NCBI GenBank assembly: GCA_016124735.1
Contig: WGMZ01000031.1
Span: 52,147 to 116,146, forward strand
Length of the DNA stretch: 64,000 nt
Direction of reading: 5' to 3'
Source of the DNA: Bacteroidota bacterium
GTDB lineage: Bacteria; Bacteroidota; Bacteroidia; UBA8524
The translations under genes and the position numbers were made by a program. How positions within the stretch are numbered: position 1 is the stretch's first letter; the number at the start of each line of letters is the position of its first letter. This document shows positions 1-64,000 of this stretch, one piece after another. The notes beneath the pieces are model-generated. The model was not told the DNA's origin. It did not search any database and saw only the letters and a program-made list of their open reading frames with translations.

Positions 1-62
1 ATGCCCCGAAATTCAAAAAAAGGAAGAAGCCAAATTTGGGCATTTTAGAATCACTACGACAA

Positions 63-164
63 TACACGTATGCGAGTTGCGAATATTGCAACAAAAATGA
101 CTAACACCCGTTAGAAAGTTGCAATATTTGCAAAAACTTTTTTTTCAGTTGCAATATTCGCCAT
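63..164. promoter_or_regulatory. Three copies of a near-palindromic motif GTTGC(G)AATATT(T/C)GC at 76-92, 119-133 and 148-163, upstream of the CDS at 218. Candidate operator array.
   Basis: Direct reading shows GTTGCGAATATTGCAAC, GTTGCAATATTTGCAA and GTTGCAATATTCGCCA, each with dyad symmetry around AATATT. They are spaced about 43 and 29 bp apart, within 150 bp of a start codon. Confidence 0.4.
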
Positions 165-217
165 AGATTTTCTGAAAAGCTGCCGGAATTTTGAACCTGT
201 AACCAACAAGTCCGGCT

Positions 218-580
218 ATGAAAACACTATTCCAACTTATTTTGATTAGCGCGGTTTTGATTATCCTAATAGATATCAGTTCCTGTACGCAATCGAAACA
301 CAACGCAAACGACCGTCGTTATGAAGGTCAATTAATCGACATCAACACGCGACAACCTATTAAAAATGTCGCCGTACGTATGACCGATGAAAAAGGATCT
401 ATTGCACAAATTGTTCGCAGTGATGCCAATGGCAACTTTCAATTCGCAATTCAAGAACCCGAGAACCACGATTACTCCCTTTATATTAATGTAGATGAAT
501 TTCAGATTGTAAATCCAAACGTTCGTCTTCAGACAAATGAGAACCAAACCTGGTATTTGGTTCCCTCAGGACAACCCTGA
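218..580 (+). CDS. Small lipoprotein with a carboxypeptidase-regulatory-like (CarbopepD_reg-type) beta-sandwich domain
   Basis: The N-terminus MKTLFQLILISAVLIILIDISSC is a signal peptide with a lipobox Cys. The motif NVAVRMTDEKGSIAQIVRSDANGNFQF resembles CarbopepD_reg-like domains. Confidence 0.5.
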   Translation: MKTLFQLILISAVLIILIDISSCTQSKHNANDRRYEGQLIDINTRQPIKNVAVRMTDEKGSIAQIVRSDANGNFQFAIQEPENHDYSLYINVDEFQIVNPNVRLQTNENQTWYLVPSGQP

Positions 581-603
581 TCAAAGTTCTTTATCTCCCC
601 CGA

Positions 604-655
604 TAACAAGAAGCGCCTGCCCTCTCTCCCTTATGGGTGGGCGTCTTCTTTTCTG
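604..655 (+). terminator. Putative rho-independent terminator after the 218..580 CDS
   Basis: AAGAAGCGCCTGCCC ... GGGTGGGCGTCTTCTTTTCT forms an imperfect GC-rich stem followed by a T-run. Confidence 0.3.
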
Positions 656-1249
656 GCCGCGGTCATACCATACCACAACCTAAGAACCCAACGCCATGAA
701 AACAATAACAAGCTCCGAATTAAACACACCAATTTGCTACAGCAGCAAAAAGGTAACGCGCACCAGTTCAATCAATGAACAGACTGGCCTTCCTCAATTA
801 GACGGCCTTATAAATCGTATACTCCACATTAATAAGAGAAAATCGGTCTTTACAAGATTCTTTGTTTCAGGGACATTAATACGTCATCAATTTAAGAGTT
901 GTTTCAAATCGAAGGGGCATCAGATGAATCACTTCCTAATGTATCAGGATATATTCCACTTTTTAAATACACAATATTTAAAATATAGGTACTACAGTCA
1001 AATCAATGTCAAAAGAAAGAAAATAAATCGATATTTATTTTATATATCAAATAACCCGATTAAACTTTGAATAGTCTTTAGCGAGGCAATATCTATGAAC
1101 CTAAGATAAATATATACTATTCCAACTACGAACCTGCCACCGGCCTTTACAAGCCGGTGGCTTTAAAGAAGACAAAAACACGTATTAACAGCTTAAACAA
1201 TCTGCACAATATGAATTAAATCAAATATAAACTTATAAATCCCACAACT

Positions 1250-4200
1250 ATGAACCACGAATTTATTAAAAGAAGATTACTGCTACTCAGTGTAATTATC
1301 TATCAGACCATTTCATCTCCCATTTATTCCCAGGACATGGTGACTGCCTTCAGGCTACCATTTTCTCAATTGGATTCGACTAAGATACCTACAAACCTGA
1401 TCGATCTGAGTCCAAATTTCTCCAACCTGGATCAATACGCATCAACCAATGATACAGTCTTGTTGAATCGGGCGGACTTCTTTCAATGTGTACTCGACCT
1501 AAATAACGCAAGCCTGTTGAACTCAAGTCAAAACAGAGTATTGGACATTGACAGCGTTATCAACTCAACCAGTGCTATGATTGCTCAGAACCAACATCCT
1601 GTGGCATTTGTAGTCGATAAGATATCCATGATTCCGGATACCGTATTTACCAACTCATCATTGACCTACGACAGTTCTACAAACCGAATCATTGATAATG
1701 GATTTAACTACCAATTCCAGGAAAAGGAAATCGTTCTGGCCTCTGTATTGAACCCAATGATTACCAATGACACCCTGCATCTAAGCTTCAGCGGTGGCCT
1801 TAGTGCCAATTCGAATCTTATCAATGCAATTAATGTCCAAGTCAGTCAGGCGAATTATAGCTCCAATACCAGTATCGGCAATACCCTGGTGATTCCATTG
1901 AACTTGTCGGCCAATGTTACGGATGTTGATTTGTTAGTTACTGTTGTTACCGAAACTGGTAAATATTACCGGAAAATTCAGTTCAAAAGACAAGTTCCGG
2001 TAAGCAAACCTGATGTGACTATTAATAATCCCTTTGTAAGTGCAACATGCGAACTGAACGCTCCTTACGGTTACGGAGAGGCTCAGGCCAATGTTTTGTG
2101 GTCAGACCCTCAAAAAGGAAAAATAACCAAACCTGTAATAATCGTTGAAGGATATGATCCCAGTCCTATTCCTTATGGAGCAATCAACTGGGCTACTTTG
2201 CAGACAGGAATGTCGTACAATGAAGATGGAAAATCCGTTTATCCTCAGCTAAAAGAATTCCCTCAACTTATTTCATCTTTAACCAACAATGGATATGATA
2301 TTATATATATAAATTTTAAAAACAGTTCAGAAAGGATTGAGAAAAATGCAGCTATTCTCGCAAAATTTATACAGTATATAAAATGGATTACACAAAGTGA
2401 TGAAGAAATTACATTAATGGCCGCCTCAATGGGTGGATTAATTTCTCAAACTGCATTGAATATATTAAAATCATCGAATTGCCCGGTATGTGTCAAATCA
2501 TACTTTTCATTCGATGCACCCTATCATGGAGCATATGTACCCGATATGGTTCAAGCCTTCGTCAAATTTTCCTATGAAGCTTTATACTCTTCCCGGATTG
2601 ATTATGAGTTTAAGTTAAATACTTACTCAGCCAAGCAAATGCTCTATACCCATATTAATGACAATGGCGAGCGTGCCAGCTGGTTAAATTATTTCAGCAC
2701 ACTTGACAAACATATTGCAAGCAGTAATTACGCTATTCTATCGAGCACCAACGATGGTCAGACCTATGGTTTTAGCAATGGAGACATATTAGTGAAATGG
2801 CAAGGATGGACCAATGCTTTCAATATCAAGGTTATTGACATTACGGGATATGCGACCATGAGAAGCGACAATAAACTGGTCGACTTATTCTTCCCAAACA
2901 AGTTTTACAAAATACTCGGGCATGCAGTGCCTAGATCTTTCCTGAGTAAAACATTATACAATTCAAAGACACCTTCCTATTTCTATGAAAATGTACCCGG
3001 TAGCTCTTCCAATTATATTAACAATGTGCTTGTAAGTATGAATGCCAAGAAAAACTCATTCAATACTGGAGGGCTGGTGTCGTATGATGGACCAAAAGCT
3101 CCCAAAGGCATAAAACACTGTTTTGTTCCTTCGGTATCTGCACTCGATTATTATGACAGAAATCCACTTGCGAATCTCACAGGTGTATCTCCAAATGAAG
3201 CGAGTAATGATCATCCCTTTGATGGAATATATTTTGAACCTTCACAAAATTTGCAGCATGTAACCATCAACACGGGTAATATTAATTATCTGATTGATCA
3301 CATCTCAGATGGTAGCCAAAACACTCCGGCAACTTTGCCATTGAGCCCATTTACTTATTTCAACCATGCTTCCGGTCCAAATATGGAGTTAAATAGCTGC
3401 GCTATTTACGGTACCGGTGTGCTTGCGATTAATGAATTCCAGCTTTCCAACTTTGGAAATTTAAATACCGATCACTTTCCAACATCGCAAAAAGCCATGG
3501 TACGTACCGGAAATTGCGAAGATGCACATATAGAATGTTATGCCAACGGGAAATTTATTATTGGAGGTACAAATCCAAGCAATCAATTCTATAAAGCTGA
3601 TGTCATTTTCCGTAGCGGTAGTTCATTGGAAATTTTTGCGGATGGGGAATTGTTCATTCGGGATGGATCAAGCCTGATTATTGAAGAAGGAGCCACCTTA
3701 ATTTACCATAAAGGAGCTAAAATCCACCTGGAAGGTGAGTCGTCAAATATTGATTTACGAGGCATCCTTGAAATTGAAGATGGAGCCGTTTTCACATTTG
3801 ATAAGGGCACAGCGAGCAGGGGTGGATTTTTACGCGTACAATTTGGACATAATACCAGCGACCATATCCATACACTCGGTCCAAATTGTAAGATTCTATT
3901 GCAGGGTGACATTTCTTTCCGCGATAAAGTTCTGGTGATAGGTGCGTATACCGACTGGGTATTGCCTTCTAACATTTATGGAGCTTTTCCGGAATTGCAA
4001 GAGTTCCGGGTTGAAAATGCTTGGGTAGAATTCGAAAATGAAGGTACCCTGAATGGTGCCTGTCCCATCTATCTGGACAGAGCCACTTTCCAACAAAATA
4101 CAGCTGGCACAGGAACCGGACTTATGCTGCATGGGCAGTCTAACCTGACAATTTCCAACAGCACATTCAACAATTTCAGAATTGGCCTAAAGGCATATAA

Positions 4201-5260
4201 CAATGACCTCCAACATGATCTGAGCATTCAGAATAATCGCTTTTTCCAATGTGAAGAAGGGATTCACGTGATTGGTCAAAGTTTCAACGCTACTCAAGGG
4301 ACTCTTTCAAATTGTGGAACAGGCATAATTATCGATGCAGGAATGAATTCTACAATCGACGGAGTTGAATTTATATACAATAATGTTGGATTTGAGCCAT
4401 TGAATTTCAACAATCATGTTCGCTTTCAGGGAGCGTGGTTTTACCACAATGAAACCGGTATTGAAGACTTGTTAGAAACACCCATTACTCTGGAATGTAC
4501 ACCATTTGAATACAACACAATTGGAATCCATAGCAACGGAAAAATCAATATGAGTCCAAGCTACAGGTTCCCTGGACAAACTCTTGGAGGAGGAAACAAT
4601 ACCTTCTTCAATAATATTGACAAAGCCATTCTGCTTGACATTACTGAAATCCATCTCTCGGGAGGCGAAAACAATTTCATGACCAGTAATCAGCCTGTTC
4701 CATTTTATATAATGGGGACACTCATCTCCACACCAATATATATCCCGAATAATCTCCTGGATGTGTCAGGAAACTACTTTGATAACATCGGTGTCGGGGG
4801 AATATCTGGCGCAAGCGGTCAACTTTATCTTTTGTTTTCTTACGGTGGCGCATCCACAACGGGAGCACCGGTTCTTCTGAATGGGATTTTATTGAACAGC
4901 ATGAATACTCAGTGTTTTAACTTCCCAAGAATCTACCCCGATTTCAAATCTGAAGTTAGCTATACGCCTCCGGTATATTCTTTTGGCGAAAATTCAGCAC
5001 TGTCCAATGCGAAGGTGTATCCAAATCCAACTAAGGATTACATAGACTTAAAAATCAAAGCTCAGAAATACGAGTCGTATACCGTGCATATTTATGACCT
5101 GCAAGGAAAGGAAATCTATTCTGAAGAATTCGAGGTAAGTAGCGAATTGAATCAGAAAAGAATTCATCTGAAATCTTTGATGAAGCCTGGAATCTATTTC
5201 GTGAAATTAAGCAGTCGTTCTGGTGAAGACAAAACGTTTAAAATCAACTTGAATTATTAG
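1250..5260 (+). CDS. Large secreted multidomain protein: N-terminal alpha/beta-hydrolase (PGAP1/lipase-like) region, right-handed parallel beta-helix (pectate-lyase/NosD-like) repeats, and a T9SS C-terminal sorting domain
   Basis: The ORF is 1336 aa with a signal peptide. The nucleophile-elbow-like AASMGG follows VIIVEGYDPSP. A Gly/Asn-rich repeat runs roughly from TISNSTFNNFRIGLKAYNN to FIYNNVGF. The C-terminus (KVYPNPTKDYIDLKI ... GIYFVKL ... KINLNY) is typical of Por/T9SS CTDs. Confidence 0.75.
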   Translation: MNHEFIKRRLLLLSVIIYQTISSPIYSQDMVTAFRLPFSQLDSTKIPTNLIDLSPNFSNLDQYASTNDTVLLNRADFFQCVLDLNNASLLNSSQNRVLDIDSVINSTSAMIAQNQHPVAFVVDKISMIPDTVFTNSSLTYDSSTNRIIDNGFNYQFQEKEIVLASVLNPMITNDTLHLSFSGGLSANSNLINAINVQVSQANYSSNTSIGNTLVIPLNLSANVTDVDLLVTVVTETGKYYRKIQFKRQVPVSKPDVTINNPFVSATCELNAPYGYGEAQANVLWSDPQKGKITKPVIIVEGYDPSPIPYGAINWATLQTGMSYNEDGKSVYPQLKEFPQLISSLTNNGYDIIYINFKNSSERIEKNAAILAKFIQYIKWITQSDEEITLMAASMGGLISQTALNILKSSNCPVCVKSYFSFDAPYHGAYVPDMVQAFVKFSYEALYSSRIDYEFKLNTYSAKQMLYTHINDNGERASWLNYFSTLDKHIASSNYAILSSTNDGQTYGFSNGDILVKWQGWTNAFNIKVIDITGYATMRSDNKLVDLFFPNKFYKILGHAVPRSFLSKTLYNSKTPSYFYENVPGSSSNYINNVLVSMNAKKNSFNTGGLVSYDGPKAPKGIKHCFVPSVSALDYYDRNPLANLTGVSPNEASNDHPFDGIYFEPSQNLQHVTINTGNINYLIDHISDGSQNTPATLPLSPFTYFNHASGPNMELNSCAIYGTGVLAINEFQLSNFGNLNTDHFPTSQKAMVRTGNCEDAHIECYANGKFIIGGTNPSNQFYKADVIFRSGSSLEIFADGELFIRDGSSLIIEEGATLIYHKGAKIHLEGESSNIDLRGILEIEDGAVFTFDKGTASRGGFLRVQFGHNTSDHIHTLGPNCKILLQGDISFRDKVLVIGAYTDWVLPSNIYGAFPELQEFRVENAWVEFENEGTLNGACPIYLDRATFQQNTAGTGTGLMLHGQSNLTISNSTFNNFRIGLKAYNNDLQHDLSIQNNRFFQCEEGIHVIGQSFNATQGTLSNCGTGIIIDAGMNSTIDGVEFIYNNVGFEPLNFNNHVRFQGAWFYHNETGIEDLLETPITLECTPFEYNTIGIHSNGKINMSPSYRFPGQTLGGGNNTFFNNIDKAILLDITEIHLSGGENNFMTSNQPVPFYIMGTLISTPIYIPNNLLDVSGNYFDNIGVGGISGASGQLYLLFSYGGASTTGAPVLLNGILLNSMNTQCFNFPRIYPDFKSEVSYTPPVYSFGENSALSNAKVYPNPTKDYIDLKIKAQKYESYTVHIYDLQGKEIYSEEFEVSSELNQKRIHLKSLMKPGIYFVKLSSRSGEDKTFKINLNY

Positions 5261-5265
5261 AAATA

Positions 5266-5295
5266 CGCAACAAGGATGGACTTCGGTTCATCCTT
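5266..5295. terminator. Hairpin between convergent genes, a putative bidirectional terminator
   Basis: ACAAGGATGGACTTCGGTTCATCCTTGT forms a perfect stem with a short loop, located between the stop of the 1250..5260(+) CDS and the stop of the 5298..5552(-) CDS. Confidence 0.45.
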
Positions 5296-5297
5296 GT

Positions 5298-5552
5298 TTA
5301 ATCAATCGAACCATGGTAGCTCTTCAATTTCCCCACCACTTCCATCCGTGTAAAGACCTCCGCGGTATGCGGTGCATCTTTCAATTCGGGAGTGAGATCC
5401 TGACCGGCCCAATGTTCGTAATGTTTTCCGTTTCTCCACAATCGGCTGTGCGTCACATCGTAGATAAGTCCACGATAGGCGATCCAAATCTCGGGACGGT
5501 CTTGTCCGTTCCGAAGGGCCAGCTGAGACAAATTGAATTCGATAAGCTCCAT
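5298..5552 (-). CDS. Cytochrome b5-like heme/steroid-binding domain protein
   Basis: An 84-aa protein carries the pattern LALRNGQDRPEIWIAYRGLIYDVTHSRLWRNGKHYEHWAGQDLT, which is characteristic of small bacterial cytochrome b5-domain proteins. The overlapping ORFs in other frames are rejected. Confidence 0.55.
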   Translation of the reverse strand: MELIEFNLSQLALRNGQDRPEIWIAYRGLIYDVTHSRLWRNGKHYEHWAGQDLTPELKDAPHTAEVFTRMEVVGKLKSYHGSID

Positions 5553-5594
5553 GCTGTCGCAATACTAAAGAAAAAGCCACATTGAATGTAACCT

Positions 5595-6722
5595 ATGAAA
5601 GCGAAAGGATTCTTTATACTTCTTCTTGTATTCACCTGCGCATGCTTTAGTTGGTGGATTATTCAGCTGGAACGCCTAAACCGACAAAAACTTGAGGCTC
5701 AGGAACGTCTGATCTACCATCAGGTCGAAATGGCGCAAAATCAGCTTTTTTGGATGAGCCAGCATGATTCAGGCGCAAATTCATTCGGACCGGTGCGTGT
5801 CGGAGAACATGATTTATTTATTACCAACGCATTATGGGAGCGCCTTCAAAACAGCTTTCCTAATCTGAATTTCCATCTGGAGAATCGTTTTCTCCAAATC
5901 GAACCCAAAGCTCAGGCGCTTTCTGCTTTGAAGCAGGAGAATCAAGATTTCGGAGTTCAATTGTTGGTAGAAAGCGGTATCTTTTTTCTTCTCTTGTCTG
6001 TAGGCTTTGTATGGATATACCGTGGATTGGTGCTGGTAATTAACATGAGTCAAAGCCAAAATTCTTTTCTCGTCTCGATTACACATGAACTGAAAACTCC
6101 CATTGCCACCAATCGCCTATTGTTTGAAACACTGCTTCGTTATCAGGTGAAAGGAAAAGAGTTAGAGTCACTGGCACAATCCGGGATTAAAGGCTGTGAA
6201 CATGAGCTCGAACTGGTTGAATCCCTATTAATGGCCGCTCATCTGGAAGACAAAAATTACCATTTTCCAAAAGAAGTGATTAATCTGAGTGCCTGGCTGC
6301 AAAATGAAATGAATAAGCTCGAAAAATTATACCACCATAAAATTCAATTGAATTGCCAGATTGAACCTGATTTATTTCTCGAGGCGGAACAAAACTCTCT
6401 AAGTCTATCCCTACGAAACCTGGTATCCAACGCCTGGAAGTATTCCGATGAAAAGGGTACTGTGGAAGTAATTTTAAAAGAAACAGAAGAGGGCATCCTT
6501 TTGCAGGTTGGCGACGAAGGACAGGGAGTGGATGACCAGGATAAAAAGAAAATATTCACCAAATTTTATAGAAGTGCCAAGGCCAAATCCCAGGCAAAAC
6601 AAGGAACCGGACTGGGATTATTTATTGTGGCAGAGACCATTCGGCGCCTGAATGGGAAGATTTGGGTAGAAGACCGGATTCCAATGGGGAGCATGTTTAA
6701 CCTTTTATTAAAACCCTTATGA
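5595..6722 (+). CDS. Sensor histidine kinase (two-component system)
   Basis: Two N-terminal TM segments are followed by the H-box SITHELKTPIATN and by HATPase N/G boxes (NAWKYSD, GTGLGLFIV). The gene is translationally coupled (ATGA overlap) to the downstream regulator. Confidence 0.8.
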   Translation: MKAKGFFILLLVFTCACFSWWIIQLERLNRQKLEAQERLIYHQVEMAQNQLFWMSQHDSGANSFGPVRVGEHDLFITNALWERLQNSFPNLNFHLENRFLQIEPKAQALSALKQENQDFGVQLLVESGIFFLLLSVGFVWIYRGLVLVINMSQSQNSFLVSITHELKTPIATNRLLFETLLRYQVKGKELESLAQSGIKGCEHELELVESLLMAAHLEDKNYHFPKEVINLSAWLQNEMNKLEKLYHHKIQLNCQIEPDLFLEAEQNSLSLSLRNLVSNAWKYSDEKGTVEVILKETEEGILLQVGDEGQGVDDQDKKKIFTKFYRSAKAKSQAKQGTGLGLFIVAETIRRLNGKIWVEDRIPMGSMFNLLLKPL

Positions 6723-7432
6723 AACCACGTATTTTATTGATGGAAGACAAAGCTGAATTTCGTGCGACTTTAGCCATGAATTTGCAGCTTGAAGGCTATG
6801 TAGTTAAAGAAGCGTCTGATGGAAGAGAAGCATTGGAGATTTTCGACTCTGAGCATTTCGATCTTTGTATTCTAGATGTGATGGTTCCCGAAATAAGCGG
6901 GCATCAGGTCTGTGAGAGAATTCGTCTGAAGGAGGAAAAGCTTCCCATCATTTTTCTATCAGCGATGACCATGACACAGGACCGGATAAACGGGTTGAAA
7001 TGCGGAGCCGATGATTACGTTGTCAAACCCTTTCATCTGGAAGAATTGCTCTTAAAAGTAGAGCGTCATCTTCGCAAAGGAATATGGATGGAGAACCCTC
7101 AAAGCTCTTATAGCAGTGACGAGAAACAATTCTTCTTTGGTGAAAACGAAGTCAATTTTGACACCTATGAAGGCCAAGGCGCTCAGGGAACTTTTACACT
7201 TACAAAGAAAGAAGCCGATCTTTTGAAGCTATTTTTCGATCACCCGAATGAAATTCTTTCGAGGGAAAGAATATTGCATACCGTTTGGGGCTACAATGTC
7301 TATCCACACTCCCGCAGTGTAGACAATTTTGTGCTTTTTCTACGACAGAAATTTGAACACGATACGAAGAATCCTCTCTTTTTCCGCTCTGTAAGAGGTG
7401 CTGGTTACCGATTCACTCCTGACGGAGCTTAA
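6719..7432 (+). CDS. OmpR-family response regulator (receiver plus winged-helix DNA-binding domain)
   Basis: The receiver domain shows a D54-like site in LCILDVMVP and a K in VVKPF. The C-terminal trans_reg_C shows VWGY ... RSVDNFV ... LRQK ... RGAGYRF. Confidence 0.85.
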   Translation: MKPRILLMEDKAEFRATLAMNLQLEGYVVKEASDGREALEIFDSEHFDLCILDVMVPEISGHQVCERIRLKEEKLPIIFLSAMTMTQDRINGLKCGADDYVVKPFHLEELLLKVERHLRKGIWMENPQSSYSSDEKQFFFGENEVNFDTYEGQGAQGTFTLTKKEADLLKLFFDHPNEILSRERILHTVWGYNVYPHSRSVDNFVLFLRQKFEHDTKNPLFFRSVRGAGYRFTPDGA

Positions 7433-7462
7433 TAAGCTTCGGCTACAGGCCGGCCTACTTTT

Positions 7463-9904
7463 TTGAACCAAACATACAATCCCATGAAATCCAAGCTTCA
7501 ATCTTTTGGAATGGGCATGTTATGCCTGTTCTTTTGCTCTTCCAGTCATGCCCAAATCAGCATAAACTCATTTGGAAATTCAGGAGCTTATTCCCAGAAT
7601 TTCAATTCGCTCGACAGCAGCACCGCAACTTCTCCCTGGACCAATGATTCTACCCTGAATGCCTGGTATTGCAACGTGTCTTACTACACGGGAAACAGTG
7701 GAACGATTGCCACGGGTGGACTATACAGTTTTGGAAATGATGCGGACAGGGCACTGGGCAGTATTGCCTCTTCATCCTTGGATTTGATTCAATATGGGGT
7801 GCGAATTAAAAACAATACCGGCAGCGATGTAGATCGAGTCTATCTTCGATTTACAGGAGAACAGTGGAGACATGGAAACAGTGCGGCGGGTCTTCAATCT
7901 ATGCGAATCGCTTATGCCGTTGCCGATTCATTTACCGGATTACCCGGTAGCACAAATGAATGGAGCCCTCTTCAATTTTGGTCACCGCAGTATGGTCAAT
8001 CGGGGACATCCTTAGATGGGAACCTGGCCTCAAATCAGATGATTGTAGCAGGAGCAATGGCGGTTGACCTAAGCGACGGCAAGGAGCTTTTTATTCTATG
8101 GAGTGATACAAACAATTCCGGTTTCGATCACGCACTTGCCATCGACGACATCCTGATTGCATTTTATAGCGGGGTTTCCGACTTGCCAGTGATTGGATCG
8201 ATTGGGAAATACTATTCCGACACCGAAATGATACTTCCGGCGGATTTATTGATTGATTCACTTTGTTTCCTGGATTCGAATGGAGTATTAGGGGTCGGAA
8301 GTCACCAATTAACCTTATCCGGAGACATTTACGGTGAAGGAACCTATAAATCCAACAAATCATCCAAACTCAAAATGACAGGTAATGGTTTCTCGAATCC
8401 ATTTTATTCCAATCACGATTATGCTGACAGTACGAATCGCTTTGCGGGTCTTGAAGTGAATTTCAATCTTGCTGGCGACACATTTGAATTGGGTAACGAA
8501 CTTCAGGTATCAGGAGTTGTTGCTGCGGTTTCGGGGGAAATTGTCACCAGGGGAAGTCTACTTCTGGTGGCCGAAGATGAAACCACCTATGGGCAAATTA
8601 CCGGAAACGGAAACATTACAGGATTTGTCTCAATGGAAATGCTGGTGCCTGGAAACTCTCCAGGCTGGCGAAATATCTGCGTTCCTTTCGATACGGTTAC
8701 GGCAGGACAATTAGGGAATGAAGTGATTCTGGCAACTTCAAATGGCAGTACCATTGGTGGCATAGCCTATCAGCAGAATTTATTTTCCTGGTCTGAGAAT
8801 TCTGCTACCTGGAATGTGTTTTCCAGTGCTTCAACTTCGCTCTATGGAAAGGGCATGAACATGTATCTATACAATCCGGATAACACACGAATAAAGCTTG
8901 CTGGTCTTTACCAAAACAGCAGTTTGAATCTAGGCACTTTAAGTAAAACAGGATCAGTTTCGAATGTCAGCGGTTGGCATCTGGTTCCCAACCCATTTCC
9001 ATCTGGTATAAATTGGGACAGCCTCAGCAAGCCAGCAAGCTTGTCTGGAAGCTATTCACTCTGGAGCACTGCAGACGGAGGATATCGAAGCTGGAATGGA
9101 ACGGTTGGGGATGCTGGTTCGTTTATACCACCTATGCATGCATTTTGGGTTTACGCCAGCAGTACGCTTTCGAGTGATTTTATAATCTCATCTTCTTCCC
9201 GAACTACTGAAAAGCAAAATCATTTTGGAAAAAATGAGGGAGAAAGAAACTGCATTGAGCTCGAAGTGAAAGCGCCTTATGGAACATATAGAGATCAAGT
9301 AATTTTATATCAGGATAACAGCACACATCCATTAAAAAGCTCCATTACTGAAAAAAGGTTTGGCTTGGATGAGGCCCCCAATATTTGGTTTGTTCAGGAA
9401 CAGGTGAATGCCGGTATACTTCCTGTACCGGATTCCCTGCTTCCCGGTGATTATCCCTTAGGATTCTATTCTTCTATCTCAGGAAAATTCCGTGTAGCAA
9501 GCACGATGCTCAACTGGGATCCACTCTATGAGGCCTGGCTTATTGATAAGAAAAACCAGCTTAGACATCGACTGGATTCCGGAGACTTTACCTTCACATA
9601 TACGAACGGAGAAGCCAAAACCGATCGATTTGTTTTGCGAATTGAAAAAAGTATTACTACTTCATTGTCCAAGCCTGATGTACCTGAAGTGTATCTGTAT
9701 TCGGCCAATGGCAATCTTTACCTGATTTCAGGGTATTCGAATTATCACTACAAACTGTTTGGTATCAGCGGAAAACTGATGGCAGAAGGTCGTTCGGAAT
9801 CCAAAGAAACAATTATGAAAGGAATTGAACCCGGCATCTACTTTATTGAATGGTCAACGGCCACTCAAAGCGGAACTATTAAGTGCGTGCATCATCCGTA
9901 TTAA
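7463..9904 (+). CDS. Secreted hypothetical protein with a T9SS C-terminal sorting domain
   Basis: This 813-aa protein has a signal peptide (MGMLCLFFCSSSHAQ). Its C-terminal about 80 aa (YLYSANGNLYLIS ... GIYFIEW ... TIKCVHHPY) resembles a T9SS CTD. No catalytic domain was recognised. Confidence 0.6.
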   Translation: MNQTYNPMKSKLQSFGMGMLCLFFCSSSHAQISINSFGNSGAYSQNFNSLDSSTATSPWTNDSTLNAWYCNVSYYTGNSGTIATGGLYSFGNDADRALGSIASSSLDLIQYGVRIKNNTGSDVDRVYLRFTGEQWRHGNSAAGLQSMRIAYAVADSFTGLPGSTNEWSPLQFWSPQYGQSGTSLDGNLASNQMIVAGAMAVDLSDGKELFILWSDTNNSGFDHALAIDDILIAFYSGVSDLPVIGSIGKYYSDTEMILPADLLIDSLCFLDSNGVLGVGSHQLTLSGDIYGEGTYKSNKSSKLKMTGNGFSNPFYSNHDYADSTNRFAGLEVNFNLAGDTFELGNELQVSGVVAAVSGEIVTRGSLLLVAEDETTYGQITGNGNITGFVSMEMLVPGNSPGWRNICVPFDTVTAGQLGNEVILATSNGSTIGGIAYQQNLFSWSENSATWNVFSSASTSLYGKGMNMYLYNPDNTRIKLAGLYQNSSLNLGTLSKTGSVSNVSGWHLVPNPFPSGINWDSLSKPASLSGSYSLWSTADGGYRSWNGTVGDAGSFIPPMHAFWVYASSTLSSDFIISSSSRTTEKQNHFGKNEGERNCIELEVKAPYGTYRDQVILYQDNSTHPLKSSITEKRFGLDEAPNIWFVQEQVNAGILPVPDSLLPGDYPLGFYSSISGKFRVASTMLNWDPLYEAWLIDKKNQLRHRLDSGDFTFTYTNGEAKTDRFVLRIEKSITTSLSKPDVPEVYLYSANGNLYLISGYSNYHYKLFGISGKLMAEGRSESKETIMKGIEPGIYFIEWSTATQSGTIKCVHHPY

Positions 9905-9949
9905 TTCTGCCCACGGCAAGTAATCTACGTTTGACCAATTTCCTTACAT

Positions 9950-11269
9950 TTGACCGTGGCCAAATCATACTGGTTAAAATCCGGATTTTTTACCCTTGCC
10001 GAGCGTGGAAGCTCCCTGCTATTGGGTGTCGGTACCTTTATGATGCTGGCCCGGGCTCTGCCCAAGGAAAGCTATGGTACCTGGATGCTGTACCTTTCTG
10101 TTTACTCGTTTATTGAAGTGGCCCGTATCGGATTGCTCAAGAATCCGCTTATCCGGGCCGCTCAGGAAAGCGGAAATTCCTTTGCCAAAACACAATCCAC
10201 TGCGCTGGTTATCAACTTGATTAGCGGACTACTGGTTGCCCTTGTTTTGTATATAAGCCGAGGAGCCATTGCGGCCAGCTGGGGTGCTTCAGGTCTGGTG
10301 GGCCTGTTAGAGGTATATGCTTATGGTTTCATCCTCTTTTCACTGTACTCGCATCTGGATTTCATCCAGGCAGCCAATATGAATTTTCGCGGGCCTTCGC
10401 TGGCCATAATCGGAGAAAAACTGGTGTTTTTCAGTGGGGCTGCTTACCTCTTTTTTTCACAGACCATACTCCCAATGCACTTTCTGGCATACATGCATCT
10501 TGCCTCCATTGCAGTGGGAATTCTGGTTTCATTAAGTCATGGATGGAAATACCTGCGTTTATGGCGAAAACCAGAATCGAAATTGGCGGCCTCCATGCTG
10601 GCTTATGGTAAATATACGCTGGGGACCAATCTTGGAGCCATCCTGTTAAGAAATATTGATACCTGGATGATAGGCTGGCTGATGAATCCCGCTGCCGTGG
10701 CAACCTATAACGTGGCCATGCGGGTTGCCAATTTATTCGAGACTCCTACCCAGGCATTGGCCCAGATACTTTTTCCAAAAGCCATTCAGGAAATCAAAAA
10801 AGAAGGAAGTTCCGCCTTTAAACGTTTGTATGAAAAATCGGTGGCCCTGATTCTCATCCCCACCATTCCATTTACGCTTTTCGTTTTGATTTTTGCCTCT
10901 CCCATAGTCGACCTTCTTGCCGGCAAGGGATATACGGGTTCGGCAGAAGTATTGATGCTGACGATGCTGTTCGGCTTACTCATCCCTTTCAATAAGCAAC
11001 TGGGAATCTTAATGGATGCAGATGGAAAGGCGCGAACCAATATGCTGTTTGTGTTACGCAATGCCATTATCAATACCCTAATCAATTTTACCCTGATCCA
11101 TGAATATGGTGTAATGGGCGCGGCGATGGCCACCCTCCTTACCTTTGTGCTAAGTCTCTTTATTGAACAACGCTATGCGAAAAGACACTACGGAGTTCAG
11201 TTTATTGGGATATTCAGAGAGATGAAGAATTGGGGGATGAGAATTATGAATAAACGGGTCGGGGAGTAA
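9950..11269 (+). CDS. MOP-superfamily polysaccharide/oligosaccharide flippase (Wzx-like)
   Basis: The 439-aa protein is polytopic (about 12 TM) and matches the general pattern of polysaccharide-biosynthesis (Wzx/MurJ-type) proteins. It sits immediately upstream of the exosortase gene. Confidence 0.6.
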   Translation: MTVAKSYWLKSGFFTLAERGSSLLLGVGTFMMLARALPKESYGTWMLYLSVYSFIEVARIGLLKNPLIRAAQESGNSFAKTQSTALVINLISGLLVALVLYISRGAIAASWGASGLVGLLEVYAYGFILFSLYSHLDFIQAANMNFRGPSLAIIGEKLVFFSGAAYLFFSQTILPMHFLAYMHLASIAVGILVSLSHGWKYLRLWRKPESKLAASMLAYGKYTLGTNLGAILLRNIDTWMIGWLMNPAAVATYNVAMRVANLFETPTQALAQILFPKAIQEIKKEGSSAFKRLYEKSVALILIPTIPFTLFVLIFASPIVDLLAGKGYTGSAEVLMLTMLFGLLIPFNKQLGILMDADGKARTNMLFVLRNAIINTLINFTLIHEYGVMGAAMATLLTFVLSLFIEQRYAKRHYGVQFIGIFREMKNWGMRIMNKRVGE

Positions 11270-11325
11270 GCATGAAACTACTCCTTTAACACTATTACGT
11301 TCCCAACTTTTATTACCTTTCAGCT

Positions 11326-11913
11326 ATGCCAGACAACTCGTTAAAAACACTAATTCAAGAAAATAAAGGGGTCTTATTTTTTCTCCTGCGCTTTCTTGGA
11401 GCATTTAGCGCGTTAAGTCTAATGTATGCCATCTGGGTGGAGAGTTTTGGAGATCAGGCTGACTCATTTTCCTGGTTTGTTGGGAAAAACCTCAATTTCC
11501 TATTTGCTGGAAAATTGAAGCTAGATCAATTGGAAGGTCATGCAGCTATTGCCGTTGATTACAATGGGAGCACTGCGGTGAGTTTGTTTGAAGGATGCAA
11601 TGGAATGGCTGTAATGATTCTCTTTTTTGCTTTTGTATTCGCGTTCAAAGGCAGGTGGGGTGACTTAGTCTGGTTTGTTCCGTTCGGGTTGATTGTCATT
11701 CATCTTTTCAATCTTGCCCGCCTGGCTTTATTGATTCAAATGGCAGCGAATAATAGTCCACTTTTCCACTTCATGCATAAATACCTGTTCTCTCTTATCA
11801 TCTATGCTGCTGTATTTGGACTGTGGATCATCTGGGTAAAGAGAGCGAGTCGCTTTGTGAAACAGCTCAAAACAAAGAAACAAACTATTCCAACAGAAGG
11901 GTCAGACGAATAA
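11326..11913 (+). CDS. xrtF: Exosortase family protein, XrtF-type
   Basis: The protein is about 195 aa and multi-TM. The segment EGCNGMAVMILFFAFVFAF ... IVIHLFNLARLALL fits the short Bacteroidetes XrtF exosortases, which carry a conserved Cys-Asn core. Assignment is by recognition, not by search. Confidence 0.55.
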   Translation: MPDNSLKTLIQENKGVLFFLLRFLGAFSALSLMYAIWVESFGDQADSFSWFVGKNLNFLFAGKLKLDQLEGHAAIAVDYNGSTAVSLFEGCNGMAVMILFFAFVFAFKGRWGDLVWFVPFGLIVIHLFNLARLALLIQMAANNSPLFHFMHKYLFSLIIYAAVFGLWIIWVKRASRFVKQLKTKKQTIPTEGSDE

Positions 11914-12538
11914 TTAGATTGTTGAGATTCTCAGTTTTTAAAGGCTGAAGCTGATACATGGCGGCAATTTTGTACCCTTTGATGCAGCCTTTCCTAATAT
12001 CGCGTAAAAAGTAGAGCTCTTCCCTGAATTGATTTAAACCACTTTCCCCATTGCTTAGGTTAAACTGATAATGGTACTCTGTATTCAATCCAATATGACT
12101 TTCCCCGATTTTTCTATCCAAAACAAAATGAGCTCTTGTCCGCAGAGAGGTATGTGTTTCATAAAAGCGTTCGTCGAGTCGACCGTGCAGATGAATGGTA
12201 TACCTATCATTCAACGAATGCTTCCAATCCAAATCCTGCTGCAACCTATATTCCCATGAAAGGGATTTGGCTGTATTCAGCGCATTCCAAACCGTTTGAA
12301 ACCGGGAAAAACTCAATCCCGTTTGAATAGATTTACTCGCTTTGTAGTTCAATCCTGCTCGGAACATATACTGGCTCGTATGAAAATTACTCATATAAGG
12401 GCGAAAATCGGACTCTGCATAGATGGATTTATTCTCCGTTATAGAGCGGCTACCATAAAGGCGAAACCAAACCTGGTGCTGCTGGGAATAGGTCCATCCA
12501 GAAAATAAAAGGGAAAGGAAAAGAAAAACGAACTTCAT
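11885..12538 (-). CDS. Predicted outer-membrane beta-barrel protein (DUF2490-like)
   Basis: The N-terminus is a signal peptide (MKFVFLFLSLLFSGWTYSQ). The sequence shows alternating amphipathic beta-strand character with aromatic-rich segments. It overlaps the xrtF 3' end by 29 bp in convergent orientation. Confidence 0.4.
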   Translation of the reverse strand: MKFVFLFLSLLFSGWTYSQQHQVWFRLYGSRSITENKSIYAESDFRPYMSNFHTSQYMFRAGLNYKASKSIQTGLSFSRFQTVWNALNTAKSLSWEYRLQQDLDWKHSLNDRYTIHLHGRLDERFYETHTSLRTRAHFVLDRKIGESHIGLNTEYHYQFNLSNGESGLNQFREELYFLRDIRKGCIKGYKIAAMYQLQPLKTENLNNLIIRLTLLLE

Positions 12539-13079
12539 GGATTGTCCCGATGTTTGCCAAGGTGTAGGATTCGCTGAAAGCGCGTCAAATTTTCTTTATT
12601 TTTCCCAAAGATTAGGTATGCCGAGTCATCTTTTTCAATTTAGTATCCGTCAACTATTCTGGATTGCTTTGGCATTTGCAGGATGGGGATTTGTCTATGT
12701 TTTTCAGGAATTCGACTTCACCCGGTTTGAGTTTAGAATCGGCCAGTATGCGGAGGGTCATATTCCGGACGGAGAATCCTGGCGCTTCGCCGTGAACAAG
12801 AGCCTTCGTTTCTTTTTCAATGATTTGTTTTCCCTTTTGTTCATTTACGGATTATTCCAAAACAGGAATTATATCCGAATCGGTTTGGTGGTGATGGCCT
12901 TCGGGTTATTTCTTCTCTTACCCGTTTATCTGACTCTGGCCATTCTATACAAGGATTCTATCTTCCATCTATTGACCTTTTTGCACCGCATCACCATGAA
13001 TCCCTGGATGATGCTTTTATTGGTTCCTGCTTTTTATTTTATTCAGATGAAGAAGGATCAGGATGATTCCAGGGAGTAA
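12537..13079 (+). CDS. Exosortase F system-associated membrane protein (putative); the true start is possibly the internal Met near 12618
   Basis: This small polytopic membrane protein lies beside xrtF and fits the known pairing of XrtF with the 'exosortase F system-associated protein'. The N-terminus is uncertain. Confidence 0.4.
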   Translation: MDCPDVCQGVGFAESASNFLYFSQRLGMPSHLFQFSIRQLFWIALAFAGWGFVYVFQEFDFTRFEFRIGQYAEGHIPDGESWRFAVNKSLRFFFNDLFSLLFIYGLFQNRNYIRIGLVVMAFGLFLLLPVYLTLAILYKDSIFHLLTFLHRITMNPWMMLLLVPAFYFIQMKKDQDDSRE

Positions 13080-14583
13080 CCCCAAAACCTTCATGATAAA
13101 TCTTGAGGGTGTCGGGCACACATGGAGTAGGTGTATCGCCGCAATATATACAACTTTCAGGACGATAATAACTGTGAGGAGCGTTCACCCAATCCGGATT
13201 AATCACAGGATATGGAGTGGGGCTGATTAACATGGCAAGTGAAACCTTAAAACTATCTCCGCAGTGTAAGAGATGAAGGTTGGACTTTCCTGAAGTATTC
13301 ATCCATACCATTATGGCCAAGGCCATTCCAAAAACAGGGAGTTGGAAATTTTTCAGGATGCGTTGGGAAAAATCCTGCTGAAACATAAGCATGATTCCCG
13401 CAATTGCCAAACCCAGTCCGAAGCGATAATTCGGCGCCAGAACCACCCATAGTAGCAAAAATATTAAAGACCATACCGACCAGAACGGAACCCTACCTAC
13501 CTTCTCCTTTCTGAGGGTAAAAAGAAGATAGATCCCGGAACCCAGGATTAAAGCATTCATGATGACCTTGTAAGTCTTTAGATGAAACAAAGCCAAAAGG
13601 CGCTCTGTCCAGGAGAAGTCAGCGTTTAGCCAATCTTGGGCCGAATATCCTACGCCATAAATTTCCGCCAGTACTCCCCTACTAAATGCCAGTAGCATTT
13701 CATTTGGAAGGGTGTATGCTGCAGGCCACCAGCTGCTAGGCAATGGGAACAATACGTGTCCACTCAGTACCTGATTTTTCATCATCCATACGATTCCCAT
13801 CAGGACTGGCAACAGCGACCATCGAATAAATGATGATCTGTATTTTAACAAGGGATAGCAGCCGGCAAGGACCAATGAAAAGGCGGTGGCTTTCAGGCCA
13901 ATGATCAGAACCAGGAGCCATGACCAATCCTTCATCCTTAATTCTTTATGGTTTAGCAAGATGAAGCCTGTGAGTAAAATGATTGGTAAGTCGGGCGAAG
14001 GAGCGTTGAGAAATGGAGCACTCAATACCATTGCAAATGAAATTCCTGAAAGGGAGATTCCCTTTCGAAGCCCATCCACGCAAAAGATGAAAAGCAAAAG
14101 CCCATTAAAATTCCATATCCGGTCTGGAGTAATGGAATCCCAATAAAAGAATGAGGACAAGAGATGCCAGGATGAACCCAGTCCTAAACGAATATTCCAT
14201 TGGGCCAATCCTTCTTCAAATCCAAAGTCAGAAAACCATTTAATGCTCTGCAGGTAATAGGACAAATCATCATTAATCCATACCGGCAAGGATGAAATAA
14301 AGAGACAAGCCAAAAGTATCACGGTTTCCTTCCATTGCGCTGTTTTCAAGGAAAAAGCGCCATGCCTTCGATCCCGTATTTCGAGAAGGACAGCGCCAAG
14401 AAGAAAAAGGAGAAAAAAACGTGCGGGAAGGAAAAAGGACCAAAGATGTCCCAGCAACAGCCAGGCAGAGAGTCCGGAAACAAAATTGAGAAACAGCTGA
14501 TCTTCCCGATAGGTTCCTATTAACCGACTTAGCCTTAGGCTTGCCAGAAATAATAGCGTCCATGCAAGGAGGAGAAGCAGCAT
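13039..14583 (-). CDS. Large polytopic membrane protein of unknown function with a Cys/Pro-rich C-terminal tail. It is the last gene of the minus-strand polysaccharide operon.
   Basis: The 514-aa protein has more than 10 predicted TM helices. The C-terminus reads YYRPESCIYCGDTPTPCVPDTLKIYHEGFGVTPWNHPD. No family was recognised. It is co-directional and nearly contiguous with the upstream genes. Confidence 0.5.
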   Translation of the reverse strand: MLLLLLAWTLLFLASLRLSRLIGTYREDQLFLNFVSGLSAWLLLGHLWSFFLPARFFLLFLLGAVLLEIRDRRHGAFSLKTAQWKETVILLACLFISSLPVWINDDLSYYLQSIKWFSDFGFEEGLAQWNIRLGLGSSWHLLSSFFYWDSITPDRIWNFNGLLLFIFCVDGLRKGISLSGISFAMVLSAPFLNAPSPDLPIILLTGFILLNHKELRMKDWSWLLVLIIGLKATAFSLVLAGCYPLLKYRSSFIRWSLLPVLMGIVWMMKNQVLSGHVLFPLPSSWWPAAYTLPNEMLLAFSRGVLAEIYGVGYSAQDWLNADFSWTERLLALFHLKTYKVIMNALILGSGIYLLFTLRKEKVGRVPFWSVWSLIFLLLWVVLAPNYRFGLGLAIAGIMLMFQQDFSQRILKNFQLPVFGMALAIMVWMNTSGKSNLHLLHCGDSFKVSLAMLISPTPYPVINPDWVNAPHSYYRPESCIYCGDTPTPCVPDTLKIYHEGFGVTPWNHPDPSSSE

Positions 14584-14606
14584 GGGTGGAAGATACGAAG
14601 GAAAGT

Positions 14607-15614
14607 TTATTCCGCGGCGGCGTAGATTTTTTCGATGATTTCTACGACTTTCATGCCGTCTTCGCCGCGTGTTGCGATTGGAGCATTGTGTTTGAGAACG
14701 TCGATAACGTTTTGGATAACGAAGGCATGGTTCCCGGCACTTCCTTTGTAGCCGCCATAATCATTGGGTGGCAGGGATTCTTTTATTTCTGGAACATTAT
14801 AATCTTTAATATGAGCAAATTCTATTCTGTCCATATATTGGCCCCCAATTTTAAAGGCACCATTTTCTGCAAGGACTGTCATGCTGCTCTCCATATTCTC
14901 TTCGAAAACTGAAGTTGAAAACTGAATGCTACCAACTCCCCCATTCCGAAATTCGAAATGTACCATTCCACTGTCGGCAAATTCGGTAGAGTCGGTATGA
15001 TTGTGATTGAACAATCTGGTTTGAATATTTTGAATATCCCCAAACACCCAATACATCACATCGATAAAGTGGGAGAATTGGGTAAAAAGCACTCCACCAT
15101 CCAGTTCTTTTGTTCCCCGCCAATTGATTTCTGATTTCGGGCCGACTTGGTAGTAGCGCTTATCGCGGTTCCAGAAACAGCGAATATGTACTTCAAAGAT
15201 TTTTCCCAGTTGCCCGGACTCAAGCACCTCTTTCATCCAGATGGATGGAGGACTGTACCTGTTTTGCTTGACTACAAATACCTGACGGTTCAAGTCTTTT
15301 GCCAATTCTATCAACTCCCCACAGGAGGAGGATGATAGTCCCATGGGTTTTTCAATCAGCACATGCATTCCTGCCCGGACAGCTTTTTTGGCCATTGGGA
15401 GGTGCAATCCGTTGGGAAGTGCGATCACTGCAACATCTGCCTGTCCTCCTGAGGTCAGGAATTCCTCCAAGCTGGTAAAAAAAGGTTTCTTGTTTATCCA
15501 CTTCCCTTTATCGACATCGATGGTTCCTTCCAGCCTTGCTTCCGGATGCACTTCAATCAACGTTGCGTGTCGTTTTCCGATATGGCCATAACCGAGAAGT
15601 AGGAAGCGAATCAT
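14607..15614 (-). CDS. Gfo/Idh/MocA-family NAD(P)-dependent oxidoreductase (WbpB-like nucleotide-sugar dehydrogenase candidate)
   Basis: The N-terminal Rossmann motif is MIRFLLLGYGHIGKRH. The 335-aa length and fold pattern fit Gfo/Idh/MocA, and the gene sits in a sugar-modification context. Confidence 0.75.
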   Translation of the reverse strand: MIRFLLLGYGHIGKRHATLIEVHPEARLEGTIDVDKGKWINKKPFFTSLEEFLTSGGQADVAVIALPNGLHLPMAKKAVRAGMHVLIEKPMGLSSSSCGELIELAKDLNRQVFVVKQNRYSPPSIWMKEVLESGQLGKIFEVHIRCFWNRDKRYYQVGPKSEINWRGTKELDGGVLFTQFSHFIDVMYWVFGDIQNIQTRLFNHNHTDSTEFADSGMVHFEFRNGGVGSIQFSTSVFEENMESSMTVLAENGAFKIGGQYMDRIEFAHIKDYNVPEIKESLPPNDYGGYKGSAGNHAFVIQNVIDVLKHNAPIATRGEDGMKVVEIIEKIYAAAE

Positions 15615-15708
15615 TGGGCGAATTTATAAATCTCGGAGAACTAAACTCCATATAAAAGAAAACCCGTTGAATTGCTCCAACGGGTCTATAATAAAATACC
15701 ACTAATTA

Positions 15709-17055
15709 TCAGGCCGAAGCCGTTTGGTTTTGGGCTTTCTGAACTACCCCAATTCCGTAGTAAATGAACCCTTTATCTTTTAATTCGCTTGAATCATATA
15801 TGTTTCTTCCATCGAAAATGACCTTGTCATTCATAATTTCGGTCATTTGCTCAAAGTTCGGAAAACGGAATTCTGGCCATTCTGTGGCCAAAATTAAAGC
15901 GTCCACACCTTTGAGGGTATCATATTGTTCTGCACAGTATTCGATTTTGTTGCCAATCATATGTTTGGCTTCTTCCATTGCAACTGGGTCAAAGGCCTTT
16001 ACTTTAGCACCTGCACTAAGTAAATGCTCAATAATTACTAAAGATGGGGCTTCGCGCATATCGTCCGTTTTCGGCTTGAAGGAAAGTCCCCAGAATCCGA
16101 AGGTTTTTCCAGTGAGATCAGTACCAAAATGTGAAACCACTTTATTGTACATCACTTCTTTCTGTGCTTCATTCACTTCTTCAACAGCTGTAAGGACACG
16201 CATATTATACCCTTTCTCCGCTGCGGTTCTAATCAAAGCCTTCACATCTTTAGGAAAACAGGAGCCACCATATCCAATTCCCGGATAGATAAATTTTGTT
16301 CCAATCCGCGCGTCGGAGCCAATTCCTTTACGTACTAAATTTACGTCTGCACCAACAATTTCGCATAGATTGGCAATGTCATTCATGAAACTAATCTTTG
16401 TAGCGAGCATCGAATTTGCGGCATATTTTGTCATTTCCGCAGAAGGAATATCCATGAAAATTACCGGGTGCCCGTTCAGGGTAAATGGTTTATATAGTTT
16501 TGCCATTATTTCCTGAGCTTTTTGGGATGAAATCCCCACAACAATGCGATCTGGTTTCAGAAAATCTTCAATTGCCGCGCCTTCTTTCAGGAACTCAGGA
16601 TTTGAAGCAACGTCGTATTCAATATCCACATTGCGTTGTGCCAGAGCTTCTTTGATCGCACTGTTTACTTTTTCAGCCGTTCCTACCGGAACGGTCGATT
16701 TGGTAACCACAACACCATAATTATTCATATTTTCACCAATTTCACGTGCAACTGCCAACACGTACTTCAAATCAGCAGAGCCGTCCTCTCCAGGAGGAGT
16801 TCCCACAGCGATAAAAGCCACATCAGCACCCTTTATTGCATCTCCAAGATTCGTTGAAAACCGGAGACGTTTGGCCTCGTAATTCTTGATTACCATTTCC
16901 TCAAGACCTGGCTCATATATTGGCATGATACCATTTCTAAGTCCTTCTATCTTTTTCTGATCAATATCGACGCAGACTACATCTATTCCAACTTCAGCAA
17001 AACAAGTTCCTGTCACAAGTCCTACATAACCGGTTCCTACTACTACAATTTTCAT
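15709..17055 (-). CDS. ugd: UDP-glucose 6-dehydrogenase
   Basis: The N-terminus is MKIVVVGTGYVGLVTGTCFAEVG and the catalytic-Cys motif is GGSCFPKDVKAL. At 448 aa it fits the UDP-glucose/GDP-mannose dehydrogenase family. Confidence 0.9.
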   Translation of the reverse strand: MKIVVVGTGYVGLVTGTCFAEVGIDVVCVDIDQKKIEGLRNGIMPIYEPGLEEMVIKNYEAKRLRFSTNLGDAIKGADVAFIAVGTPPGEDGSADLKYVLAVAREIGENMNNYGVVVTKSTVPVGTAEKVNSAIKEALAQRNVDIEYDVASNPEFLKEGAAIEDFLKPDRIVVGISSQKAQEIMAKLYKPFTLNGHPVIFMDIPSAEMTKYAANSMLATKISFMNDIANLCEIVGADVNLVRKGIGSDARIGTKFIYPGIGYGGSCFPKDVKALIRTAAEKGYNMRVLTAVEEVNEAQKEVMYNKVVSHFGTDLTGKTFGFWGLSFKPKTDDMREAPSLVIIEHLLSAGAKVKAFDPVAMEEAKHMIGNKIEYCAEQYDTLKGVDALILATEWPEFRFPNFEQMTEIMNDKVIFDGRNIYDSSELKDKGFIYYGIGVVQKAQNQTASA

Positions 17056-17124
17056 GTTCTTAGGTAATTTCTGTGTTTTAAATAATTTTATTGCTCAGAA
17101 CTCTGAGGCAAAACCGACATCATT

Positions 17125-18273
17125 TCAATTGTTCTGCAATTCCAAAATCTTTTCTACAATTCTGGAAGCAGTTTTACCATCCCAAAGAGGTGGAACTTCT
17201 CCTTTTTTCCAATTTCCTTCGAAGAGTCTTTTCATGGCCGGTGCAATAGCCTTAGGATCTGTACCAAGCAATTCATTTGTTCCCATTTCAATAGTTTCAG
17301 GACGTTCTGTATTGTCGCGCAGGGTCATGCAGGGAATACCCATTACGGTGGTTTCTTCTGTGATTCCTCCTGAATCGGTGATTACAGCCTTACTATTTTC
17401 TACCAGGTAATTAAACTCCAGATAACCCAGTGGTTCTACCATTATCAATCTGTCATGGTGGATGTCTAAACCTTCCAGTATCTGACGCGTCCGGGGATGC
17501 ACCGGAAAAATCAATTTTAAGGATTCTGAATTATCAATGATTGCCTGAATCAAGTCCTTCAGCTTTGATTCTTCATCGACGTTAGCCGGACGATGCAAGG
17601 TCATGACAATATAGTTCCCTTTTTCCAGATTTTGTTCCTTCCAGCATTGCGGTTGGGTAAACCTGGGTCTCTGCTTTAATAGCGTATCGATCATGGTATT
17701 CCCTACCAGATGAATTTGATCTTCTCTGGCGCCAAGTTTCCTCAGATTATTATTTGCCAACTCTGTGGTGGTATAGAAGTGGTCTGTGATGCTGTCTGTA
17801 AGCATGCGGTTAATTTCTTCCGGCATGGTCAAATCATGCGATCTGATTCCCGCCTCCACGTGTGCAACTTCTATGTTTAGCTTTTTCGCTGCAATGGAAC
17901 AGGCCATGGTAGAAGTCACATCTCCAACCACTAAAGTGAGATTACAGGGCTTTTCCAACAATAATGCTTCATAGGCTACCATAATTTTTGCCGTTTGCTC
18001 AGCCTGGGTCCCCCCGCCAGCACCCAGGTTGACATCCGGCTCTGGAATTCCCAACTGCTCAAAAAATTGTTCTGACATATTCCGATCGTAATGCTGTCCG
18101 GTATGAACCAATCGGTATTCGAGTTTATTTCCCGTTTCCTGTGCGTCTTTGATTGCATCAATAATTGGAGCAATCTTCATGAAATTAGGGCGTGCGCCGG
18201 CGATAAGGTCTATAAGGTAATTCATACTTTGGTTTGAAAATAAAAAAGTAGAGATATACGAGAAATCAAACAA
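17125..18273 (-). CDS. wecB: UDP-N-acetylglucosamine 2-epimerase (non-hydrolysing)
   Basis: The segment IAGARPNFMKIAPI ... VHTGQHYDRNMS ... is characteristic of WecB/MnaA and the length is 382 aa. Confidence 0.9.
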   Translation of the reverse strand: MFDFSYISTFLFSNQSMNYLIDLIAGARPNFMKIAPIIDAIKDAQETGNKLEYRLVHTGQHYDRNMSEQFFEQLGIPEPDVNLGAGGGTQAEQTAKIMVAYEALLLEKPCNLTLVVGDVTSTMACSIAAKKLNIEVAHVEAGIRSHDLTMPEEINRMLTDSITDHFYTTTELANNNLRKLGAREDQIHLVGNTMIDTLLKQRPRFTQPQCWKEQNLEKGNYIVMTLHRPANVDEESKLKDLIQAIIDNSESLKLIFPVHPRTRQILEGLDIHHDRLIMVEPLGYLEFNYLVENSKAVITDSGGITEETTVMGIPCMTLRDNTERPETIEMGTNELLGTDPKAIAPAMKRLFEGNWKKGEVPPLWDGKTASRIVEKILELQNN

Positions 18274-19531
18274 TCATCCCTGCAGCCACCGTTTCATTTG
18301 TGGCTTCATCTACTAAAATTAAACTGCCGGTATTTCGGTTTTTTCGATAAGCATCTTTTAATACTGCCTTTGTGGTGCGAAGTTTTGCCCGGAAGATGTC
18401 GTTCATTCCGATATTTTTATCTGACTCGTCCTTGCTCAGGGAATTAATATTCAACTTATATATCACCTCCTTCACCATGGTTCGCATTTCATTACTTGTA
18501 TGGCGAAGGATATATTTTGAGGATGGATTCAAACCTCGGTTATTCAACCAGCACATCATCAATTCCAGGTCTTGGGTCGAATCTGGCTGATTATTAGGTT
18601 TTGCGAGCATATCTCCTCTGCTTACATCGATATCATCGTCGAGAGTCATAGTAACAGACATTGGAGGAAAAGCCTCGGACACTTTCTCTTCTCCAACCAT
18701 GATTTCTTTGATTTTCGATTTAAACCCACTCGGCAGAACAATGATCTCTTCGCCTGGGCGAAAAACCCCTCCGTCGATGCGACCGGCATAACCCCGGAAA
18801 TCGTGATATTCCTGCCTATGGGGACGAATTACCGTCTGAATCGGGAACCTAGCATCCAGGTGATTATAATCACTTCCAATATGAATATTTTCCAGCGTGT
18901 GCAGTAAGGTTGATCCTTCGTACCAGCTGGTTTTTGTGGAACGATTCACCACATTATCCCCTTCCAGGGCTGAAATAGGAATAAACCGAATATCCTGCAC
19001 ATCCAATTTGGAGGCAAAGGCTTCGTATGTTTTTACAATCTCGTTAAAACGTTCCTGGTCGTAATCAACAAGGTCCATCTTATTTACACACACAATAATG
19101 TGTGGTATTTGTAAAAGGGAGGCAATATAACTGTGGCGATAAGTTTGTTCAATCACCCCTTTTCTCGCGTCAATTAAAATCAATGCAAGGTTTGCTGTAG
19201 AGGCTCCAGTCACCATATTCCGGGTATACTGAATATGCCCGGGAGTGTCTGCAATAATGAATTTTCTGCGCGGTGTGGCAAAGTAACGGTAGGCCACATC
19301 GATGGTGATGCCCTGTTCTCTTTCGTCCTTGAGTCCATCGGTAAGTAAGGACAAATCAATATGTGCTAATCCTTTTTTCTGGCTGCTACCTTTCACTGCT
19401 TCCAGTTGATCCTCAAAGATGGATTTTGAATCGTACAATAAGCGACCGATTAAGGTACTTTTTCCATCATCTACGCTTCCAGCAGTGGTGAAGCGAAGCA
19501 GCTCCATATCCAAATAACCCGACTGTGTCAT
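18266..19531 (-). CDS. cysN: Sulfate adenylyltransferase subunit 1 (GTPase)
   Basis: The G1 motif GSVDDGKSTLIGRLL is followed by DTPGH, NKMD and an EF-Tu-like domain architecture. It is adjacent to cysD. Confidence 0.9.
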   Translation of the reverse strand: MTQSGYLDMELLRFTTAGSVDDGKSTLIGRLLYDSKSIFEDQLEAVKGSSQKKGLAHIDLSLLTDGLKDEREQGITIDVAYRYFATPRRKFIIADTPGHIQYTRNMVTGASTANLALILIDARKGVIEQTYRHSYIASLLQIPHIIVCVNKMDLVDYDQERFNEIVKTYEAFASKLDVQDIRFIPISALEGDNVVNRSTKTSWYEGSTLLHTLENIHIGSDYNHLDARFPIQTVIRPHRQEYHDFRGYAGRIDGGVFRPGEEIIVLPSGFKSKIKEIMVGEEKVSEAFPPMSVTMTLDDDIDVSRGDMLAKPNNQPDSTQDLELMMCWLNNRGLNPSSKYILRHTSNEMRTMVKEVIYKLNINSLSKDESDKNIGMNDIFRAKLRTTKAVLKDAYRKNRNTGSLILVDEATNETVAAGMIV

Positions 19532-19552
19532 GTTTTGTAATCCAAATAATTG

Positions 19553-20458
19553 TTAAAAATACCCTTGTTTTTTGCGGTCTTCCATTGCCGTTTCCGATCT
19601 TTTATCGTCGGCTCTAGTGCCTCTTTCCGTCATTCGTGTTGCTGCAATTTCGACGATGATATCTTCGAGTGTCGAGGCATTTGATTCAACGGCCCCGGTA
19701 ATAGGCATGTCGCCGCATGTGCGATAACGAACTGTTTTGGTCATTTTCACTTCATCTCCCCGCATATTCAGGTAATCGCTCACTGCGAGCAAAGTCCCAT
19801 TCCTTTCAATGACTTCGCGTTCATGTGCGAAATACAAAGAGGGCAGTGGAATATTTTCGGCAAGAATATATTGCCATACATCCATCTCGGTCCAGTTGCT
19901 AATTGGGAATACACGGAAATGTTCGCCCATATTCTTTTTGCCATTAAAAATGTTCCACAATTCCGGACGCTGATTTTTTGGATCCCATTGTCCAAAATCA
20001 TCCCGATGGGAAAAAAAGCGTTCTTTAGCTCGGGCTTTTTCTTCATCGCGGCGTGCGCCTCCCATTGCTGCATCAAACTTATTCGCTTCAATGGTGTCCA
20101 ATAAGGTAGTTGTTTGAAGTGCGTTCCGGCTGGCATTCAGGCCAGTCTCCTCCGCCACCTTACCCTGGTCGATAGAGTCTTGTACAAGACCCACAACCAA
20201 GCGGGCACCCAAATTTTCCACCAGTTTATCCCGGAAGTCAATGGTTTCCGGAAAATTGTGCCCGGTGTCTATATGCACCAGGGGAAAGGGAATCTTGGCC
20301 GGCCAAAATGCCTTTTTTGCGAGATGCGTAAGCACAATGCTGTCCTTACCTCCGGAAAATAAAATTGCCGGATTTTCAAATTGGGCAAAAACTTCGCGAA
20401 TCACAAAGATGGATTCTGCTTCAAGTTCCTGTAAATGTCTAAGCGAATAATTACTCAT
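19553..20458 (-). CDS. cysD: Sulfate adenylyltransferase subunit 2
   Basis: The PAPS-reductase-like PP-loop SGGKDS is present and the 301-aa length and CysD family pattern fit. It overlaps the cysC start. Confidence 0.9.
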   Translation of the reverse strand: MSNYSLRHLQELEAESIFVIREVFAQFENPAILFSGGKDSIVLTHLAKKAFWPAKIPFPLVHIDTGHNFPETIDFRDKLVENLGARLVVGLVQDSIDQGKVAEETGLNASRNALQTTTLLDTIEANKFDAAMGGARRDEEKARAKERFFSHRDDFGQWDPKNQRPELWNIFNGKKNMGEHFRVFPISNWTEMDVWQYILAENIPLPSLYFAHEREVIERNGTLLAVSDYLNMRGDEVKMTKTVRYRTCGDMPITGAVESNASTLEDIIVEIAATRMTERGTRADDKRSETAMEDRKKQGYF

Positions 20459-21053
20459 TCGTATGGATTCTGGGAATTATAAAATCAATAATATTATTTG
20501 TACAGACTTCTATATTCTGTAAATGGGTTGATACACGAAGTTCAGGATTTTCAGGAATTTCAAATGGCGAGTCGATTCCGGTAAAATTGCTAATCAAACC
20601 TTTCCTTGCCTTTTGGTATAAACCCTTTACATCGCGGCTTTCGCAAACTTCAACAGGACAATCTACATGGATTTCCACGAATGCATAACCAAGTATTTCA
20701 CGCGCCTGAAGGCGATCGCCAGCAAAAGGTGAAATGAAAGCGGTTAATACGACCAGTCCCGCGTCATTCATCAATTTAGCCACTTCTGAAATACGGCGGA
20801 TATTTTCAATTCTTCCTTTTGAGCTAAAATCAAGATCTTTATTCAGTCCGGTTCTTATATTGTCTCCATCGAGCAAATACGTTCGTATTCCTTTATCGGC
20901 CAGTGCTTGTTCCACAAGGTTAGCCAGAGTAGATTTCCCTGATCCTGAAAGCCCCGTAAACCAAAGAGTTTGCGACTTATGTCCGTTCAAACGCTCTCGA
21001 AAAACCCGATCGATCTTATGCTGATGAGGTATAATATGAAGTTTTTCAGTCAT
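20451..21053 (-). CDS. cysC: Adenylyl-sulfate (APS) kinase
   Basis: The Walker A motif LSGSGKSTLA is present and the 200-aa length and APS kinase pattern (LDGDNIR) fit. Confidence 0.9.
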   Translation of the reverse strand: MTEKLHIIPHQHKIDRVFRERLNGHKSQTLWFTGLSGSGKSTLANLVEQALADKGIRTYLLDGDNIRTGLNKDLDFSSKGRIENIRRISEVAKLMNDAGLVVLTAFISPFAGDRLQAREILGYAFVEIHVDCPVEVCESRDVKGLYQKARKGLISNFTGIDSPFEIPENPELRVSTHLQNIEVCTNNIIDFIIPRIHTNE

Positions 21054-22813
21054 GAATATTTGAATAATAACCAGGCCAACACAATTCCTGAATAAATAAT
21101 TGTCAAAGGTAGTCCGAATCGAATAAAATCAATAAAGCGATAATTTCCGGGACCATATACCATCAAATTAGTCTGATATCCGACTGGGGTCATGAAACTG
21201 CAGGAGGCTCCAAACGCCATAGCCATAAAAACACCCGTTAACTCTATATTGGCATGTGTCGCCATGGAAAGTCCCAAAGGAAATATCACAGAAATTGCTG
21301 CTGCATTGGTTATAAACTGGGTTAATAATGTAGTGGCAAAATAAACGAGGACGATAATGCTTCCTTTACCCATGTTGGCACTCCATTCAGATAATCCCGA
21401 ACTCACCCAATCTGCTGCCCCAGAACCAATTAATGCCTGGCTTAACGCCATGGCACTGCCCAGAATGATCAACAAATCCAAAGAAATATTCTTTTTCATC
21501 TGGTCGTAATTGCTCATTTTGAATGCAAGGGTCAATCCAAGCATTAATAAAAGCGTCACGAATAAAGAGTAGAAACCAAATGGAAGTCCTGCAAGAATCA
21601 GGGTGCTACCCAGAAGGTAGAGGTTCTTTTTTCTTTTGGGTAATTCCACGGTCTGACTGAGCTCTGAAACAATGTACAAATCCTTACCCGACCGCGCTTT
21701 TGAGAGAAAAGTCTTTCCTGCAGAAATCAAAAGCAAATCGCCCTTGTCCAGAACTATTTCTCCCAATTTTCCTCTAAGTTTTTCACCATTCCGGTGAATA
21801 GCAATTACCGCCGCATCGAGATTTTCCCGAAATGCATATTCCTTTAAAGTCGCGCCAATCAAGCCCGAATTGGCCGGAATCACACTTTCCATTACCTGCA
21901 TCCCATCTCCGATATCTAATTCGGAATGTGATGGAATTGTAAGTCCCTGAATCTTCCTGACCAATTCCAACACTTTTTCGGGTTCGCCGGCAAAAAACAA
22001 GCGATCCTCTTTTTGAACTCGTTCGTCAGGAGAAACAGGGCTCATGGCTATTTTATTTCGGATAATTTCAATCAGAAAAATCCCATCCAAATTTCGTAGC
22101 CCAGCTTCCTGTATTGTTTTTCCAACCAAAGCCGCTCCGTTTTCCACCTTAGTTTCTACGAGATATTCTTTAAAATTCTCGGTGACTTCGCGGATTAAAT
22201 CCGAATTATCAGGAAGCAACTTCTTAAAAAACAGCAATATATACACAATGCCCCCGATACTTACCAGGACTCCCGGTATCAGAAAGTCCATAATACCAGG
22301 GCTAGCGATTCCAGATTCCTGAATAAAACCAATAAGTATCATATTGGTTGAGGTGCCCAATACCGTAATCATTCCTCCCAATATTGTGGCATAGGATAAA
22401 GGTATAAGTAATTTTGAAGGAGAAACAGAATTCTTCTTCCCCCACTGGTATACGTAGGGAATCATCATAGCGACAATGGGGGTATTATTCATCACCGAGG
22501 ACAAACCTGCCACGGTAATTCCCATGCGAATTAAAAACTGACGGGGACTTCTCGCTCCTTTGTATAATTTATCAAAAGTCCCAACCAGATTAAAATGGCT
22601 ATTGACTGCAGAAGTCAGTATGATCAGCAGGAAAATGGTGATGACAGAAGCATTTGAATAGCCGGCAAGGAACTCATTTACAGGGATGGTTCCGGTAACC
22701 AGTAAAATGGTCGCAGCCCCTCCAAAAACATAAGAAGCTCTCCACCGGTCAATTAATAGAGTGACGATGGTGAGCGCCAAAACGGATAATACGAGTATAC
22801 TATCGGTCGTCAT
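21050..22813 (-). CDS. SLC13/DASS-family anion transporter with two internal TrkA-C domains (likely sulfate uptake)
   Basis: The 587-aa protein has N- and C-terminal polytopic halves separated by a soluble region of about 170 aa with TrkA_C-like character. It is co-operonic with cysDNC and cysQ. Confidence 0.75.
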   Translation of the reverse strand: MTTDSILVLSVLALTIVTLLIDRWRASYVFGGAATILLVTGTIPVNEFLAGYSNASVITIFLLIILTSAVNSHFNLVGTFDKLYKGARSPRQFLIRMGITVAGLSSVMNNTPIVAMMIPYVYQWGKKNSVSPSKLLIPLSYATILGGMITVLGTSTNMILIGFIQESGIASPGIMDFLIPGVLVSIGGIVYILLFFKKLLPDNSDLIREVTENFKEYLVETKVENGAALVGKTIQEAGLRNLDGIFLIEIIRNKIAMSPVSPDERVQKEDRLFFAGEPEKVLELVRKIQGLTIPSHSELDIGDGMQVMESVIPANSGLIGATLKEYAFRENLDAAVIAIHRNGEKLRGKLGEIVLDKGDLLLISAGKTFLSKARSGKDLYIVSELSQTVELPKRKKNLYLLGSTLILAGLPFGFYSLFVTLLLMLGLTLAFKMSNYDQMKKNISLDLLIILGSAMALSQALIGSGAADWVSSGLSEWSANMGKGSIIVLVYFATTLLTQFITNAAAISVIFPLGLSMATHANIELTGVFMAMAFGASCSFMTPVGYQTNLMVYGPGNYRFIDFIRFGLPLTIIYSGIVLAWLLFKYS

Positions 22814-23600
22814 TTCCGGCTTTCACAATAAACCAGGGATTTAACAGGTTTTCCTTGTTATAAGTCAATTCAATACCCGTTTCCGGGTTAAAGACGCGGC
22901 ATCCACTTGCCTTTGCGATTGCATGGCCGGCGGCAGTATCCCATTCCATGGTGGGAGCGAAACGGGGATAAATCTGAGCCGTGCCTTCCGCCACCATACA
23001 TATTTTCAATGAGGATCCGATGGATATCCATTCTATCTCCCCATGTTTTATTCTTAATTCTTGAATAAAAGACTCTGTTTCCCCCGAAAGATGGGACCTG
23101 CTACCAACAACAGTGTAAGGTTCACCTAGTGGTTGAGCAGATATTTTCACTTTCGAGGCATCAATTTCTTCCCATCCCGATTCTGGGTGAACTTTTTCGG
23201 CTTTATAACTCATTCCCGCATCCCCACCCCAATAAAGTTTCTTTAGTACCGGAGCATATACGACACCCCATACGGGTGCGCCGTTTTCTATCAATGCGAT
23301 GTTAACCGTAAACTCTCCATTTCTTTTGATGAATTCCTTGGTACCATCCAGGGGGTCCACCATCCAAAATCTTTTCCATTCACTTCTGTTCTCGTAGCAA
23401 TCCCTGCTCGATTCTTCACTTAGGACAGGAATACCGGTATCAGACAGATATTTAATAATTACCTGGTGTGCCTGCTCATCTGCCTCGGTCAATGGGCTTT
23501 TATCCTCCTTAAGCTCCACTTTGAATTCGTTTTCGTACACATTTAAAATTTTCCTGCCGGCTGCTAAGGCTGCTTCTAATGCTTGACGAAATTCACTCAT
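22800..23600 (-). CDS. cysQ: 3'(2'),5'-bisphosphate nucleotidase (PAP phosphatase)
   Basis: The inositol-monophosphatase-family metal-binding motif WMVDPLDGTKEF is present and the length is 266 aa. It lies adjacent to the PAPS genes. Confidence 0.8.
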   Translation of the reverse strand: MSEFRQALEAALAAGRKILNVYENEFKVELKEDKSPLTEADEQAHQVIIKYLSDTGIPVLSEESSRDCYENRSEWKRFWMVDPLDGTKEFIKRNGEFTVNIALIENGAPVWGVVYAPVLKKLYWGGDAGMSYKAEKVHPESGWEEIDASKVKISAQPLGEPYTVVGSRSHLSGETESFIQELRIKHGEIEWISIGSSLKICMVAEGTAQIYPRFAPTMEWDTAAGHAIAKASGCRVFNPETGIELTYNKENLLNPWFIVKAGNDDR

Positions 23601-23826
23601 TTGTAATGTGCTCTAATTTTAAATTCTGCTTCATTCCCATTGAATTTGAGGGTGTTCAAAGGTACTTAAGTTGTTCGGTAATTTCCTGTTTCTGAATGAT
23701 TTACTAAATTATCCCTTTCCATTGCAAACACGAATTCGGACATAGGTCAAATTGACTGATTGCCAAATGAGCATGCATTGCCAACATATTCTAATCAGAC
23801 GCAGAAGAATGCCTGTCCCAGAATTC

Positions 23827-24483
23827 TCAGACCGTAATGTCCGACTCCACCAATTCACCAGCACCAATGAAGGCCTTGTTTCCAACCAGAGTTGCTTTAA
23901 TAATTTGCGCTCCGGTTCCTATATACACATCATCGCCTATTTGTGCTCCACCACTGATCAAAACTCCCGACATGATGGTGCATCTGTTCCCAATGATTGC
24001 GTCATGATTTATTCCAACATGGAGATTCAACAAATTAAAACTCCCAATTTGAATATTCGTGGTAAGGATGACTCCTTGCTGAATGATATTACCTTGCCCC
24101 AAAAAAATATTTTCCGGATTCTGAAAGGAGACACCAGAATGAATAAGATTAGGAAAATAAAGATGAGTGTTCCGCGGTTTTCCCGAATCATCAATCAATT
24201 CATGCAGAATCTTAGACTTGAAAACCGGGTTGCCAATTGCGATAAAAACATCCGTATCTTCTTCAATATTAGCCAAATCAGTCAGAGATCCTTCTACTTC
24301 ATGGCCATTGATGTAGGTCCCCTTCTGCATTCCATCGTCAAAGAAAGAAATTATTGCATAATTGCCTCGTTTTTCGCATTTCAAAAGCGCGGCAACTTCT
24401 CTGCCCAATCCACCTGCTCCGACTATTGCTGCTTTCATGCCATGTGGAATTTCAAATCCAACGATATTTTCCTGAGTCTGCAA
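23827..24483 (-). CDS. NeuD/PglD-family hexapeptide-repeat sugar acetyltransferase
   Basis: The N-terminal Rossmann-like stretch KAAIVGAGGLGREVAALL is followed by C-terminal left-handed beta-helix hexapeptide repeats (IGNRCTIMSGVLISGGAQIGDDVYIGTGAQI). Confidence 0.7.
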   Translation of the reverse strand: MQTQENIVGFEIPHGMKAAIVGAGGLGREVAALLKCEKRGNYAIISFFDDGMQKGTYINGHEVEGSLTDLANIEEDTDVFIAIGNPVFKSKILHELIDDSGKPRNTHLYFPNLIHSGVSFQNPENIFLGQGNIIQQGVILTTNIQIGSFNLLNLHVGINHDAIIGNRCTIMSGVLISGGAQIGDDVYIGTGAQIIKATLVGNKAFIGAGELVESDITV

Positions 24484-24513
24484 TACAAGTTAATTTCCTC
24501 CGAGCTTTAGTGA

Positions 24514-25470
24514 TTATTTATTATCGGATTTGTTCAATACCAGTTTAGGTAATACCAATTTTAAGGTAGTGAATAAAACCAGTAGTGACATTAGTATAAT
24601 CAGGCTGATTTGTAATTTGTTCACACTGTAAATCAGAATGAGATTGATTGTAACCTGAGCAATGCCATATATCACTGCCACCAGAACATGAGGCCAAGCC
24701 AATTCATTAGCCAGTACCTGGTAAACATGCAGGCGGTGTGCTTTAAAGATATTTTCACCTCGAATCAATCTTTGAATAATTGTCAAAATGGAATCGGCAC
24801 CATACACAGAAAAAAACAGAATATATTCCCAACTTCTCGTTTGAATCATGAGTAGCAGCATCATAAAGGCCAGGATATAAGCCATCCCTACACTTCCAAC
24901 ATCCCCAGCGAAGGTTTTCGCTTTTTTTCGGACATTAAATAGTGCGAACACCAAATTACCCACCAGTAAAACCCGAATTAAGTCCGGGTCAATGAATTGA
25001 ATATCCAGATTGATTAAATAGTAAGATGCCAGAATAGAGGTAGAATAGAAAACTGTGATTCCATTAATTCCATCCATAAAGTTAAAGGCGTTAATCCAAC
25101 CGATAACTAGTACATAGGCAAGAATCCAATAGTGCCAATGAAAAGAAAAGATATTCAACTGGAGCAGAATTAAGCTTACACTAATGACGTGCATCAATAT
25201 TCTCAAGCGCCGGGAAAGATCAAATCTATCATCCAAAAAACTGATGCCGGCGATAAGAACCAGTCCACCTACAAACCATGAATATTGCATTCCAAACAAG
25301 GCATACCACGCAATAACGGCGAGGGTAAAAACAATACCTCCACCACGAATCGTTATAGAACTATGTGAGCTTCTCTCATTTGGCTTATCAATGATGTTGA
25401 ACTTGTCAGCCAACTTGAAATATCCCAGGATCAGGAGTAATAAGAGAATAAAAATGAGGAAATAAGTCAT
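24514..25470 (-). CDS. Polyprenyl-phosphate N-acetylhexosamine-1-phosphate transferase (WecA/WbpL/MraY family), the initiating transferase
   Basis: The protein is 318 aa and polytopic. The family signature NAFNFMDGINGI and DD-containing loops are present. Confidence 0.8.
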   Translation of the reverse strand: MTYFLIFILLLLLILGYFKLADKFNIIDKPNERSSHSSITIRGGGIVFTLAVIAWYALFGMQYSWFVGGLVLIAGISFLDDRFDLSRRLRILMHVISVSLILLQLNIFSFHWHYWILAYVLVIGWINAFNFMDGINGITVFYSTSILASYYLINLDIQFIDPDLIRVLLVGNLVFALFNVRKKAKTFAGDVGSVGMAYILAFMMLLLMIQTRSWEYILFFSVYGADSILTIIQRLIRGENIFKAHRLHVYQVLANELAWPHVLVAVIYGIAQVTINLILIYSVNKLQISLIILMSLLVLFTTLKLVLPKLVLNKSDNK

Positions 25471-26396
25471 TTTGAATTAAAGCTTTGTATGGTTTCCTTC
25501 AGTCCGTCACGAGCCGCAATAGGCATTCGTTCCCAACCAAGAGCAAGTTTAATTTTATCATTCGACACCAAGTAACTTTCCGTCAATTTTTGCAGTCTGG
25601 CAGAATTGAGTGGCAATTTAAGCATGTCTCCAGCCTTAGCCATAAACTGAATTATGGAAGGTGAAATATTCCATATTTTCCCTTTCTTCCCTATACTTTC
25701 ACCAATTAATTTGACCAAATCGTTGGTGGATAAATCTTCATCATCTGCAACATTATATGTCCCAGCTGGAAAATCATCCATTTCGCAAATATTCAGAATT
25801 ACCTCAGTCAGATTTCCTACCGATAAATAGGATCTTCTGTTTTCGAATGCTCCGAGTGGATAGGGCATTCCATTTTTCAGGAAACTGTATAGCAGGTTGA
25901 GATTTCCTTTGTTCCCAGGCCCGTGAATCATGCAGGGACGTAAGATAATCAAGCGTTTTCCTGCTGGAAGTGTTTTTGATTGAAGATAACTTTCTGCCTC
26001 GCGTTTAGAAGCTCCGTAAGGATTATCCACTTCAAAAGCATCTGTTTCTTTGAGGATTCCTTTCACAGAGGAAGCAACCGCCTTTACTGAACTCATGAAT
26101 ATAAAATGAGTTGCTGTTTCATCTGCCATAAAAGCTTCGAACACTTTTTCTGTGAGTCCGACATTTATCAAGTTATAATCGGAAGCCAGACTTTTGTTCT
26201 TCAAATCATGAGCCTTTCCTGCCAGATGTATCCATGCTTTGGCATGAATATTTGCGGCATCCAATTCGTCCCAGGTAATGGTTGCCGGATAAGATTTACT
26301 CCTCGAAATACCCATGACTTTATGCCCGGTAGCTACAAGTTTTAGAGCCAGATTCTTACCAACAAATCCGCTGATGCCAGTTATGACTATGTTCAT
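25467..26396 (-). CDS. NAD-dependent nucleotide-sugar epimerase/dehydratase (short-chain dehydrogenase/reductase, SDR, fold)
   Basis: The N-terminus is MNIVITGISGFVGKNL, with a YxxxK-type catalytic region. The length is 309 aa. Confidence 0.7.
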   Translation of the reverse strand: MNIVITGISGFVGKNLALKLVATGHKVMGISRSKSYPATITWDELDAANIHAKAWIHLAGKAHDLKNKSLASDYNLINVGLTEKVFEAFMADETATHFIFMSSVKAVASSVKGILKETDAFEVDNPYGASKREAESYLQSKTLPAGKRLIILRPCMIHGPGNKGNLNLLYSFLKNGMPYPLGAFENRRSYLSVGNLTEVILNICEMDDFPAGTYNVADDEDLSTNDLVKLIGESIGKKGKIWNISPSIIQFMAKAGDMLKLPLNSARLQKLTESYLVSNDKIKLALGWERMPIAARDGLKETIQSFNSK

Positions 26397-27577
26397 GAAA
26401 GGTAACCTAAAATAGATGCTGCCAGCTTATCATTAATAGCTGCCCGTGTAAAATCCTGTTTAAACTGAATACGCTCTTCCTCGTGGTATGTGTAATTCTT
26501 CAACTGTTCTACCATGCTTTGAACATCTCCCGGATCAAAGAGGATAGAATTGGGAACATTCTTGCGGATAAACTCATTGGCAAAACCGCCAACGCCGGCT
26601 ATAATGGGAATGTTATACGCACCCATTTCAAATATTTTGGATGGCAAGACTTTTTTAAAGGCATCGTAGTCGTTCAAATGCAAAAAGAAAAAGTCTGTGT
26701 TTTTATAAATCTCAAAAAGTTCCGACCTTTTTACAGGTGGGTGCAGTTCCACGTTCTTGGGCTTGAATTCTGCCAGGGCCTCTTCCAATTTGGCTTTTGC
26801 TCCACCGTCACCAATAACCAGAAACTCATACTGCCCTTCAAGTGCCTTTGCTGCCTGAGGAATAATCTTATGAAGACCTTGCCCTTCCCCCATATTTCCA
26901 GCATAAACGATTTTATAGGGTGGCTTTGGGTTGCGGGTGCTGGACATTTCCATCTCCAGAAAGGCATCATCTATTCCATTGGGAAATTCCGAATATTTCG
27001 GACGAGTATACTTTGCGAAATAAGGTTTAAATCCTCCTGAAATCAGGTTGATATGTTTGGCGTCGGAAAACGTCTTTTTCTCCACATACTTTAAAATCGG
27101 CAGCACCATGCTCTTAATCAATTTGTTCTGCAAAACATCTTTCATGGTATCCACAAAAATGTCGCGTATATCGAGATAAAGGGGTGCTTTCTTTTTCCTG
27201 GCAATTTTATACCCCAGATAGGCTGTAAATAAGCGGCTGCTGGAGGCAAATACCAAATCATACTTTTGTTGACGGGCTATTTTTTGAGCCTGTGAATAGT
27301 AATTATAGAATGACTTGATTTGATCCATGAACCCACTTTGATGTGTCGGTATCGCGATTCGGTGAATCGTCATGTTTCCCCGCCTTTCCAACTCAGGAGC
27401 TTCACTTTGAAAAGTGCTGTACCTATTGGGTTGCGTACTGATAATATCTATCTGGTTGTCCTCTCCGAATTTACTTGCCAGGGTCTTGGCTAAGGGGCTG
27501 TTTCGAAAAGAGCCGGCACATAAATCCGGCTCAAAATAGAAGGTTAAATAAAGTATCCTTTTCGGCTTGGTTTCCAA
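26393..27577 (-). CDS. Glycosyltransferase family 4
   Basis: The protein has a GT-B fold. Its C-terminal domain carries the GT4 EX7E-like region (GEGQGL ... E). Confidence 0.7.
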   Translation of the reverse strand: METKPKRILYLTFYFEPDLCAGSFRNSPLAKTLASKFGEDNQIDIISTQPNRYSTFQSEAPELERRGNMTIHRIAIPTHQSGFMDQIKSFYNYYSQAQKIARQQKYDLVFASSSRLFTAYLGYKIARKKKAPLYLDIRDIFVDTMKDVLQNKLIKSMVLPILKYVEKKTFSDAKHINLISGGFKPYFAKYTRPKYSEFPNGIDDAFLEMEMSSTRNPKPPYKIVYAGNMGEGQGLHKIIPQAAKALEGQYEFLVIGDGGAKAKLEEALAEFKPKNVELHPPVKRSELFEIYKNTDFFFLHLNDYDAFKKVLPSKIFEMGAYNIPIIAGVGGFANEFIRKNVPNSILFDPGDVQSMVEQLKNYTYHEEERIQFKQDFTRAAINDKLAASILGYLS

Positions 27578-27590
27578 TTTTCTTTTTTAA

Positions 27591-29138
27591 TTAGTTGGTG
27601 ATGATGCTGATTTCGCTCACAAGCTCTTTGGAAAAGCTGATTCGTAATCCGAATGTGTCCTGCTCCTTATTGAAAAACGGTGAATATTTTCGACTCACCT
27701 TCTCCATTTTTTCCTGACCCAGGAATTTGAAATTTACCCGGCCGTTTACCAATGCTCCTTCATCCGTCATTTCAATCTGACAGGATGGATGAAACAGCAG
27801 ATTTAGCTCCCCCTGAGGGTTTGACCCTTTGAGCAAATCTACCAATCGCAACGCATTTGAATTCGCCCTAAATTGCCTTTCATGCACAATTCCGGCTTTT
27901 CTGTATCCGTCATGCCAGGCTATCAGTTCATTCGTAGTGTCTTGTGCTATATGGCATTTCGCCCTTCTTCCCACTCTGAATCCACTCCAAATTTCGGATG
28001 AATTCGCACCATTTACAGTTACAGTATTATGGTTTCTTGTAGACCGTTCCTCGCTTCGCGTGGATGAAATCTGGTATGTGGACGTGCCCGGGTCTACGAT
28101 AACCGGACTTTCATCTACGTACAGACAAAAACTCAAAGTATCTGCATGAGCATGCCCCGGTTGATACTCTGGCGTCAGATTTCCGCAGGTGGTATACAAG
28201 GTCATGTTTCCAGAATCCATCCTTCTGAAACCAGAATCCATTGCCTGATTTAAATTGGAAATTGGCAATTGGCAGGCCTGAAATCTGGAACGAATTTCAT
28301 CCGGTTCCGGCGCTATGCCATAGGCCGAGTCATTGAACAGAGGCCAATCCGACATGAATGTTAGCCAGTTCATAAATGCACCGGCCCTTTCTAAAGTATC
28401 CTTTAACTTTTGAATCAAATCCGGCTCTCCTGCCTGCTTATGCCGACAATAAATGTAAACATCAAGCAATCGGTCTGTGAGTATCAGATGATACATTGGA
28501 CTTCTTTCATAATGACATCCATCCTGATAAAATTGTTCCTCCAACTGCTCTTTCAAAATGCTGGCTGCATAATCCTGCCAGTTTGATTCTTTAAAAAACA
28601 GTCCGGCCATATAAAGTGCACAGGCATTTTCAAGAAGATGATTCGCTAACAGATGAAACTCAAAATTATCTCTGAGCCGGGTGGCATCGTCCCAAATTAC
28701 CTGTATATATTCCCGTTTATTGATGCCAAATTGCTCAATAAATTTAATCCAGTTGATGATGCGTAATGAGGTCGGATACGGCTGCTTTCCAATATTTAAG
28801 TTCGGATATTGGCGAACAAAATCATCCATCAATTTCTGACCCTGCTCTTCCTTGCATTCGGCCAGAATAGAGAAATAATTGAGATTATAGGTCCAAAGCA
28901 ATCCAAATTGCTGATTCTCCCAATTCACGGGAAAATGGATTGGAATACTAAGATTGATGAATTGCAATTCCTGAAATTCCCGCCGCTCCTTCTTTTCCCA
29001 CCAGTTAAATCGATCTATTTGGGTTGCTGGTGCCTGACTGTACCTGATTCGTTTGCCCGGAATACGAAGTAGTATCTGGTGATAAATCTGGGTGAACTTA
29101 AGATGGACTACCGTGCGAATAATCTGGCCCAATTTCAT
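27591..29138 (-). CDS. Heparinase II/III-like family protein without a signal peptide (cytoplasmic). It is a candidate polymer-modifying enzyme, possibly a uronyl C5-epimerase-type.
   Basis: The 515-aa protein has an N-terminal alpha/alpha-toroid-like region and a C-terminal beta-sandwich typical of Hepar_II_III-fold proteins. No N-terminal signal or lipobox is present (MKLGQIIRTVVHLKFTQIYHQ). Confidence 0.55.
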   Translation of the reverse strand: MKLGQIIRTVVHLKFTQIYHQILLRIPGKRIRYSQAPATQIDRFNWWEKKERREFQELQFINLSIPIHFPVNWENQQFGLLWTYNLNYFSILAECKEEQGQKLMDDFVRQYPNLNIGKQPYPTSLRIINWIKFIEQFGINKREYIQVIWDDATRLRDNFEFHLLANHLLENACALYMAGLFFKESNWQDYAASILKEQLEEQFYQDGCHYERSPMYHLILTDRLLDVYIYCRHKQAGEPDLIQKLKDTLERAGAFMNWLTFMSDWPLFNDSAYGIAPEPDEIRSRFQACQLPISNLNQAMDSGFRRMDSGNMTLYTTCGNLTPEYQPGHAHADTLSFCLYVDESPVIVDPGTSTYQISSTRSEERSTRNHNTVTVNGANSSEIWSGFRVGRRAKCHIAQDTTNELIAWHDGYRKAGIVHERQFRANSNALRLVDLLKGSNPQGELNLLFHPSCQIEMTDEGALVNGRVNFKFLGQEKMEKVSRKYSPFFNKEQDTFGLRISFSKELVSEISIITN

Positions 29139-30190
29139 GCCGACAAAAATGTTTTGATTTCATCCAAATTCCAGGTCATCATGCCGCTTGACAAGCCTTT
29201 TAATGCCCTTCCATGTGCAATGAGTTGAGTGGCATTCCCCTTGGTTTCAATGAACCTGATTTCTGCATAACGGAAGTATTTCTGGTATTTCGTCGGGAAA
29301 AAATCCCTTTTGAATTTTGCAATCAATTTCCAGTCTGTTCCATTCATGCTTGCATATACGCATGCGTGATCCTCATCATTCACAGGGCTAGGTTCCGTTA
29401 CCGTCGAAACAAAGTCTATTCCCCCCAAGCGAATAGCATGAAATGCGCTGCTGTTGATTTCGCACAAGGGATTTAATGATTTATTCGTTGGGTCGAAATG
29501 TTGAATCCAGTTTCTTTCTGAAGGAGAGTCCATTGGAACTATTATTCCGCCCGGCCCCGGGATCACCTCGACTGCACGATACTGCTGACTTCCTGTCCCT
29601 TCTTTGATCAGGGTAGCGAAATGGTCTCCTGTAAAATAGAGTCCCGATTCATCATCAGAATCTCCGGTTAATACCCAAAATCCATTTCGATACTCATCGT
29701 ATATGCAGCCGTGTACATGCCTGATTTCAGCAGCTTTGAATTTCCAAACCTCTCTCCAATTCACCCCATCGTTTGTGCCAAATACACGAACTTCTCCCCG
29801 ATCTGCGTTGGAAAAATATTCTCCAAAACAGGCAAATCCATCGGGTGAAATGCCCAAGTTCAACGGGCGTGAACCCTTGAAAGAGGAGAAAGTCCATTCT
29901 TCGGAAAAACCGGAATTGGAATAAATCACTTTTTTGTTTTCTACCCTCAGAAATCCATCAAGAAACGGGTAAATGCTATGTACTCCAAGACGAAGCACTC
30001 TCCGAAAAATTGCCCAATTCCCAAGGAGCTTCTCTTTCCAGGATTTGGCCCATTTGATTCCATTTTCCCTCCTACCGTTTTCATGGATCCAAACCAATCG
30101 GGTTGCCTGTGAAACTAAAATCGCTTTCCGCTCTGCATCGTAATAAAGCGGTTCATTGTTAACGTGGAAAGAAACCTTCGGTGTTTGCAT
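29135..30190 (-). CDS. Hypothetical protein (351 aa) of unknown function within the polysaccharide operon
   Basis: It shares a co-directional 4-bp overlap with the upstream gene. There is no signal peptide. It is beta-rich with Trp/Gly-rich segments and no family was recognised. Confidence 0.5.
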   Translation of the reverse strand: MQTPKVSFHVNNEPLYYDAERKAILVSQATRLVWIHENGRRENGIKWAKSWKEKLLGNWAIFRRVLRLGVHSIYPFLDGFLRVENKKVIYSNSGFSEEWTFSSFKGSRPLNLGISPDGFACFGEYFSNADRGEVRVFGTNDGVNWREVWKFKAAEIRHVHGCIYDEYRNGFWVLTGDSDDESGLYFTGDHFATLIKEGTGSQQYRAVEVIPGPGGIIVPMDSPSERNWIQHFDPTNKSLNPLCEINSSAFHAIRLGGIDFVSTVTEPSPVNDEDHACVYASMNGTDWKLIAKFKRDFFPTKYQKYFRYAEIRFIETKGNATQLIAHGRALKGLSSGMMTWNLDEIKTFLSA

Positions 30191-31128
30191 TATTTTTTAA
30201 GTTTCAATCTCCATGGATAGACCAGCATAAACGCCCAGGAAAGCATCTGGTGCATAGTCAAAGCGAGATGCTTATAGAAGGGCAATTTTACCGGATGGCG
30301 CTCGTAACCATTTTTAAAAATGAAACCATTCACTTTTTGAATCATGGCTATCTGGTAATCGCTAAACTCCTTTTCCCATTTGCGGGTATTCGATGTTAAT
30401 AAAGGACCAAAGGTTTCCTTTTTCCAGGAAACCTCATGTGCTGAAACCAGCTCCTTCGCACTTTCTGAAAAGGCCAGCATAGCCGGGTCATAATCTACTC
30501 CAACATGAACGCATATTTGCTTTAACGTTTCCTCTGCATTGCCAATCAAGGTTTCATAATTCAATTCCAGATAGGCTTCACCAAAGTATTTTTTTCCCAA
30601 ACGACGGCCTCTTGGCATTTGCGCCCGATAGATATAGGCATGAAGAAAAAAGGGCCAGGATTTCGACCAGTCTGCCTTGGTGCGACTCAGAACCACATCT
30701 CTTGGATCGCGCATCAGGTGGATGACTCTGGCATCCGGAAAAAAGTGCTTCAGTTCGCTGACAAAGTCCATATTTCGCGGGTCCTTATCGCCCAAATGAT
30801 GCTTCTGTTTTTCATCCAGGTAAGCCTTTGCCAATGCATTGAACCAGCTCATTTCAGATTCAAGTTCATCATCCGGCAAGTTGTCACTTATTTGGACTTC
30901 GCTAATTTTCGCCCTCTTAAAATCATCGTCTTCTCTTAAAAGAGATAGAATTTCCTCCCTCGTTAACCCATTAAAGGCCTGTTTAATGATATATTTTCTA
31001 AAAAAGTGCGTTTCCGGAAGAAAAGCAATATCCGGATGTGCATTCAGCATGCTTTGCAAAAGACTCGTCCCTGATCTTCCTACTCCAAAAATGAAAATTG
31101 GCTTATTTATTTTCTGCATACCAGGCAC
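30190..31128 (-). CDS. Sulfotransferase-family protein (PAPS-dependent)
   Basis: The 5'-PSB loop is FIFGVGRSGTSLL and the 3'-PB motif is LMRDPRDVVLSR. The length is 312 aa. Confidence 0.8.
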   Translation of the reverse strand: MPGMQKINKPIFIFGVGRSGTSLLQSMLNAHPDIAFLPETHFFRKYIIKQAFNGLTREEILSLLREDDDFKRAKISEVQISDNLPDDELESEMSWFNALAKAYLDEKQKHHLGDKDPRNMDFVSELKHFFPDARVIHLMRDPRDVVLSRTKADWSKSWPFFLHAYIYRAQMPRGRRLGKKYFGEAYLELNYETLIGNAEETLKQICVHVGVDYDPAMLAFSESAKELVSAHEVSWKKETFGPLLTSNTRKWEKEFSDYQIAMIQKVNGFIFKNGYERHPVKLPFYKHLALTMHQMLSWAFMLVYPWRLKLKK

Positions 31129-32944
31129 TTAAAAAGAGTAAACGGTAAATTTTAAATGTATTATTCGCCTTATTAGCAAAGTGATCGTTAATGATGTCCT
31201 GAAGTTTTTCGCGATTCAGTCGCTCAGTTAACCCCTTGTTATAAAAGTATTTCATGATTCGCTCCGGGCCAAGATTACCGATTTTTTTATCCAATGGTGG
31301 ATGAAACCCGGCTTTTCTGCGATCAACTAATTCCTTTGGGATTCTGGAAACAAGTACATCATACAAAGGAATTTTTCTTCTCTTCAGAGTAATGAGTCGG
31401 CTATCCGGTTCTGCCAGGGTATTCTCCAGAAGCTCAGGAGTGGCTAATGGAACCCTCAGTTCAATGCTTGCCTGCATACTGGATTTATCTGCCACCATGA
31501 AATTATGACTTAGAAAGCCCTGAACATCCACAAGCATCGCTTTTTTCACGGAGCTGAAATGCCGGTAAGGAGCATGAATAGCCTTTACATCATTTTGATA
31601 TCTCTTCAAGTCTTCTCCATTTGAAGTCAGGGCTTCAATTTCTGCATTGGAAAATGGAGTCAGCAATGCCTGATACGACTTAGAGAAAGAATTCTCTCTA
31701 AAAAAATTACTAAAACGTTCCAGCTTTTTAGAGAAGAACTTAGATCGTTTCATCAGTGGTTTTGCGAGAGGCCACACAAATCTGCCCAATTTGGTAACGA
31801 GTAAGAGCTGGTAACGCGGATAACCGGCAAAAATTTCATCTGCTCCCATTCCACTCAGCATGACCGTACACCCTCTTTTTCTTGCTTCAATGGAGATATG
31901 CTTCGATACAGAGAAGGTAAAATCTGCAATCGGCTCTTCGACCAAACGGGCCACTTCTTCCACTGAATTTAAAAATGCTTCCGGACTATCTTCTTCTACT
32001 GCCGGAGGTAACTCAATCAGATCGACCTTCAGCTCTTTTGCGATTTTTCTTCCATAATCCAGGTCGCTGGTAAATCCGGATTCCTTCACTTCCTCCTGAT
32101 TTTCGCTCAGTATCATCGTTGTGGTTTCCGTCTCCATGGAGGATAATATCAGGCTCGAGTCCACACCACCGCTGAAAAACAACCCAACAGGCACATCACT
32201 CAGCAAGTGATTTGAAATGCTCTTGTCAAGAACCTCATCCCAGGAAGTTGTTCTTTTCACAGCTTGAGCAGTCCAATATTCGGTAATGGATGGGTTCGAA
32301 ATTTCATTTTTCAAATCAAATCCAATCCAGTTTCCAGGAGCAACTTTATGTGTATGATTAAAACCGGTACGCGGTTCATATAAAAATCCAGCCGACAAGA
32401 AATCTGTCCAGACCTTCGGATCAATTTCCGGTTTCTTGCCCAAAACCTTCCAAATTGCTTTGAGCTCGGAAGCCCAAATCAATTGACCATCCCAGTAATA
32501 ATAATACAGAGGTTTAATTCCTAATTTATCCCGGCATAACCAAAGCTTCTGTTCAACTGTATCGTAAATTACAAAAGCGAACATGCCCTGGAAATCTTTG
32601 AATCCCTCGGTGCCGAATTCAATAAAGTATTTGAGCAGAACTTCTGTATCAGAACTTGTTCTGAAGTTGTGACCCTTTGCGGACAATATTTCCTTCAGCT
32701 GGAGAAAATTGTAAATCTCGCCGTTGAAAGTCAGGATATAGCGTTCATCTTCGGAGAAGAAGGGTTGATTGGATCGGGGATCCAAATCCAAAATGCTCAG
32801 ACGAACATGTCCTAATACAACATGGTGGTCGGCTGCCGTAAGCTCATGGTAATTCTGAAAATCCGGCCCCCGATGAAGGATGCTTTGAATTCCTGCCTCA
32901 ATATTCAGGCTATTATTAGAGATATATCCTACTACTCCGCACAT
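31103..32944 (-). CDS. Asparagine synthetase B-like glutamine amidotransferase (WbpS-like candidate uronate amidotransferase)
   Basis: The N-terminus MCGVVGY carries the Ntn nucleophile Cys2. A PP-loop SGGVDSS is present and the length is 613 aa. Confidence 0.85.
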   Translation of the reverse strand: MCGVVGYISNNSLNIEAGIQSILHRGPDFQNYHELTAADHHVVLGHVRLSILDLDPRSNQPFFSEDERYILTFNGEIYNFLQLKEILSAKGHNFRTSSDTEVLLKYFIEFGTEGFKDFQGMFAFVIYDTVEQKLWLCRDKLGIKPLYYYYWDGQLIWASELKAIWKVLGKKPEIDPKVWTDFLSAGFLYEPRTGFNHTHKVAPGNWIGFDLKNEISNPSITEYWTAQAVKRTTSWDEVLDKSISNHLLSDVPVGLFFSGGVDSSLILSSMETETTTMILSENQEEVKESGFTSDLDYGRKIAKELKVDLIELPPAVEEDSPEAFLNSVEEVARLVEEPIADFTFSVSKHISIEARKRGCTVMLSGMGADEIFAGYPRYQLLLVTKLGRFVWPLAKPLMKRSKFFSKKLERFSNFFRENSFSKSYQALLTPFSNAEIEALTSNGEDLKRYQNDVKAIHAPYRHFSSVKKAMLVDVQGFLSHNFMVADKSSMQASIELRVPLATPELLENTLAEPDSRLITLKRRKIPLYDVLVSRIPKELVDRRKAGFHPPLDKKIGNLGPERIMKYFYNKGLTERLNREKLQDIINDHFANKANNTFKIYRLLFLSAWYAENK

Positions 32945-34035
32945 TAGTTATTGCCTACTATTTCAATAAATTTTCGATTCCAATCGGTCGAATTAAACTC
33001 TTTCGATCTTTCGTATGATTGCTCACCCATTTCTTTCAACATGGCTTGATTGTTCACCAATTTCCGCATTACATCCGCCAGACCCTTATTATTTTCTATA
33101 GGCACCAAAAAGCCATTCCGACCCTCTTCAACCAATTCGTCGAGAAAGCGCCACCTTGTGGTCACAATTGGTAAGCCCGCTTCCATTGCTTCAATCAAAG
33201 CACCCGGATATCCTTCACCTTTCCAAAAAGATGGATACACAAAGGCATCGGCTTGCAGTAATTGTTTTCCAATTTCGGCATGTGGAAGTTCTCCAAGATA
33301 CTGGATGGTTGGTGTCTGCTCCAGCTGCCTGAGAATAGTATCATCGGTGCATTTTCCTATCACCTTTACAATAAAATCCGCCTCTTGCTTCGACAGAATC
33401 ATGCAAGCTTCGACCAAAACCTGTATCCCCTTTTCTTTTTTTACATGACCGACATAGACAAAGGTGGTTTTATCGGATGGCAATTTTTCTTCCTTTCGCA
33501 CTAATTTGTTTGCTGGCCGAGACGTTGGAAACCATTCAATATTCTCAACAGATCCTATGTTCTCTTTCCAAAAAGTGATTAAGCCCTTTGTTTGTAGCAG
33601 AATTCTATCAGAGGACCCTAGCCGTTTATAGTACCACTTATGCAGAGGTTTCGCCTCACAATAAAGGTCCAAGTCGCTGCCAAATAAGCGAATTTGAAAT
33701 TTTCTCTTAAAAATCCGTGCCATTGCAAAAAACACTATTCCCCATGGCCCCACCCTTTGTGGGTTTGCATGGAATGAAATAATCTGATAGAAAGGAATCG
33801 ATAGTAGTATTTGAAAGAAAAGTTTAATCTGCAAAAGCATATTGGCAAATCTGCCCGGCAACACCCTCAAGCTAATCAGACTAAAGTCCAGGTTACTTTT
33901 TTCTATGTCTTTGAGCAGAAGATCAAAAGACACCCGCGTTCCTCCCAGAGGAGGTGGCAATGGACCTATTAAAAGGATACGCTTTTTTAGCTCAGCCATT
34001 TTTCTTTCCAGGTTTGGAAAATATACAAATGCCAA
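32944..34035 (-). CDS. Glycosyltransferase family 4
   Basis: The C-terminal half of the GT-B fold carries FVYPSFWKGEGYPGALIEAMEAGLPIV (EX7E). Confidence 0.75.
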   Translation of the reverse strand: MAFVYFPNLERKMAELKKRILLIGPLPPPLGGTRVSFDLLLKDIEKSNLDFSLISLRVLPGRFANMLLQIKLFFQILLSIPFYQIISFHANPQRVGPWGIVFFAMARIFKRKFQIRLFGSDLDLYCEAKPLHKWYYKRLGSSDRILLQTKGLITFWKENIGSVENIEWFPTSRPANKLVRKEEKLPSDKTTFVYVGHVKKEKGIQVLVEACMILSKQEADFIVKVIGKCTDDTILRQLEQTPTIQYLGELPHAEIGKQLLQADAFVYPSFWKGEGYPGALIEAMEAGLPIVTTRWRFLDELVEEGRNGFLVPIENNKGLADVMRKLVNNQAMLKEMGEQSYERSKEFNSTDWNRKFIEIVGNN

Positions 34036-35888
34036 AGTTTTCGTTCACTGAGATTTTCACCCGCAAGAAAGCGATCACGGTAATGGATAATCTCGGGAAC
34101 ATTAAAATAGGCAGAATCCAATTTCTCCTCATTTATCACATCCATAAGCGTGGCCTTCAATGGCCCTCTCAACCATTCTGCGAGAGGAACAACAAATCCT
34201 TGCTTTGGCTTATCAATCTGTTTCTTATCGATCAAATCCCAGACAATTCTTTTGAGCAGATATTTTCCAGTTTGTTCATTTATCTTGAGATGATTACTTA
34301 GAGCAAAGGATTCCTCAATTATCCGGTAATCGAGTAGCGGCTCCCGTCCTTCGATGGAGAACCACATGGTTGAACGATCTACCTTGGTCATAATTTGATC
34401 CGGCAAATGTGTTCGGACATCCGTGAAGAGCATATCGGCCAGTGGATTTCCTGAACGAAGGACATTTTTAAATCGTCCAGGCTCGTCGCCTTCGATATGC
34501 ACCCATTTATTAATTTCTTCGTCCGAAATATATTTCGAGATTCCCCGCAGAATATCTACAATGTCTTTTTGTTTCAGAAGACTTTTAATTTTCCTGATTC
34601 TACCCAGCGGATTTCGTTTTCCCACCAATTTTTCCGCAACTGAATCAGGCATTAGCAGCGCCACTTCGCAACCCAGGATGTAAATTAAACGAAGCGGGGA
34701 ATTACTCATTTTATGAATCTTGAGCGCCCATTTGTGTTTATCGTACCCACCAAAAATTTCATCACCTCCATCAGCAGAAAGGACTACCTTCACTTTTTCA
34801 CTTGCCAGTTCACTAACCATCATGGTTGGTATTGCACTTGGATCACCAAATGGTTCATCAAACAGAAATGGAATATCCTGCAAGTATCTCAAGGCATCCT
34901 CTATGGCACAAACACGACTTGAATGCGTCGTTCCGAAATGGGCAGCGATTTTTTTTGCATCATCTGACTCATCAATTTTTTTATCCTGAAACCCTATGGT
35001 AAATGTTTTAAGGTCTTCCCTCTTTTCTGAGAGTTTTCCCACCAATAAGGTGCTATCATATCCACCACTTAAAAATACTCCAACAGGCACATCCGCAATC
35101 ATCCTGTAGTTGAATGCTGAATCAAATAATTGATTAAAAGTCTTTACTCCTTTTGATTCATCATGTATCGCATGTTTTTTAAGTTCTGACAGCGCATTTT
35201 CTTTGAAATGCCAGTATTCAGTGTCATTCGTTTCGAAACCGTTTAAGTTCAATTCGAGGTAATGCCCGGGAGAAATTTTATGAATTCCTTTATATATACA
35301 GAGATGTCCCGGAACATACCCGAATTGCATGAAATCTTTAATGGCCCGAGGATTCAATACCGGCTTGAATTCCGGGTGACCAAAAAAAGTTTTTAATTCT
35401 GAGCCAAAATAGAAATTCCCCTCATTCCATCCATAATACAACGGCTTAACCCCCACCCTGTCGCGAACAAAGAACATTTTACCTTTCACCTTATCTAACA
35501 AGGCAAATGCAAACATTCCATTCAGATGATGGACAAAATCAATCCCATAAGATCCATACAAGGCCAACAATACTTCCGTATCAGAATTTGATTGAAACGG
35601 GTATTTCGCTTCTTTCAGGAATTCATCTTTAAGTTCCTGATAATTGTAAATCTCTCCATTGAAAACAATTACCACCGATTTATCGTGGTTATACATAGGT
35701 TGGTTGGCCACTTCAGACAAGTCGATTATCGAAAGGCGTTTATGAACCAATCCTATGTGATGATTTCCGACAGTCTCAATTTGAATCCCCGTGCTATCCG
35801 GACCGCGGTAGTCAATGGCTTTTCCCATCGCTTCCATGGTAGATTCTGTGACAATTGACTTACTAAGTAATCCTGAAAAGCCGCACAT
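33987..35888 (-). CDS. Asparagine synthetase B-like glutamine amidotransferase (second copy)
   Basis: The N-terminus MCGFSGL carries Cys2. A PP-loop SGGYDST is present and the length is 633 aa. The gene overlaps the downstream GT4 by 49 bp. Confidence 0.85.
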   Translation of the reverse strand: MCGFSGLLSKSIVTESTMEAMGKAIDYRGPDSTGIQIETVGNHHIGLVHKRLSIIDLSEVANQPMYNHDKSVVIVFNGEIYNYQELKDEFLKEAKYPFQSNSDTEVLLALYGSYGIDFVHHLNGMFAFALLDKVKGKMFFVRDRVGVKPLYYGWNEGNFYFGSELKTFFGHPEFKPVLNPRAIKDFMQFGYVPGHLCIYKGIHKISPGHYLELNLNGFETNDTEYWHFKENALSELKKHAIHDESKGVKTFNQLFDSAFNYRMIADVPVGVFLSGGYDSTLLVGKLSEKREDLKTFTIGFQDKKIDESDDAKKIAAHFGTTHSSRVCAIEDALRYLQDIPFLFDEPFGDPSAIPTMMVSELASEKVKVVLSADGGDEIFGGYDKHKWALKIHKMSNSPLRLIYILGCEVALLMPDSVAEKLVGKRNPLGRIRKIKSLLKQKDIVDILRGISKYISDEEINKWVHIEGDEPGRFKNVLRSGNPLADMLFTDVRTHLPDQIMTKVDRSTMWFSIEGREPLLDYRIIEESFALSNHLKINEQTGKYLLKRIVWDLIDKKQIDKPKQGFVVPLAEWLRGPLKATLMDVINEEKLDSAYFNVPEIIHYRDRFLAGENLSERKLWHLYIFQTWKEKWLS

Positions 35889-35944
35889 ATAAGTTAATTA
35901 TTGAATTCGGTTTTGTTTGTTATCTTTTGCTTTGATTGAAAAAA

Positions 35945-37081
35945 TTATAACCCTGCCCGTTTAATTACTTCGAATAAATCTTGAGCAGCCAGGGATTCAT
36001 GGTAATAATATCCTCTTTCGATGCGCTCCTTTTCCATTAGCTGCCTGTCCTCCTCAAGAGTTAATTCCATTGCATTTGCAAGGGCATGGAAATCATCCAC
36101 CTGAACGAGTCTTCCATATTTTCCGTTCTCCAGAATTTCTGTTGGCCCGGTTTTGCAAGCAGTGCTCACAACAGGAACTCCTGTTGCCAAAGCTTGAATC
36201 AATACATTTGGAAGTCCCTCATAACGGGATGACAATACAAAAAGGTCTGCCTTGTGCAGATAAGGCAAAGGGTTAGAAACATAGCCCTTGATTGTGACAT
36301 ATTCTTCTAAACGCAATTCGTGGATAATTTTTATTATCTGAAGGTAATAAGCATCCTCCTTATTGTATTCTCCAAGTATGGTGAGGTGAATATTCTTAAA
36401 TTTATTTCTAAGAAGGTCCAGACTTTTAAGCAACATATCGAAGCCCTTTTGAAAATCCATCCGACCAATCGCCACTATATTCTTTTCCGCCTTTGGGAGT
36501 CCTTCCTTTACAGTTTCCTGCATAAGTATTTTGAAATCCTCTCCTATGACAGGATTTCTAACAAGCAGGACTCTATCTTTTTTCAATGAATAGAAAGATG
36601 CTATCTCTTGCACCATTTCTTCGGAAACAGAAATGATTCCCGAATAAAAACGGAATAAAATTCTTGCAGCAAAAATATGCACCCGCACACTGAATCGAGC
36701 GCTTTCCCAAGCTTGTTTGGGCGCAATAGCCTCCCTGAAAAATATCGGAATCGAACTTCCAGAAAAAATTTTCGCCAAAGCAATGACATTTCCTGCATTG
36801 TGGAGCGAGGTAATGACACAATCAAATTTCTTCAATTTTAGAAATTTGAACCAATCCGGAAGGGTTTTAAGAATGTTGCTGCGCTTTAAACGAAGTACCT
36901 CAAACTTATCCGACAGTTCGGTTTTAAGAGCTCCTCCTTCCTGGCCAATAACCAGACTTACCCGGTAATGTTCCGACAGGATATTTGCGTACTTTATCAG
37001 GTTCTTTTCTGCCCCACCTCCCGCCATTCTCGGCAGAAATATGGCGATACGTCCTGTGTTCATTCTATGATTCATTCGCAA
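35945..37081 (-). CDS. Glycosyltransferase family 4
   Basis: The protein has a GT-B fold with C-terminal LSSRYEGLPNVLIQALATGVPVV (EX7E region). The true start may be an internal Met. Confidence 0.75.
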   Translation of the reverse strand: MRMNHRMNTGRIAIFLPRMAGGGAEKNLIKYANILSEHYRVSLVIGQEGGALKTELSDKFEVLRLKRSNILKTLPDWFKFLKLKKFDCVITSLHNAGNVIALAKIFSGSSIPIFFREAIAPKQAWESARFSVRVHIFAARILFRFYSGIISVSEEMVQEIASFYSLKKDRVLLVRNPVIGEDFKILMQETVKEGLPKAEKNIVAIGRMDFQKGFDMLLKSLDLLRNKFKNIHLTILGEYNKEDAYYLQIIKIIHELRLEEYVTIKGYVSNPLPYLHKADLFVLSSRYEGLPNVLIQALATGVPVVSTACKTGPTEILENGKYGRLVQVDDFHALANAMELTLEEDRQLMEKERIERGYYYHESLAAQDLFEVIKRAGL

Positions 37082-37115
37082 GGTCTTCGGTGGAATGGCC
37101 TATAAATAATTCTTT

Positions 37116-38297
37116 TCATTTTGGGTCGATGTCGACACTCTTGTGATTAAGCCTGTAATTTCCGTATAGTAAGATCGGCAACATGATCGTTGTGAAATTA
37201 AAACTCAATCCAGACGCAATAATCAATACCAGACTAAGATTAAAAATACCCGATATATATTTACGAAGCACAAAAATTGAAAGAATCAATCCAATGATTC
37301 CCCCTCTGTACAAAGTATCAACCCAAAAGGTATCTCCCAAAAATATACCGTCAGGTTGTTGAAAACCATATCCAATCCATGGATTCGATTCAATACTGCG
37401 AATCGTTTCGTAATTCAACAAATCATGATTGGAAGCATCATACCTTGAAGAATATCCTTTTGAAATCAAATCAGCAAATCCACTGTACCCCGCATTTTCC
37501 AAAATTGAACTGAAAATTGGACCTATAAAAATAGCTGCAACCAAACCCACCCAAGGTAAAATAAGAAACGCCCGAGTTCCCTTTCCAACCAGTCTGTAAT
37601 AACTGTAAAGGAGCAATAAAATGAGTCCTATATAATACGCTTTGGAAAGTGTAAAAATTCCTAAAACAGCAGCGGCACCAAACCATCGCCATTTCTTCAA
37701 GCTGGCAAAGAAAAATGCCGTATAAAGGGAAAAGGCTGACAAATAAAGTGGAGTAAAGAAAACTCCGGTTTTTCGAGTGATCGTGCCATACCAATCCAGA
37801 GAATCTGATAAGTTAACACTCCTCGCATCTGAGAAATAATATTCTTTCAATAGCTCCACCGATTCCTTTGGATAGAATTCCTGATACAATACGGCCAAGC
37901 AATTCAGTACTACCATTATCTTAGAAAATCTTTCAAGGACAGGTAAGATAATATCTGATTGGTTTTCGTAGTAAAATAAAAAAACAAGAAAGGCTACATG
38001 TCCCAGTATTGGGATGTATGGAATTTTAGCAAAACCCGTTAAAGAGGAAAACAGGTACAATACAAACAAGCATATATATAGAAATTGTCCGGTTTGAAGC
38101 CGTTTTCGTTCTAAGATTTGCCATAATAAAATGAAAGGGAAAATGACATAGTAATTTGAAATAGCCAGATCTGATATCTTATACGGAGGTGCACCCAGAA
38201 TAATGCAAAGAATTAATGCAAGGCTAGAAATCCGATTAAAACGATAAAGGATTATACTGTAAATGGAGAGAACAAAAACAAAAATGTTAACCAGCAC
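37116..38297 (-). CDS. O-antigen polymerase/ligase-like polytopic membrane protein (Wzy-type candidate)
   Basis: The 393-aa protein has about 10 TM helices and a larger periplasmic loop near the C-terminal third. It sits in a Wzx/Wzy-dependent locus context. Confidence 0.55.
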   Translation of the reverse strand: MLVNIFVFVLSIYSIILYRFNRISSLALILCIILGAPPYKISDLAISNYYVIFPFILLWQILERKRLQTGQFLYICLFVLYLFSSLTGFAKIPYIPILGHVAFLVFLFYYENQSDIILPVLERFSKIMVVLNCLAVLYQEFYPKESVELLKEYYFSDARSVNLSDSLDWYGTITRKTGVFFTPLYLSAFSLYTAFFFASLKKWRWFGAAAVLGIFTLSKAYYIGLILLLLYSYYRLVGKGTRAFLILPWVGLVAAIFIGPIFSSILENAGYSGFADLISKGYSSRYDASNHDLLNYETIRSIESNPWIGYGFQQPDGIFLGDTFWVDTLYRGGIIGLILSIFVLRKYISGIFNLSLVLIIASGLSFNFTTIMLPILLYGNYRLNHKSVDIDPK

Positions 38298-38385
38298 GCG
38301 CTATATTAAATTTATTCAGAAATAAATAAGGACGTACCATTAGAGGCCCCGCCTTGTTTCAGGAATTTGGGTAGTAGTGCTTCTG

Positions 38386-39429
38386 CTATCCGGAAAAATC
38401 ACCAAAGTAAAATTCCGCGATTTTGGGATATAATCGAAATGTTTGAAGAATGTATTGATAGTCGTATGAGTTTTTATTCAACTCCAATGACTTTTTGTAC
38501 TCACCATAGTGAGTCAGGTATTTATCCTTACTGACAACCGGGTTTAATTGGTAGTTAGGACTCACTTCCAGTATGAGTGGTTTGGTCGATAAATCATCGT
38601 TTTGCCAGGCAATATCGAAAGCGCCAGTAACCATTTTCAATTTTCTAAACTCCTGAAGGATAAATGCTCGCCAGTTTTCAGGGAAAGAAACAAAATCAAC
38701 CTTGGACCCATGACCAGTTGAGGTCGGCTTCCATTCATCTGCCAGGTTAATACGCCAATAATGATGTACAATTTCGTTCCCAGTTAGAATAACTCGTAAG
38801 TCTCTTCGCATATTCAGTAATTCCTGAATTAGAATCGCATCATTCCTTTTCAGGTAATCATCATTTAATAAGGATAGAAGCTCCTCCTTGTTGTTGACTT
38901 TATGGACTCCTTTGGCACTGGCAGAATGCACTTCTTTTAATAGGCATGGATATTCAAGAGCTTCCAGATCAATCTCCTCAATGGTATGGAAGCTTTGTGT
39001 TTGAGGCGTGCTGATATTCAAGCGGCGGAATTCATTGGACATATGCGTCTTATTCTCCCAAAACAATGCTTCGTTTAATTCAGGGATTACTTTATTTCCC
39101 TGCTCTTTAAGCTGCTCGATGATAAAGCAAAGATTTTTCGAATAGTTGGCAAACTTCTGTCTATTCAAATAGCCGCGATCATAACTCATTATAATCGTAC
39201 AATTCTTCAGGCGCCCAATATCTTCTCCTTTAAAAACCGTATATGGAATGTCCATTTCAACCAAGGCTTTCTCCCAAGCAAAATCATTCACCGCCGTATC
39301 AGAAAACCAATACCTCCATCCCCGATTCGGCTTCCAGATAACAACATCCGCATTCGCAAACCTCTTCCGGGAAGAGAGGGTCAATAAAGCCCACAAGCGA
39401 AATAATTTTTTAATTAATTTCTTCATCAC
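38386..39429 (-). CDS. ATP-grasp-fold ligase (candidate amide-bond-forming enzyme)
   Basis: The central region YPCLLKEVHSASAKGVHKV ... ILIQELL ... DLRVILTGNEIVHHYW follows the ATP-grasp pattern (Lys, acidic and Arg residues). No signal peptide is present. Confidence 0.55.
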   Translation of the reverse strand: MMKKLIKKLFRLWALLTLSSRKRFANADVVIWKPNRGWRYWFSDTAVNDFAWEKALVEMDIPYTVFKGEDIGRLKNCTIIMSYDRGYLNRQKFANYSKNLCFIIEQLKEQGNKVIPELNEALFWENKTHMSNEFRRLNISTPQTQSFHTIEEIDLEALEYPCLLKEVHSASAKGVHKVNNKEELLSLLNDDYLKRNDAILIQELLNMRRDLRVILTGNEIVHHYWRINLADEWKPTSTGHGSKVDFVSFPENWRAFILQEFRKLKMVTGAFDIAWQNDDLSTKPLILEVSPNYQLNPVVSKDKYLTHYGEYKKSLELNKNSYDYQYILQTFRLYPKIAEFYFGDFSG

Positions 39430-39943
39430 GCAGCTTTTTAATTTCTGACAGGCCGTGGTATTGAAGATTCAACTCTTGAACGGCTCTGATAATATCTGAG
39501 TACAATTTTTCCTGTCCTCGCTCCTGGTTATAAGACAAATCATCATAATAAATGACCGAAGCATATTTACTTACAAGCAGCCTCAGGTACTTTAATTTAT
39601 GTCTTGCAGAAGGCACAATTATGCATTCCGAAGAAATATTATTTTCTTTTAACCAATCTCGAGTTACCCTAAAAAGCTCCATCTTTCGTGCTGTAAGGAT
39701 GAGAATCTTATAGCCTTTACTTTCGTACTCTTTTAATTTATTTATTACTCCGCGAATGGGCTTTGCCGATGCATACGCCTTTCTGGAATATCCACCCTTT
39801 ACCAAACATGGCCAGGTATCTGCCAGTGTATTATCCAAATCAAACACGACCAAATTCGCAGCATTTATAGTAAGTCTGAGCTTTTTCTTGTTGTAGTTGA
39901 GCCAATCCAGGAGTATAAATAATACTTCTCTTATTCTTGTCAT
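39410..39943 (-). CDS. HAD-superfamily phosphatase
   Basis: Motif I VVFDLDNTLAD (DxDxT) is present. The length is 177 aa and the gene overlaps the ATP-grasp gene start. Confidence 0.65.
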   Translation of the reverse strand: MTRIREVLFILLDWLNYNKKKLRLTINAANLVVFDLDNTLADTWPCLVKGGYSRKAYASAKPIRGVINKLKEYESKGYKILILTARKMELFRVTRDWLKENNISSECIIVPSARHKLKYLRLLVSKYASVIYYDDLSYNQERGQEKLYSDIIRAVQELNLQYHGLSEIKKLRDEEIN

Positions 39944-39944
39944 C

Positions 39945-41108
39945 TTACAGACCCAGTTCCACTGGGAGTTTCATCAGGGATTTAATTGCATTCACAATGA
40001 CTTCATTCTCATCTTTCGAACGCGCTGCAACTCTTATGAATTGACCATTCAAACCAATTTTATCCGAACAATTTCTGACATAGACGCCATGGTCTGACAA
40101 AAGTCTTGCCTGCGCATGTCCAGAATTCAGTCCATTCATGAGCTCAATTAATACGAAATTGGCTTTCGAAGGGTACACTTTTATTCCTTCAATTGCCTGT
40201 AGTTCAGCAATGAAAAACAAAGACTCCGTGATGTATTTCTTTCGTACAATTTCGTAGGCATCATTAAAGTCCTTCCTCACATAGAGTCGAAAAAAGTATT
40301 CTGAAAGACCGTTTAAGTTCCACAAGTAACCATTCGAAAATAATTCCTTCACCCATTCACTCTTCATGACCGCATATCCGCAACGCAAACCAGCAACACC
40401 AAAATCTTTCGACATACTTTTAACTAAAATCACATTGTCATTTTCCAGAACAATAGGCAATACCGATTTAAGCTCCATATCGCTACTCTCATATGCAAAA
40501 TGAATAAAACTCTCATCGACAATAATGTTATCCAGATAGCTTAACTCCGCTATAATTCTAGATATATCTTCGAATTTTAAATAGCCACCATCCGGATTAT
40601 TCGGATTGATTAATACAATAGAACTTGCTCCGCTATTTTTGACAAAATCGATATATTCATCTACATCCAATTTAAAATTCTTTTCCTTCTTTAATTCATA
40701 AAAAACAACCTCAATATTGGGTGTGATGTATTCATAATAGGAGGAAAAAGTTGGTATATTAACAATTAGTTTGCCCTTAACGTAACGATGCAAAACTGCT
40801 TGAATTGCCTCTATCGCACCGTTCCCAACAAAAATACGCGCTGGATCTATTTTCAAATTTTTACCTAATAACTCGGCAATTTCAGAACTTTGTGAGGGAT
40901 AAAATTCTAATACACGGTTGATTTTTCCTGTGTCAATTAGTTCTCGCTTAAAGTATTCGAGAAATAGTTCCGTTGCGTAAGGATTGCTTAAGAAGCAGGC
41001 ATCTACCTTAATTTTTAACTCAGGTATCTCCTCCAACATTGTAAATATGCTTGGAGAGTGTGTTCCAGAACGACTTTTTAGTTCTAATATTTTATCAAAC
41101 ATTTCCAT
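39945..41108 (-). CDS. Class I/II PLP-dependent aminotransferase (HisC/CobD-like)
   Basis: NPNNPDG and the PLP-Lys motif SMSKDFGVAGLRCGY are present. The length is 387 aa. Confidence 0.8.
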   Translation of the reverse strand: MEMFDKILELKSRSGTHSPSIFTMLEEIPELKIKVDACFLSNPYATELFLEYFKRELIDTGKINRVLEFYPSQSSEIAELLGKNLKIDPARIFVGNGAIEAIQAVLHRYVKGKLIVNIPTFSSYYEYITPNIEVVFYELKKEKNFKLDVDEYIDFVKNSGASSIVLINPNNPDGGYLKFEDISRIIAELSYLDNIIVDESFIHFAYESSDMELKSVLPIVLENDNVILVKSMSKDFGVAGLRCGYAVMKSEWVKELFSNGYLWNLNGLSEYFFRLYVRKDFNDAYEIVRKKYITESLFFIAELQAIEGIKVYPSKANFVLIELMNGLNSGHAQARLLSDHGVYVRNCSDKIGLNGQFIRVAARSKDENEVIVNAIKSLMKLPVELGL

Positions 41109-42345
41109 AATTACGGAGACTATTGGTATTTAAAAACAAATTCAATCCTTTCATCAGGGAGACAAATGCATAAACTATAATTAGGGTATAAAGCACGCCA
41201 ATTTCAGCATAGGCTTTCACCAAAGGGATTATGACTATAAAATTTAAGATCGCCGAATAGAGTAATATTCTGCTCATTTTTCTTTCCTTGTGCTCAATGA
41301 CAAAAAAATTCGAAAAAATGGGCCCAAATGGCAGCAACAAGATGACAAATGAAGTGACGTGCAGGAGGTTCACAATATTCTCATCCTTGTTTCCCTGCAA
41401 TAAAATAGCAATGGGTCCAGCCAAATAATAAATCACGAAAGCTCCTACGACAAATACCACGGAAAGACCCAAAGTAAATTGCCTTCTCATTTTGATATAT
41501 TTATCACGCTGGCTGATAAACCATTGCGCCATATTGGGAAATGTGGCTTGTACAAGTGGTTGAGCCAGCGAAGAACCAGCTTTGATCATCTTATCGGCAA
41601 CACCAAAAATACCTACTGCTCCGTCTCCCGCATAATACCCCAGAATCAGAACATTTGTTGACCCATAAGTGCTTACAAGAACCCTGGAAATAAATACATG
41701 CCATCCTAACTTCAATTCTTTCATAATGGCCCGGTAAGGTGGTATCTGAATACGAAAATTCTCCAGTTTAAGTGCTATTCCGAATCCAATTAGCCCGGAT
41801 ATTAACCAACCACTTGACAGTAAAAGAATGGTAGCCCCTATTTGTGTCGATTCGCGAATAAATAGAAAAATTAGACCTATAGAAATGAATTTGGAAATAA
41901 CATTGATAATGGTCAGAATTCGCATTTTTTTTATTCCCTGAAAATACCAAACAGGAAAGAAAGCGTTGCCAACAACCATAAGGAATCCATAAAAATAATT
42001 CAATCTATCCTGAGGAGTATCCAACCATAGTATTATGCCTATAAATGGAATAACTGTGGCAAATAATAAAACTATCTTAGATATCTGTATGCGAATAAAT
42101 GCGGTATTCCTCTCCTCCGAACTCGTGCATTGCCCTATTGTGCGTGTACCGGTCAGGTTAAAACCATAATCAACAATGATGTTAAAATAGGACATGATGG
42201 CCTGGATGAAAATGACCTGACCATATCCCTCCTTCCCAATTACCCGAAACAGAAAAGGGATTACAAGAAGCGGTGTAAGGTAATTCGCTGCTTGCATAAA
42301 ACCCAGTGCTACCGTATTTCCGATAATTTGTTTCCGCTCGGTCAA
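41095..42345 (-). CDS. wzx: Oligosaccharide-unit flippase Wzx (MOP superfamily)
   Basis: The protein is 416 aa with 12 TM helices and follows the polysaccharide-biosynthesis-protein pattern. Confidence 0.7.
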   Translation of the reverse strand: MTERKQIIGNTVALGFMQAANYLTPLLVIPFLFRVIGKEGYGQVIFIQAIMSYFNIIVDYGFNLTGTRTIGQCTSSEERNTAFIRIQISKIVLLFATVIPFIGIILWLDTPQDRLNYFYGFLMVVGNAFFPVWYFQGIKKMRILTIINVISKFISIGLIFLFIRESTQIGATILLLSSGWLISGLIGFGIALKLENFRIQIPPYRAIMKELKLGWHVFISRVLVSTYGSTNVLILGYYAGDGAVGIFGVADKMIKAGSSLAQPLVQATFPNMAQWFISQRDKYIKMRRQFTLGLSVVFVVGAFVIYYLAGPIAILLQGNKDENIVNLLHVTSFVILLLPFGPIFSNFFVIEHKERKMSRILLYSAILNFIVIIPLVKAYAEIGVLYTLIIVYAFVSLMKGLNLFLNTNSLRNYGNV

Positions 42346-43367
42346 GAGTTGATTTTATAAAATTTATTATACCAATCGATAAATGAAGCAATTCCTTCCT
42401 GCACAGAAGTGTTCGGTTCATAATTTGTAATCTTTTTGAGCTTGCCCACATCCGCCCAGGTTTGGTGTACATCACCTGGTTGCATTTCTCTGAAAATAAG
42501 TTGTGCCTTTTTCCCGATTGTTTCTTCCATCACACGGATAAATTGCATTAAATCTACAGGGGCTCCTCTGCCAATATTCAAAATACTATATGGTTCAGTA
42601 TAACCTTCTGCTAAAACCAATAAACGAATTCCGTTCACAATATCTTCTACAAATGTAAAATCACGTGCCATGTCTCCATTATTAAAAACCTGGATAGGCT
42701 TGTCTTCCGTAATAGCTTTCGCAAACAACATGGGAGCCATGTCGGGTCGGCCCCACGGTCCGTAAACGGTAAAAAAACGCAGTCCGATAGTCTGAATTCC
42801 ATACAGATGACTATACGTGTGGGCCATCAACTCATTTGCTTTCTTTGTGGCGGCATAAAGACTCACGGGATTAGATACTTCCTGTGATTCCGTGAAAGGG
42901 ACGGTACTAGAATCTCCATAAACACTTGAACTGGAGGCATAAATTAAGGTCGGTACTTTTCGATGACGACATCCTTCTAAAATATTCATGAATGCATCGA
43001 TATTCGCAGAAATGTACGCATGCGGGTTCTCCAACGAATATCTCACGCCCGGTTGAGCAGCCAAATGAACAACATGAGTGAATGTAAACTGACCAAACAA
43101 ATTCTCTACCGATTTGCGATCGGAAAGATCCATACGAATGAAAGTATAGAATTGATTTATTTTTGATTTGACTGGTTCATTCCACTTTAAATTTTCGGTT
43201 TCTATACCCGAATCTTCCAATCTGGCTAACTTCAGTTTGATGTCATAATAATTATTGATGGAGTCCACTCCAACAATGTGATATCCATCTTTCCACAGTG
43301 CCTTTACCAGCTGGTGTCCTATAAATCCAGCAGTTCCAGTTACAAGAATGGTTTTATTTCTATCCAA
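42342..43367 (-). CDS. UDP-GlcNAcA/UDP-GlcA 4-epimerase (TviC/WbpP/CapI-like SDR)
   Basis: The N-terminus is TILVTGTAGFIGHQL followed by DSINNYYDIKLKLARL, which is characteristic of the CapI/TviC subfamily. It overlaps the dehydrogenase partner downstream. Confidence 0.8.
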   Translation of the reverse strand: MDRNKTILVTGTAGFIGHQLVKALWKDGYHIVGVDSINNYYDIKLKLARLEDSGIETENLKWNEPVKSKINQFYTFIRMDLSDRKSVENLFGQFTFTHVVHLAAQPGVRYSLENPHAYISANIDAFMNILEGCRHRKVPTLIYASSSSVYGDSSTVPFTESQEVSNPVSLYAATKKANELMAHTYSHLYGIQTIGLRFFTVYGPWGRPDMAPMLFAKAITEDKPIQVFNNGDMARDFTFVEDIVNGIRLLVLAEGYTEPYSILNIGRGAPVDLMQFIRVMEETIGKKAQLIFREMQPGDVHQTWADVGKLKKITNYEPNTSVQEGIASFIDWYNKFYKINS

Positions 43368-43410
43368 AATATACTCTTTGCTGCTAATAAATAAATGAGT
43401 ATTTCACACC

Positions 43411-44703
43411 TTAAAGTCTCGAATCTACAAGAGATTTGTCTAACACGCCTTTGATATCAAAGACAACAGAATTAGTAGTGGTAAGCACTGAAAAATCTAA
43501 TTTCAAGAATTCATCGTGTGCAACGGCCAGAACCACGGCTTCATAACTCATTCCAGGGCTCTCTTTGGTAATTTCCAAACCGTACTCATGTTTGACTTCC
43601 TCCTCGTTTGCCCAGGGATCATAAATATCTACCATGCACCCGAAGCCCTTTAATTCGGAAACGATATCGACTACACGGGTATTTCGAATATCCGGACAAT
43701 TTTCCTTAAAGGTGAAGCCCATGACCAGCACATTGCTGCCCTTTATGGTATGACCTTTTTGAATCATCAATTTGACGACTTTGTTTGCCACGAACATGCC
43801 CATATTGTCATTCACTCTTCTTCCGGAAAGAATTACCTGGGGATGATATCCCAAGGTTTCTGCTTTGTGCGCCAGATAATAGGGATCCACGCCAATACAA
43901 TGTCCACCAACCAATCCTGGCTTGTATTTTAAAAAGTTCCATTTTGTGCCGGCGGCGGCCAAAACATCGTTGGTATCAATACCAATTCGATCGAAAATCA
44001 AAGCCAGTTCATTTACAAAGGAAATGTTGACGTCTCGTTGTGCATTTTCAATTGCCTTTGAAGCTTCAGCTACTTTAATGTTCGGTGCTTTATGTGTTCC
44101 TGCTGCAATAATTGATGCATACAATGCATCGACAAAATCTGCAACATCCGGTGTGGACCCAGAAGTTACCTTCATGATTTTAGTCAAAGTATTCACTTTA
44201 TCCCCCGGATTGATACGCTCAGGAGAATATCCGCAATAAAAGTCTTGATTAAAGACTAATCCTGAATTCGATTCCAGCACAGGAACGCAATCTTCTTCCG
44301 TGCAGCCAGGATAGGTTGTTGACTCATAAATAACGATATCGCCTTTTTTAAGAATTTGTCCAATACTGGCACTGGCAGAAATAAGTGGTCTGAGATCCGG
44401 AGATTTGCTGGAATCAACCGGAGTAGGTACGGTGACAATGTAAACATTGCATACTTCTATTTCATTCCGGTCAGATGTAATTTTTAATCCTGCATGAGGA
44501 TCACCATTTCCTAAAGCAATTTTTAGTTCGCTTTCATCCGCTTCCAGAGTTGAATCTTTGCCCGATGCCAATTCGCGGACTCTATGGCTGTTTATGTCAT
44601 ATCCAACTGTTTTAAATTTTTTGGAAAATTCAAGGGCTAATGGAAGGCCGACATAGCCTAATCCAATTACAGCGATTTTAGCTGATTTCAATTCTTGCAC
44701 CAT
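43411..44703 (-). CDS. UDP-N-acetyl-D-glucosamine (or mannosamine) 6-dehydrogenase (TviB/WbpA/WecC-like)
   Basis: The N-terminus is [18 protein letters not shown]. The catalytic Cys region [11 protein letters not shown] is present and the 430-aa length is typical of the TviB/WbpA class. Confidence 0.85.
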
Positions 44704-45221
44704 AACATTAAATTCGATTCTCTTAAAACGGTGTTTTTTTCTGCCTCAAATTCTTCTCGATTGAACAGAACATACCTTATTTTTCTTTTTATTTGAACTT
44801 CTACTTTTTCCAGCAACCTCATCAGATAGGCTTTATCGATATCTCCTACAAAGATTAAATCAATAATAGGACTATCCAGCCCCTTTCCTAATTCTCCAAC
44901 AAGATATACTTCTTCAAGCTGTCCTAATCGACTAACTACCCGATCTACAATTTGATCCAGGCCTGTATATTTGAGCAGGATATTATGAATGTCTGCAAAA
45001 AGCGGATGCTGCCTATTGGCTCCAAACAATTTGCGGTTTCCCTGATGAACGGACATCAAAAGTCCGGCTTTCTCAAATCTGTTTAGTTCAAGTCTTATTG
45101 CATTTGTGCTTTCACCAAATTCAGATTCAAGGCTCCTCAAATAGGCAGAGGTATCTGCATTAAGAAAAAATTTCAGCAATAGTTTCACCCTGGTTTTGGA
45201 TGAAATTAAAATATCAATCAC
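44688..45221 (-). CDS. Putative winged-helix transcriptional regulator
   Basis: The N-terminal wHTH-like segment is [11 protein letters not shown] ... [18 protein letters not shown]. The length is 177 aa. It lies between wzc and the sugar-biosynthesis genes. Confidence 0.4.
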
Positions 45222-45447
45222 GAAACGATTTTATTTTACTAAAAGGATTCGCATTAGGTACGCAGGCTACACAGCTTCGCCACGTCAGTCCCATACCTGA
45301 ATGCTTATTGAGTAAAAAAACTACTCAAATATGCTCGAATTTTCAATAAATGCAAAACCGCGAGATTACTTTTAATATTTTCTTAATGTTCCAAAAGTCC
45401 TTTGAACGCTCGCTGCTTGAAGTCTCTCCTAATCTGTTATGTTTGAA

Positions 45448-47847
45448 CTAGTTTTTCCTGAGACGCAGTTTGGATTTTTTCTTCTGATGGTCCTCTTCAT
45501 AATAGCCATATCCATAACCGTAGCCATAACCGTAGCCATAGCCGTATCCGTAGCCATAGCCGTAACCATATGTTGAACTTACTCCTACATCATTCATGAT
45601 GACGGAAATCGACTTGTTACTGTGATTTTCCTCCAAATAATTTAATGAAGTCAACATTGGCTTTCTTGTGTATGATTGCCGAATTACATAAATAACAATA
45701 TCCGCAAACTTCATCAAATCATTCGCATCTGCCACCAATCCCATCGGAGGCGTATCCATTACAATATAGTCGAATCTTTCTTTTAGCTCAATGAGCATTT
45801 CTGCGAACTTCTCGCTCATCAATAATTCAGCAGGATTGGGTGGTGTCGGACCAGATGGGATTACGAATAAATTCGGGTTCATGGTCGGATGGATTACATC
45901 TTTCAGTTTCTCCGCACCAATAAGGTAATTCACTACACCCTTTTCGTTGGTAAGGTTGAAGTCATCAAAAATTGTGGGGTTCCGTAAGTCCAAACCAAGG
46001 ATGACTGTTTTCTTTTCCCCCAACGCAAGAATGGAAGCTAAGTTCATAGAACAATATGTTTTTCCTTCACCAGAAATGCTGGAGGTCACCAAAATAACTT
46101 TCTTCTCCTTACTGATAGATAAATACTGAAGATTTGTTCTTATCGCCCGGAAAGATTCGGATATACTCGTCTTAGGGTGTTCAAGTACAATTAAGTTCGT
46201 GCTCTTTTCACTGTGACCAACCAATCCCAATATATTTGCCTTGGAAATGCTTTGAACTTCTGCCAATTCATGTACTCTGTTGTCGAAATAACTGAATATC
46301 GAAATGCCACCTATCGGAATTAAAATACCAAGTAAAAATCCGATTGCATAATTCAGTGACTTTTTTGGAGAAATTACACCCAAAGCTACCGCTTCATCAA
46401 TAATCTTATTAGGTGAAACAATCGATGCCTTATTAATTTCACTTTCAGCCTTTTTCTCAAGAAGTAAAGTAAATAATGCGTCGTTCAGTAAATATTTTCT
46501 CTCAATAGTTAAATAGGTTCTTTCAACCTGAGGTAGTTTCGCAATTTCTTCATCGTATGAATTAATCTGGCGATCTAATTCCTGAATTCTGATGGATGAC
46601 CCTTGTTTTTGAGAATTCAGATTCTCCACCAATGTTTTTTTAAGCAATACTATCTGAGCATCAATACCATTCAGCAAGGTTCCTTCCTTCACAATCCCTG
46701 ATAACATATCCTGCCTCTGCGAATTCAAATGAATTAATTCATTTACCAAACCAATTAACACCGGATCTTGAACGCCCATCGAAGAAGGGGCCACAATATC
46801 GTCTATGGATCTACGGCCATGTACATAGTCTTCTAAAAAGTTCAGGTATTGGATTTGCAGGTCCTCTGATGACTTTTTGGCAATCAATACATCCAGTTTC
46901 TCAAAAATTCTTCCTCCTTCTTCCCCGATAGTTGTCAATCGGTGTGAAGAGTGAAAATCTTCTCTCAGATTTTCAACCTGATCCAGACTGTCCGACACTA
47001 TCGCCAATTGGGAATTTATAAAGTCAATGGTCTTTTCGGACTTTTCCTTGGCTTCCTTCAAACCAAATTGAATATAGGTTCGTGCAAGAGTATTTAAATA
47101 ATCTTTGATTTTTAACTCATTTCTACCTTTCAACTCCATTCTTATAGCCGACGATCCTTCCGCCTCTGGGTCAATCACCAGGTCTTTGTTGTATTTTTCG
47201 ATGAGAGATTCCTCGGTGTTAAACTTGATAGACATTCGTTCATTTCCCTTCACTGGCCCCTTCCTTATTAACCTGAAGTAAAACCCGTTCCAGCCAATAT
47301 TTTTATCAAATTCATATTCGTCCCGAAGTGTGGTATCCCACAAATCTTCAATCTCGTCCCTGTTTAATAGCTTCCAATTTCCTTCATTATCAAACTCTAT
47401 TTCGAGATTGACTTTTTCCATATACTCCGGAATACTGTCATATATCAATTTAATAGGCACATCCGGACCGTAGGTTTCATTGCTAAGCAGGCGACCAACA
47501 ATAAAATAGCTAATCCCAAAATCCAATTGATCAAGCGTGAGCCTGGTCATCTTGCGAGATTTAATTTTTACTACCTCATTCTCAAAAGTCAAGCGTGGGT
47601 TATAATAGCCCAAGGCGGACATCAATTGTTCAGGACCAAAAGATTCCTTTTCACTGCCATCGTCAATTAATAGTTTTAACTCTGTCTTATAGGTTGGTAA
47701 GGTATATCTGTTAACGAGATACGCAACAGACAAACCCAACAAAATACCGAATACGATTATTGGCCAAAAAGATAAAATTCTAAAAAGTAATGCCTTTAAA
47801 TCAATCGATTCACTTGCATTAGATGATTGGCGTTCCGAAGAAGTCAT
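45448..47847 (-). CDS. wzc: Polysaccharide co-polymerase / tyrosine autokinase (Wzc, BY-kinase) with a C-terminal (YG)11 tyrosine tail
   Basis: An N-terminal Wzz-like domain has two TM segments and long coiled coils. The C-terminal kinase has Walker A VTSSISGEGKTY and Walker B-like VIMDTPP. The tail is STYGYGYGYGYGYGYGYGYGYGYYEE. Confidence 0.85.
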   Translation of the reverse strand: MTSSERQSSNASESIDLKALLFRILSFWPIIVFGILLGLSVAYLVNRYTLPTYKTELKLLIDDGSEKESFGPEQLMSALGYYNPRLTFENEVVKIKSRKMTRLTLDQLDFGISYFIVGRLLSNETYGPDVPIKLIYDSIPEYMEKVNLEIEFDNEGNWKLLNRDEIEDLWDTTLRDEYEFDKNIGWNGFYFRLIRKGPVKGNERMSIKFNTEESLIEKYNKDLVIDPEAEGSSAIRMELKGRNELKIKDYLNTLARTYIQFGLKEAKEKSEKTIDFINSQLAIVSDSLDQVENLREDFHSSHRLTTIGEEGGRIFEKLDVLIAKKSSEDLQIQYLNFLEDYVHGRRSIDDIVAPSSMGVQDPVLIGLVNELIHLNSQRQDMLSGIVKEGTLLNGIDAQIVLLKKTLVENLNSQKQGSSIRIQELDRQINSYDEEIAKLPQVERTYLTIERKYLLNDALFTLLLEKKAESEINKASIVSPNKIIDEAVALGVISPKKSLNYAIGFLLGILIPIGGISIFSYFDNRVHELAEVQSISKANILGLVGHSEKSTNLIVLEHPKTSISESFRAIRTNLQYLSISKEKKVILVTSSISGEGKTYCSMNLASILALGEKKTVILGLDLRNPTIFDDFNLTNEKGVVNYLIGAEKLKDVIHPTMNPNLFVIPSGPTPPNPAELLMSEKFAEMLIELKERFDYIVMDTPPMGLVADANDLMKFADIVIYVIRQSYTRKPMLTSLNYLEENHSNKSISVIMNDVGVSSTYGYGYGYGYGYGYGYGYGYGYGYYEEDHQKKKSKLRLRKN
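45501..45570. repeat. Near-perfect tandem DNA repeat (period about 6 to 12 bp) encoding the (Tyr-Gly)n tail of Wzc
   Basis: The plus-strand sequence ATAGCCATATCCATAACCGTAGCCATAACCGTAGCCATAGCCGTATCCGTAGCCATAGCCGTAACCATA is the reverse complement of TAY/GGN codon pairs. Confidence 0.8.
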
Positions 47848-47856
47848 AAGTTAGGA

Positions 47857-48732
47857 TTAGGTCTTACTGATATAGTATACAATGATAATCGTCGATGAAA
47901 GTACCGATAAAACAGATACCAATGATTGAAAACCGGTAGTCCCTGTGCCAAGTGCTCTGATTGCTAATGGTTGCACATATATTATATCATTCGGTTGTAT
48001 GTAATAATAAGGGGATGATATTATAGATTCATCCAGTAAATTGACCTTGTGAATTCGAGTCCCATCAGGATACTGCCTCATAATTGTTACCTCGCTTCTT
48101 TTCGCCAATTCTGTTAAATCTCCTGCATTTGCAATCGCTTCAAACAAAGTCATTCGATTCTGTAATACCATGAACTTACCGGGTCGCTTTACTTCACCGA
48201 GAACTGAATATCTCAATCCTCCCAGTCGCACCGTTGTGTACACATTACTCAGGTATTGATTAAACGTGGATTGAACAATTGAATTTGCTTCAAATACATT
48301 TAACCCTTCCAATTTCATTTTTCCAATAATCGGTAAATAAACAAAGCCTGAATCATCTATAGTAAAACCCGTCAAGTAGAAATAGTCCCCACCCTGTTGC
48401 AAAGCACTAGACATATTCATATTCATTCGCTGTTCAAAGATGTTTTGCAAAATCGGATTATCAGAAGCCAGCTTGACATCTATGCCCACAATATCACCCT
48501 TTTGAAGTCGATAATTATTGCGTTGCACATCATACAAGGTATCAGCCTGCTGATTTATATCTTGAAGATAGATGATTTTCTTATTCGGCACACAGCCAAT
48601 TATTCCCAACATCAGGAACAATGGAAGGAAAAAGTTTGTAGCTCTTTGACTCAAAATCGAAACAATTTTGGGCGAAGATAGGACTAAGAGTTCGGTTTTC
48701 AGAATTCCAAATTCAGTTTTGTATGCATACAA
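47857..48732 (-). CDS. wza: Polysaccharide export outer-membrane protein Wza (Poly_export plus SLBB domains). The true start is likely the internal Met giving the lipoprotein signal LMLGIIGC.
   Basis: A lipobox-like LGIIGC is present. The Poly_export-like segment is YRLQKGDIVGIDV and the SLBB-like segment is YSVLGEVKRPGKF. The C-terminus is hydrophobic. Confidence 0.75.
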   Translation of the reverse strand: MYAYKTEFGILKTELLVLSSPKIVSILSQRATNFFLPLFLMLGIIGCVPNKKIIYLQDINQQADTLYDVQRNNYRLQKGDIVGIDVKLASDNPILQNIFEQRMNMNMSSALQQGGDYFYLTGFTIDDSGFVYLPIIGKMKLEGLNVFEANSIVQSTFNQYLSNVYTTVRLGGLRYSVLGEVKRPGKFMVLQNRMTLFEAIANAGDLTELAKRSEVTIMRQYPDGTRIHKVNLLDESIISSPYYYIQPNDIIYVQPLAIRALGTGTTGFQSLVSVLSVLSSTIIIVYYISKT

Positions 48733-48751
48733 ATCACCTACCCTTCCTTTA

Positions 48752-48901
48752 CTCTATATGACTGAGAAAATACAATATCAAGGTGATTGTTCCGAATATA
48801 AAAGTTATAATCAAACAGCCAATTGCCAAGTTGAATAAGGAAGCTTTGCTTAATGAGAACTTTTTATTGAACCTTTCTATTTTGTAAAATTCATTGTCCA
48901 T
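48752..48901 (-). CDS. Small ORF (about 49 aa) encoding a single-TM peptide immediately upstream of wza; possible operon leader or small membrane protein
   Basis: The minus-strand translation is MDNEFYKIERFNKKFSLSKASLFNLAIGCLIITFIFGTITLILYFLSHIE. It is below the ORF-track length cutoff and sits 20 bp upstream of the wza ORF. Confidence 0.3.
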
Positions 48902-48993
48902 AAATATTTCCTTTCATTCTATTTACGGAAAATGGTTACAGGTAGTTCTTAGACTCGAAATTAATTGGAAGTGCTGCTTTGAATGGGCCTTCT

Positions 48994-49153
48994 GGGCGGG
49001 GCGGGGGGCAAGGGGCAGAGGGCGTGGAGCAAGGGGCAGGGAGTAAAGAGCAGAGGGCGTGGAGCAAGGAGCGAGGGGCAGGGAGCGAGGGGCAGGGAGC
49101 AAGGGGCAGAGGGCAAGCAGAGAGCGTGGAGCCAGCGGGCAGGGAGCAGGGAG
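48994..49153. repeat. Polypurine (G/A-rich on the plus strand), GC-rich imperfect tandem repeat with G-quadruplex and triplex potential
   Basis: GGGCGGGGCGGGGGGCAAGGGGCAGAGGGCGTGGAGCAAGGGGCAGGGAG ... GGGGCAGGGAGCGAGGGGCAGGGAGCAAGGGGCAG ... The stretch is about 160 bp with only about 4 T and about 25 C. The 14-21 bp units GGGGCAGGGAGCGA and GGAGCAAGGGGCAGAGGGCGT recur. The local GC is far above the window average. Confidence 0.8.
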
Positions 49154-49244
49154 TTCGCTGCTAAGTGAAGAAAAGTTTGTCGAAACCAGGTTAAAAAGGG
49201 GATTCACACTTGATTGTGAACCATAGCTTCTCGAAATTTATAGG

Positions 49245-49619
49245 ATGAATGAGTTTCGATTTGAGAACATGCGGATATGGCAAGAAGGGATGAGACTCTC
49301 CATTATGCTCTTCGAAATTGCTAATCTAGCCGAAGACAAAAAATACTTTCGTTTTGCAGATCAACTTCGTGGCGCTACAATGAGCATTACAAACAATATT
49401 GCCGAAGGCGCAGGATCAACTTCAGATAAGGACTTCGCACATTTTCTGAATATTAGTAAACGCTCCATTTATGAATGCGTAAATATCTTACACCTTTATG
49501 AAATGTGCATGCTTATTCAAGCTGATAAACGCGAAACACTCTATCCAAATCTTGCTGCTTTGAGCAAACAAATCACCAATTTCAGAAAAGCACTTTTATC
49601 AAAAGAAAGAAAAATGTAA
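49245..49619 (+). CDS. Four-helix-bundle protein (TIGR02436 / '23S rRNA intervening-sequence protein' family)
   Basis: The 124-aa protein carries the segment W ... A ... L ... SITNNIAEGAGSTSDKDFAHFLNISKRSIYE, which is characteristic of this family. Confidence 0.7.
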   Translation: MNEFRFENMRIWQEGMRLSIMLFEIANLAEDKKYFRFADQLRGATMSITNNIAEGAGSTSDKDFAHFLNISKRSIYECVNILHLYEMCMLIQADKRETLYPNLAALSKQITNFRKALLSKERKM

Positions 49620-49647
49620 AGAGCTCCATGCCCCCGTCCCCCTGCTC

Positions 49648-51117
49648 CTAGCGCGAATAGTTCGGCGCCTCCTTGGTAATTGTAATATCGTGCGGATGAG
49701 ACTCTCTCACTGCCGCCGGGGAGATTTTCACAAACTGCGCTTGCTGCAATTCTTCAATCGTCTTCGCACCGCAGTATCCCATTCCTGCTTTCAAGCCTCC
49801 TACATGCTGGTAAACAATCTCTTTCAGACTGCCCTTGTATGGAACAATTCCCACAATACCTTCGGGTACCAATTTGGCTATTTCTTCTTCTGCATCCTGG
49901 AAATAACGGTCTTTTGAACCTTGCTTCATTGCTTCAATAGATCCCATTCCGCGATACGATTTTACCTTCCTTCCTTCGTAGATGATGGTTTCACCCGGAG
50001 ATTCCTCTACCCCCGCAAACATGGAACCTGCCATAATGGTGCTGGCTCCCGCCACAATTGCTTTTACAATATCTCCACTGTAACGTATTCCTCCATCTGC
50101 TATGATCGGCACCCCGGTTCCCTGCAAGGCGGCTGCCGAATCCATAATGGCCGATAATTGGGGAACACCAATGCCCGCAATAATTCGTGTGGTGCAGATG
50201 GAACCTGGTCCCACTCCAACCTTCACCGCATCTGCTCCTGCATCCACAAGATGTTTTGCTGCAGCCCCGGTAGCCACGTTACCAACAATGATCTGAAGAT
50301 CCGGAAATTTCGACTTGACCCTTTTCAGTTCCTGCGCCACATACATGGAATGTCCATGTGCCGTATCAATGGTAATTACATCAACCCCCGCAGCAACCAA
50401 TGCTTCCACTCTTTCGAGCGTCTCCGCCTTGATGCCAACGGCAGCCCCAACCATTAAGCGACCTAAATTGTCCTTATTCGCTAAGGGGTTATCGCTGTGC
50501 TTGAGTATATCTTTATATGTGATCAAGCCGGTAAGTCTGCCGTTTTTATCCGTTACCGGTAATTTCTCGATTCGGTGCTGTTTGAGTATCTCTTCTGCCT
50601 GCCCCAAGGTAGTGCCCTCGGGCGCCGTAACCAGACCTTCCTGCGTCATCACATCCTTGACCATTTTGCCTTTGTCGTACTCGAACCTTAAATCGCGATT
50701 TGTCAAAATACCCACCAGTTTCTTTCCTTCGTCTACAACAGGAATACCTCCAATTTTATTCTCCTTCATCAATTCCAGAGCTTTGCCGATGGTATCTTTC
50801 GGATACAATGTAATCGGATCTAAAATCATCCCGCTTTCCGATCTCTTCACGCGGCGCACTTCCAAAGCCTGCTTCTCAATGCTCATGTTTTTATGAAGTA
50901 TTCCAATTCCTCCAACCTGAGCAAGAGCAATTGCCAGTCCTGATTCTGTGACCGTGTCCATCGCCGCAGAAACGATTGGCACATTGATATTCAATTCACG
51001 GGTCAGTTTAGTAGTGGTAGTTACTTCCCGAGGAAGAATTTCTGAGTATGCAGGAACAACGAGAACATCATCAAAAGTCAGTGACTCTCCAATGATTTTG
51101 TTTGTGAAATCGATCAT
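49648..51117 (-). CDS. guaB: IMP dehydrogenase
   Basis: The start [22 protein letters not shown] is the internal Met at 51117. The ORF-track start at 51174 adds 19 residues that do not resemble IMPDH. Tandem CBS domains, the catalytic region [11 protein letters not shown] and the [12 protein letters not shown] motif are present. Confidence 0.9.
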
Positions 51118-51319
51118 AATGGCAATTATTCTGAGGCTTTTCAGATTGAAGCCGATTGCCGGTTTATAGAGCAAACGACCTAAATGAGGGTACCTCGTTT
51201 GCGGTGCAAAGATAGCTTATAAGTTTGGAATTAAGAATTAAGAAATTCTTATTCTTTTGTAGTGGGATGTTCGACCGCGATTCATGTTTAAACCGAGTTA
51301 GTCGGTGTTGGAGTCTGGT

Positions 51320-51400
51320 TAATCCCGGGTCAGTTCGAGAACTAAACAGTGTGATTTCTCGATCGTCTGGCACTTCTCGAACAGGCTCGAAGTGACTGAA
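51320..51400. repeat. Degenerate copy of the palindromic repeat family seen at 58.8-59.65 kb
   Basis: GTCAGTTCGAGAACT ... CACTTCTCGAACAGGCTCGAAGTGACTG shares the GTCAGTTCGAG / CTCGAAGTGAC arms with the repeats flanking the GIY-YIG gene. Confidence 0.5.
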
Positions 51401-51414
51401 TCTCAAAAGTCAGT

Positions 51415-54003
51415 TCAGGAATTTTTGCGGGAAGAATACCTCAGCTTCTCCGAAATAGCCATCAGGAAACCTATAATCATCACGATGGTTCCCCCCCATA
51501 AAAAATTAATGTACGGAAATACGATCGCTTTTAAGATGATATAGTCTTTTACCGGCGGCTTAACCGCCACATCAAACACAAATGTCGTTTTTGAATAGTC
51601 TTCCGGAGTTGTCCGGATATCCGTAAATTTAAAACGCAGTCCCAAATCGGGCAGTTCATCCGGAATGCTCACCGACTGATCGCCCTGCAATGCAAACACC
51701 GGATGGGCATACAAGGTGTCTTGTGCTCCCTCTACCTTCATCTCTGCCATAAGCACATGGTCGGCATCTTCCAGTCCCATTTCCTTTTTGTCCGTACTCG
51801 GTGTTACCAATGTTAAAATCGCATCCCCATTGTCGGTATGGATGGTATCACCCAAGCGAATTTCATAGGTATGAAACTGCTCATAGGGCGCTTTTCGGGC
51901 CGACTCTTTATCCGGTACCGAGCTCACATGAGTGAAGACATCGTGCGATAAATAATGCCGTGTATCCGGGTTGCTAACGAGTCCCATTTTTGGATTTACC
52001 TGGGCATTTGGTTGAAGCACAAATTCATCGTTTGTATAAGTCTTTGTCTTCCGGTCAAATCCCCGATAACGAACTTTGTAGTAGGTATTTGGACCAATCG
52101 TGGTGTCGCCAAAATAGGTGGCTTCATAGTCTCCCAACAAGGTCGGCTGATTCTTCAAGAGCAGCACATGCTCTCGGTTGGCTTCGTCGTCAAAGTTTTC
52201 GCTGAAAGCCATCCCGCTTTGATTGATGGAAATCACATGCTTGCCCGAACCCGAACTGATAATGCCAACCAGCATCAATCCAAAACCAATATGCGCAACA
52301 GAACCACCCGCCACATTTAACTTGCCCTTGAGAGTATTCATCCAGTAAAAGGAATTGCCCACAATGGCAAATACTGCACTTAACAAAAAGGCCACCAATA
52401 GCGCGTCACGAAGATGGAAGAGGATAACCAACAACAGGGTAATGCCCATCGATGAAAGTAGTACTATGGTAAACTGAAGCCAGAATTTCTTCATGTCGGT
52501 TTTGCGGTACTTCAATAACTGACCAAAACCCACCATCATCCCAATAATCAAAGCAATTGGCAACTGCCACTGGTTGTAGTAGGCCACCACATCAACAGGA
52601 GGAGCCTTATCAAAATCAAAGAGTTTGTTCCATACCGGCATGGATGTATTGAGGATAACCTGAAAACAAGAAATCACAAAAACCAATGCCCCGATATACA
52701 TCCAAAACTCCCTGGTTCCCAGCTCTTCGTCTGCCTGCGAGGTTTTTGGAACAATCTGATAAATAGAATAAAATACAGCCCCAAGACTGATTGCAATCAA
52801 TGGAATATGGACGGCTTCAACATATCCCTGCCACATTGCAATGGCTGTTCCGACTGCCAATAAGGCCAGAAATACAGACCGTAGTTTCTTTCCTTTCAGT
52901 GCCAGATAAGAAGGCAATGCGATAAAGAAGAAGAGAAACAGCAGCAGCTGACCGCTCATCCCCAAATCCGTAAATGCGTGAACCGAGGTGTTCCCCAATA
53001 TGCCACTTCGTGTTAGAAATGTTGCATACAAGACAAGGATAAATCCAAAAATTGCCAGGATATAGCTGATATAAAGTGCTTTTCCTGTTTTTGTAAAGAT
53101 GATGAGCGTATGGCTAAGACCAATCAATAACAACCAGGGAATGAGGGAAGCGTTTTCAACCGGGTCCCAGGCCCAGTATCCGCCAAAGCTCAATGATTCG
53201 TAGGCCCAGAAACCACCCATTACGATGCCCGTTCCCAGCACCATTACCCCGAATAAGGTCCATGTGAGAGCCGGCTTGATCCATTCTTTGATTTTGCCAA
53301 GCATAAGGCCAGCCATGGCGTATGCAAAAGGCACGATGGAAGCCGCAAAACCCAGGAACAAGGTGGGTGGGTGTATCACCATCCAATAATTCTGGAGCAA
53401 AGGATTCAAGCCATTTCCATCTCTTATCCCGGTGAGGTAGTTCTCTGCTCCCCGTATTTGGATAAAAGGAAGTTGGAAAATTTCAGGTTGTGCATCCCGA
53501 AGCAATATAAAGGGGTTACTTCCAATCCTGGCTCCGGCAATTTCAATGCCCAGCAACATGGTGGACAGCATCACCTGGGCCAATGAAATAATCATCATCA
53601 CCGGCGCTTCCCATTCTTTTGTGCGGTACATCAATATCCATCCAAGAATCACATGCCAGGTCATCCAAAGAAGAAAGCTTCCTTCCTGCCCTTCCCAGAA
53701 ACAACTTACCATGTAGCGCAGCGGCAGTTCCAGTGAGGAATGCTGGTAAGCATATTGGTATTCGAAATAATGCTGTTGGATGATTACAAAAAGGCTCGCG
53801 AAAATGCTGACCACCGCCAGGCCATGAATCCAGAATCCAATTCTGCCAAGTCGCTTCCAAAAGGTGCGATCCGGTTCATTGAATGTTGCAAATGCATATA
53901 CAAATGCAGTGAAAAGCGATGCAGCAAAAGAAAGGTAAACACTAATTTTACCGAGGTTGCCAATCCATAAATGCTCTCCTGTGAAGGATAGGACTTCTGT
54001 CAT
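51415..54003 (-). CDS. ccmF: Cytochrome c-type biogenesis heme lyase subunit CcmF
   Basis: The 862-aa polytopic protein carries the WWD motif GGYWAWDPVENASLIPWLL. It sits immediately downstream of ccmE, ccmD and ccmC. Confidence 0.8.
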   Translation of the reverse strand: MTEVLSFTGEHLWIGNLGKISVYLSFAASLFTAFVYAFATFNEPDRTFWKRLGRIGFWIHGLAVVSIFASLFVIIQQHYFEYQYAYQHSSLELPLRYMVSCFWEGQEGSFLLWMTWHVILGWILMYRTKEWEAPVMMIISLAQVMLSTMLLGIEIAGARIGSNPFILLRDAQPEIFQLPFIQIRGAENYLTGIRDGNGLNPLLQNYWMVIHPPTLFLGFAASIVPFAYAMAGLMLGKIKEWIKPALTWTLFGVMVLGTGIVMGGFWAYESLSFGGYWAWDPVENASLIPWLLLIGLSHTLIIFTKTGKALYISYILAIFGFILVLYATFLTRSGILGNTSVHAFTDLGMSGQLLLFLFFFIALPSYLALKGKKLRSVFLALLAVGTAIAMWQGYVEAVHIPLIAISLGAVFYSIYQIVPKTSQADEELGTREFWMYIGALVFVISCFQVILNTSMPVWNKLFDFDKAPPVDVVAYYNQWQLPIALIIGMMVGFGQLLKYRKTDMKKFWLQFTIVLLSSMGITLLLVILFHLRDALLVAFLLSAVFAIVGNSFYWMNTLKGKLNVAGGSVAHIGFGLMLVGIISSGSGKHVISINQSGMAFSENFDDEANREHVLLLKNQPTLLGDYEATYFGDTTIGPNTYYKVRYRGFDRKTKTYTNDEFVLQPNAQVNPKMGLVSNPDTRHYLSHDVFTHVSSVPDKESARKAPYEQFHTYEIRLGDTIHTDNGDAILTLVTPSTDKKEMGLEDADHVLMAEMKVEGAQDTLYAHPVFALQGDQSVSIPDELPDLGLRFKFTDIRTTPEDYSKTTFVFDVAVKPPVKDYIILKAIVFPYINFLWGGTIVMIIGFLMAISEKLRYSSRKNS

Positions 54004-54407
54004 GATTCCGACGCGTTATACTGGCTTTCTTCCAGTTTGCCGTCGTTGTATTTAGACGGGCATTTTAATAAAATACTGGATGCACGGAAATTTTCTCCAT
54101 CCATTTTTCCAATTATCACCACCTTTTCCGACCGCTCTAAATCAGCGGGTTTCGGACTGTTGAATATCACCTTACGCACCTCCTGGGTGCTGTCTTTCAA
54201 ATAAAATTCAAGATGATTGGGGTCCATCTCGGGATTGTACTTCAAGCTCGAGTCTCGCACCAGTTGACCAATCACGTGAAACTCTTTTCCGGGAGTAGCT
54301 TTGGCTGTTTCAAATGTTACGTATTGTGAAGCATTGCCATATAAACTGATGATTGCTGCTATTCCGACTGCAATCAATACAATGATGATAATATAACGGG
54401 GCTTCAT
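54000..54407 (-). CDS. ccmE: Cytochrome c maturation heme chaperone CcmE, CxxxY variant
   Basis: An N-terminal TM anchor is followed by an OB-fold-like body. The C-terminal LLKCPSKY aligns with the canonical CcmE LAKHDENY heme-binding motif, with His replaced by Cys. Confidence 0.65.
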   Translation of the reverse strand: MKPRYIIIIVLIAVGIAAIISLYGNASQYVTFETAKATPGKEFHVIGQLVRDSSLKYNPEMDPNHLEFYLKDSTQEVRKVIFNSPKPADLERSEKVVIIGKMDGENFRASSILLKCPSKYNDGKLEESQYNASES

Positions 54408-54625
54408 CCTTTGCTCTCCTTTTCCAATTTTTTTACTCTGCGATCGAGGTAGATCAAAAACACAATCAAACCAATAAATATGGTTGCCAGGACGGCCACC
54501 ACTACATTAATTTTTCCGTTTGCCCTCATTACGTCTGCCATTTCAGCATCCTGAGCCGATGCGGCCATTGTGATTAATAGCGAAATAAGTAAGGTCATGA
54601 GTCTATTCATCTTCCAGCTCCTCAT
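54404..54625 (-). CDS. Small membrane protein in the CcmD position
   Basis: The 73-aa protein has one or two hydrophobic segments and lies between ccmC and ccmE, overlapping both at its ends. Confidence 0.4.
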   Translation of the reverse strand: MRSWKMNRLMTLLISLLITMAASAQDAEMADVMRANGKINVVVAVLATIFIGLIVFLIYLDRRVKKLEKESKG

Positions 54626-55271
54626 GTAGTTCTAATTTTTTAATGCGTGTTCTTAAAGTGGCTATCCAGGTTCCTATCAAAATCCATCCCAGCACAGCGG
54701 GATAAAATACCATTCTCATTCCATCGTCCAGGTCGTATTTACTGAATCCGGGATTCCCTCCATTTCCTGGATGCAAAGAATCGTTGATTCGCGGCAATAC
54801 AAATATGAGCACGACGAAAATGGGATAGGCAAAAATATTGAATACCGCACTGACCCTGGCTCTTTTTTCATGGTCCTCAATGGCCTGCCTCAGGATGTAA
54901 TAACCGGCATAAATAAGCATGCCAATCGCCACTCCATTTAACTTCGGATCATTTGTCCAGAAAAAGCCCCAGGTAAACTGGGCCCATATCATCCCGGTCA
55001 GAATGCCAAACAAGCCAAGCATCATTCCTGTATAAGTGAATTCTGTGGCCCGTATGTCAAATTTTTTCTTCTGATTTCCAAGATATATTATGCTCATCAC
55101 AAAAGAAGCCGTGAGCATGGCTATCATGGAAAACCACATCGGAACATGGAAATACAGGTTCCGGATGCTTTCATTCAGAATATCTAATCTGGGCACAGGA
55201 TTCAGGAGTCCGGCAATTACGCTGTAAAATACCAGCGCGGCGCCCAGAAATTTCCACCAGTTCTTTTTCAT
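54603..55271 (-). CDS. ccmC: Heme exporter protein CcmC
   Basis: The 222-aa polytopic protein carries a Trp-rich loop WAQFTWGFFWTNDPKLNG (WWD-type). Confidence 0.7.
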   Translation of the reverse strand: MKKNWWKFLGAALVFYSVIAGLLNPVPRLDILNESIRNLYFHVPMWFSMIAMLTASFVMSIIYLGNQKKKFDIRATEFTYTGMMLGLFGILTGMIWAQFTWGFFWTNDPKLNGVAIGMLIYAGYYILRQAIEDHEKRARVSAVFNIFAYPIFVVLIFVLPRINDSLHPGNGGNPGFSKYDLDDGMRMVFYPAVLGWILIGTWIATLRTRIKKLELHEELEDE

Positions 55272-55329
55272 GCGATTGGAGCTGCAAAGGTAGTGAAGAA
55301 AATGAGATGAGGAATGCTATCTTCGCGCC

Positions 55330-55866
55330 ATGATTTTATCGGACAAACGCATCCAGGAAGAAATCGATAAAGGCAGCATTTTGATTGAGCCTTTCCGCAA
55401 AGAATGTCTGGGAACCAATTCTTATGATGTACACCTCGGAAGATACCTCGCAACCTATATCAACCGGGAGCTCGATGCGCGTGAACACAATAAAATCGAC
55501 ATATTCGAAATCCCTTCAGATGGATTTGTTCTGCATCCCGGTATCCTGTACCTCGGCGTAACTGAAGAATACACGGAAACGCATAAACATATTCCTTTCC
55601 TCGAGGGAAAAAGTTCTACCGGACGTTTGGGAATCGATATCCATGCCACTGCCGGGAAAGGAGATGTAGGGTTCTGTAATACCTGGACTCTGGAAATCTC
55701 AGTTGCCCAGCCGGTGAGAATTTATGCAGGGATGCCTATTGGCCAACTCATCTATTTTCAGGTGGAAGGAGAAATTGAAAACAGCTATTCCACTAAAAAA
55801 GGCGCCAAATACAATACCCGCACTGTAAAACCGGTGGAGAGTATGATGTGGAAGAATAAGTTTTAG
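55330..55866 (+). CDS. dcd: dCTP deaminase
   Basis: The N-terminus is MILSDKRIQEEIDKGSILIEPF ... GTNSYDVHLG. The 178-aa length and dUTPase-like fold pattern fit. Confidence 0.85.
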   Translation: MILSDKRIQEEIDKGSILIEPFRKECLGTNSYDVHLGRYLATYINRELDAREHNKIDIFEIPSDGFVLHPGILYLGVTEEYTETHKHIPFLEGKSSTGRLGIDIHATAGKGDVGFCNTWTLEISVAQPVRIYAGMPIGQLIYFQVEGEIENSYSTKKGAKYNTRTVKPVESMMWKNKF

Positions 55867-56056
55867 TCAGACCATGGAGTTCCCTATTCCAAGTAATAGT
55901 AGCTGTCAAATTTTCGTTGGACTGTCGATTGGAGAGACGCCGAACGACTTTTACTGCGTCACTCCTTAATACGAGAGCGATCCGGCGTCTTGCCGAATAA
56001 GATAGTTGAATCCAGTTTAAAGAATATTTGCAGGAAGTTGGTAGTTGGAAATTACT

Positions 56057-56960
56057 TTAGGGATACAAATTACTGATTCTGAATGCCATCACCGTTCGAT
56101 CATCCGAACAAGAAACAAACGTATTTTCATCCATCCAGATGATGGAATTGACCGAACTAGTATGAGCAGCAAGCCGTTCCCGGTCTATCACTTTTAGCAA
56201 CTGACCGTTTTCAGCATTCCATAGTTTGATGCTTTTATCCATGCTTCCCGAAACGAGGTATTTTTCATCCGGGCTCAAAGCCAATGCATGAATGCTGTAC
56301 CAGTGGGCTTCCAATTCCTGTATTCTTTTCTGATCTTTCCAAATATGGATATGTGCATCTCGTCCGGCAGAATACAGAAATTCTTTTGAGCCACACATTA
56401 CGAAGACAGAATTCTTACTCATTTCCCAAACAGTCCCGGTCTCCCAGGTACTGGCATCTATCGACCAGGCTTTTCCTGCTGAGCCAGAAACAAACAATTG
56501 TTCTTTATGTCTCCAAATGCTGCGTAAACTTTTATCAGAGAGAGGAATTTCCCACTCCAGATGACGTTCCGTATTCCAAACCCTCAGGTTTCCATCCCCT
56601 CCGGCAGATATCAATTGTTTATTCTGATAGCTCAGCTCAAATATCGATTCCGGGTGTGCCTGCCATTGAGCCAACAACACATTCGTGTTCACGTCAATTT
56701 CATAAATACTTCCAACACGTGTACCCAAAGCACATCGACCGGTTTTATTATCGTATGCCACGCTGAAAATCTGTTCCGGAATACGTGCCAATAAACGGCC
56801 ATCTTTTTCTCCGATATTCCATTTTACCAGCATACCTCCGCCACCGGCAGAAAGAAAATGCAGTGCATCCACCTGGCATAATGCATAGACACTTTGCTGA
56901 TGCCCCCTGAATTCCGCTATTTTTGAAACCTGTATGCCCAAGATCTGGCAAAAATATAGT
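56057..56960 (-). CDS. WD40-repeat protein. The start is uncertain: the ORF-track ORF extends to 57175 but overlaps the divergent PPTase gene.
   Basis: WD signatures recur about every 40 aa (LISAGGDGNLRVWN, LVSGSMDKSIKLWN, FVSCSDDRTVMAF), giving 6-7 blades. Confidence 0.6.
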
Positions 56961-56969
56961 AATTCCGGG

Positions 56970-57551
56970 AGTATGCTCGGCGTTTGGGATATTACCGAAT
57001 CGATAGAAGACATGCGCGACCAATTGCAGGTGGATGAAATCCCTTCAATTAAAAATGAACTACGATTAAGACAATATCTCGGTTCGCGCATACTCCTGCA
57101 GGAAATGCTTCGCGAATTGAAGGTTGAAAATGTTCGACTGCACAAAATGGATAGCGGGCAACCGTATCTTTCCATACCTCAATGGAATGTGAGCATTTCA
57201 CATGCCGACCGCTTTGCCGCCATTGCACTCTCTCCGCAAAGAATTGGCATTGACATTGAAAAATTGAGTCCACGAATCAAACGTATTCAGAATAAGTTCA
57301 TGAATAAAGAAGAATTAGCCTGCTTAAAGGATGAGGAAGATTTGAATTGGATGCATGTAGTTTGGTCGGCCAAAGAAGCTTTATTTAAATACCATCCTGG
57401 TAGAGATTTCGATTTCAGGACTCATCTTCTTGTGAAACCGGAAGGCAATAATCGTCTACATGCAGAAATTCATCAGACACATCCTACAGAACAACTTTAT
57501 GTGGAATACGAATGGATACAGGACTTTGTGCTGGCCTGGACTGAATTCTAA
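56970..57551 (+). CDS. 4'-phosphopantetheinyl transferase (Sfp/EntD-type). The start is taken at the internal Met (MLGVWDI).
   Basis: The conserved GIDIEK and WSAKEALFK motifs are present. Confidence 0.7.
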   Translation, partial: SMLGVWDITESIEDMRDQLQVDEIPSIKNELRLRQYLGSRILLQEMLRELKVENVRLHKMDSGQPYLSIPQWNVSISHADRFAAIALSPQRIGIDIEKLSPRIKRIQNKFMNKEELACLKDEEDLNWMHVVWSAKEALFKYHPGRDFDFRTHLLVKPEGNNRLHAEIHQTHPTEQLYVEYEWIQDFVLAWTEF

Positions 57552-57620
57552 TTGATTAACATGACTTGCATCACATTGCGTTCGATTGAATTTGCGTATC
57601 TTGCGGACCAATTTTGATAA

Positions 57621-58724
57621 ATGAATTTTAAAAAACCCAAATTTTCGCATGAACAACATGCGGAGTTTTTCGTAACCCTGAAGAAAAGAGTGAATCACTA
57701 TTTTCAGCAGAATCAGTTCAGCACTACAGGGGATCAACGCATGATTTTCAAAACGATTTTCATGTTTACTCTTTACCTTACTCCCTATTTCATGATTCTT
57801 TTCGGAGATTTCAGTTCTGGCTGGATCTATCTTACCCTATGGCTCATCATGGGTTTTGGTATGGCAGGAATCGGATTGAGCATCATGCACGACGCCAATC
57901 ATGGGGTCTATTCTAAAAATAAAATGTTGAATAACCTGATGTGTTATTCCATGAATCTCATAGGAAGCAACGCATTCATCTGGAAAATTCAGCACAATGT
58001 TTTGCATCACAGCTTCACCAATATTGAAGGAGCGGATCAGGACATAGACATTTCCTTCGTAATGCGCTTTTCTCCGCATCAGGAGCACCGTTGGTTTCAT
58101 AATTTCCAGCATTATTATGCCTGGATTTTGTACTCCTGGATGACCCTGGCGCGGGTATTTATTTCAGATTTTACGCGTATCAAACAGTACCGTGCAATGA
58201 ATCTGGTATCTCAAAAACAGGCAAAAAAGGAATTGCGTATTTCCATCATGTGGAAGCTTTCTTATTTCGTGTACATCCTGATTCTTCCAATTTTAATCCA
58301 TCCGGAACATTGGGCTTTGTTTCTGCTTAGCTTCTTCATGATGCACTTTATCTGTGGATTTATTCTGGCATTGATATTCCAAACAGCTCACGTAATGCCG
58401 AGCTGCGAGTACCCTTTAATGAATGAAGAAGGTAAAATTGAAAACAGCTGGGCAGTTCATGAACTGTTAACCACTACCAACTTCTCTCCTAAAAGCCGTT
58501 GGTTCAGTTGGGCTATTGGCGGATTGAATTTTCAGGTAGAACATCACCTGTTTCAGAATATTTCACACGTTCATTACCGTGACATCAGTAAGATTGTGCG
58601 CCAAACAGCAGAAGAATTTGGCCTTCCGTACAATTCGGAAGGATCGTTCATTAAAGCCGTATGGAACCATGCTAAAATGCTCCGCGCTCTGGGTAAAGGG
58701 CAGATGGAGCTGGTGAAAGCCTAA
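57621..58724 (+). CDS. Membrane fatty-acid desaturase
   Basis: Three His boxes are present: HDANHG, HNVLHH and QVEHHLF. The N-terminal half has four TM helices. Confidence 0.85.
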   Translation: MNFKKPKFSHEQHAEFFVTLKKRVNHYFQQNQFSTTGDQRMIFKTIFMFTLYLTPYFMILFGDFSSGWIYLTLWLIMGFGMAGIGLSIMHDANHGVYSKNKMLNNLMCYSMNLIGSNAFIWKIQHNVLHHSFTNIEGADQDIDISFVMRFSPHQEHRWFHNFQHYYAWILYSWMTLARVFISDFTRIKQYRAMNLVSQKQAKKELRISIMWKLSYFVYILILPILIHPEHWALFLLSFFMMHFICGFILALIFQTAHVMPSCEYPLMNEEGKIENSWAVHELLTTTNFSPKSRWFSWAIGGLNFQVEHHLFQNISHVHYRDISKIVRQTAEEFGLPYNSEGSFIKAVWNHAKMLRALGKGQMELVKA

Positions 58725-58811
58725 TCCATTCCGGCACCTAATACTGGTCAGCAGTTTAATACGAAATAAACGAAAGTCACTCAGGAAACTGGGTGGCTTT
58801 TTTGTTTCAGT

Positions 58812-58945
58812 CAGTTCGAGCTTGTCGAGAACTGCTTTACCCTTATTGAGTTCACTTCTCGACAAGCTCGAAGTGACTTTGCAAGCTCGAAGTGACTTTA
58901 CAAGCTCGAAGTGACTTTGCAAGCTCGAAGTGACTTCAACCAATG
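58812..58945. repeat. Palindromic repeat unit (about 70 bp hairpin) followed by 3.5 copies of the 19-bp tandem GCAAGCTCGAAGTGACTTT
   Basis: GTCAGTTCGAGCTTGTCGAGAACTGCTTTACCCTTATTGAGTTCACTTCTCGACAAGCTCGAAGTGACTTT has about 22-bp arms with one mismatch. It is followed by (G/A)CAAGCTCGAAGTGACTTT repeated. Confidence 0.85.
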
Positions 58946-59010
58946 TTGAAATAAAGTAAAATTACATTTCCTACTTGACCTCGTTAATCCTCATTTATTA
59001 AATTCTGAAA

Positions 59011-59301
59011 GTGCGTATTTTCTATGTCTATATAGTGCTCTGTTCAGACTCAACTTATTATGTCGGCATTACAAACGACTTAGTTAGAAGAATACTCGAA
59101 CATAATTCTGGAAAATTTCAAAATTCCTATACTGCTCACAGAAGACCCGTTAAACTCGTTTTCTCAGAAAAATTATTTGATCCTAGCGAGGCTATCAGAC
59201 GAGAAAAACAAATTAAACGGTGGGGACAAGCCAAGAAGAAAGCTTTGATAGCAGGAGATTTCAAATCACTTCCACATTTATCAAAGAGCAAGTCTTCATG
59301 A
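59011..59301 (+). CDS. Small GIY-YIG-domain nuclease-family protein
   Basis: The 96-aa protein begins FYVYIVLCSDSTYYVGITNDLVRRILEHN, the GIY ... YIG core with Arg and Glu. Confidence 0.75.
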   Translation: MRIFYVYIVLCSDSTYYVGITNDLVRRILEHNSGKFQNSYTAHRRPVKLVFSEKLFDPSEAIRREKQIKRWGQAKKKALIAGDFKSLPHLSKSKSS

Positions 59302-59304
59302 TAA

Positions 59305-59647
59305 GTCAGTTCGAGCCTGTCGAGAACTGCTTTATCCTTATTGAGTTCACTTCTCGACAAGCTCGAAGTGACTTTGAATATGCTATTTGCCACGGAATTT
59401 ATAAATACGACCGTCCATTTCAGTCAGTTCGAGCTTGTCGAGAACTGCTTTACCCTTATTGAGTTCACTTCTCGACAAGCTCGAAGTGACTTTGAATATG
59501 CCATTTGCCACGGAATTTATAAATACGACCGTCCATTTCAGTCAGTTCGAGCCTGTCGAGAACTGCTTTATCCCTATTAAGTTCACTTCTCGACAAGCTC
59601 GAAGTGACTTTACAAGCTCGAAGTGACTTTGCAAGCTCGAAGTGACT
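59305..59647. repeat. Tandem array (about 118-bp unit times 2.6) of the same palindromic element, ending in 19-bp CAAGCTCGAAGTGACTTT tandem copies
   Basis: Units span 59305-59422 and 59423-59540 and are more than 95% identical. Each contains the GTCAGTTCGAGC(C/T)TGTCGAGAACTG ... CACTTCTCGACAAGCTCGAAGTGAC hairpin plus the spacer GAATATGC(T/C)ATTTGCCACGGAATTTATAAATACGACCGTCCATTTCA. A partial third unit and the 19-bp repeats follow. Confidence 0.85.
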
Positions 59648-59653
59648 AACTTC

Positions 59654-62600
59654 CTACTCCGAAATATTCCTGAAATACTCGCGGATCTTTTCCTTGTAAT
59701 ATGGGCGCAACTCAGCAGGGACGTTTTTTAACAATTCGTTTTCCCGTTCCTTTTGTTTGAGGTATTCTTCTAATTCAGGAGGCAGGGTTCTTTCATTCTG
59801 TTTGCCTTCCTTGGATTCGCGTTTTTTATCCTGCTCTCTTGTCTGCTCTGCTTTCTCATGTTCCAGCATGCGTGTTTCGATATCGCGCACACGTTTCAAG
59901 GTTTCCAGATTCAATTTTTTATTGACGAGGTCTTTCTCCAACTTCTCCATCTCTTCGATGGTTTTCTGCAATTCGCCGGCCTCTTTTCCATTCCCTTCTT
60001 GCTGCAATTGCTTTTTCATTTCCTGGAGCATGCGACGTATCATTTCCTGCTGGGCAGCCATTTGCGCCCATTGTTTGCTACCCGGAGACTGACCATTCTC
60101 TTGCTGCCCCTTCATTTTTCCCAATTCCTTCTTTAATTGCTCCTGCATCTCTCTCATCTTCTTCATATCGCCCTGACCTTTTTTTGGCTTGGACTTTTTA
60201 GAACTACCGCCTCCTGACCCGTCACTGCTCATCATGTCATCCTGCATATTCTTCAGGATTTCACTTAGCATAACAGCCAAATTATTCATGCTGGTCATGG
60301 TGTATTGCTGAGACACTGCCGCATCTCTGGTTTGACGTTGTGATAGTTGATACAATGAGCGATTGAGGTTATCATTGATTTGCCCCATCTGTTTATTGAT
60401 ATAACTCTTCAACACAATGGCGCGTTTACTCAATGCCAATAAACTGTCTTCTATAATTTTCGAATCATCGCGAATCTTTTTCTGTTTTTGAACCAGTTCA
60501 ACATATTTAGGGTTATAACCCTGTATCGCCGACAATTCATCTATCAAACTCTCCTGATCAAATGAGAGTTGAATCAAATTTTCAAGAATTCCACGGAGTG
60601 TTTCATAGTCTTCCATATGTTGCTCCATCTCTGTCGATTTCATTTCCTGACGCATTTTATCCGCCAGGTCTTTCATCTTCTTGGCTGCTTCTTTCTGCTT
60701 TTTGGAAGCTTTCTCATTCTCCTTTTCCTTCAGCTGATCTGAACCCTCTTCCATCTCCTGACTAATGCTATCCATTTCCTCTTCCGGCACCTCATAATCC
60801 ATTGGTTCCTCCAATTGCTCATTCAGGCTATCGGTTTTATCCATGTCTTCCTGAAGCTTTTCAAATTCCTTATTCAGAGAATCCTGCTTTTGTTTCAGCC
60901 CTTCAGGAGTGCCTTTTTCTTCCTTTGTTTCCTCCGCCAGTTTTTCCTGTTCTTCCGCCAGCTTGTCCAGCTCCTCTACCTGTTCATCCATCCGCTTCTC
61001 CACTTCAAAGCGTTTGTACATTTCCAGCATGCGGTCTAACTGCTTATCAAGCTCCTTTTCACCCAATTCCATCTTTTCCAGCTCCTGCTTCAAAAGATCT
61101 TTGTTTTGATCCTCCATCATTCGCTGCATATCTTCCATCATCTTCTTCAACTCGTCGGAGAAGAGCTCGTCAAACATTTTTTCAAGTTGGCGCTGTTTTT
61201 CCAACATTTCCTGTTGAAGCGGGTTGAATTCATTGTTCTGCTGATTGATGTTCTCATTTTTCTTTTTCAACTCATCAATCTGCTTTTTCAACTCTTCCTG
61301 CTTTTTCAAGAGCTCCTCCAAATCTTTCTTGTCCTGCCAGGTAAGTTCTTTCTTCTCCAGAAGCTTTTGCTGCAACTTTCTGATGTCCTTAGCCAATTTT
61401 CTGGTCTCCTTCATCGCTTCCTCCAGCTCTTGTTTCACTTCATTGCTTCGCTTTTCGTTCTGCTGTTTCAGCTGATCTCTGTTGGCTATTTCATACAACT
61501 TCGTCTGAGAAAGTGTACGCTTAGGTCCGTGAATCCCATCGTTATCATAAATCTCGAAATAGTATTCCAGTTTATCTCCCGGTTCAATACCCAATTCAGT
61601 CAGGTCCCAAACGTGAAAGAACTGCTGTTCCTTTTTCCCCGGACTTAGTGCTAATTTAATTTTATCCCCTTTTCCTCTTTTGGAAGGATTCTCCGAACTG
61701 ATAAAGTGATAAACAAACTGCAGAGATGAAAATCCATAGTCATCGCTTACTTCTCCTACAAAATAGGCAACACGGCCCTGGCTGTTGTCTTCTTTCTCTT
61801 GCACCTGAATAGATGGATATGCATCCTGTATAATGTTGATTTGAAAAGGAACAGAATCCTGGATAACACCTTTTTCTCTTTCAAGTCCGATATAATAGCG
61901 CAGATTTTTGAACAAGTTCCTGCTGATCCGGAAATCATCTTCACCCTTCTGTTTCAGGTATTCAATAGGTTCTTCTCCTAAACGAATCCACACACCTTGT
62001 GCATTTTTTACCTGGATATCCCAATTAACTCTGGTTCCTTCCGGAATATTCAAATCACCGGTATTGTCCAAAGACTCATCTTTTAATCCGGTATAAGTCG
62101 GATAGTTCAGATGGATTTTCATTCCTGCCATTAAGGCCTTGGAGACTACCTGAAAATGATAGGTTTCCGATTGAAAGGTTCCCGCTTCAAAATCAAAATC
62201 AAAATCCTTCTGAAGGTTCCGCATCAGGTAACGGTGCTCGTCTCCTCCCATGGCATTCATCTTATACCGTTTTCCATCTGATAGGAAGTAAACGTCCTGC
62301 GGTATTTCTTCGCCCTGAAGTTTGAGAATAAGCTCCACTTCATCATTTTGACCGGCTTTCAAGTCCTTGTTTTCCAGGATAAATTTAAACGGCGCTTCTT
62401 CCGCAAATTCTTTGTTGTACTGTACCAGGCGTAGGGTTCCTTCCCGCATGATTCGTGCATTGATGAAAAACAAGCCTATTCCCGCTACGACCGGTATTAT
62501 CAGGTATTTTAAGTACTTTCTGTTCGCTTTGAAATCAATGGCCTGAACGAACGGAATTGGCTTCAGTTCCTCACTTTTTTGCCGAATACTGGCCTCAATT

Positions 62601-62980
62601 AAAGTTTGATTTCCAATATCCTTTCCTGCCAGCTCATTTAATTGAAGCGTATTTAAGAGCTTGTCTTTTACTTCTCCGAAATGCTCTCCGATAATTCGGC
62701 TGGCCTGTTCATGGTTGATTCTTTTTCCAATAGAAAGCAATCCGGCAAGCGGCACAATGAGGTACCGATAAAATATAAACAAGATGAGTGCTAACGAGCT
62801 ATAAAATAAAAACGCTCTCACCCCGGAGTGAAAGCGTCCATAATATTCTAAAAGAGTAACGAGAAGGTAGTCGACTAATGCAATGGCCAGGAAATAAATC
62901 AATCCTTTAATCAATAAGTTTTTGTAATACTTTCTGATAAAGGCATCGAGTTTTTGTATGAGTAGTTCGTAGGCAGACAC
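59654..62980 (-). CDS. Large (1108 aa) N-terminally membrane-anchored protein with a very long K/E/Q-rich coiled-coil region (possibly DUF4175-like)
   Basis: Two or three N-terminal TM helices are followed by a globular region of about 450 aa, then about 500 aa of heptad-like charged sequence (EELKKQIDELKKKNENINQQ ... EKLAEETKEEK ...). Antisense ORFs in this region arise from low complexity. Confidence 0.6.
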   Translation of the reverse strand: MSAYELLIQKLDAFIRKYYKNLLIKGLIYFLAIALVDYLLVTLLEYYGRFHSGVRAFLFYSSLALILFIFYRYLIVPLAGLLSIGKRINHEQASRIIGEHFGEVKDKLLNTLQLNELAGKDIGNQTLIEASIRQKSEELKPIPFVQAIDFKANRKYLKYLIIPVVAGIGLFFINARIMREGTLRLVQYNKEFAEEAPFKFILENKDLKAGQNDEVELILKLQGEEIPQDVYFLSDGKRYKMNAMGGDEHRYLMRNLQKDFDFDFEAGTFQSETYHFQVVSKALMAGMKIHLNYPTYTGLKDESLDNTGDLNIPEGTRVNWDIQVKNAQGVWIRLGEEPIEYLKQKGEDDFRISRNLFKNLRYYIGLEREKGVIQDSVPFQINIIQDAYPSIQVQEKEDNSQGRVAYFVGEVSDDYGFSSLQFVYHFISSENPSKRGKGDKIKLALSPGKKEQQFFHVWDLTELGIEPGDKLEYYFEIYDNDGIHGPKRTLSQTKLYEIANRDQLKQQNEKRSNEVKQELEEAMKETRKLAKDIRKLQQKLLEKKELTWQDKKDLEELLKKQEELKKQIDELKKKNENINQQNNEFNPLQQEMLEKQRQLEKMFDELFSDELKKMMEDMQRMMEDQNKDLLKQELEKMELGEKELDKQLDRMLEMYKRFEVEKRMDEQVEELDKLAEEQEKLAEETKEEKGTPEGLKQKQDSLNKEFEKLQEDMDKTDSLNEQLEEPMDYEVPEEEMDSISQEMEEGSDQLKEKENEKASKKQKEAAKKMKDLADKMRQEMKSTEMEQHMEDYETLRGILENLIQLSFDQESLIDELSAIQGYNPKYVELVQKQKKIRDDSKIIEDSLLALSKRAIVLKSYINKQMGQINDNLNRSLYQLSQRQTRDAAVSQQYTMTSMNNLAVMLSEILKNMQDDMMSSDGSGGGSSKKSKPKKGQGDMKKMREMQEQLKKELGKMKGQQENGQSPGSKQWAQMAAQQEMIRRMLQEMKKQLQQEGNGKEAGELQKTIEEMEKLEKDLVNKKLNLETLKRVRDIETRMLEHEKAEQTREQDKKRESKEGKQNERTLPPELEEYLKQKERENELLKNVPAELRPYYKEKIREYFRNISE

Positions 62981-63038
62981 AGCAGCTTGAGCGTTATAGG
63001 TAATTGCTTCTCTTCATAATAACGAATCCTTGGCAGGC

Positions 63039-63545
63039 TTATTTTAATCCTGCTTCTGCCACCATTTTATCCAAAGTCTCACTGAATCTCTGAGGATCTT
63101 CATAGCCTGGATTGATGAACAGTTTATTGTTTTGAGGAAGAATAAAGTAAGTGGTTGGGTATCCTGTACGATATTCCTTGGAAAGCATTGCGTGAAGTTC
63201 CCGGCCAGTGTAGGCAGTTGTATCAATATAATACGTCTGATTCAGTTCAGGATTGAACTTAATCGCTACGAAATGCTTGTTAATTTTCTTTATGATTTCA
63301 GGGTCTGAGTAGGTCTCGCGGTCCATCTTTTTGCACCAGCCACACCAATCGGTATAGGCATCCACAAGGATGATTTTATTCTCAGATATACCGCGCTTAT
63401 AGCCAGAATTCCAGCCTTCCCACTTCAATTCAGGTTGTTGCTGAATTACATTGAAGCTTTCTGCCGAAAAAATCAACACCAAGGCTGTCGCTATTGTTAA
63501 AACCCTTCTCATTTTCTTTTCCCAATGATTCAAAAATTGTTCCAT
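63039..63545 (-). CDS. Thioredoxin-fold protein
   Basis: The N-terminus is a signal peptide. The redox motif WCGWCKKMD (CxxC) is present and the length is 168 aa. Confidence 0.7.
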   Translation of the reverse strand: MEQFLNHWEKKMRRVLTIATALVLIFSAESFNVIQQQPELKWEGWNSGYKRGISENKIILVDAYTDWCGWCKKMDRETYSDPEIIKKINKHFVAIKFNPELNQTYYIDTTAYTGRELHAMLSKEYRTGYPTTYFILPQNNKLFINPGYEDPQRFSETLDKMVAEAGLK

Positions 63546-63575
63546 TGGAAGGAATGACCATTTAATCCCGTTAAC

Positions 63576-64000
63576 TTACTTTTCTCCAAATATTTCATCG
63601 AGGCTTAAAATCTTCACTTTTCCAAATTTCTTGAGCAGCTTTTTATCTATCTTATCTTTTGAACCGAGGATGCAATAGTAAAAAGCTTTTTTAGCAAAGT
63701 ATCGGGATTGAAAATCACTGACCATGGAAAGATTAATGGCATTCAACTGGTCATAGATGATTTTATTGATGTCGTAATCCCGACCCATTCTTTTCGCTGT
63801 CAGGTAGCTGAAGAATATTTGTTCGTCGAGTACCCGATTCGTTTCGAGGCTTTGTTTCAATGACCTCTGTGCTTTTTGAATAGCATCGTGGTTCGAGGGT
63901 AATGTATTGAATAAATTGACCATGGCCGGAACCGCATCGGCTAATTTATCGCTTTGTGTTCCGATATAAGCCATCACGACATTCGGTTGGCTCGGTTTAG
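63576..64000 (-). CDS. C-terminal fragment of a peptidase M16 (insulinase)-like family protein; the N-terminus lies beyond the window edge
   Basis: On the minus strand the ORF extends upstream of the first in-window Met at 63977, through 64000 (the window edge), with no stop codon. Its sequence pattern resembles the inactive C-terminal domain of M16-type peptidases. The call is tentative. Confidence 0.4.
   Translation of the reverse strand, partial: KPSQPNVVMAYIGTQSDKLADAVPAMVNLFNTLPSNHDAIQKAQRSLKQSLETNRVLDEQIFFSYLTAKRMGRDYDINKIIYDQLNAINLSMVSDFQSRYFAKKAFYYCILGSKDKIDKKLLKKFGKVKILSLDEIFGEK

Follow-up and report, generated by a model that had tools for sequence, protein, structure and literature searches.

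The tyrosine-rich tails of BY-kinases are a regulatory element of the Wzx/Wzy-type export of capsule and exopolysaccharide (EPS). In E. coli Wzc, the tail occupies the active site of the neighboring subunit and the octamer disassembles after approximately four tyrosines have been phosphorylated (PMC8285477; PMC9800525), it being the overall level of phosphorylation that counts and not any specific site, while the number and positions of the tyrosines in this cluster (Y-cluster) vary across the family (PMC9800525). For the Wzc of E. coli K30 a ratchet has been described, in which the active site receives tyrosine i and a tyrosine pocket receives tyrosine i-2, and phosphorylation starts at the C-terminal YY and proceeds towards the N-terminus; this YxY ratchet model, of 2025, rests on a single protein, from E. 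coli, whose track is imperfect (PMC11986026). The tails of E. coli Wzc carry 6–7 irregularly spaced tyrosines (in K30, YYRYGHNHYGYSYYDKK) and end three residues past the last of them. A strict period of two is found in the Wzc of Acinetobacter baumannii and A. lwoffii, with five or six tyrosines (Y712, 714, 716, 718, 720, 722), where Y-to-F mutants shift the product to a higher-molecular-weight capsule (PMC9800525).

In Streptococcus pneumoniae a short repeat containing tyrosine and glycine forms the autophosphorylated BY-kinase tail of CpsD, and its phospho-ablative and phospho-mimetic mutants alter the capsule (PMC4574921; PMC9800525). This system is Gram-positive, with a split kinase and modulator (CpsC/CpsD), and its cluster has a period of three and 3–4 tyrosines. 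Morona and colleagues are said to have described it as a (YGX) repeat. In the same phylum as our sequence, the characterized Bacteroidota BY-kinase is Ptk1 of Porphyromonas gingivalis: like our protein, it consists of a single chain that contains ExxRxxR and the Walker motifs and has a Y-cluster at its C-terminus; it is needed for exopolysaccharide production, and it has separate phosphatase partners, Ltp1 and Php1; the extract of this source describes no perfect (YG)n array (PMC8787120). A precedent of another kind is that of the simple-sequence contingency loci, in which, as in the gene described here, a tandem repeat lies within the gene and has a number of units that varies between lineages. 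The classical examples, however, are built of many identical units in a row and in most cases turn expression on or off through a shift of the reading frame, whereas in our case the units encode the same dipeptide in synonymous forms and the changes are in frame.

A wzc gene and its polysaccharide locus

The window, that is, the whole stretch of 64,000 nucleotides of Bacteroidota DNA that was analyzed, carries at 45448..47847 a wzc-like gene for a protein of 799 aa of the PCP-2a/BY-kinase type, a polysaccharide co-polymerase with a cytoplasmic tyrosine autokinase; this gene and all the features given below lie on the minus strand. The earlier note, made from the letters alone, had taken it for a Wzc-type BY-kinase, and on this point family models, motifs, PDB matches and fold agree: Pfam finds the GNVR and AAA_31 domains, TIGR01007 gives 155 bits against a cut-off of 108, sequence comparison with the PDB matches CapAB, Etk and Wzc at 1e-35 to 1e-39, and the AF2 model resembles full-length Wzc, with a kinase domain that fits CapAB with a TM of 0.91–0.93 (Foldseek). 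With the Wzc of E. coli K30 and K-12 (PDB 7NHR, 9EXO, 9R62, 3LA6) it shares TM1, the periplasmic domain, TM2, the P-loop kinase and the tyrosine-rich tail, as well as Walker A, Walker B, ExxRxxR and an adjacent wza (full-length Foldseek E=4e-39, sequence E=3e-39), at an identity of just 18–20%.

Two membrane segments, found by hydropathy, bracket the periplasmic domain: TM1 at residues 27–45 (47713..47769; AF2 helix 28–48) and TM2 at residues 500–521 (46285-46350; AF2 helix 496–521). The cytoplasmic P-loop kinase domain follows at approximately residues 540–755 (45583..46230), as placed by motif search and by alignment with CapB and Wzc. It contains the ExxRxxR oligomerization motif in the form E564-S-F-R567-A-I-R570 (46138-46158; motif search and alignment), of which E564 does not vary in alignment A1, while R567 is kept in at least 90% of the A1 sequences; a Walker A motif (GxxxxGK[ST]), SISGEGKT, at residues 590–597 (46057-46080), which aligns with those of CapB and Wzc; and, by motif search, a Walker B motif (hhhhDxxP), YIVMDTPP, at residues 694–701 (45745-45768). 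The Walker A' motif, VILGLDLR, at residues 615–622 (45982-46005; motif search), has the second Asp and the Arg of the consensus hhhhDxDxR, but a Gly replaces the first Asp, which is therefore not conserved with respect to E. coli Wzc; as this GxDxR variant predominates in the 148 nearest relatives, it is clade-typical, though non-canonical.

The gene adjoins wza and heads a Wzx/Wzy-type locus of ~30 kb. Directly upstream, 9 bp away, lies the wza-like outer-membrane polysaccharide export gene (47857..48732; Pfam Poly_export and SLBB), and the gene order guaB-wza-wzc-176 aa ORF-ugd is also that of an orthologous locus, L001. Downstream and co-oriented, at 18266..45221, Pfam scans delineate a polysaccharide biosynthesis locus with (i) a UDP-Glc dehydrogenase, epimerases, a Wzx flippase, GT4s and AsnB-like amidotransferases, and (ii) a sulfotransferase, a heparinase II/III-like gene and cysQ/transporter/cysC/cysD/cysN, the product of which is probably a sulfated polysaccharide. 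In contrast to E. coli, no wzb adjoins wzc, and the Pfam scan of 36 window ORFs found no LMW-PTP or PHP phosphatase, a gene for which may be located outside these ORFs, in another part of the genome. Rfam gave no match across the whole window, and a sigma-70/terminator scan around wzc, of a kind that does not cover Bacteroidota promoters, gave nothing informative.

The tyrosine-glycine tail and its relatives

Directly past the last beta-strand of the kinase domain the protein passes into the tract, residues 760–783 (45499..45570), which according to the translation, the codon listing and TRF reads YGYGYGYGYGYGYGYGYGYGYGYY, that is, 11 YG units and a YY, with 13 tyrosines in 72 bp; given the composition of the remaining protein (Y 3.7%, G 5.5%), such a tract would be expected by chance at ~2e-27. 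Its alignment with the Y-clusters of E. coli Wzc and CapB upholds the earlier assignment of the tract as the C-terminal tyrosine cluster of a BY-kinase. It had also been claimed that the protein ends in a perfect (Tyr-Gly)11 tail, and while the array is real, as (YG)11YY, it is not the end: a C-terminal extension of 16 residues, EEDHQKKKSKLRLRKN, comes after it (residues 784–799, 45451..45498), with an acidic patch and then a basic segment, before the TAG stop codon at 45448-45450. The whole of residues 757–799 is predicted to be disordered (AF2 pLDDT 24–43). The tail end ...YGY(S/G)YY, with acidic and basic residues after it, and the YxY spacing are shared with E. coli Wzc, but the 13 tyrosines form a perfect period-2 array and the basic extension is 16 aa long. 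To the proteobacterial Acinetobacter Wzc, with its shorter YxYxY track of half the units, the likeness is that of the tyrosine spacing.

The 148 relatives were retrieved with a tail-less query, and this sample is unbiased for the tail. They have a median of ~11 tyrosines within the last 90 aa, (YG)2 or more in 111 of the 148 (75%) and (YG)3 or more in 68, with a longest perfect YG run of 5 as against 11 in the window. The supposition that BY-kinase tails normally carry 4–7 irregular tyrosines, which fits Proteobacteria and Firmicutes, fails in this clade, where YG-rich tails with ~9–15 tyrosines are usual. In 96 of 145 relatives the cluster terminates in YY, the basic extension then following, and the acidic-then-basic order is conserved (YYEEDHEKRRK... 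in L001, YYEEDFEKKKRR... in a second orthologue, L002); a median of 19 aa lies past the cluster, the start is acidic in 60%, and 82% of the extensions of at least 10 aa have a net charge of at least +3. The YG-rich tail with its acidic-then-basic extension is the family norm, and the perfect run of 11 YG an extreme form of the clade-typical tail.

An interrupted repeat of variable unit number

The DNA of the tract had been described as a near-perfect 6/12-bp repeat, which does not hold, as the period-6 identity is 71–75% and no adjacent hexamers are identical. The 11 YG units are written with six different hexamers, the longest run of identical hexamers is one, and TRF reports matches of 75% for period 6, 84–86% for period 12 and 82% for period 18. 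A perfect tandem extends for no more than 29 bp with a 12-mer unit (2.4 copies) and 35 bp with an 18-mer unit (1.9 copies). There are direct-repeat arms of 17 nt at offsets 12 and 18, but when the synonymous codons were shuffled among positions the arms were equally long or longer in 43% of the trials, and thus the regularity of the DNA is no greater than that which the peptide imposes. The period is indeed a multiple of 3, as had been pointed out, so that the frame is kept on the gain or loss of units.

Neighboring units in the window share a codon 4 times as against 8.0 expected in shuffles (P=0.03). The idea that such codon alternation reflects selection against slippage was set aside, the effect being weak over 26 non-independent tracts (Stouffer z=-2.0) and reversed in several of them (L029, L054, L017). 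Assembly with k=31 would also favor interrupted repeats.

Between orthologues the unit counts differ, which supports the earlier note on this point: the window has 11, L001, of shared synteny and 67% aa identity, has 12, and L002 has ~10. As written, L002 has 14 units across an NN assembly joint inside the tract, a count which we do not retain, because the other NN joint in the gene demonstrably duplicates flanking sequence, which makes ~10 units likelier. In a sister clade there are 8–13 units among genes that are 73–89% nt-identical over their full length, and 8 of the 9 gap columns (811 columns in all) fall in the tract, this being almost the sole place where these genes differ in length. 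One member, L017, has ten identical TATGGG units, a homogeneous array that indicates recent slippage, and block duplications are seen in it, in L002 (24-bp unit, shuffle P=0.001) and between L024 and L026 (18 bp). Over the nine closest non-identical pairs, third-position identity is 0.56 in the tract vs 0.86 in the upstream 360 nt, the DNA of the tract thus changing much more rapidly than the synonymous sites next to it. The tract differences in the sister clade sometimes coincide with altered downstream sequence, and therefore recombination contributes besides slippage. Long perfect arrays have arisen repeatedly, and the unit number shifts in frame over evolutionary time as blocks of several units are gained or lost, which makes the tract the evolutionary indel hot spot of the gene.

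All the observed length differences lie between sequences with 2–27% nt divergence and none between near-identical strains, and in the only identical pair, that of L015 and L016, which come from two samples, the tract too is the same. The search for same-species sequences found the exact window protein in one Logan contig of one sample; the best match was of 64–70% identity in the genome scan and at most 49% in the metagenome scan, a word-index protein search, with the tail kept or removed, returned relatives of at most 36% identity only, and an exact-sequence cluster look-up matched 0 of 7 proteins.

These data bear directly on the proposal of the earlier note, according to which frequent slipped-strand mispairing would alter the number of YG units within a population and in this way tune, heritably and reversibly, the phosphorylation of Wzc and the length of the polymer. 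We hold this to be very unlikely. A period divisible by three, a unit number that varies between related lineages at an indel hot spot, the homogeneous arrays of some relatives and the 17-nt arms of the window allele would all suit it; however, the hypermutable, slippage-prone DNA that it demands is here an interrupted repeat, whose regularity the peptide already accounts for and in which identical units do not follow one another as the definition of a hypermutable contingency locus requires, and the length differences belong to diverged sequences, not to the one identical pair. Nor does the literature searched hold any link of Y-cluster length to slippage, the top-ranked papers on wzc and slipped-strand mispairing dealing with homopolymer frameshifts in other genes and not with the Y-cluster. 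The window allele is not a classical hypermutable contingency locus, and fast, reversible switching by it is unsupported; given the interruptions and the arms at offsets 12 and 18, it is unstable at most modestly, and the changes predicted for it are of ±2 or ±3 units at a time. That the tract owes its length or its regularity to the assembly of a repeat from short reads or by de Bruijn graph is more improbable still, to the point of being negligible. The window does correspond to a single Logan metagenome contig, and L002 has one NN joint inside its tract and another that duplicates flanking sequence, but 45470-45600 holds no repeated k-mer of 19 nt or more and the 31-mers of the tract are all unique in the window, which leaves the assembly path through it unambiguous, and on this ground the artefact was rejected; furthermore, the frame and the conserved YYEED...basic extension are intact past the tract, and the independently assembled L001 has the same architecture with its 12 units.

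A predicted ratchet-type tail

We consider it probable that the tract is the Y-cluster of a Bacteroidota Wzc-type BY-kinase, a predicted ratchet-type substrate tail whose length drifts between lineages in interrupted DNA. By analogy with E. coli Wzc, it would most likely function as an autophosphorylated Y-cluster with an uninterrupted YxY ratchet track. The flexible C-terminal tail would be phosphorylated by the neighboring kinase domain within a ring-shaped oligomer; the strict Y-x-Y spacing, with an unbroken series of eleven YxY steps that leads from Y760 to Y782 and with Y783 after it (Tyr at i and i-2), would make it an uninterrupted version of the K30 ratchet; the glycine at each x would keep it flexible and all the registers equivalent; a longer tail would provide more steps, or redundancy, until the accumulated charge and the shortening of the tether open the ring; and a phosphatase would afterwards reset it. 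Should ~4 phosphotyrosines be enough to open the ring, as they are in E. coli, the majority of the 13 tyrosines could be redundant. The tyrosine pocket of K30 is formed by A534-P536, P645-L647, E675 and S679, and the phmmer alignment with 7NHR, of ~20% identity and with a gap nearby, puts at these places S590-I-S592, P701-M-G703, P730 and S734, such that in this weak alignment only P645 and S679 match, A534-S-P536 becoming S590-I-S592 and E675 becoming P730. The phosphorylation of the tyrosines and the ratchet action are predictions, as is the effect of the unit number on polymer length, which we infer from E. coli and other model systems.

Two other explanations accept the tract as it stands and differ as to what it is for. 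It is possible, although on balance doubtful, that only a minimum number of YxY matters, any extra YG being silent and their number wandering in loose bounds because the repeat is labile. The opening of the E. coli ring with few phosphorylations and without need of any particular tyrosine (PMC9800525; PMC8285477) is consistent with this, as are the 5 to 13 units found among otherwise similar proteins and the fact that no other feature was seen to co-vary with their number; but the peptide array is perfectly YG despite its scrambled synonymous sites, which argues for purifying selection on every unit, and the range within clades is narrow (10–12 in that of the window, 8–13 in the sister clade). 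It is highly improbable, on the other hand, that the tail is an aromatic-glycine low-complexity domain and more than a substrate track, in which multivalent tyrosine contacts would cluster the export machines and phosphorylation would dissolve the clusters: its predicted disorder, its purely Tyr/Gly composition and the conserved basic extension that comes next would befit such a domain, but the tail sits exactly at the Y-cluster position of the solved BY-kinases, which already explains it.

Returning to the tract as a substrate tail, a bolder extension, which we regard as unlikely, is that (YG)n constitutes an evolvable “fuse,” in which the count of YxY would set the number of ratchet steps, and with them the lifetime of the ring and the length of the polymer, and slippage or unequal exchange, by adding or removing YG blocks in frame, would retune the capsule or EPS heritably. 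If this were true, lineages, and possibly subpopulations, would obtain a graded and heritable retuning of capsule or EPS, and the Bacteroidota with 5–13 units would be a natural allelic series for the ratchet model.

In summary, the tail in the window does not represent a new system but a known feature taken to an extreme, and it corrects a view of the “normal” Y-cluster that has been centered on Proteobacteria. The perfect tracks of Bacteroidota, with 5–13 YxY steps and counts that differ between close lineages, form a natural allelic series, with which it would be possible to ask whether the number of steps sets the lifetime of the ring and the size of the polymer.

A Wzc-type kinase in a polysaccharide locus

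The wzc-like gene of the window (45448..47847, minus strand; 799 residues) carries the Pfam domains GNVR and AAA_31 and matches NCBIfam TIGR01007 (polysaccharide biosynthesis tyrosine autokinase) with 155 bits against a cut-off of 108, and its best sequence matches among solved structures are CapAB, Etk, VpsO, BceF, and full-length E. coli Wzc (1e-35 to 3e-39). The AlphaFold2 model (mean pLDDT 78.9) comprises two TM helices, a helical and beta periplasmic domain, and a P-loop domain, and residues 757-799, with pLDDT 24-43, are predicted to form a disordered tail; full-length Wzc is the top Foldseek match (E=4e-39), and the predicted kinase domain superposes on CapAB with TM 0.91-0.93 and rmsd 1.8 Å. 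The motifs ExxRxxR (564-570), Walker A (590-597), and Walker B (694-701) are present; Walker A' (window 45982-46005) reads GLDLR, the first Asp being replaced by Gly, and GxDxR instead of the canonical DxDxR is found in the large majority of the 148 nearest relatives. Apart from this clade-typical variant, the protein has what defines a PCP-2a BY-kinase, that is, a Wzc-type export tyrosine autokinase, and kinase activity is predicted.

A wza-like gene lies 9 bp upstream of wzc, and downstream, on the same strand, follow UDP-glucose dehydrogenase, epimerases, a Wzx flippase, GT4 glycosyltransferases, two AsnB-like amidotransferases, a sulfotransferase (30190-31128), a heparinase II/III-like protein (27591-29138), and a PAPS-supply module made up of a cysQ-like phosphatase (22800-23600), a CitMHS/Na-sulfate-symporter-type transporter (21050-22813), the APS kinase cysC (20451-21053), cysD (19553-20458), and cysN (18266-19531). 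Because the sulfotransferase, the heparinase II/III-like gene, and the PAPS-supply module occur together, the polysaccharide product of this locus of about 30 kb is probably sulfated. A scan of 36 window ORFs revealed no phosphotyrosine phosphatase. The window itself corresponds to a contig of the Logan assembly of SRR10063242.

Directly downstream of wzc there is also a conserved 177-aa ORF (44688-45221, minus strand), without a Pfam or NCBIfam match, which shares 16 bp with the beginning of the UDP-glucose dehydrogenase gene and is syntenic in the orthologous contig L001 (8763-9293). Between a 23S-rRNA-IVP-family gene and the wza-wzc operon, some 270 bp upstream of where wza starts, a stretch of about 150 bp forms a degenerate tandem repeat (48998-49153; periods 7, 14, and 35) that is GC-rich in a window of 41% GC and pyrimidine-rich on the minus strand (CTCCCTGCCCCTTGCTCC...); the 94-aa ORF over it (48923-49207) is probably spurious. 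In a composite intergenic repeat farther away (58809-59657), without an Rfam match, a 118-nt unit occurs four times (69-100% identity), every copy holding a 26-nt inverted repeat (AGTCAGTTCGAGCTTGTCGAGAACTG / 18 nt / CACTTCTCGACAAGCTCGAAGTGACT), alongside nine copies of the 17-mer CAAGCTCGAAGTGACTT, eight perfect and one at 94%, partly in 19-bp tandem runs.

The tyrosine tail and its DNA

The peptide repeat described in the earlier note is borne out: translation of 45499-45570 (minus strand, 72 bp) gives YGYGYGYGYGYGYGYGYGYGYGYY at residues 760-783, that is, 11 YG units followed by YY, with 13 tyrosines, and since the chance expectation for such a run, given the composition of the rest of the protein, is about 2e-27, the repeat is real. 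The protein does not, as had been claimed, end there, as 16 further residues (EEDHQKKKSKLRLRKN; 45451-45498, minus strand) precede the stop. Nor is the DNA near-perfect in periods of 6 and 12 bp. The codons are TAT GGT TAC GGC TAT GGC TAC GGA TAC GGC TAT GGC TAC GGT TAT GGC TAC GGT TAT GGA TAT GGC TAT TAT, in which Tandem Repeats Finder reports periods 6, 12, and 18 with 75%, 84-86%, and 82% matches, respectively; six kinds of hexamer are used, adjacent units are never identical, and perfect tandem repetition extends no further than 29 bp with a 12-mer (2.4 copies) and 35 bp with an 18-mer (1.9 copies). When synonymous codons were shuffled among the positions of the tract, direct-repeat arms at least as long as those observed appeared in 43% of trials, and the DNA periodicity is therefore what the peptide imposes and no more.

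To place the tail within the family, the protein without its tail was searched against 1.84 billion representative proteins, so that retrieval was not biased by the tail, and the 148 full-length best hits (30-37% identical) were retained. At least (YG)2 occurs in 111 of them (75%) and at least (YG)3 in 68 (46%), the longest perfect run being 5, and their last 90 residues contain 5-19 tyrosines, with a median of about 11; the baseline of 4-7 irregularly spaced tyrosines assumed at the outset fits E. coli and the Gram-positive models, but not this clade. The window protein has the standard architecture of the clade, yet with its perfect run of 11 it stands at the extreme end of this range. What follows the tract is likewise shared: of 145 relatives compared at their C-termini, 96 have a cluster ending in YY, an acidic patch comes next in 60%, and the remaining extension (median 19 aa) has a net charge of at least +3 in 82% of those of 10 aa or more, its basic segment being often amphipathic. 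E. coli Wzc lacks this acidic-then-basic extension, conserved in this clade past the tyrosine cluster, which could bind the membrane or interact with the phosphorylated tail.

Length change between lineages

The genome scan provided three orthologues at 64-70% identity, and the metagenome scan none closer. L001, with the gene order of the window (guaB-wza-wzc-176 aa ORF-ugd), ends in (YG)12YY followed by EEDHEKRRK..., L005 is truncated ahead of the tail, and L002, as written, has (YG)5-X-(YG)9YY across an NN joint. The NN joints of this UBA MAG contig (7376-7377 and 8342-8343) are assembly joins that inflate repeat counts, that of the YG tract included. Because the joint outside the tract but in the same gene duplicates its flanks (RKYLLNEGLYT-X-Q-RKYLLNEG) and identical 24 bp stand on either side of the tract joint, the true number is probably 10; a 24-bp block has three perfect copies as written, or two if the joint duplicates one (shuffle P=0.001). 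More distant orthologues have 5-8 units.

What the metagenome scan did reach, probably by way of the Walker B pattern FDYIVMDT, is 16 contigs of a sister clade (L015-L026, L029, L051, L054, L055), which share 42-49% identity with the query and have tails of the form MYGKG(YG)nYYAEDK..., where n is 8, 9, 10, 11, 12, or 13. In the 811-column alignment of its seven complete genes (82-93% identical in protein, 73-89% in DNA), eight of the nine gap columns fall in the YG tract. In-frame differences in unit number, foreseen in the earlier note, are thus found both in L001 and in the sister clade; copy number is evolutionarily labile, and in the course of evolution the tract has been a hot spot of length changes that keep the reading frame.

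Block-wise change can be seen in several tracts: L024 has one more copy of the 18-bp block TATGGTTATGGGTACGGA than L026, with identical sequence downstream, L002 has the 24-bp copies described above, and L017 carries TATGGG ten times, consecutive and identical. Recombination at the 3' end of wzc also contributes, since in several close pairs (L018/L051, L023/L026) the downstream sequence changes at the tract as well. Tracts with unrelated codon patterns, followed by different C-terminal extensions, occur even in pairs 94-98% identical over the 360 nt upstream (e.g., L018 vs L051), which points to recombination breakpoints at the tract or close to it, where the conserved export genes meet the variable portion of the locus. 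In the nine closest non-identical pairs third-position identity falls from 0.86 over those 360 nt to 0.56 in the tract, near the 0.44 of distant pairs; only L015/L016, from two samples, have identical flanks, and their tracts are identical too.

The window allele has no two identical units in a row, whereas such runs are what defines a hypermutable simple-sequence locus. Misalignment is possible between two pairs of 17-nt arms, at offsets 12 and 18, so that length variants, if any arise, would be expected to gain or lose two or three YG units. A k-mer check found no repeat of 19 nt or more within the tract, so that the assembly is sound across it. Neighboring window units share codons more rarely than in shuffles (P=0.03); this alternation is not taken as selection against slippage, as 26 tracts together show only a weak, mixed tendency and interrupted repeats would be favored by assembly at k=31. 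The data do not support a high-frequency, reversible switch in an allele interrupted in this way, the variation being known only between lineages 2-27% divergent in nucleotides.

A probable ratchet track

The closest characterized systems are E. coli Wzc and, within the phylum, P. gingivalis Ptk1 (PMC8787120). For E. coli Wzc and other BY-kinases it is established that phosphorylation of the tail begins at the C-terminal YY and moves towards the N-terminus, the tyrosine at i-2 occupying a "tyrosine pocket" which keeps the tail ordered and does not admit phosphotyrosine, so that YxY acts as a one-way ratchet (PMC11986026); after about four phosphorylations the ring disassembles, until it is reset by a phosphatase (PMC8285477; PMC9800525). 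What counts is how far the tail is phosphorylated overall and not which tyrosines are modified, and the number and positions of the tyrosines differ across the family (PMC9800525).

The window tail begins at the position of E. coli Y705, directly past the last beta-strand, contains eleven consecutive YxY steps with Gly at every x, and, as in K30 Wzc, ends in YY and then acidic residues. By homology, it is most likely an uninterrupted ratchet track, in which every register would be equivalent and tail length would set the number of steps available until the ring is opened by accumulating charge and a shortened tether. Against this, the pocket residues of E. coli are mostly not conserved, only P645 and S679 matching in the pairwise alignment, and many of the YG units may be redundant if four phosphates suffice.

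The tail is extreme but family-typical, a feature of an already known type, with its closest analogues in the period-2 cluster of Acinetobacter Wzc, from Y712 to Y722 (PMC9800525), and in the Tyr-Gly-containing cluster of pneumococcal CpsD; in the literature searched, no description was found of (YG)n arrays in BY-kinases or of their length polymorphism. As a whole, the clade would represent a natural series of ratchet lengths.

What the first reader, a model, noticed from the sequence alone, without database searches (positions are those of the whole stretch)
48752..49244. A 160-bp polypurine, G-quadruplex-capable repeat and a small TM-peptide ORF lie in the upstream region of the 36-kb operon
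Upstream of wza lies a 49-codon ORF for a hydrophobic peptide, then an approximately 160-bp stretch at 48994-49153. On the plus strand this stretch is more than 80% purine and far more GC-rich than the surrounding AT-rich genome. It is built from GGGGCAGGGAGCGA-like units, with runs such as GGGCGGGGCGGGGGGCAAGGGG that satisfy the G3+N1-7 G-quadruplex rule several times. A strict homopurine/homopyrimidine mirror-like repeat can form H-DNA. Its position between the divergent four-helix-bundle gene and the giant EPS operon makes it a candidate structural promoter element or a recombination/phase-variation hotspot. The 61-94 aa ORFs across it (PLAPR-rich or GQGA-rich) look repeat-driven rather than coding.
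Basis: seen in the sequence. Interest (0 to 1): 0.7.

Follow-up and report, generated by a model that had tools for sequence, protein, structure and literature searches.

The report
Heptamer-repeat arms flanking a four-helix-bundle gene
The G-rich repeat is real, but it is not a switch for the polysaccharide operon: it is one arm of a pair of inverted 7-base microsatellite arrays that bracket a small "23S rRNA intervening-sequence protein" gene, a layout I found around this gene family in many bacterial phyla and did not find described in the papers I could search.

Summary
Observation confirmed. Window 48994-49153 is 82.5% purine and 72.5% GC, the extreme of the window, with a 7/14-nt period and several G4 motifs. 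It is not a strict homopurine tract: a C falls every 7 nt.

Interpretation largely replaced. The tract lies 5' of a PF05635/TIGR02436 four-helix-bundle (4HB) gene at 49245-49619. A 27-nt C-rich reverse-complement arm (49621-49647) fills the gap between that gene's stop and the guaB stop.

In 80 related loci from at least six phyla, 4HB genes carry G-rich heptamer arrays upstream and C-rich ones downstream. The opposite order was seen in 0 of 79. Array density is 17 times higher near the gene than elsewhere.

A relative with the same ccmF-guaB-wza synteny has, directly after the guaB stop, the same kind of G-array/C-array hairpin with no gene in it. Other relatives have the EPS operon leader with no array.

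Array length differs (83-211 nt) among contigs encoding an identical 4HB protein.

Best reading: an IVS-like cassette in which the gene sits in the loop of a heptamer-microsatellite hairpin. RNA-level processing is inferred, not shown. G4 potential is not conserved across the family (23 of 82 loci). The 50-aa membrane ORF is conserved in synteny and is probably real.

The parts
48994..49153 (+). 5' arm: G-type heptamer microsatellite array, about 23 units of the GGGGCAG/GGAGCAA type. The G-rich zone extends over 48980-49162.
   Evidence: Composition and periodicity. The same unit is present, at variable length, 5' of the orthologous 4HB gene in L001-L006. G-rich arrays upstream are seen across the family.
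49154..49244 (+). 91-nt AT-rich spacer or leader between the array and the 4HB start codon.
   Evidence: Sequence. No Bacteroidota-type TAnnTTTG box and no sigma-70-type promoter hit were found in it. The family median spacer is 45 nt.
49245..49619 (+). Four-helix-bundle protein gene (124 aa), family PF05635 23S_rRNA_IVP / TIGR02436. This is the cargo in the loop.
   Evidence: Pfam E 3.4e-24, 85.5 bits against a cut-off of 33.8. TIGR02436 83.2 bits against a cut-off of 24. PDB 2GSC (XCC0516) E 2e-9. 650 homologues were found. Against the 76%-identical orthologue, pN is 0.14 and pS is 0.77.
49621..49647 (+). 3' arm: C-type array (GAGCTCCATGCCCCCGTCCCCCTGCTC, about 4 heptamers), the reverse complement of the 5' arm unit. 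It fills the whole gap between the 4HB stop (49617-49619) and the guaB stop (49648-50).
   Evidence: Inverted repeats I2/I5. The motif hit on the minus strand at 49623. The G4Hunter minimum of -1.88 is here. RNAduplex with the 5' arm gives -73.7 kcal/mol, against -33.9 +/- 8.5 for random window segments; 0 of 298 were as good.
49648..51117 (-). guaB (IMP dehydrogenase). Its stop codon abuts the short arm. It anchors the element's position.
   Evidence: Pfam IMPDH E 1e-158. Gene call of 489 aa. In relative L102 a gene-less G/C array hairpin starts directly after the guaB stop.
48902..48990 (-). Conserved leader or promoter region of the EPS operon. It is not part of the cassette and begins where the array ends.
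   Evidence: Alignment A2 with L098 and L099: GCAGCAyTTCCAA...CCTGyAACCwTTTTyCGTA, 75% mean column identity.
48749..48901 (-). 50-aa single-TM small ORF immediately upstream of wza. It belongs to the operon, not to the cassette.
   Evidence: Syntenic ORFs of 49-50 aa in L098 and L099 share the same architecture (M[DE]xxFYKI...FN...TM...LYF) at 30-37% identity. There are no database homologues. It was not called in the source assembly.
47857..48732 (-). wza-like polysaccharide export gene, the first large gene of the roughly 36.8-kb minus-strand cluster.
   Evidence: Pfam Poly_export plus SLBB. ORF map.

Best explanation
The polypurine tract is the long 5' arm of a heptamer-array hairpin cassette. 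Two arrays of the same 7-nt microsatellite family (unit about RGRGCNN, here GGGGCAG/GGAGCAA) sit in inverted orientation, G-rich first and C-rich second. They bracket a PF05635 four-helix-bundle gene, the protein family first found inside 23S rRNA intervening sequences (IVSs) and related to the DGR accessory protein Avd. The cassette sits directly after the guaB stop codon, in the guaB-wza spacer, antisense to both neighbours.

Shown:
- The architecture in the window.
- Its recurrence around this gene family in many phyla.
- The existence of the same kind of hairpin without a gene at the orthologous site of a relative.
- Length variation of the array among near-identical strains.
- Independence from the EPS operon.

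Inferred:
- Any transcript crossing the cassette, in either direction, can pair the G-rich arm with the C-rich arm into a long stem with the gene in the loop. This is the geometry of ORF-bearing 23S IVSs, whose stems are cut by RNase III. The arms would therefore serve to isolate or process the cassette RNA from host transcripts.
- The arms expand and contract by replication slippage.
- The arrays give the gene a portable, recombination-prone landing structure.

G-quadruplex formation is possible here but is a by-product of this lineage's unit sequence, not the conserved feature.
For: Local anatomy:
- G-array, 91-nt spacer, 4HB gene, then a 27-nt complementary C-arm that abuts the guaB stop.
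- Arm-arm duplex of -73.7 kcal/mol, against -33.9 +/- 8.5 for controls; 0 of 298 were as good.

Family-wide pattern (80 loci from Bacteroidota, Verrucomicrobiota, Ignavibacteriota, Planctomycetota, Kiritimatiellales, Desulfobacterota and others):
- The meta-profile shows G 0.34-0.37 and C 0.15 at -120..-41, and C 0.29-0.36 and G 0.17 at +1..+100. Skew is near 0 further out.
- 58 of 79 loci have skew above +0.2 upstream (background 17%). 44 of 79 have skew below -0.2 downstream (background 7.5%). 35 have both, and 0 have the opposite order.
- A strict 7-nt-period detector finds arrays in 48 of 87 loci upstream and 43 of 87 downstream.
- Array coverage is 15.6% within 250 nt of the gene and 0.9% elsewhere.
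- Arms of one locus share 6.6 8-mers as reverse complements, against 2.0 between loci (p = 6e-16).
- Duplex energy of upstream against downstream flanks is -92.7, against -64.0 for the control (p = 4e-9).

More distant members:
- X. campestris XCC0516 (PDB 2GSC) has a GGGAATC array 6 nt after the upstream gene, overlapping its annotated start.
- The Nostoc and Pseudanabaena plasmid copies are flanked by GGGGAAA-type and AAAAGCT/AAAAGCC arrays.
- The Coxiella 23S IVS has 2-3 strain-variable GACAGAT heptamers just upstream of its S23p ORF, with the RNase III cut at the first repeat (PMC4990558).

Empty site:
- L102 (guaB 90% identical, same ccmE-ccmF-guaB-wza-wzc order) has a G-array, a 9-nt loop and a C-array right after the guaB stop. 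It folds at -37.4 kcal/mol, z = -4.0.
- Gene-less pairs elsewhere show the G-to-C order 13 times and the C-to-G order once.

Embedding:
- The upstream neighbour is co-directional in 69 of 77 loci, against a baseline of 0.77 (p = 0.004).
- The median gap from the upstream ORF to the 4HB ATG is 104 nt, mostly array.
- The stop-to-C-array distance has a median of 13 nt.
- The arrays are therefore likely to be transcribed with the gene.

Length variation: (for example a clean 28-nt, 4-unit difference between L001 and L003).

The gene is under purifying selection (pN 0.14, pS 0.77).
Against: - No transcript data exist, so RNase III processing and even transcription of the arms are untested.
- Mismatches between arms show no excess of G.T over A.C (48 against 63, p = 0.18). 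There is therefore no base-pair-level signature of selection on an ORF-sense RNA stem.
- Folding the whole 721-nt cassette gives z = +0.25.
- In this window the arms are very unequal (160 against 27 nt).
- The gene is antisense to both neighbours, the minority arrangement (5 of 71 loci with both neighbours identified are '--').
- About 40-45% of family loci fail the strict array detector on one side.
- One plasmid copy (Pseudanabaena) has its arrays in direct orientation, not inverted.
- An identical 4HB protein seen on at least 24 contigs has a single context and constant spacing. Mobility and hypervariability are therefore not general.
- Short-read metagenome assemblies can collapse tandem repeats, which could inflate the apparent length variation.
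Confidence: 0.6

Rival explanations
1. DNA-level reading. The inverted heptamer arrays matter as DNA. They are slippage-prone and able to extrude hairpins or cruciforms, and they act as recombination or capture sites. On this view the 4HB gene is a transposase-less cassette that spreads or is lost by recombination or template switching between arrays. The arms could also invert the cassette. This is largely compatible with the best explanation and differs in which molecule is under selection.
For: - The same guaB-proximal site carries an empty hairpin (L102), nothing (L103), other repeat modules plus arrays (L099-L101), unrelated genes (L098) or the 4HB cassette (window, L001-L006).
- Array lengths vary.
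- Solo arrays of the same unit are common without a 4HB gene; 9 of 10 metagenome hits are of this kind.
- There is no wobble asymmetry between arms, as expected if there is no RNA-strand-specific selection.
- The window's cassette is in the inverted (minority) orientation.
Against: - No target-site duplications or near-identical copies in different contexts were seen; P0088 has a single context.
- No viral carriers were found.
- No recombinase is linked to the cassette.
- Homologous recombination between inverted arms inverts the segment but does not excise it, so loss and gain need another mechanism.
Confidence: 0.3
2. First reader's model. The tract is a structural (G4 or H-DNA) promoter element or phase-variation switch of the 36-kb EPS operon.
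For: - It lies about 260 nt upstream of wza and is G4-capable.
- Repeat number varies between strains.
Against: - The arrays follow the 4HB gene, not EPS operons.
- In L001-L006 the same array and cassette are next to different upstream genes (AbiEii and others), not wza.
- L098 and L103 keep wza, and L098 also keeps the conserved leader and small ORF, with no array.
- The conserved leader starts after the array.
- The tract is not a homopurine mirror repeat.
- G4 motifs are absent from most homologous arrays.
Confidence: 0.06
3. Local insulator or terminator. In this window's orientation, read-through from guaB would produce a 27-nt G-rich arm, then 375 nt of untranslated antisense RNA, then a 160-nt C-rich, G-poor stretch. 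That is a hairpin plus a textbook Rho-loading (rut-like) region. It would stop guaB transcription before the EPS operon promoter.
For: - The arm abuts the guaB stop, and the empty hairpin in L102 occupies the usual position of a 3' terminator or stabiliser.
- The minus-strand transcript of 48994-49153 would be 57.5% C and 15% G.
- In family loci the C-rich arm starts a median of 13 nt after the stop codon.
Against: - This is purely compositional inference.
- No U-tract follows the hairpins.
- It does not explain why a 4HB gene sits in the loop, or the family-wide pattern upstream of the gene.
Confidence: 0.2
4. Protein-repeat partnership. The 4HB pentamer binds the heptamer arrays, as DNA or RNA, and maintains, spreads or regulates them. 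This would be analogous to RAYT transposases flanked by the REP sequences they act on, or to Avd binding the DGR template RNA.
For: - There is a tight physical linkage of gene and arrays across phyla, with lineage-specific units.
- Homology of PF05635 proteins (via 2GSC) to Avd is stated in PMC10053308.
- The protein is mildly basic, pI 8.95.
Against: - No binding data exist.
- The protein has no enzymatic domain.
- Arrays are abundant without nearby 4HB genes.
- Units are too diverse for one conserved binding specificity.
Confidence: 0.15
5. The repeat is part of a protein-coding gene, namely the PLAPR-rich 94-aa or GQGA-rich 61-aa ORFs.
For: Open frames exist on both strands.
Against: - The period is 7 nt, not a multiple of 3.
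- Length differences between strains (28 nt, 128 nt) shift the frame.
- There are no Pfam hits.
- The ORFs were not called in the source assembly.
Confidence: 0.01

Closest known systems
ORF-bearing 23S rRNA intervening sequences (Coxiella, Leptospira, Brucella; the S23p ORF)
   Same: Same protein family in the loop (PF05635). [quoted passage not shown] Coxiella even has 2-3 strain-variable tandem heptamers just upstream of the ORF, at the RNase III cut site (PMC4990558).
   Different: This element is not in an rRNA gene; there are no Rfam hits in the window. The arms are long microsatellite arrays rather than a unique 28-bp inverted repeat. It sits between protein-coding genes. RNase III excision is untested here.
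G-rich heptameric simple-sequence repeats of Xanthomonas (GGGAATC) and Nostoc (GGGGA[C/T]T; the STRR type), Rehm et al. 2015 (PMC4692102)
   Same: 7-nt units, G-rich, intergenic, variable in copy number, often in convergent inverted pairs, and G4-capable in vitro for those units. One of their Xanthomonas repeats abuts XCC0516, a 4HB gene.
   Different: That work did not link the repeats to PF05635 genes or to IVSs. Here the unit differs (GGGGCAG/GGAGCAA), and in relatives it often lacks G-tracts, so G4 formation is not the common denominator.
REP/BIME elements and their RAYT genes (recalled from general knowledge; not tested here)
   Same: An abundant intergenic repeat family, and a small gene flanked by inverted copies of that repeat. 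The repeats lie in 3' UTR or intercistronic positions and can form hairpins.
   Different: There is no Y1-transposase domain. The repeats are tandem microsatellites, not 35-nt palindromes. 4HB genes are multi-copy.
Avd, the accessory variability determinant of diversity-generating retroelements
   Same: A homologous four-helix-bundle pentamer fold (PMC10053308).
   Different: There is no reverse transcriptase among the called genes with Pfam hits within +/-10 kb. No template/variable repeat pair was looked for or noticed.
Contingency-locus microsatellites (phase variation)
   Same: A tandem repeat with strain-to-strain copy-number change close to a surface-polysaccharide operon.
   Different: The repeat lies neither within a promoter spacer nor within an ORF of the operon, and it is absent from relatives that have the same operon leader.

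Membership tests
PF05635 / TIGR02436 four-helix-bundle (23S rRNA IVS protein) family (the gene at 49245-49619) | Profile match above the curated cut-offs | tested here: met
   Pfam 85.5 bits against 33.8. TIGR02436 83.2 bits against 24.
PF05635 / TIGR02436 four-helix-bundle (23S rRNA IVS protein) family (the gene at 49245-49619) | Sequence relative with a solved four-helix-bundle pentamer structure | tested here: met
   2GSC (XCC0516) E 2.2e-9 over residues 7-78. The fold of this particular protein was not predicted.
23S rRNA intervening sequence (IVS) | Inserted in helix 25 or 45 of a 23S rRNA gene | tested here: not met
   No rRNA or any other Rfam family was found in the 64-kb window. The neighbours are guaB and wza.
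23S rRNA intervening sequence (IVS) | Bordered by complementary sequences that form a stem enclosing the ORF | tested here: met
   Inverted repeats I2/I5. Duplex of -73.7 kcal/mol, with 0 of 298 controls as good.
23S rRNA intervening sequence (IVS) | Excised from the precursor RNA by RNase III | not testable with these tools
   Needs RNA end mapping in wild type and an rnc mutant.
Heptameric G-rich SSR class (Rehm et al. 2015) | Tandem units of 7 nt | tested here: met
   TRF periods 7/14/21/35. Lag-7 autocorrelation 0.62.
Heptameric G-rich SSR class (Rehm et al. 2015) | Four or more consecutive G-tracts that permit a G4 | tested here: met
   Nine overlapping (G3+N1-7)x4 matches and a G4Hunter score of 2.52. 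Folding in vitro was not tested.
Heptameric G-rich SSR class (Rehm et al. 2015) | Copy number varies between related genomes while the position is kept | tested here: met
   83-211 nt among L001-L006, with identical flanks. Caveat: these are short-read assemblies.
Phase-variable (contingency) promoter SSR of the EPS operon | The repeat lies within the promoter spacer or 5' coding region of the regulated gene | tested here: not met
   An 89-nt conserved leader and the small ORF separate it from wza. The leader is conserved in L098 without any array.
H-DNA-forming homopurine mirror repeat | An uninterrupted homopurine/homopyrimidine mirror repeat of about 10-12 nt or more per arm | tested here: not met
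   The longest purine run is 6 nt. The longest mirror repeat is 12 nt in total and contains C.
Diversity-generating retroelement | A reverse transcriptase plus template/variable repeats next to the Avd-like gene | tested here: not met
   No RVT family appears among the Pfam hits of called genes within +/-10 kb. TR/VR pairs were not searched for exhaustively.
REP-RAYT system | A Y1 (IS200/IS605-like) transposase flanked by REPs | tested here: not met
   The flanked gene is PF05635 only.

The most novel reading that the evidence does not exclude
PF05635 four-helix-bundle genes are the cargo of a widespread, so far undescribed class of transposase-less cassettes that live in the loops of inverted heptamer-microsatellite hairpins. 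ORF-bearing 23S rRNA IVSs would be one special case of this class. The Avd-like protein would bind, and help maintain or spread, the heptamer arrays. This would give a cause for the long-noted excess of 7-nt repeats in bacterial genomes and a function for stand-alone Avd-like proteins.
Probability: 0.15. Interest if true: 0.85.

Novelty: new variant of a known kind. Interest (0 to 1): 0.66.

Why it matters
Three loose ends in bacterial genomics have been treated separately:
- the unexplained over-representation of heptameric repeats;
- the origin of ORF-bearing rRNA intervening sequences;
- the role of the very numerous stand-alone Avd-like "four helix bundle" genes.

The architecture seen here links all three. 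The same gene family is bracketed by the host lineage's own heptamer arrays, whether it lies next to guaB, between cas6 and cas4, or, as published for Coxiella, in 23S rRNA.

If the arms work as an RNA-level excision or insulation device, it would explain how these genes can sit inside operons and even rRNA without harm. The idea is directly testable with RNA end mapping and RNase III mutants.

For annotation, such G-rich or C-rich tracts next to 4HB genes should not be read as promoters or as coding repeats.

Tried and rejected
- Rfam at gathering threshold on the whole window: no hits.
- Folding the whole cassette as RNA: not more stable than shuffles, z = +0.25.
- Sigma-70-type and Bacteroidota-type (TAnnTTTG) promoter scans of 48600-49750: nothing convincing. 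The TSS could not be placed.
- Viral-contig scan with the 4HB alignment: no relatives. PHROGs: no hit.
- Exact-pattern scan of metagenomes for the array unit: only 1 of 10 hits was next to a 4HB gene. The arrays are therefore not exclusive to the gene.
- Wobble-asymmetry test for RNA-strand selection: negative.
- Test for recent mobility with an identical protein seen on many contigs: a single context.
- Search of 1.84 billion representative proteins with the 50-aa ORF: no meaningful hit. Its support comes only from synteny.
- Literature searches for a link between four-helix-bundle or IVS proteins and heptamer or tandem repeats found only the Coxiella paper.
- Rejected: coding repeat, H-DNA, DGR, REP-RAYT membership, and an EPS promoter SSR (see the membership table).
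Full report
**1. The observation.**
Window 48994-49153 is real and extreme. It is 82.5% purine and 72.5% GC in a 41.5% GC window. It holds the window maximum for both measures and the highest G4Hunter score, 2.52.

It is a tandem array with periods 7, 14, 21 and 35. Lag-7 and lag-14 autocorrelation is 0.62-0.64, against 0.30-0.46 at lags that are not multiples of 7. The unit GGGGCAGGGAGC with up to 2 mismatches occurs 12 times, against 2.6 expected.

It is not a strict homopurine tract. A pyrimidine recurs every 7 nt, the longest purine run is 6 nt, and the longest mirror repeat is 12 nt. The H-DNA argument therefore does not hold.

The ORFs across the tract have no family hits and were not called in the public assembly of this contig.

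**2.
The gene immediately downstream on the plus strand (49245-49619) is a PF05635 "23S rRNA intervening sequence protein", also TIGR02436 "four helix bundle protein". It is related to the crystallised pentamer XCC0516 (2GSC).

The 27 nt between its stop codon and the convergent guaB stop codon (49621-49647, GAGCTCCATGCCCCCGTCCCCCTGCTC) are the reverse complement of the upstream unit. They hold the most negative G4Hunter value in the window. The two arms can form a -73.7 kcal/mol duplex, against -33.9 +/- 8.5 for random window segments; 0 of 298 were as good.

**3. The same layout surrounds this gene family elsewhere.**
A scan of species-representative genomes with an alignment of homologues returned 80 loci, mostly Bacteroidota. 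It also returned Verrucomicrobiota, Ignavibacteriota, Planctomycetota, Kiritimatiellales, Desulfobacterota and others.

- Averaged over these loci, the 100 nt before the start codon are G-rich (G 0.34-0.37, C 0.15). The 100 nt after the stop are C-rich (C 0.29-0.36, G 0.17). Further out the skew is near zero.
- 58 of 79 loci have skew above +0.2 upstream (background 17%). 44 of 79 have skew below -0.2 downstream (background 7.5%). 35 have both, and none has the opposite order.
- The raw flanks are tandem heptamers such as GGGCAAA, GGGGCAT, GGAGCAT, GAGCACA, AGGGCTC and GAGCGAA. Their reverse complements lie downstream.
- A strict periodicity detector finds arrays in 48 of 87 loci upstream and 43 of 87 downstream.
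- Arrays cover 15.6% of the 250-nt flanks and 0.9% of the rest of the loci.
- The unit differs between lineages, but the two arms of one locus match each other. They share 6.6 8-mers, against 2.0 between loci (p = 6e-16).
- The upstream and downstream flanks pair better than controls (-92.7 against -64.0 kcal/mol, p = 4e-9).

More distant members behave alike:
- In Rehm et al.'s own table, a GGGAATC array sits 6 nt after bccP and overlaps the annotated start of XCC0516.
- A Nostoc plasmid copy is flanked by GGGGAAAAGGG... upstream and CCCTTTTCCCC... downstream.
- A Pseudanabaena copy between cas6 and cas4 is flanked by (AAAAGCT)15 and (AAAAGCC)9.
- The Coxiella 23S IVS has 2-3 strain-variable GACAGAT heptamers just upstream of its S23p ORF, where RNase III cuts (PMC4990558).

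Only 23 of 82 loci have a canonical G4 motif upstream. Seven-base periodicity and strand asymmetry are conserved; G-tracts are not.

**4. Position and the empty site.**
guaB homologues at 88-94% identity gave the orthologous region in relatives.

- L102 has the same ccmE-ccmF-guaB-wza-wzc order, with only 151 nt between guaB and wza. Directly after the guaB stop it has TGCATGGAACATGGAGCACGGAGCATGGAAC, a 9-nt loop, then TTTCCATGC...CCCCATGCCCCATGCTCTGCGCTCCTTGCCCTGG. This is a G-array/C-array hairpin with no gene. It folds at -37.4 kcal/mol, z = -4.0.
- L103 has neither arrays nor a cassette.
- L099-L101 have arrays plus other repeat modules.
- L098 has three unrelated genes and no arrays.
- The window and L001-L006 have the 4HB cassette, in the same orientation relative to guaB.

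The 4HB gene therefore sits in the loop of a hairpin type that also exists empty at the same place. Gene-less pairs elsewhere in the fetched loci are G-then-C 13 times and C-then-G once. Solo arrays of exactly this window's unit also occur in metagenomes without any 4HB gene nearby; 9 of 10 hits are of this kind.

**5. Relation to the EPS operon.**
The 89 nt upstream of the small ORF (48902-48990, minus strand) are conserved with L098 and L099. The conservation starts exactly where the array ends. L098 has this leader and the small ORF but no array. In L001-L006 the same array and cassette have different upstream neighbours. The array is therefore not a component of the operon's control region.

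The 50-aa ORF has syntenic counterparts of 49-50 aa with the same N-terminal motif, basic stretch and single TM helix, at 30-37% identity. It has no database homologues. It is probably a real small membrane protein of the operon.

**6. Dynamics.**
Six contigs encode the identical orthologous 4HB protein. Their 5' G-rich tracts measure 211, 211, 183, 121, 83 and 170 nt. The 120-nt spacer to the ATG is 100% identical, and in five of the six the upstream flank is identical too. L001 and L003 differ by a clean 28 nt, which is 4 units. This supports slippage-type length change, with the caveat that these are short-read assemblies.

By contrast, another identical 4HB protein found on at least 24 contigs has one context and constant spacing, with short degenerate arms. 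Variability is therefore not universal, and recent mobility was not seen.

The gene itself is under purifying selection (pN 0.14, pS 0.77 against the 76% orthologue).

**7. How it probably works.**
The 4HB gene is usually co-directional with its upstream neighbour (69 of 77 loci, baseline 0.77, p = 0.004). It lies a median of 104 nt behind that neighbour, and most of that gap is array. The spacer from array to ATG has a median of 45 nt, and it is under 35 nt in 16 of 45 loci. The C-rich arm starts a median of 13 nt after the stop. There is thus often no room for a private promoter, and the arms are likely to be part of the transcript.

A G-then-C hairpin is strand-symmetric, so any transcript crossing it makes the G-rich arm first and the C-rich arm second, and can fold a long stem with the gene in the loop. 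This is the geometry of ORF-bearing 23S IVSs, which RNase III excises.

I therefore favour an IVS-like cassette whose arms isolate or process the cassette RNA. That step is inferred. The wobble test gave no support for strand-specific RNA selection (G.T 48 against A.C 63), and whole-cassette folding is unremarkable.

A DNA-level role for the arms, as slippage-prone, hairpin-forming, recombinogenic structures that explain presence/absence at one site, is a compatible rival. In this window's inverted orientation a local side effect is plausible. guaB read-through would meet a hairpin and then a 160-nt C-rich, G-poor RNA, a typical Rho-loading composition, before the EPS promoter.

**8. Comparison with what is known.**
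Known:
- PF05635 ORFs in rRNA IVSs bordered by inverted repeats.
- Heptameric G-rich SSRs with inverted pairs in Xanthomonas and Nostoc.
- Homology of the family to Avd.
- Scattered occurrence in cas loci and in CPR rRNA insertions.

In the searchable literature I found no description of stand-alone 4HB genes being systematically bracketed by inverted heptamer arrays, or of the empty-hairpin counterpart.

The element fails IVS membership because it is not in rRNA. It also fails membership as a DGR, a REP-RAYT system, a contingency promoter SSR and an H-DNA repeat.

I class it as a new variant of a known kind: an IVS-like cassette outside rRNA, with microsatellite arms.

**9. Verdict.**
- The promoter/G4/H-DNA interpretation is mostly not supported.
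- The repeat-variation and hot-spot ideas are supported in a different sense.
- The follow-up uncovers a general and apparently undescribed architecture, whose mechanism remains to be shown experimentally.

Noticed in passing
L001 2096-2700 (also L002-L005): Between the orthologous 4HB gene and guaB there is first a 66-nt G-rich patch right after the stop. After that come 1-3 copies of a roughly 175-nt module (...caaagttcacaactactatatgctctatgccc...ccttcggtaagctgcaccttcgcaaatgcttcggtgcacgcagtcaggatgacg...), each ending in a C-type heptamer array. The copy number differs between contigs.
   Followed up: partly
L099 4600-5090: In the guaB-wza spacer of a 90% relative there are 4-5 copies, in both orientations, of a roughly 115-nt module (ctcatctttgcggaatcttttttcatcccagcggaatcctgcttc...). 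They lie between a short G-type array and a G/C array hairpin. This is a different repeat family occupying the same hot spot.
   Followed up: no
window 48902-48990 (minus strand); L098 3790-3863; L099 5170-5244: A conserved roughly 90-nt non-coding stretch (GCAGCAyTTCCAA...CCTGyAACCwTTTTyCGTA) lies upstream of the small ORF that precedes wza. It is a candidate promoter or leader of the EPS operon. No known promoter consensus was found in it.
   Followed up: partly
L099 5478-5597: A second small single-TM ORF (39 aa, MNWHMDNPHRRFNVV...) follows the first in one relative and is weakly similar to it. This suggests a duplicated small-membrane-protein gene ahead of wza.
   Followed up: no
window 45448-47847 (minus strand): The 799-aa Wzc-like ORF ends in a (GY)n tail, YGYGYGYGYGYGYGYGYGYGYY, followed by a lysine-rich end. 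This is presumably the tyrosine cluster of a BY-kinase, encoded by a hexanucleotide repeat.
   Followed up: no
L105 (Pseudanabaena galeata plasmid pPg_01) 950-1660: A 4HB gene is inserted between cas6 and cas4. It is flanked by (AAAAGCT)15 and (AAAAGCC)9 in direct, not inverted, orientation, with (AGCTTTT)n arrays further upstream. This is an exception to the inverted-arm rule and an example inside a CRISPR adaptation module.
   Followed up: partly
all fetched loci (L007-L086): Heptamer array pairs are almost always ordered G-rich then C-rich: 13 against 1 for gene-less pairs, and 35 against 0 for pairs around 4HB genes. This order is strand-symmetric, and I have no explanation for it.
   Followed up: partly
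L019 and L045 (same contig CAVTDE010000008.1, about 10 kb apart): Two different 4HB cassettes, each with long heptamer arms of similar units (GGGCTCA / GGGCACA), lie within 10 kb of each other in one genome.
   Followed up: no
window 23205-23239 and 33731-33758: These are the only other stretches in the window with |G4Hunter| of 1.5 or more. Both are C-rich on the plus strand and lie inside minus-strand ORFs of the EPS cluster.
   Followed up: no
window 49201-49222: An 8-bp inverted repeat (GGATTCACACTTGATTGTGAACC) lies in the spacer between the array and the 4HB start. On the minus strand it is flagged as terminator-like, because it is followed by CCCTTTTTAA.
   Followed up: no

Follow-up and report, generated by a model that had tools for sequence, protein, structure and literature searches.

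A miniature GIY-YIG nuclease gene flanked by tagged hairpin repeats in a Bacteroidota genome: a probable divergent counterpart of the Ssn/SRM pair

Here we describe a locus in a Bacteroidota genome at which the gene for a small GIY-YIG nuclease is flanked on both sides by hairpin repeats, and we conclude that it is probably a divergent nuclease-plus-repeat pair of the Ssn/SRM type. The idea of pairing a nuclease with hairpins has already been published as the Ssn/SRM system, and the locus is not a new kind of element. What repeats at the locus is not the long palindrome but a stem-loop of 24-25 nt that carries an unpaired 5' tag. Throughout, the window is the whole 64-kb stretch of DNA that was analyzed, and all coordinates refer to it.

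Results

The nuclease gene and its flanks

The gene (59011-59301, forward strand) begins with GTG in the list of open reading frames for the 64-kb window and encodes a protein of 96 aa, of which residues 4-76 match the Pfam GIY-YIG family (PF01541, E=3.3e-18), in agreement with the initial annotation. The protein is 100% identical to the NCBI entry 'GIY-YIG nuclease family protein [Bacteroidetes bacterium]', NCBIfam has no model for it, and the solved structures that match it best are the UPF0213 proteins 1ZG2 and 1YWL (E about 1e-11). The catalytic residues Y7, Y17, G19, R27, H31, and E65 are kept across 30 homologues, and the protein has the build by which Ssn family members are recognized, a single GIY-YIG domain in about 90-150 aa with the catalytic residues intact. 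The window has one copy of the gene, which forms an isolated insert between convergent gene ends. The features of the locus, together with one distant copy of the repeat, are as follows.

51330..51396, no strand: decayed dimer between an IMPDH (guaB-type) gene and ccmF
58809..58878, no strand: head-to-head dimer 1, with monomers alpha 58810-58833 (+, GTCAGTTCGAGCTTGTCGAGAACT) and beta 58854-58877 (-, GTCACTTCGAGCTTGTCGAGAAGT)
58863..58936, - strand: 19-bp tandem array of 3.9 copies, each copy the tagged 5' half of the beta monomer, GTCACTTCGAGCTTG on the - strand
58937..59010, + strand: AT-rich spacer 5' of the nuclease gene, a likely promoter and 5' leader to judge from a weak sigma-70-like match at 58975-59004
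59011..59301, + strand: GIY-YIG nuclease gene, 96 aa, single domain (PF01541, homologue alignment)
59304..59373, no strand: head-to-head dimer 2, alpha 59305-59328 (+) and beta 59349-59372 (-)
59374..59421, no strand: 48-nt spacer of the 118-bp tandem unit, with a second copy at 59492-59539
59422..59491, no strand: head-to-head dimer 3, alpha 59423-59446 (+) and beta 59467-59490 (-)
59540..59609, no strand: head-to-head dimer 4, alpha 59541-59564 (+) and beta 59585-59608 (-)
59593..59647, - strand: 19-bp tandem array with 2.9 copies of the beta half-monomer (Tandem Repeats Finder)

One 70-nt palindrome lies upstream of the gene and three lie downstream (58809-58878, 59304-59373, 59422-59491, and 59540-59609). 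Each has a loop of 18 nt and arms that are 88-92% complementary; the inverted repeat described in the initial annotation is thus present in all four units, but its arms measure 26-27 nt rather than about 22 bp. Tandem Repeats Finder reports the downstream array at 59304-59611 with a period of 118, 2.6 copies, and 96% matches, and it likewise recovers the 19-bp arrays on both flanks (3.9 copies upstream and 2.9 downstream), so that the overall layout first annotated, with one hairpin upstream and 2.6 tandem units downstream, is borne out. Dimer 1 lies directly 3' of the terminator of the desaturase gene (58772-58801), dimer 2 begins 2 bp past the nuclease stop codon, and the downstream 19-bp array stops 6 bp short of the stop of a convergent gene of 1108 aa (59654). 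The 15-mer CAAGCTCGAAGTGAC, with up to three mismatches, occurs 17 times where 1.4 occurrences are expected, and none of 100 shuffles had as many. Folded as DNA, the 76-nt unit reaches -23.3 kcal/mol (z = -7.9). The window holds nine intact monomers, compared with none in shuffles, and five dimer sites at two loci, all of them head-to-head heterodimers with the tags pointing outward. The degenerate copy that had been noticed between guaB and ccmF is the decayed dimer at 51330-51396, in which the beta monomer is intact (51372-51396, - strand, 6-nt loop) and the alpha monomer is without its loop and 3' half (GTCAGTTCGAGAACT). The open reading frames at 59220-59626 are spurious read-throughs of the repeats, as had been recognized earlier.

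The repeat unit

The 118-bp length given in the initial annotation holds as the tandem period but not as the size of the repeat unit, which is the 24-25-nt monomer, and the 70-nt palindrome is a dimer. The monomer reads xGTC, then A-N4-GAG, a loop of 5-6 nt, and CGA-N4'-T, in which neither the tag nor the GAG/CGA motif changes and the N4 stem can take any sequence that still pairs. Two slightly different monomers placed head-to-head make up the 70-nt palindrome, the + strand monomer having GTTC as its N4 and the - strand monomer CTTC, and the two apparent mismatches of the long palindrome are a compensated base pair within each monomer.

Support for the monomer stem comes from covariation and is not supplied by thermodynamic folding alone. 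Among 141 distinct monomers gathered without any stem requirement, the covariation score of the stem is 0.561, compared with 0.173 in shuffles (0 of 500 reach 0.561) and at most 0.165 in slid controls, with many double changes at four stem pairs. The base at position 5 has a complementary partner in every one of 126 monomers from 119 genome loci (G..C in 69, C..G in 57), the partner base having been left free by the search pattern; it is precisely this pair of positions that looks mismatched in the long palindrome. With nearest-neighbor DNA parameters, an isolated monomer folds weakly (-4.2 kcal/mol, z about -1.5) and, for one common variant, the proposed stem is not the best fold; the long dimer hairpin, at -23 kcal/mol, is much more stable. 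The GTC of the monomers is invariant by selection; most copies have T or C before it, those in the window have A, and an A follows it in at least 90% of monomers. Counting the constant GAG/CGA, the stem has eight positions; 80 of 141 monomers have A-T as the first pair, and at the second pair C-G, G-C, and T-A are about equally common. For the Flavobacterium-type copies a pseudoknot was considered, and they are better explained by a monomer that sits inside the loop of a second one.

Spread of the repeats and their association with GIY-YIG genes

Hairpins of this kind occur at more than 119 sites across many Bacteroidota genomes, with up to six per assembly among the 80 matches listed and at least two to six copies in other genomes. 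They are intergenic in 106 of 119 cases and occur in both orientations; the neighboring genes are co-directional (++ 32, -- 31), convergent (17), or divergent (9). Elsewhere, 44 of 121 hairpins have both monomers intact. Direct duplications next to the 119 hairpins do not exceed expectation, and the suggestion that the elements are MITE-like is accordingly unsupported. Viral contigs yielded no hairpin copy, and a literature search for the repeat words returned unrelated primers only. Contig breaks adjoin the GIY-YIG genes in 25 of 80 metagenome loci, and an independent assembly of the same organism (a Logan contig) also breaks at the repeat.

These 80 loci, each with a homologue of the window protein, were retrieved using a 9-sequence alignment. 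Strict monomers occur at 1.59 per kb within 300 bp of the gene against a background of 0.050 per kb, a 32-fold enrichment, and are found at 34 of the 54 closest homologues; they are absent from 44 of all 80 loci, some of which are truncated contigs and some of which carry other repeat types. Their tags mostly point outward (upstream, 28 on the + and 10 on the - strand; downstream, 22 on the - and 11 on the + strand). Long inverted repeats beginning with GTCA bracket the homologues L121 and L122 and one on a Spirosoma plasmid, and terminal inverted repeats of 30-47 nt enclose the gene in L121 and L122. The GTTC/CTTC hairpin itself stands beside a GIY-YIG gene in genome loci L021, L088, and L093 and in metagenome locus L169, and a pairing of repeat and gene recurs in these four as well as in L122 and L126. 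About 113 of the 119 hairpin loci have no GIY-YIG gene inside the stretch fetched. Hairpin repeats within 500 bp on both flanks, a further hallmark of Ssn genes, are found at the window gene and at homologues. The proposal that REP/BIME-like repeats are tied here to a stand-alone GIY-YIG nuclease, in the manner of RAYT-REP pairs, is supported by the enrichment near homologues; the hairpin is neither confined to this locus nor kept apart from such genes.

In a relative with 73% identity in the desaturase, the orthologous intergenic site holds one monomer and a half-site but no gene, and in a second relative, with 69% identity, it holds neither repeat nor gene. It is this presence and absence at the orthologous site that suggests a possibly mobile or selfish unit, as had been supposed.

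Discussion

Relation to the Ssn and UPF0213 proteins

The Ssn proteins are small GIY-YIG nucleases that are specific for single-stranded DNA (Chenal et al., Nat Commun 2025, PMC11893778) and are flanked by CGTC-tagged REP hairpins (Di Nocera et al. 2013). The NTS in its folded form is what SsnA binds, and the cut in single-stranded DNA falls upstream of this repeat; the enzyme is inactive on double-stranded DNA, RNA, and the complementary strand, and in Neisseria a single ssnA is accompanied by hundreds of NTS copies (PMC11893778). Members of the family are identified by cd10448 as the top CDD match, or by blastp to N. meningitidis SsnA (CAX49033.1) with E<1e-10 and at least 75% coverage, and their repeats by the pattern HGTCWYN(0-2)YYVSBRHN(0-5)WNVSBRGN(0-2)RNCYNB (PMC11893778). 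Our implementation of this pattern recognizes NTS test sequences and finds canonical SRMs flanking the alphaproteobacterial homologues in Azospirillum, Sinorhizobium, and Sphingobium, those of Azospirillum being head-to-head pairs on both flanks of the gene; it gives no match in the window and one in the 80 homologue loci. In profile comparisons (hhalign), the window clade matches the SRM-flanked clade with 99.8% probability (E=5e-29) and the UPF0213 clade of YazA and YhbQ with 99.9% (E=3e-33). It has about 40% identity to the SRM-flanked proteins and is about equally near to UPF0213, and assignment of the window protein to the Ssn family proper (cd10448) is therefore unproven. In a neighbor-joining tree the protein falls in a separate clade whose members carry repeats.

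The nearness to UPF0213 raises the question of whether the gene is simply an ordinary housekeeping nuclease of the YazA/YhbQ type that is unrelated to the repeats. The best structural matches and the marginally highest profile similarity are what that reading would predict, but genomic context makes it highly improbable. UPF0213 genes lie in conserved operons that leave no space for hairpins and in which they overlap their neighbors, as in trmNF-yazA-rsmI of B. subtilis (the Listeria homologue likewise overlaps trmNF and rsmI), and E. coli yhbQ lies between yhbP and the acetyltransferase gene yhbS. The window gene stands alone as an insert missing from the orthologous site of relatives, and it belongs to the separate repeat-carrying clade.

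A hypothetical mechanism and its alternatives

We propose that the 96-aa protein binds the folded monomer in single-stranded DNA, such as arises in replication, repair, and DNA uptake, and would cut nearby, the repeats being its predicted substrate by analogy with SsnA at NTS. Repeated cutting followed by repair or slippage could have generated the 118-bp and 19-bp tandem arrays, and the nuclease may also help the repeats or the gene to spread.

An extension of this mechanism, compatible with it, is that the locus is an autonomous mobile element, in which the enzyme cuts empty dimers and repair templated by a filled copy brings the gene in, with the two monomers serving as homology arms in a homing-like process, or in which the unit moves like an insertion sequence, an analogy raised by the authors of the Ssn paper themselves (PMC11893778). 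The orthologous sites without the gene point in this direction, as do the terminal inverted repeats around the gene in L121 and L122, the outward monomers around the gene at most loci, and the contig breaks beside the gene in the metagenome loci and the Logan contig. We nevertheless consider it a tentative and on balance doubtful reading. GIY-YIG enzymes hydrolyze DNA, and we know of no strand-transfer or rejoining chemistry in the superfamily; the window has a single copy of the gene, the 119 hairpins show no target-site duplication, the homology arms would be merely about 25 bp long, and presence or absence across a divergence of about 30% fits loss equally well.

It should also be asked whether the repeats act as RNA, as terminators, transcript stabilizers, or a structured RNA array for the nuclease gene and its neighbors. 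E. coli REPs stabilize transcripts and offer a precedent, three genes have the units at their 3' ends, and as RNA both strands of the units fold very stably (-37.5 and -41.6 kcal/mol, z = -5.3 and -6.6). Yet the window has no match in Rfam 15 at gathering thresholds, and permissive thresholds (E<=10) add only sub-threshold noise; no T run follows the hairpins, a canonical terminator belonging to the desaturase gene already precedes them, and hairpins elsewhere lack an orientation preference. Moreover, the asymmetry between alpha and beta preserves pairing within the monomers of both DNA strands at a cost to the long hairpin, which an RNA transcribed from a single strand would not lead one to expect. 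A role in RNA, including the structured array mentioned in the initial annotation, is thus very unlikely. Mere coincidence, in which a convergent intergenic gap served as a permissive dumping ground where repeats and an unrelated nuclease gathered independently, would accord with a site between two convergent gene ends and with the many hairpin loci that have no GIY-YIG gene. It is strongly disfavored by the 32-fold enrichment of monomers, their consistent orientation, the independence of the metagenome loci, and the recurrence of the pairing in six other loci; few genes and many repeats are, in any case, what is predicted for a trans-acting enzyme, as with ssnA and NTS in Neisseria.

We therefore favor the Ssn/SRM-type pair, and a bolder version of it can be offered as a speculation that we think may well be wrong. 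The window protein and its relatives would form a third clade of miniature GIY-YIG nucleases, apart from Ssn and UPF0213, that has co-evolved with its own tagged hairpin, reads only the tag and the GAG/CGA motif (possibly as tandem G.A pairs) and leaves the stem free, extends across Bacteroidota and several other phyla, and includes a gene-plus-dimer unit that is still moving into dimers. If so, the clade would offer new specificities for cutting single-stranded DNA and a tractable case of non-transposase nucleases that multiply REP-like repeats.

If the Ssn/SRM-type pair is correct, the Ssn/SRM principle reaches Bacteroidota and includes a class of repeat that is missed by the published pattern, and because it is missed such systems are probably under-counted. 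The monomer rule, with its constant tag and GAG/CGA and its covarying stem, would give a concrete recognition rule for the proposed site-specific single-stranded-DNA cutters. The repeats also break short-read assemblies and spawn spurious open reading frames, and recognizing them should improve the annotation of Bacteroidota genomes.

Comparison with known systems

The catalytic domain is shared with GIY-YIG homing endonucleases of the I-TevI type, as is, possibly, a selfish lifestyle; the homing enzymes differ in having an extra DNA-binding domain, in cutting double-stranded DNA, and in being intron-borne or free-standing phage genes. The UPF0213 proteins (YazA, YhbQ; PDB 1ZG2, 1YWL) agree in size and fold class and are 36-41% identical, but they have a housekeeping operon context that the window gene lacks and no flanking hairpins. 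With the RAYT-REP, REPIN, and BIME systems the locus shares an enzyme gene in single copy that has its presumed target hairpin, in inverted copies, on either side, as well as inverted dimers and clusters. The enzyme here is a GIY-YIG hydrolase, of which no strand-transfer chemistry is expected, rather than a Y1 HUH (IS200/IS605-like) transposase, and the tag is xGTC rather than GTAG.

At the level of the repeat, the closest parallel is the CGTC-tagged REP superfamily, which includes dRS3 of Neisseria and RPE of Rickettsia and was reported from Bacteroidetes, with no associated enzyme found (Di Nocera et al., BMC Genomics 2013, PMC3733652). Those repeats have a stem of 8-9 bp with A/T pairs at positions one and two and a loop of 4-5 nt (PMC3733652). 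The window class resembles them in its unpaired terminal tag of the CGTC/TGTC type, and its extragenic, mainly head-to-head and often heterodimeric arrangement; its stem of about eight positions, of which A-T is the first pair in just over half of the monomers, and its loop of 5-6 nt come close to theirs. It differs in that its second stem position is not consistently A/T, in the constant GAG/CGA (possibly tandem G.A pairs), and in that no CCA-type tail is seen. From Ssn/SRM the locus is set apart by its Bacteroidota host, its separate protein clade, the failure of the SRM pattern, a nuclease activity that is predicted, and a stem of N4 plus constant GAG/CGA with a 5-6-nt loop in place of a GC-rich stem of 8-9 bp. 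With Ssn/SRM it shares a GIY-YIG protein that has one domain and about 94-96 aa, hairpins with an unpaired xGTC(A) tag on both flanks of its gene, and a repeat that in many other genomes is dispersed in multiple copies, mostly between genes.

A stand-alone GIY-YIG gene within tagged hairpin repeats

The Pfam GIY-YIG catalytic domain covers residues 4-76 of the 96-aa protein (E=3.3e-18), and the NCBI entry 'GIY-YIG nuclease family protein [Bacteroidetes bacterium]' is identical to it, which bears out the stand-alone gene proposed in the initial annotation. The nuclease gene and its repeats occupy the gap between two convergent genes, encoding a fatty-acid desaturase and an 1108-aa DUF4175 protein. 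The features are as follows.

51330-51396, decayed repeat copy between the IMPDH gene and ccmF
58772-58801, the desaturase's own canonical terminator
58809-58878, 70-nt palindrome
59011-59301, + strand, GIY-YIG nuclease ORF, GTG start, 96 aa, Pfam match
59304-59373, 70-nt palindrome
59422-59491, 70-nt palindrome
59540-59609, 70-nt palindrome
59654-62980, - strand, DUF4175 protein gene, 1108 aa

The four palindromes are near-identical, with arms of 26-27 nt that are 88-92% complementary and a loop of 18 nt. The three downstream palindromes make up a 118-bp tandem array (2.6 copies, 96% identity), and 19-bp tandem arrays (3.9 and 2.9 copies) terminate both flanks. All of these elements, and the degenerate copy by the guaB-type gene and ccmF, were located as originally described. 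For the core 15-mer, 17 occurrences were counted across the window, where 1.4 would be expected. Palindromic repeats do flank the gene; the unit, smaller than first described, is a 24-25-nt monomer, paired head-to-head. This shorter common element was recognized from loci of nuclease homologues and reads xGTC, A, N4, GAG, a 5-6-nt loop, CGA, the complement of N4, and T. The window holds nine intact monomers, four on the + strand (N4 = GTTC, termed alpha) and five on the - strand (N4 = CTTC, termed beta). Every 70-nt palindrome consists of an alpha and a beta monomer with the tags outermost, and the 19-bp tandem units are beta half-monomers bearing the tag.

Tandem repetition is also seen elsewhere in the window, in a G-rich array at 48998-49153 (periods of 7, 14, 21, and 35 nt; GGGGCAGGGAGCAA-type units), in an array at 45502-45570 (periods of 6, 12, and 18 nt; ATAGCCATAACC-type units), and at 60669-61317 within the DUF4175 gene, whose product has a long E/K-rich central region with repeats.

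Evidence for the monomer fold

Covariation was measured in 141 distinct monomers, gathered by a pattern that leaves the stem unconstrained. The stem scored 0.561 compared with 0.173 when shuffled (0/500 reached the observed value) and at most 0.165 in slid controls, and double changes were abundant at four stem pairs. Furthermore, the long palindrome has two conserved "mismatches" that pair within the monomers, as G-C in alpha and as C-G in beta; the search left the partner base free, and it proved complementary in 126/126 monomers among the 119 genome loci listed. These two independent tests support pairing within the monomer. The monomer stem is thus kept up on either strand, at a cost to the long hairpin. 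Nearest-neighbor energies (-4.2 kcal/mol for the monomer versus -23 kcal/mol for the dimer hairpin) do not by themselves favor the monomer, so the case for its stem rests on covariation, and we infer that its folding may need protein or non-canonical G.A pairs.

Distribution of the repeat and its link to the nuclease

A scan of one genome per species with the pattern GTCAGTTCGAG-N30-60-CTCGAAGTGAC gave at least 119 hairpin loci. The matches listed were mostly from Bacteroidota (Flavobacterium, Myroides, Paenimyroides, Chryseobacterium, Sphingobacteriaceae, Arenibacter, Winogradskyella, and many metagenome-assembled genomes), and among them several assemblies carried at least 2-6 copies each. 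Exact hairpin matches were also seen in assemblies labeled Latescibacterota, Gemmatimonadetes, Peribacteria, Vulcanimicrobiota, and Leptospiraceae (loci L005, L026, L028, L030, and L057), which may stem from genuine spread, horizontal transfer, or contaminated bins. The hairpins are largely intergenic (106 of the 119 listed), often with gene ends 10-50 bp away; in this set T or C precedes the tag in most copies, and neither an orientation preference relative to neighboring genes nor a target-site duplication was found. Both monomers are intact in 44 of 121 hairpins, and a viral contig collection yielded no copy of the hairpin. In the Flavobacterium-type copies (L002, L023, L029, L068, L082, and others), the opposite strand carries a beta monomer, itself with a 12-nt loop, nested in the loop of a split alpha (GTCAGTTCGAGTG ... 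GTGTATCGAGAAC), which looks like one repeat inserted in the loop of another.

Viewed from the repeat, a GIY-YIG homologue is present at only 5/119 loci among the matches listed, and at three of these (L021, L088, and L093) it sits just upstream of the hairpin and is oriented relative to it as in the window. The homologue of L021 (1902-2343, a Myroides metagenome-assembled genome) appears frameshifted, with two tblastn pieces in different frames, and is followed by 83-bp tandem hairpins that echo the array in the window. Viewed from the gene, in 80 metagenome loci encoding nuclease homologues, the density of strict monomers is 1.59/kb within 300 bp of the gene versus 0.050/kb elsewhere, and the tags mostly point outward (upstream, 28 + versus 10 -; downstream, 22 - versus 11 +). 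Among the 54 closest homologues, strict monomers accompany 34 and flank 16 of these on both sides. Near homologues the N4 stems vary (18 kinds) while the tag and GAG/CGA are constant, and at L121 and L122 inverted repeats of 30-47 nt, starting GTCA, enclose the gene. The gene-side link is strong, and the repeat is tied to GIY-YIG genes elsewhere, as anticipated.

A contig end falls within 300 bp of the homologous gene in 25/80 metagenome loci, and in short reads of the same organism, assembled independently, the contig (Logan contig L120) stops inside the first hairpin (about 58834 in the window). Such breaks at the gene and hairpin are consistent with multi-copy repeats, and assemblies are seen to be broken by these repeats.

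The orthologous site in relatives

The flanking genes are retained at about 70% nucleotide identity in two sets of related assemblies, and the DUF4175 gene keeps its place beside the desaturase. In the nearer set (desaturase protein 73% identical to that of the window; L217 6284-6387 and L218 2971-2997), a 445-bp gap contains one monomer and one half-site without a nuclease gene. In the farther set (69%; L219 7125-7541 and L220), the 416-bp gap has neither monomer nor nuclease gene. The gap in the window is 930 bp. The unit, present in the window and incomplete or absent in its relatives, was therefore gained or lost at this site.

Proposed function and alternatives

The best-supported explanation is that the gene encodes a putative nuclease like those of the Ssn family of small GIY-YIG enzymes, and that its substrate would be the tagged hairpin of the monomer, as exposed in single-stranded DNA. 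Repeated cutting followed by repair or slippage could plausibly have left the tandem arrays as by-products. The gene and dimer could possibly move as a unit, in a homing-like or insertion sequence-like manner; GIY-YIG enzymes are not known to have strand-transfer chemistry. That repeats and gene adjoin by pure coincidence is strongly disfavored by the enrichment of monomers beside homologous genes.

The initial annotation also raised a structured RNA array. An RNA-level role is disfavored because the hairpins have no orientation bias and no T-runs, the repeats have no match in Rfam, and the monomer stems are maintained strand-symmetrically. A plain housekeeping role, as for the UPF0213 (YazA/YhbQ-type) proteins, is contradicted by gene context; the UPF0213 genes for YazA and YhbQ lie in conserved operons without hairpins. 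The main interpretation, a repeat family paired with a stand-alone GIY-YIG nuclease, is thus supported.

Comparison with known systems

The Ssn family comprises single-domain GIY-YIG proteins of about 94 aa (CDD cd10448), whose genes are bracketed by hairpin repeats, termed NTS in Neisseria and SRM generally, that reach hundreds of copies (Chenal et al. 2025, PMC11893778). These nucleases bind the repeat in its folded form and cleave single-stranded DNA on its upstream side; neither double-stranded DNA nor RNA nor the complementary strand is a substrate (PMC11893778). NTS corresponds to dRS3, within the CGTC-tagged REP superfamily, for which no associated enzyme was known as of 2013 (Di Nocera et al. 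2013, PMC3733652). Members of that superfamily, found in Bacteroidetes among others, have stems of 8-9 bp, loops of 4-5 nt, and TGTC tag variants, and mostly form head-to-head dimers, often heterodimers (PMC3733652). The anatomy of the element in the window is broadly similar.

When implemented, the published SRM pattern recognized NTS test sequences, found the Azospirillum lipoferum homologue to be flanked on either side by head-to-head pairs, and had matches adjoining the Sinorhizobium and Sphingobium homologues; it gave 0 matches in the window and 1 in the 80 metagenome loci. The best homologues in a plasmid collection, from Sphingomonas (L124; 1362-1450, 1783-1806) and Methylobacterium (L125; 1455-1483, 1790-1818), have hairpins of other types on both sides, matching neither the SRM pattern nor the strict monomer, and the core GAGCGAAGTCGA is common to the Sphingomonas hairpins and the Bacteroidota copies. 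A neighbor-joining tree places the small GIY-YIG proteins in three groups: UPF0213 (YazA, YhbQ), the window clade, and the SRM-flanked clade. Judged by profile comparison, the window clade is equally close to the SRM-flanked clade (99.8%, E=5e-29) and to UPF0213 (99.9%, E=3e-33), and the nearest solved structures to the window protein are the UPF0213 proteins 1ZG2 and 1YWL.

The principle of pairing a nuclease with a repeat was published in 2025. The pair in the window, a candidate member, has the defining context of the Ssn/SRM system and would work alike, but departs from the SRM pattern, one of its defining features. What is new is a clear monomer/dimer model of the repeat and, in Bacteroidota, a GAG/CGA-type class of tagged hairpins together with a protein clade, both missed by the published SRM pattern.
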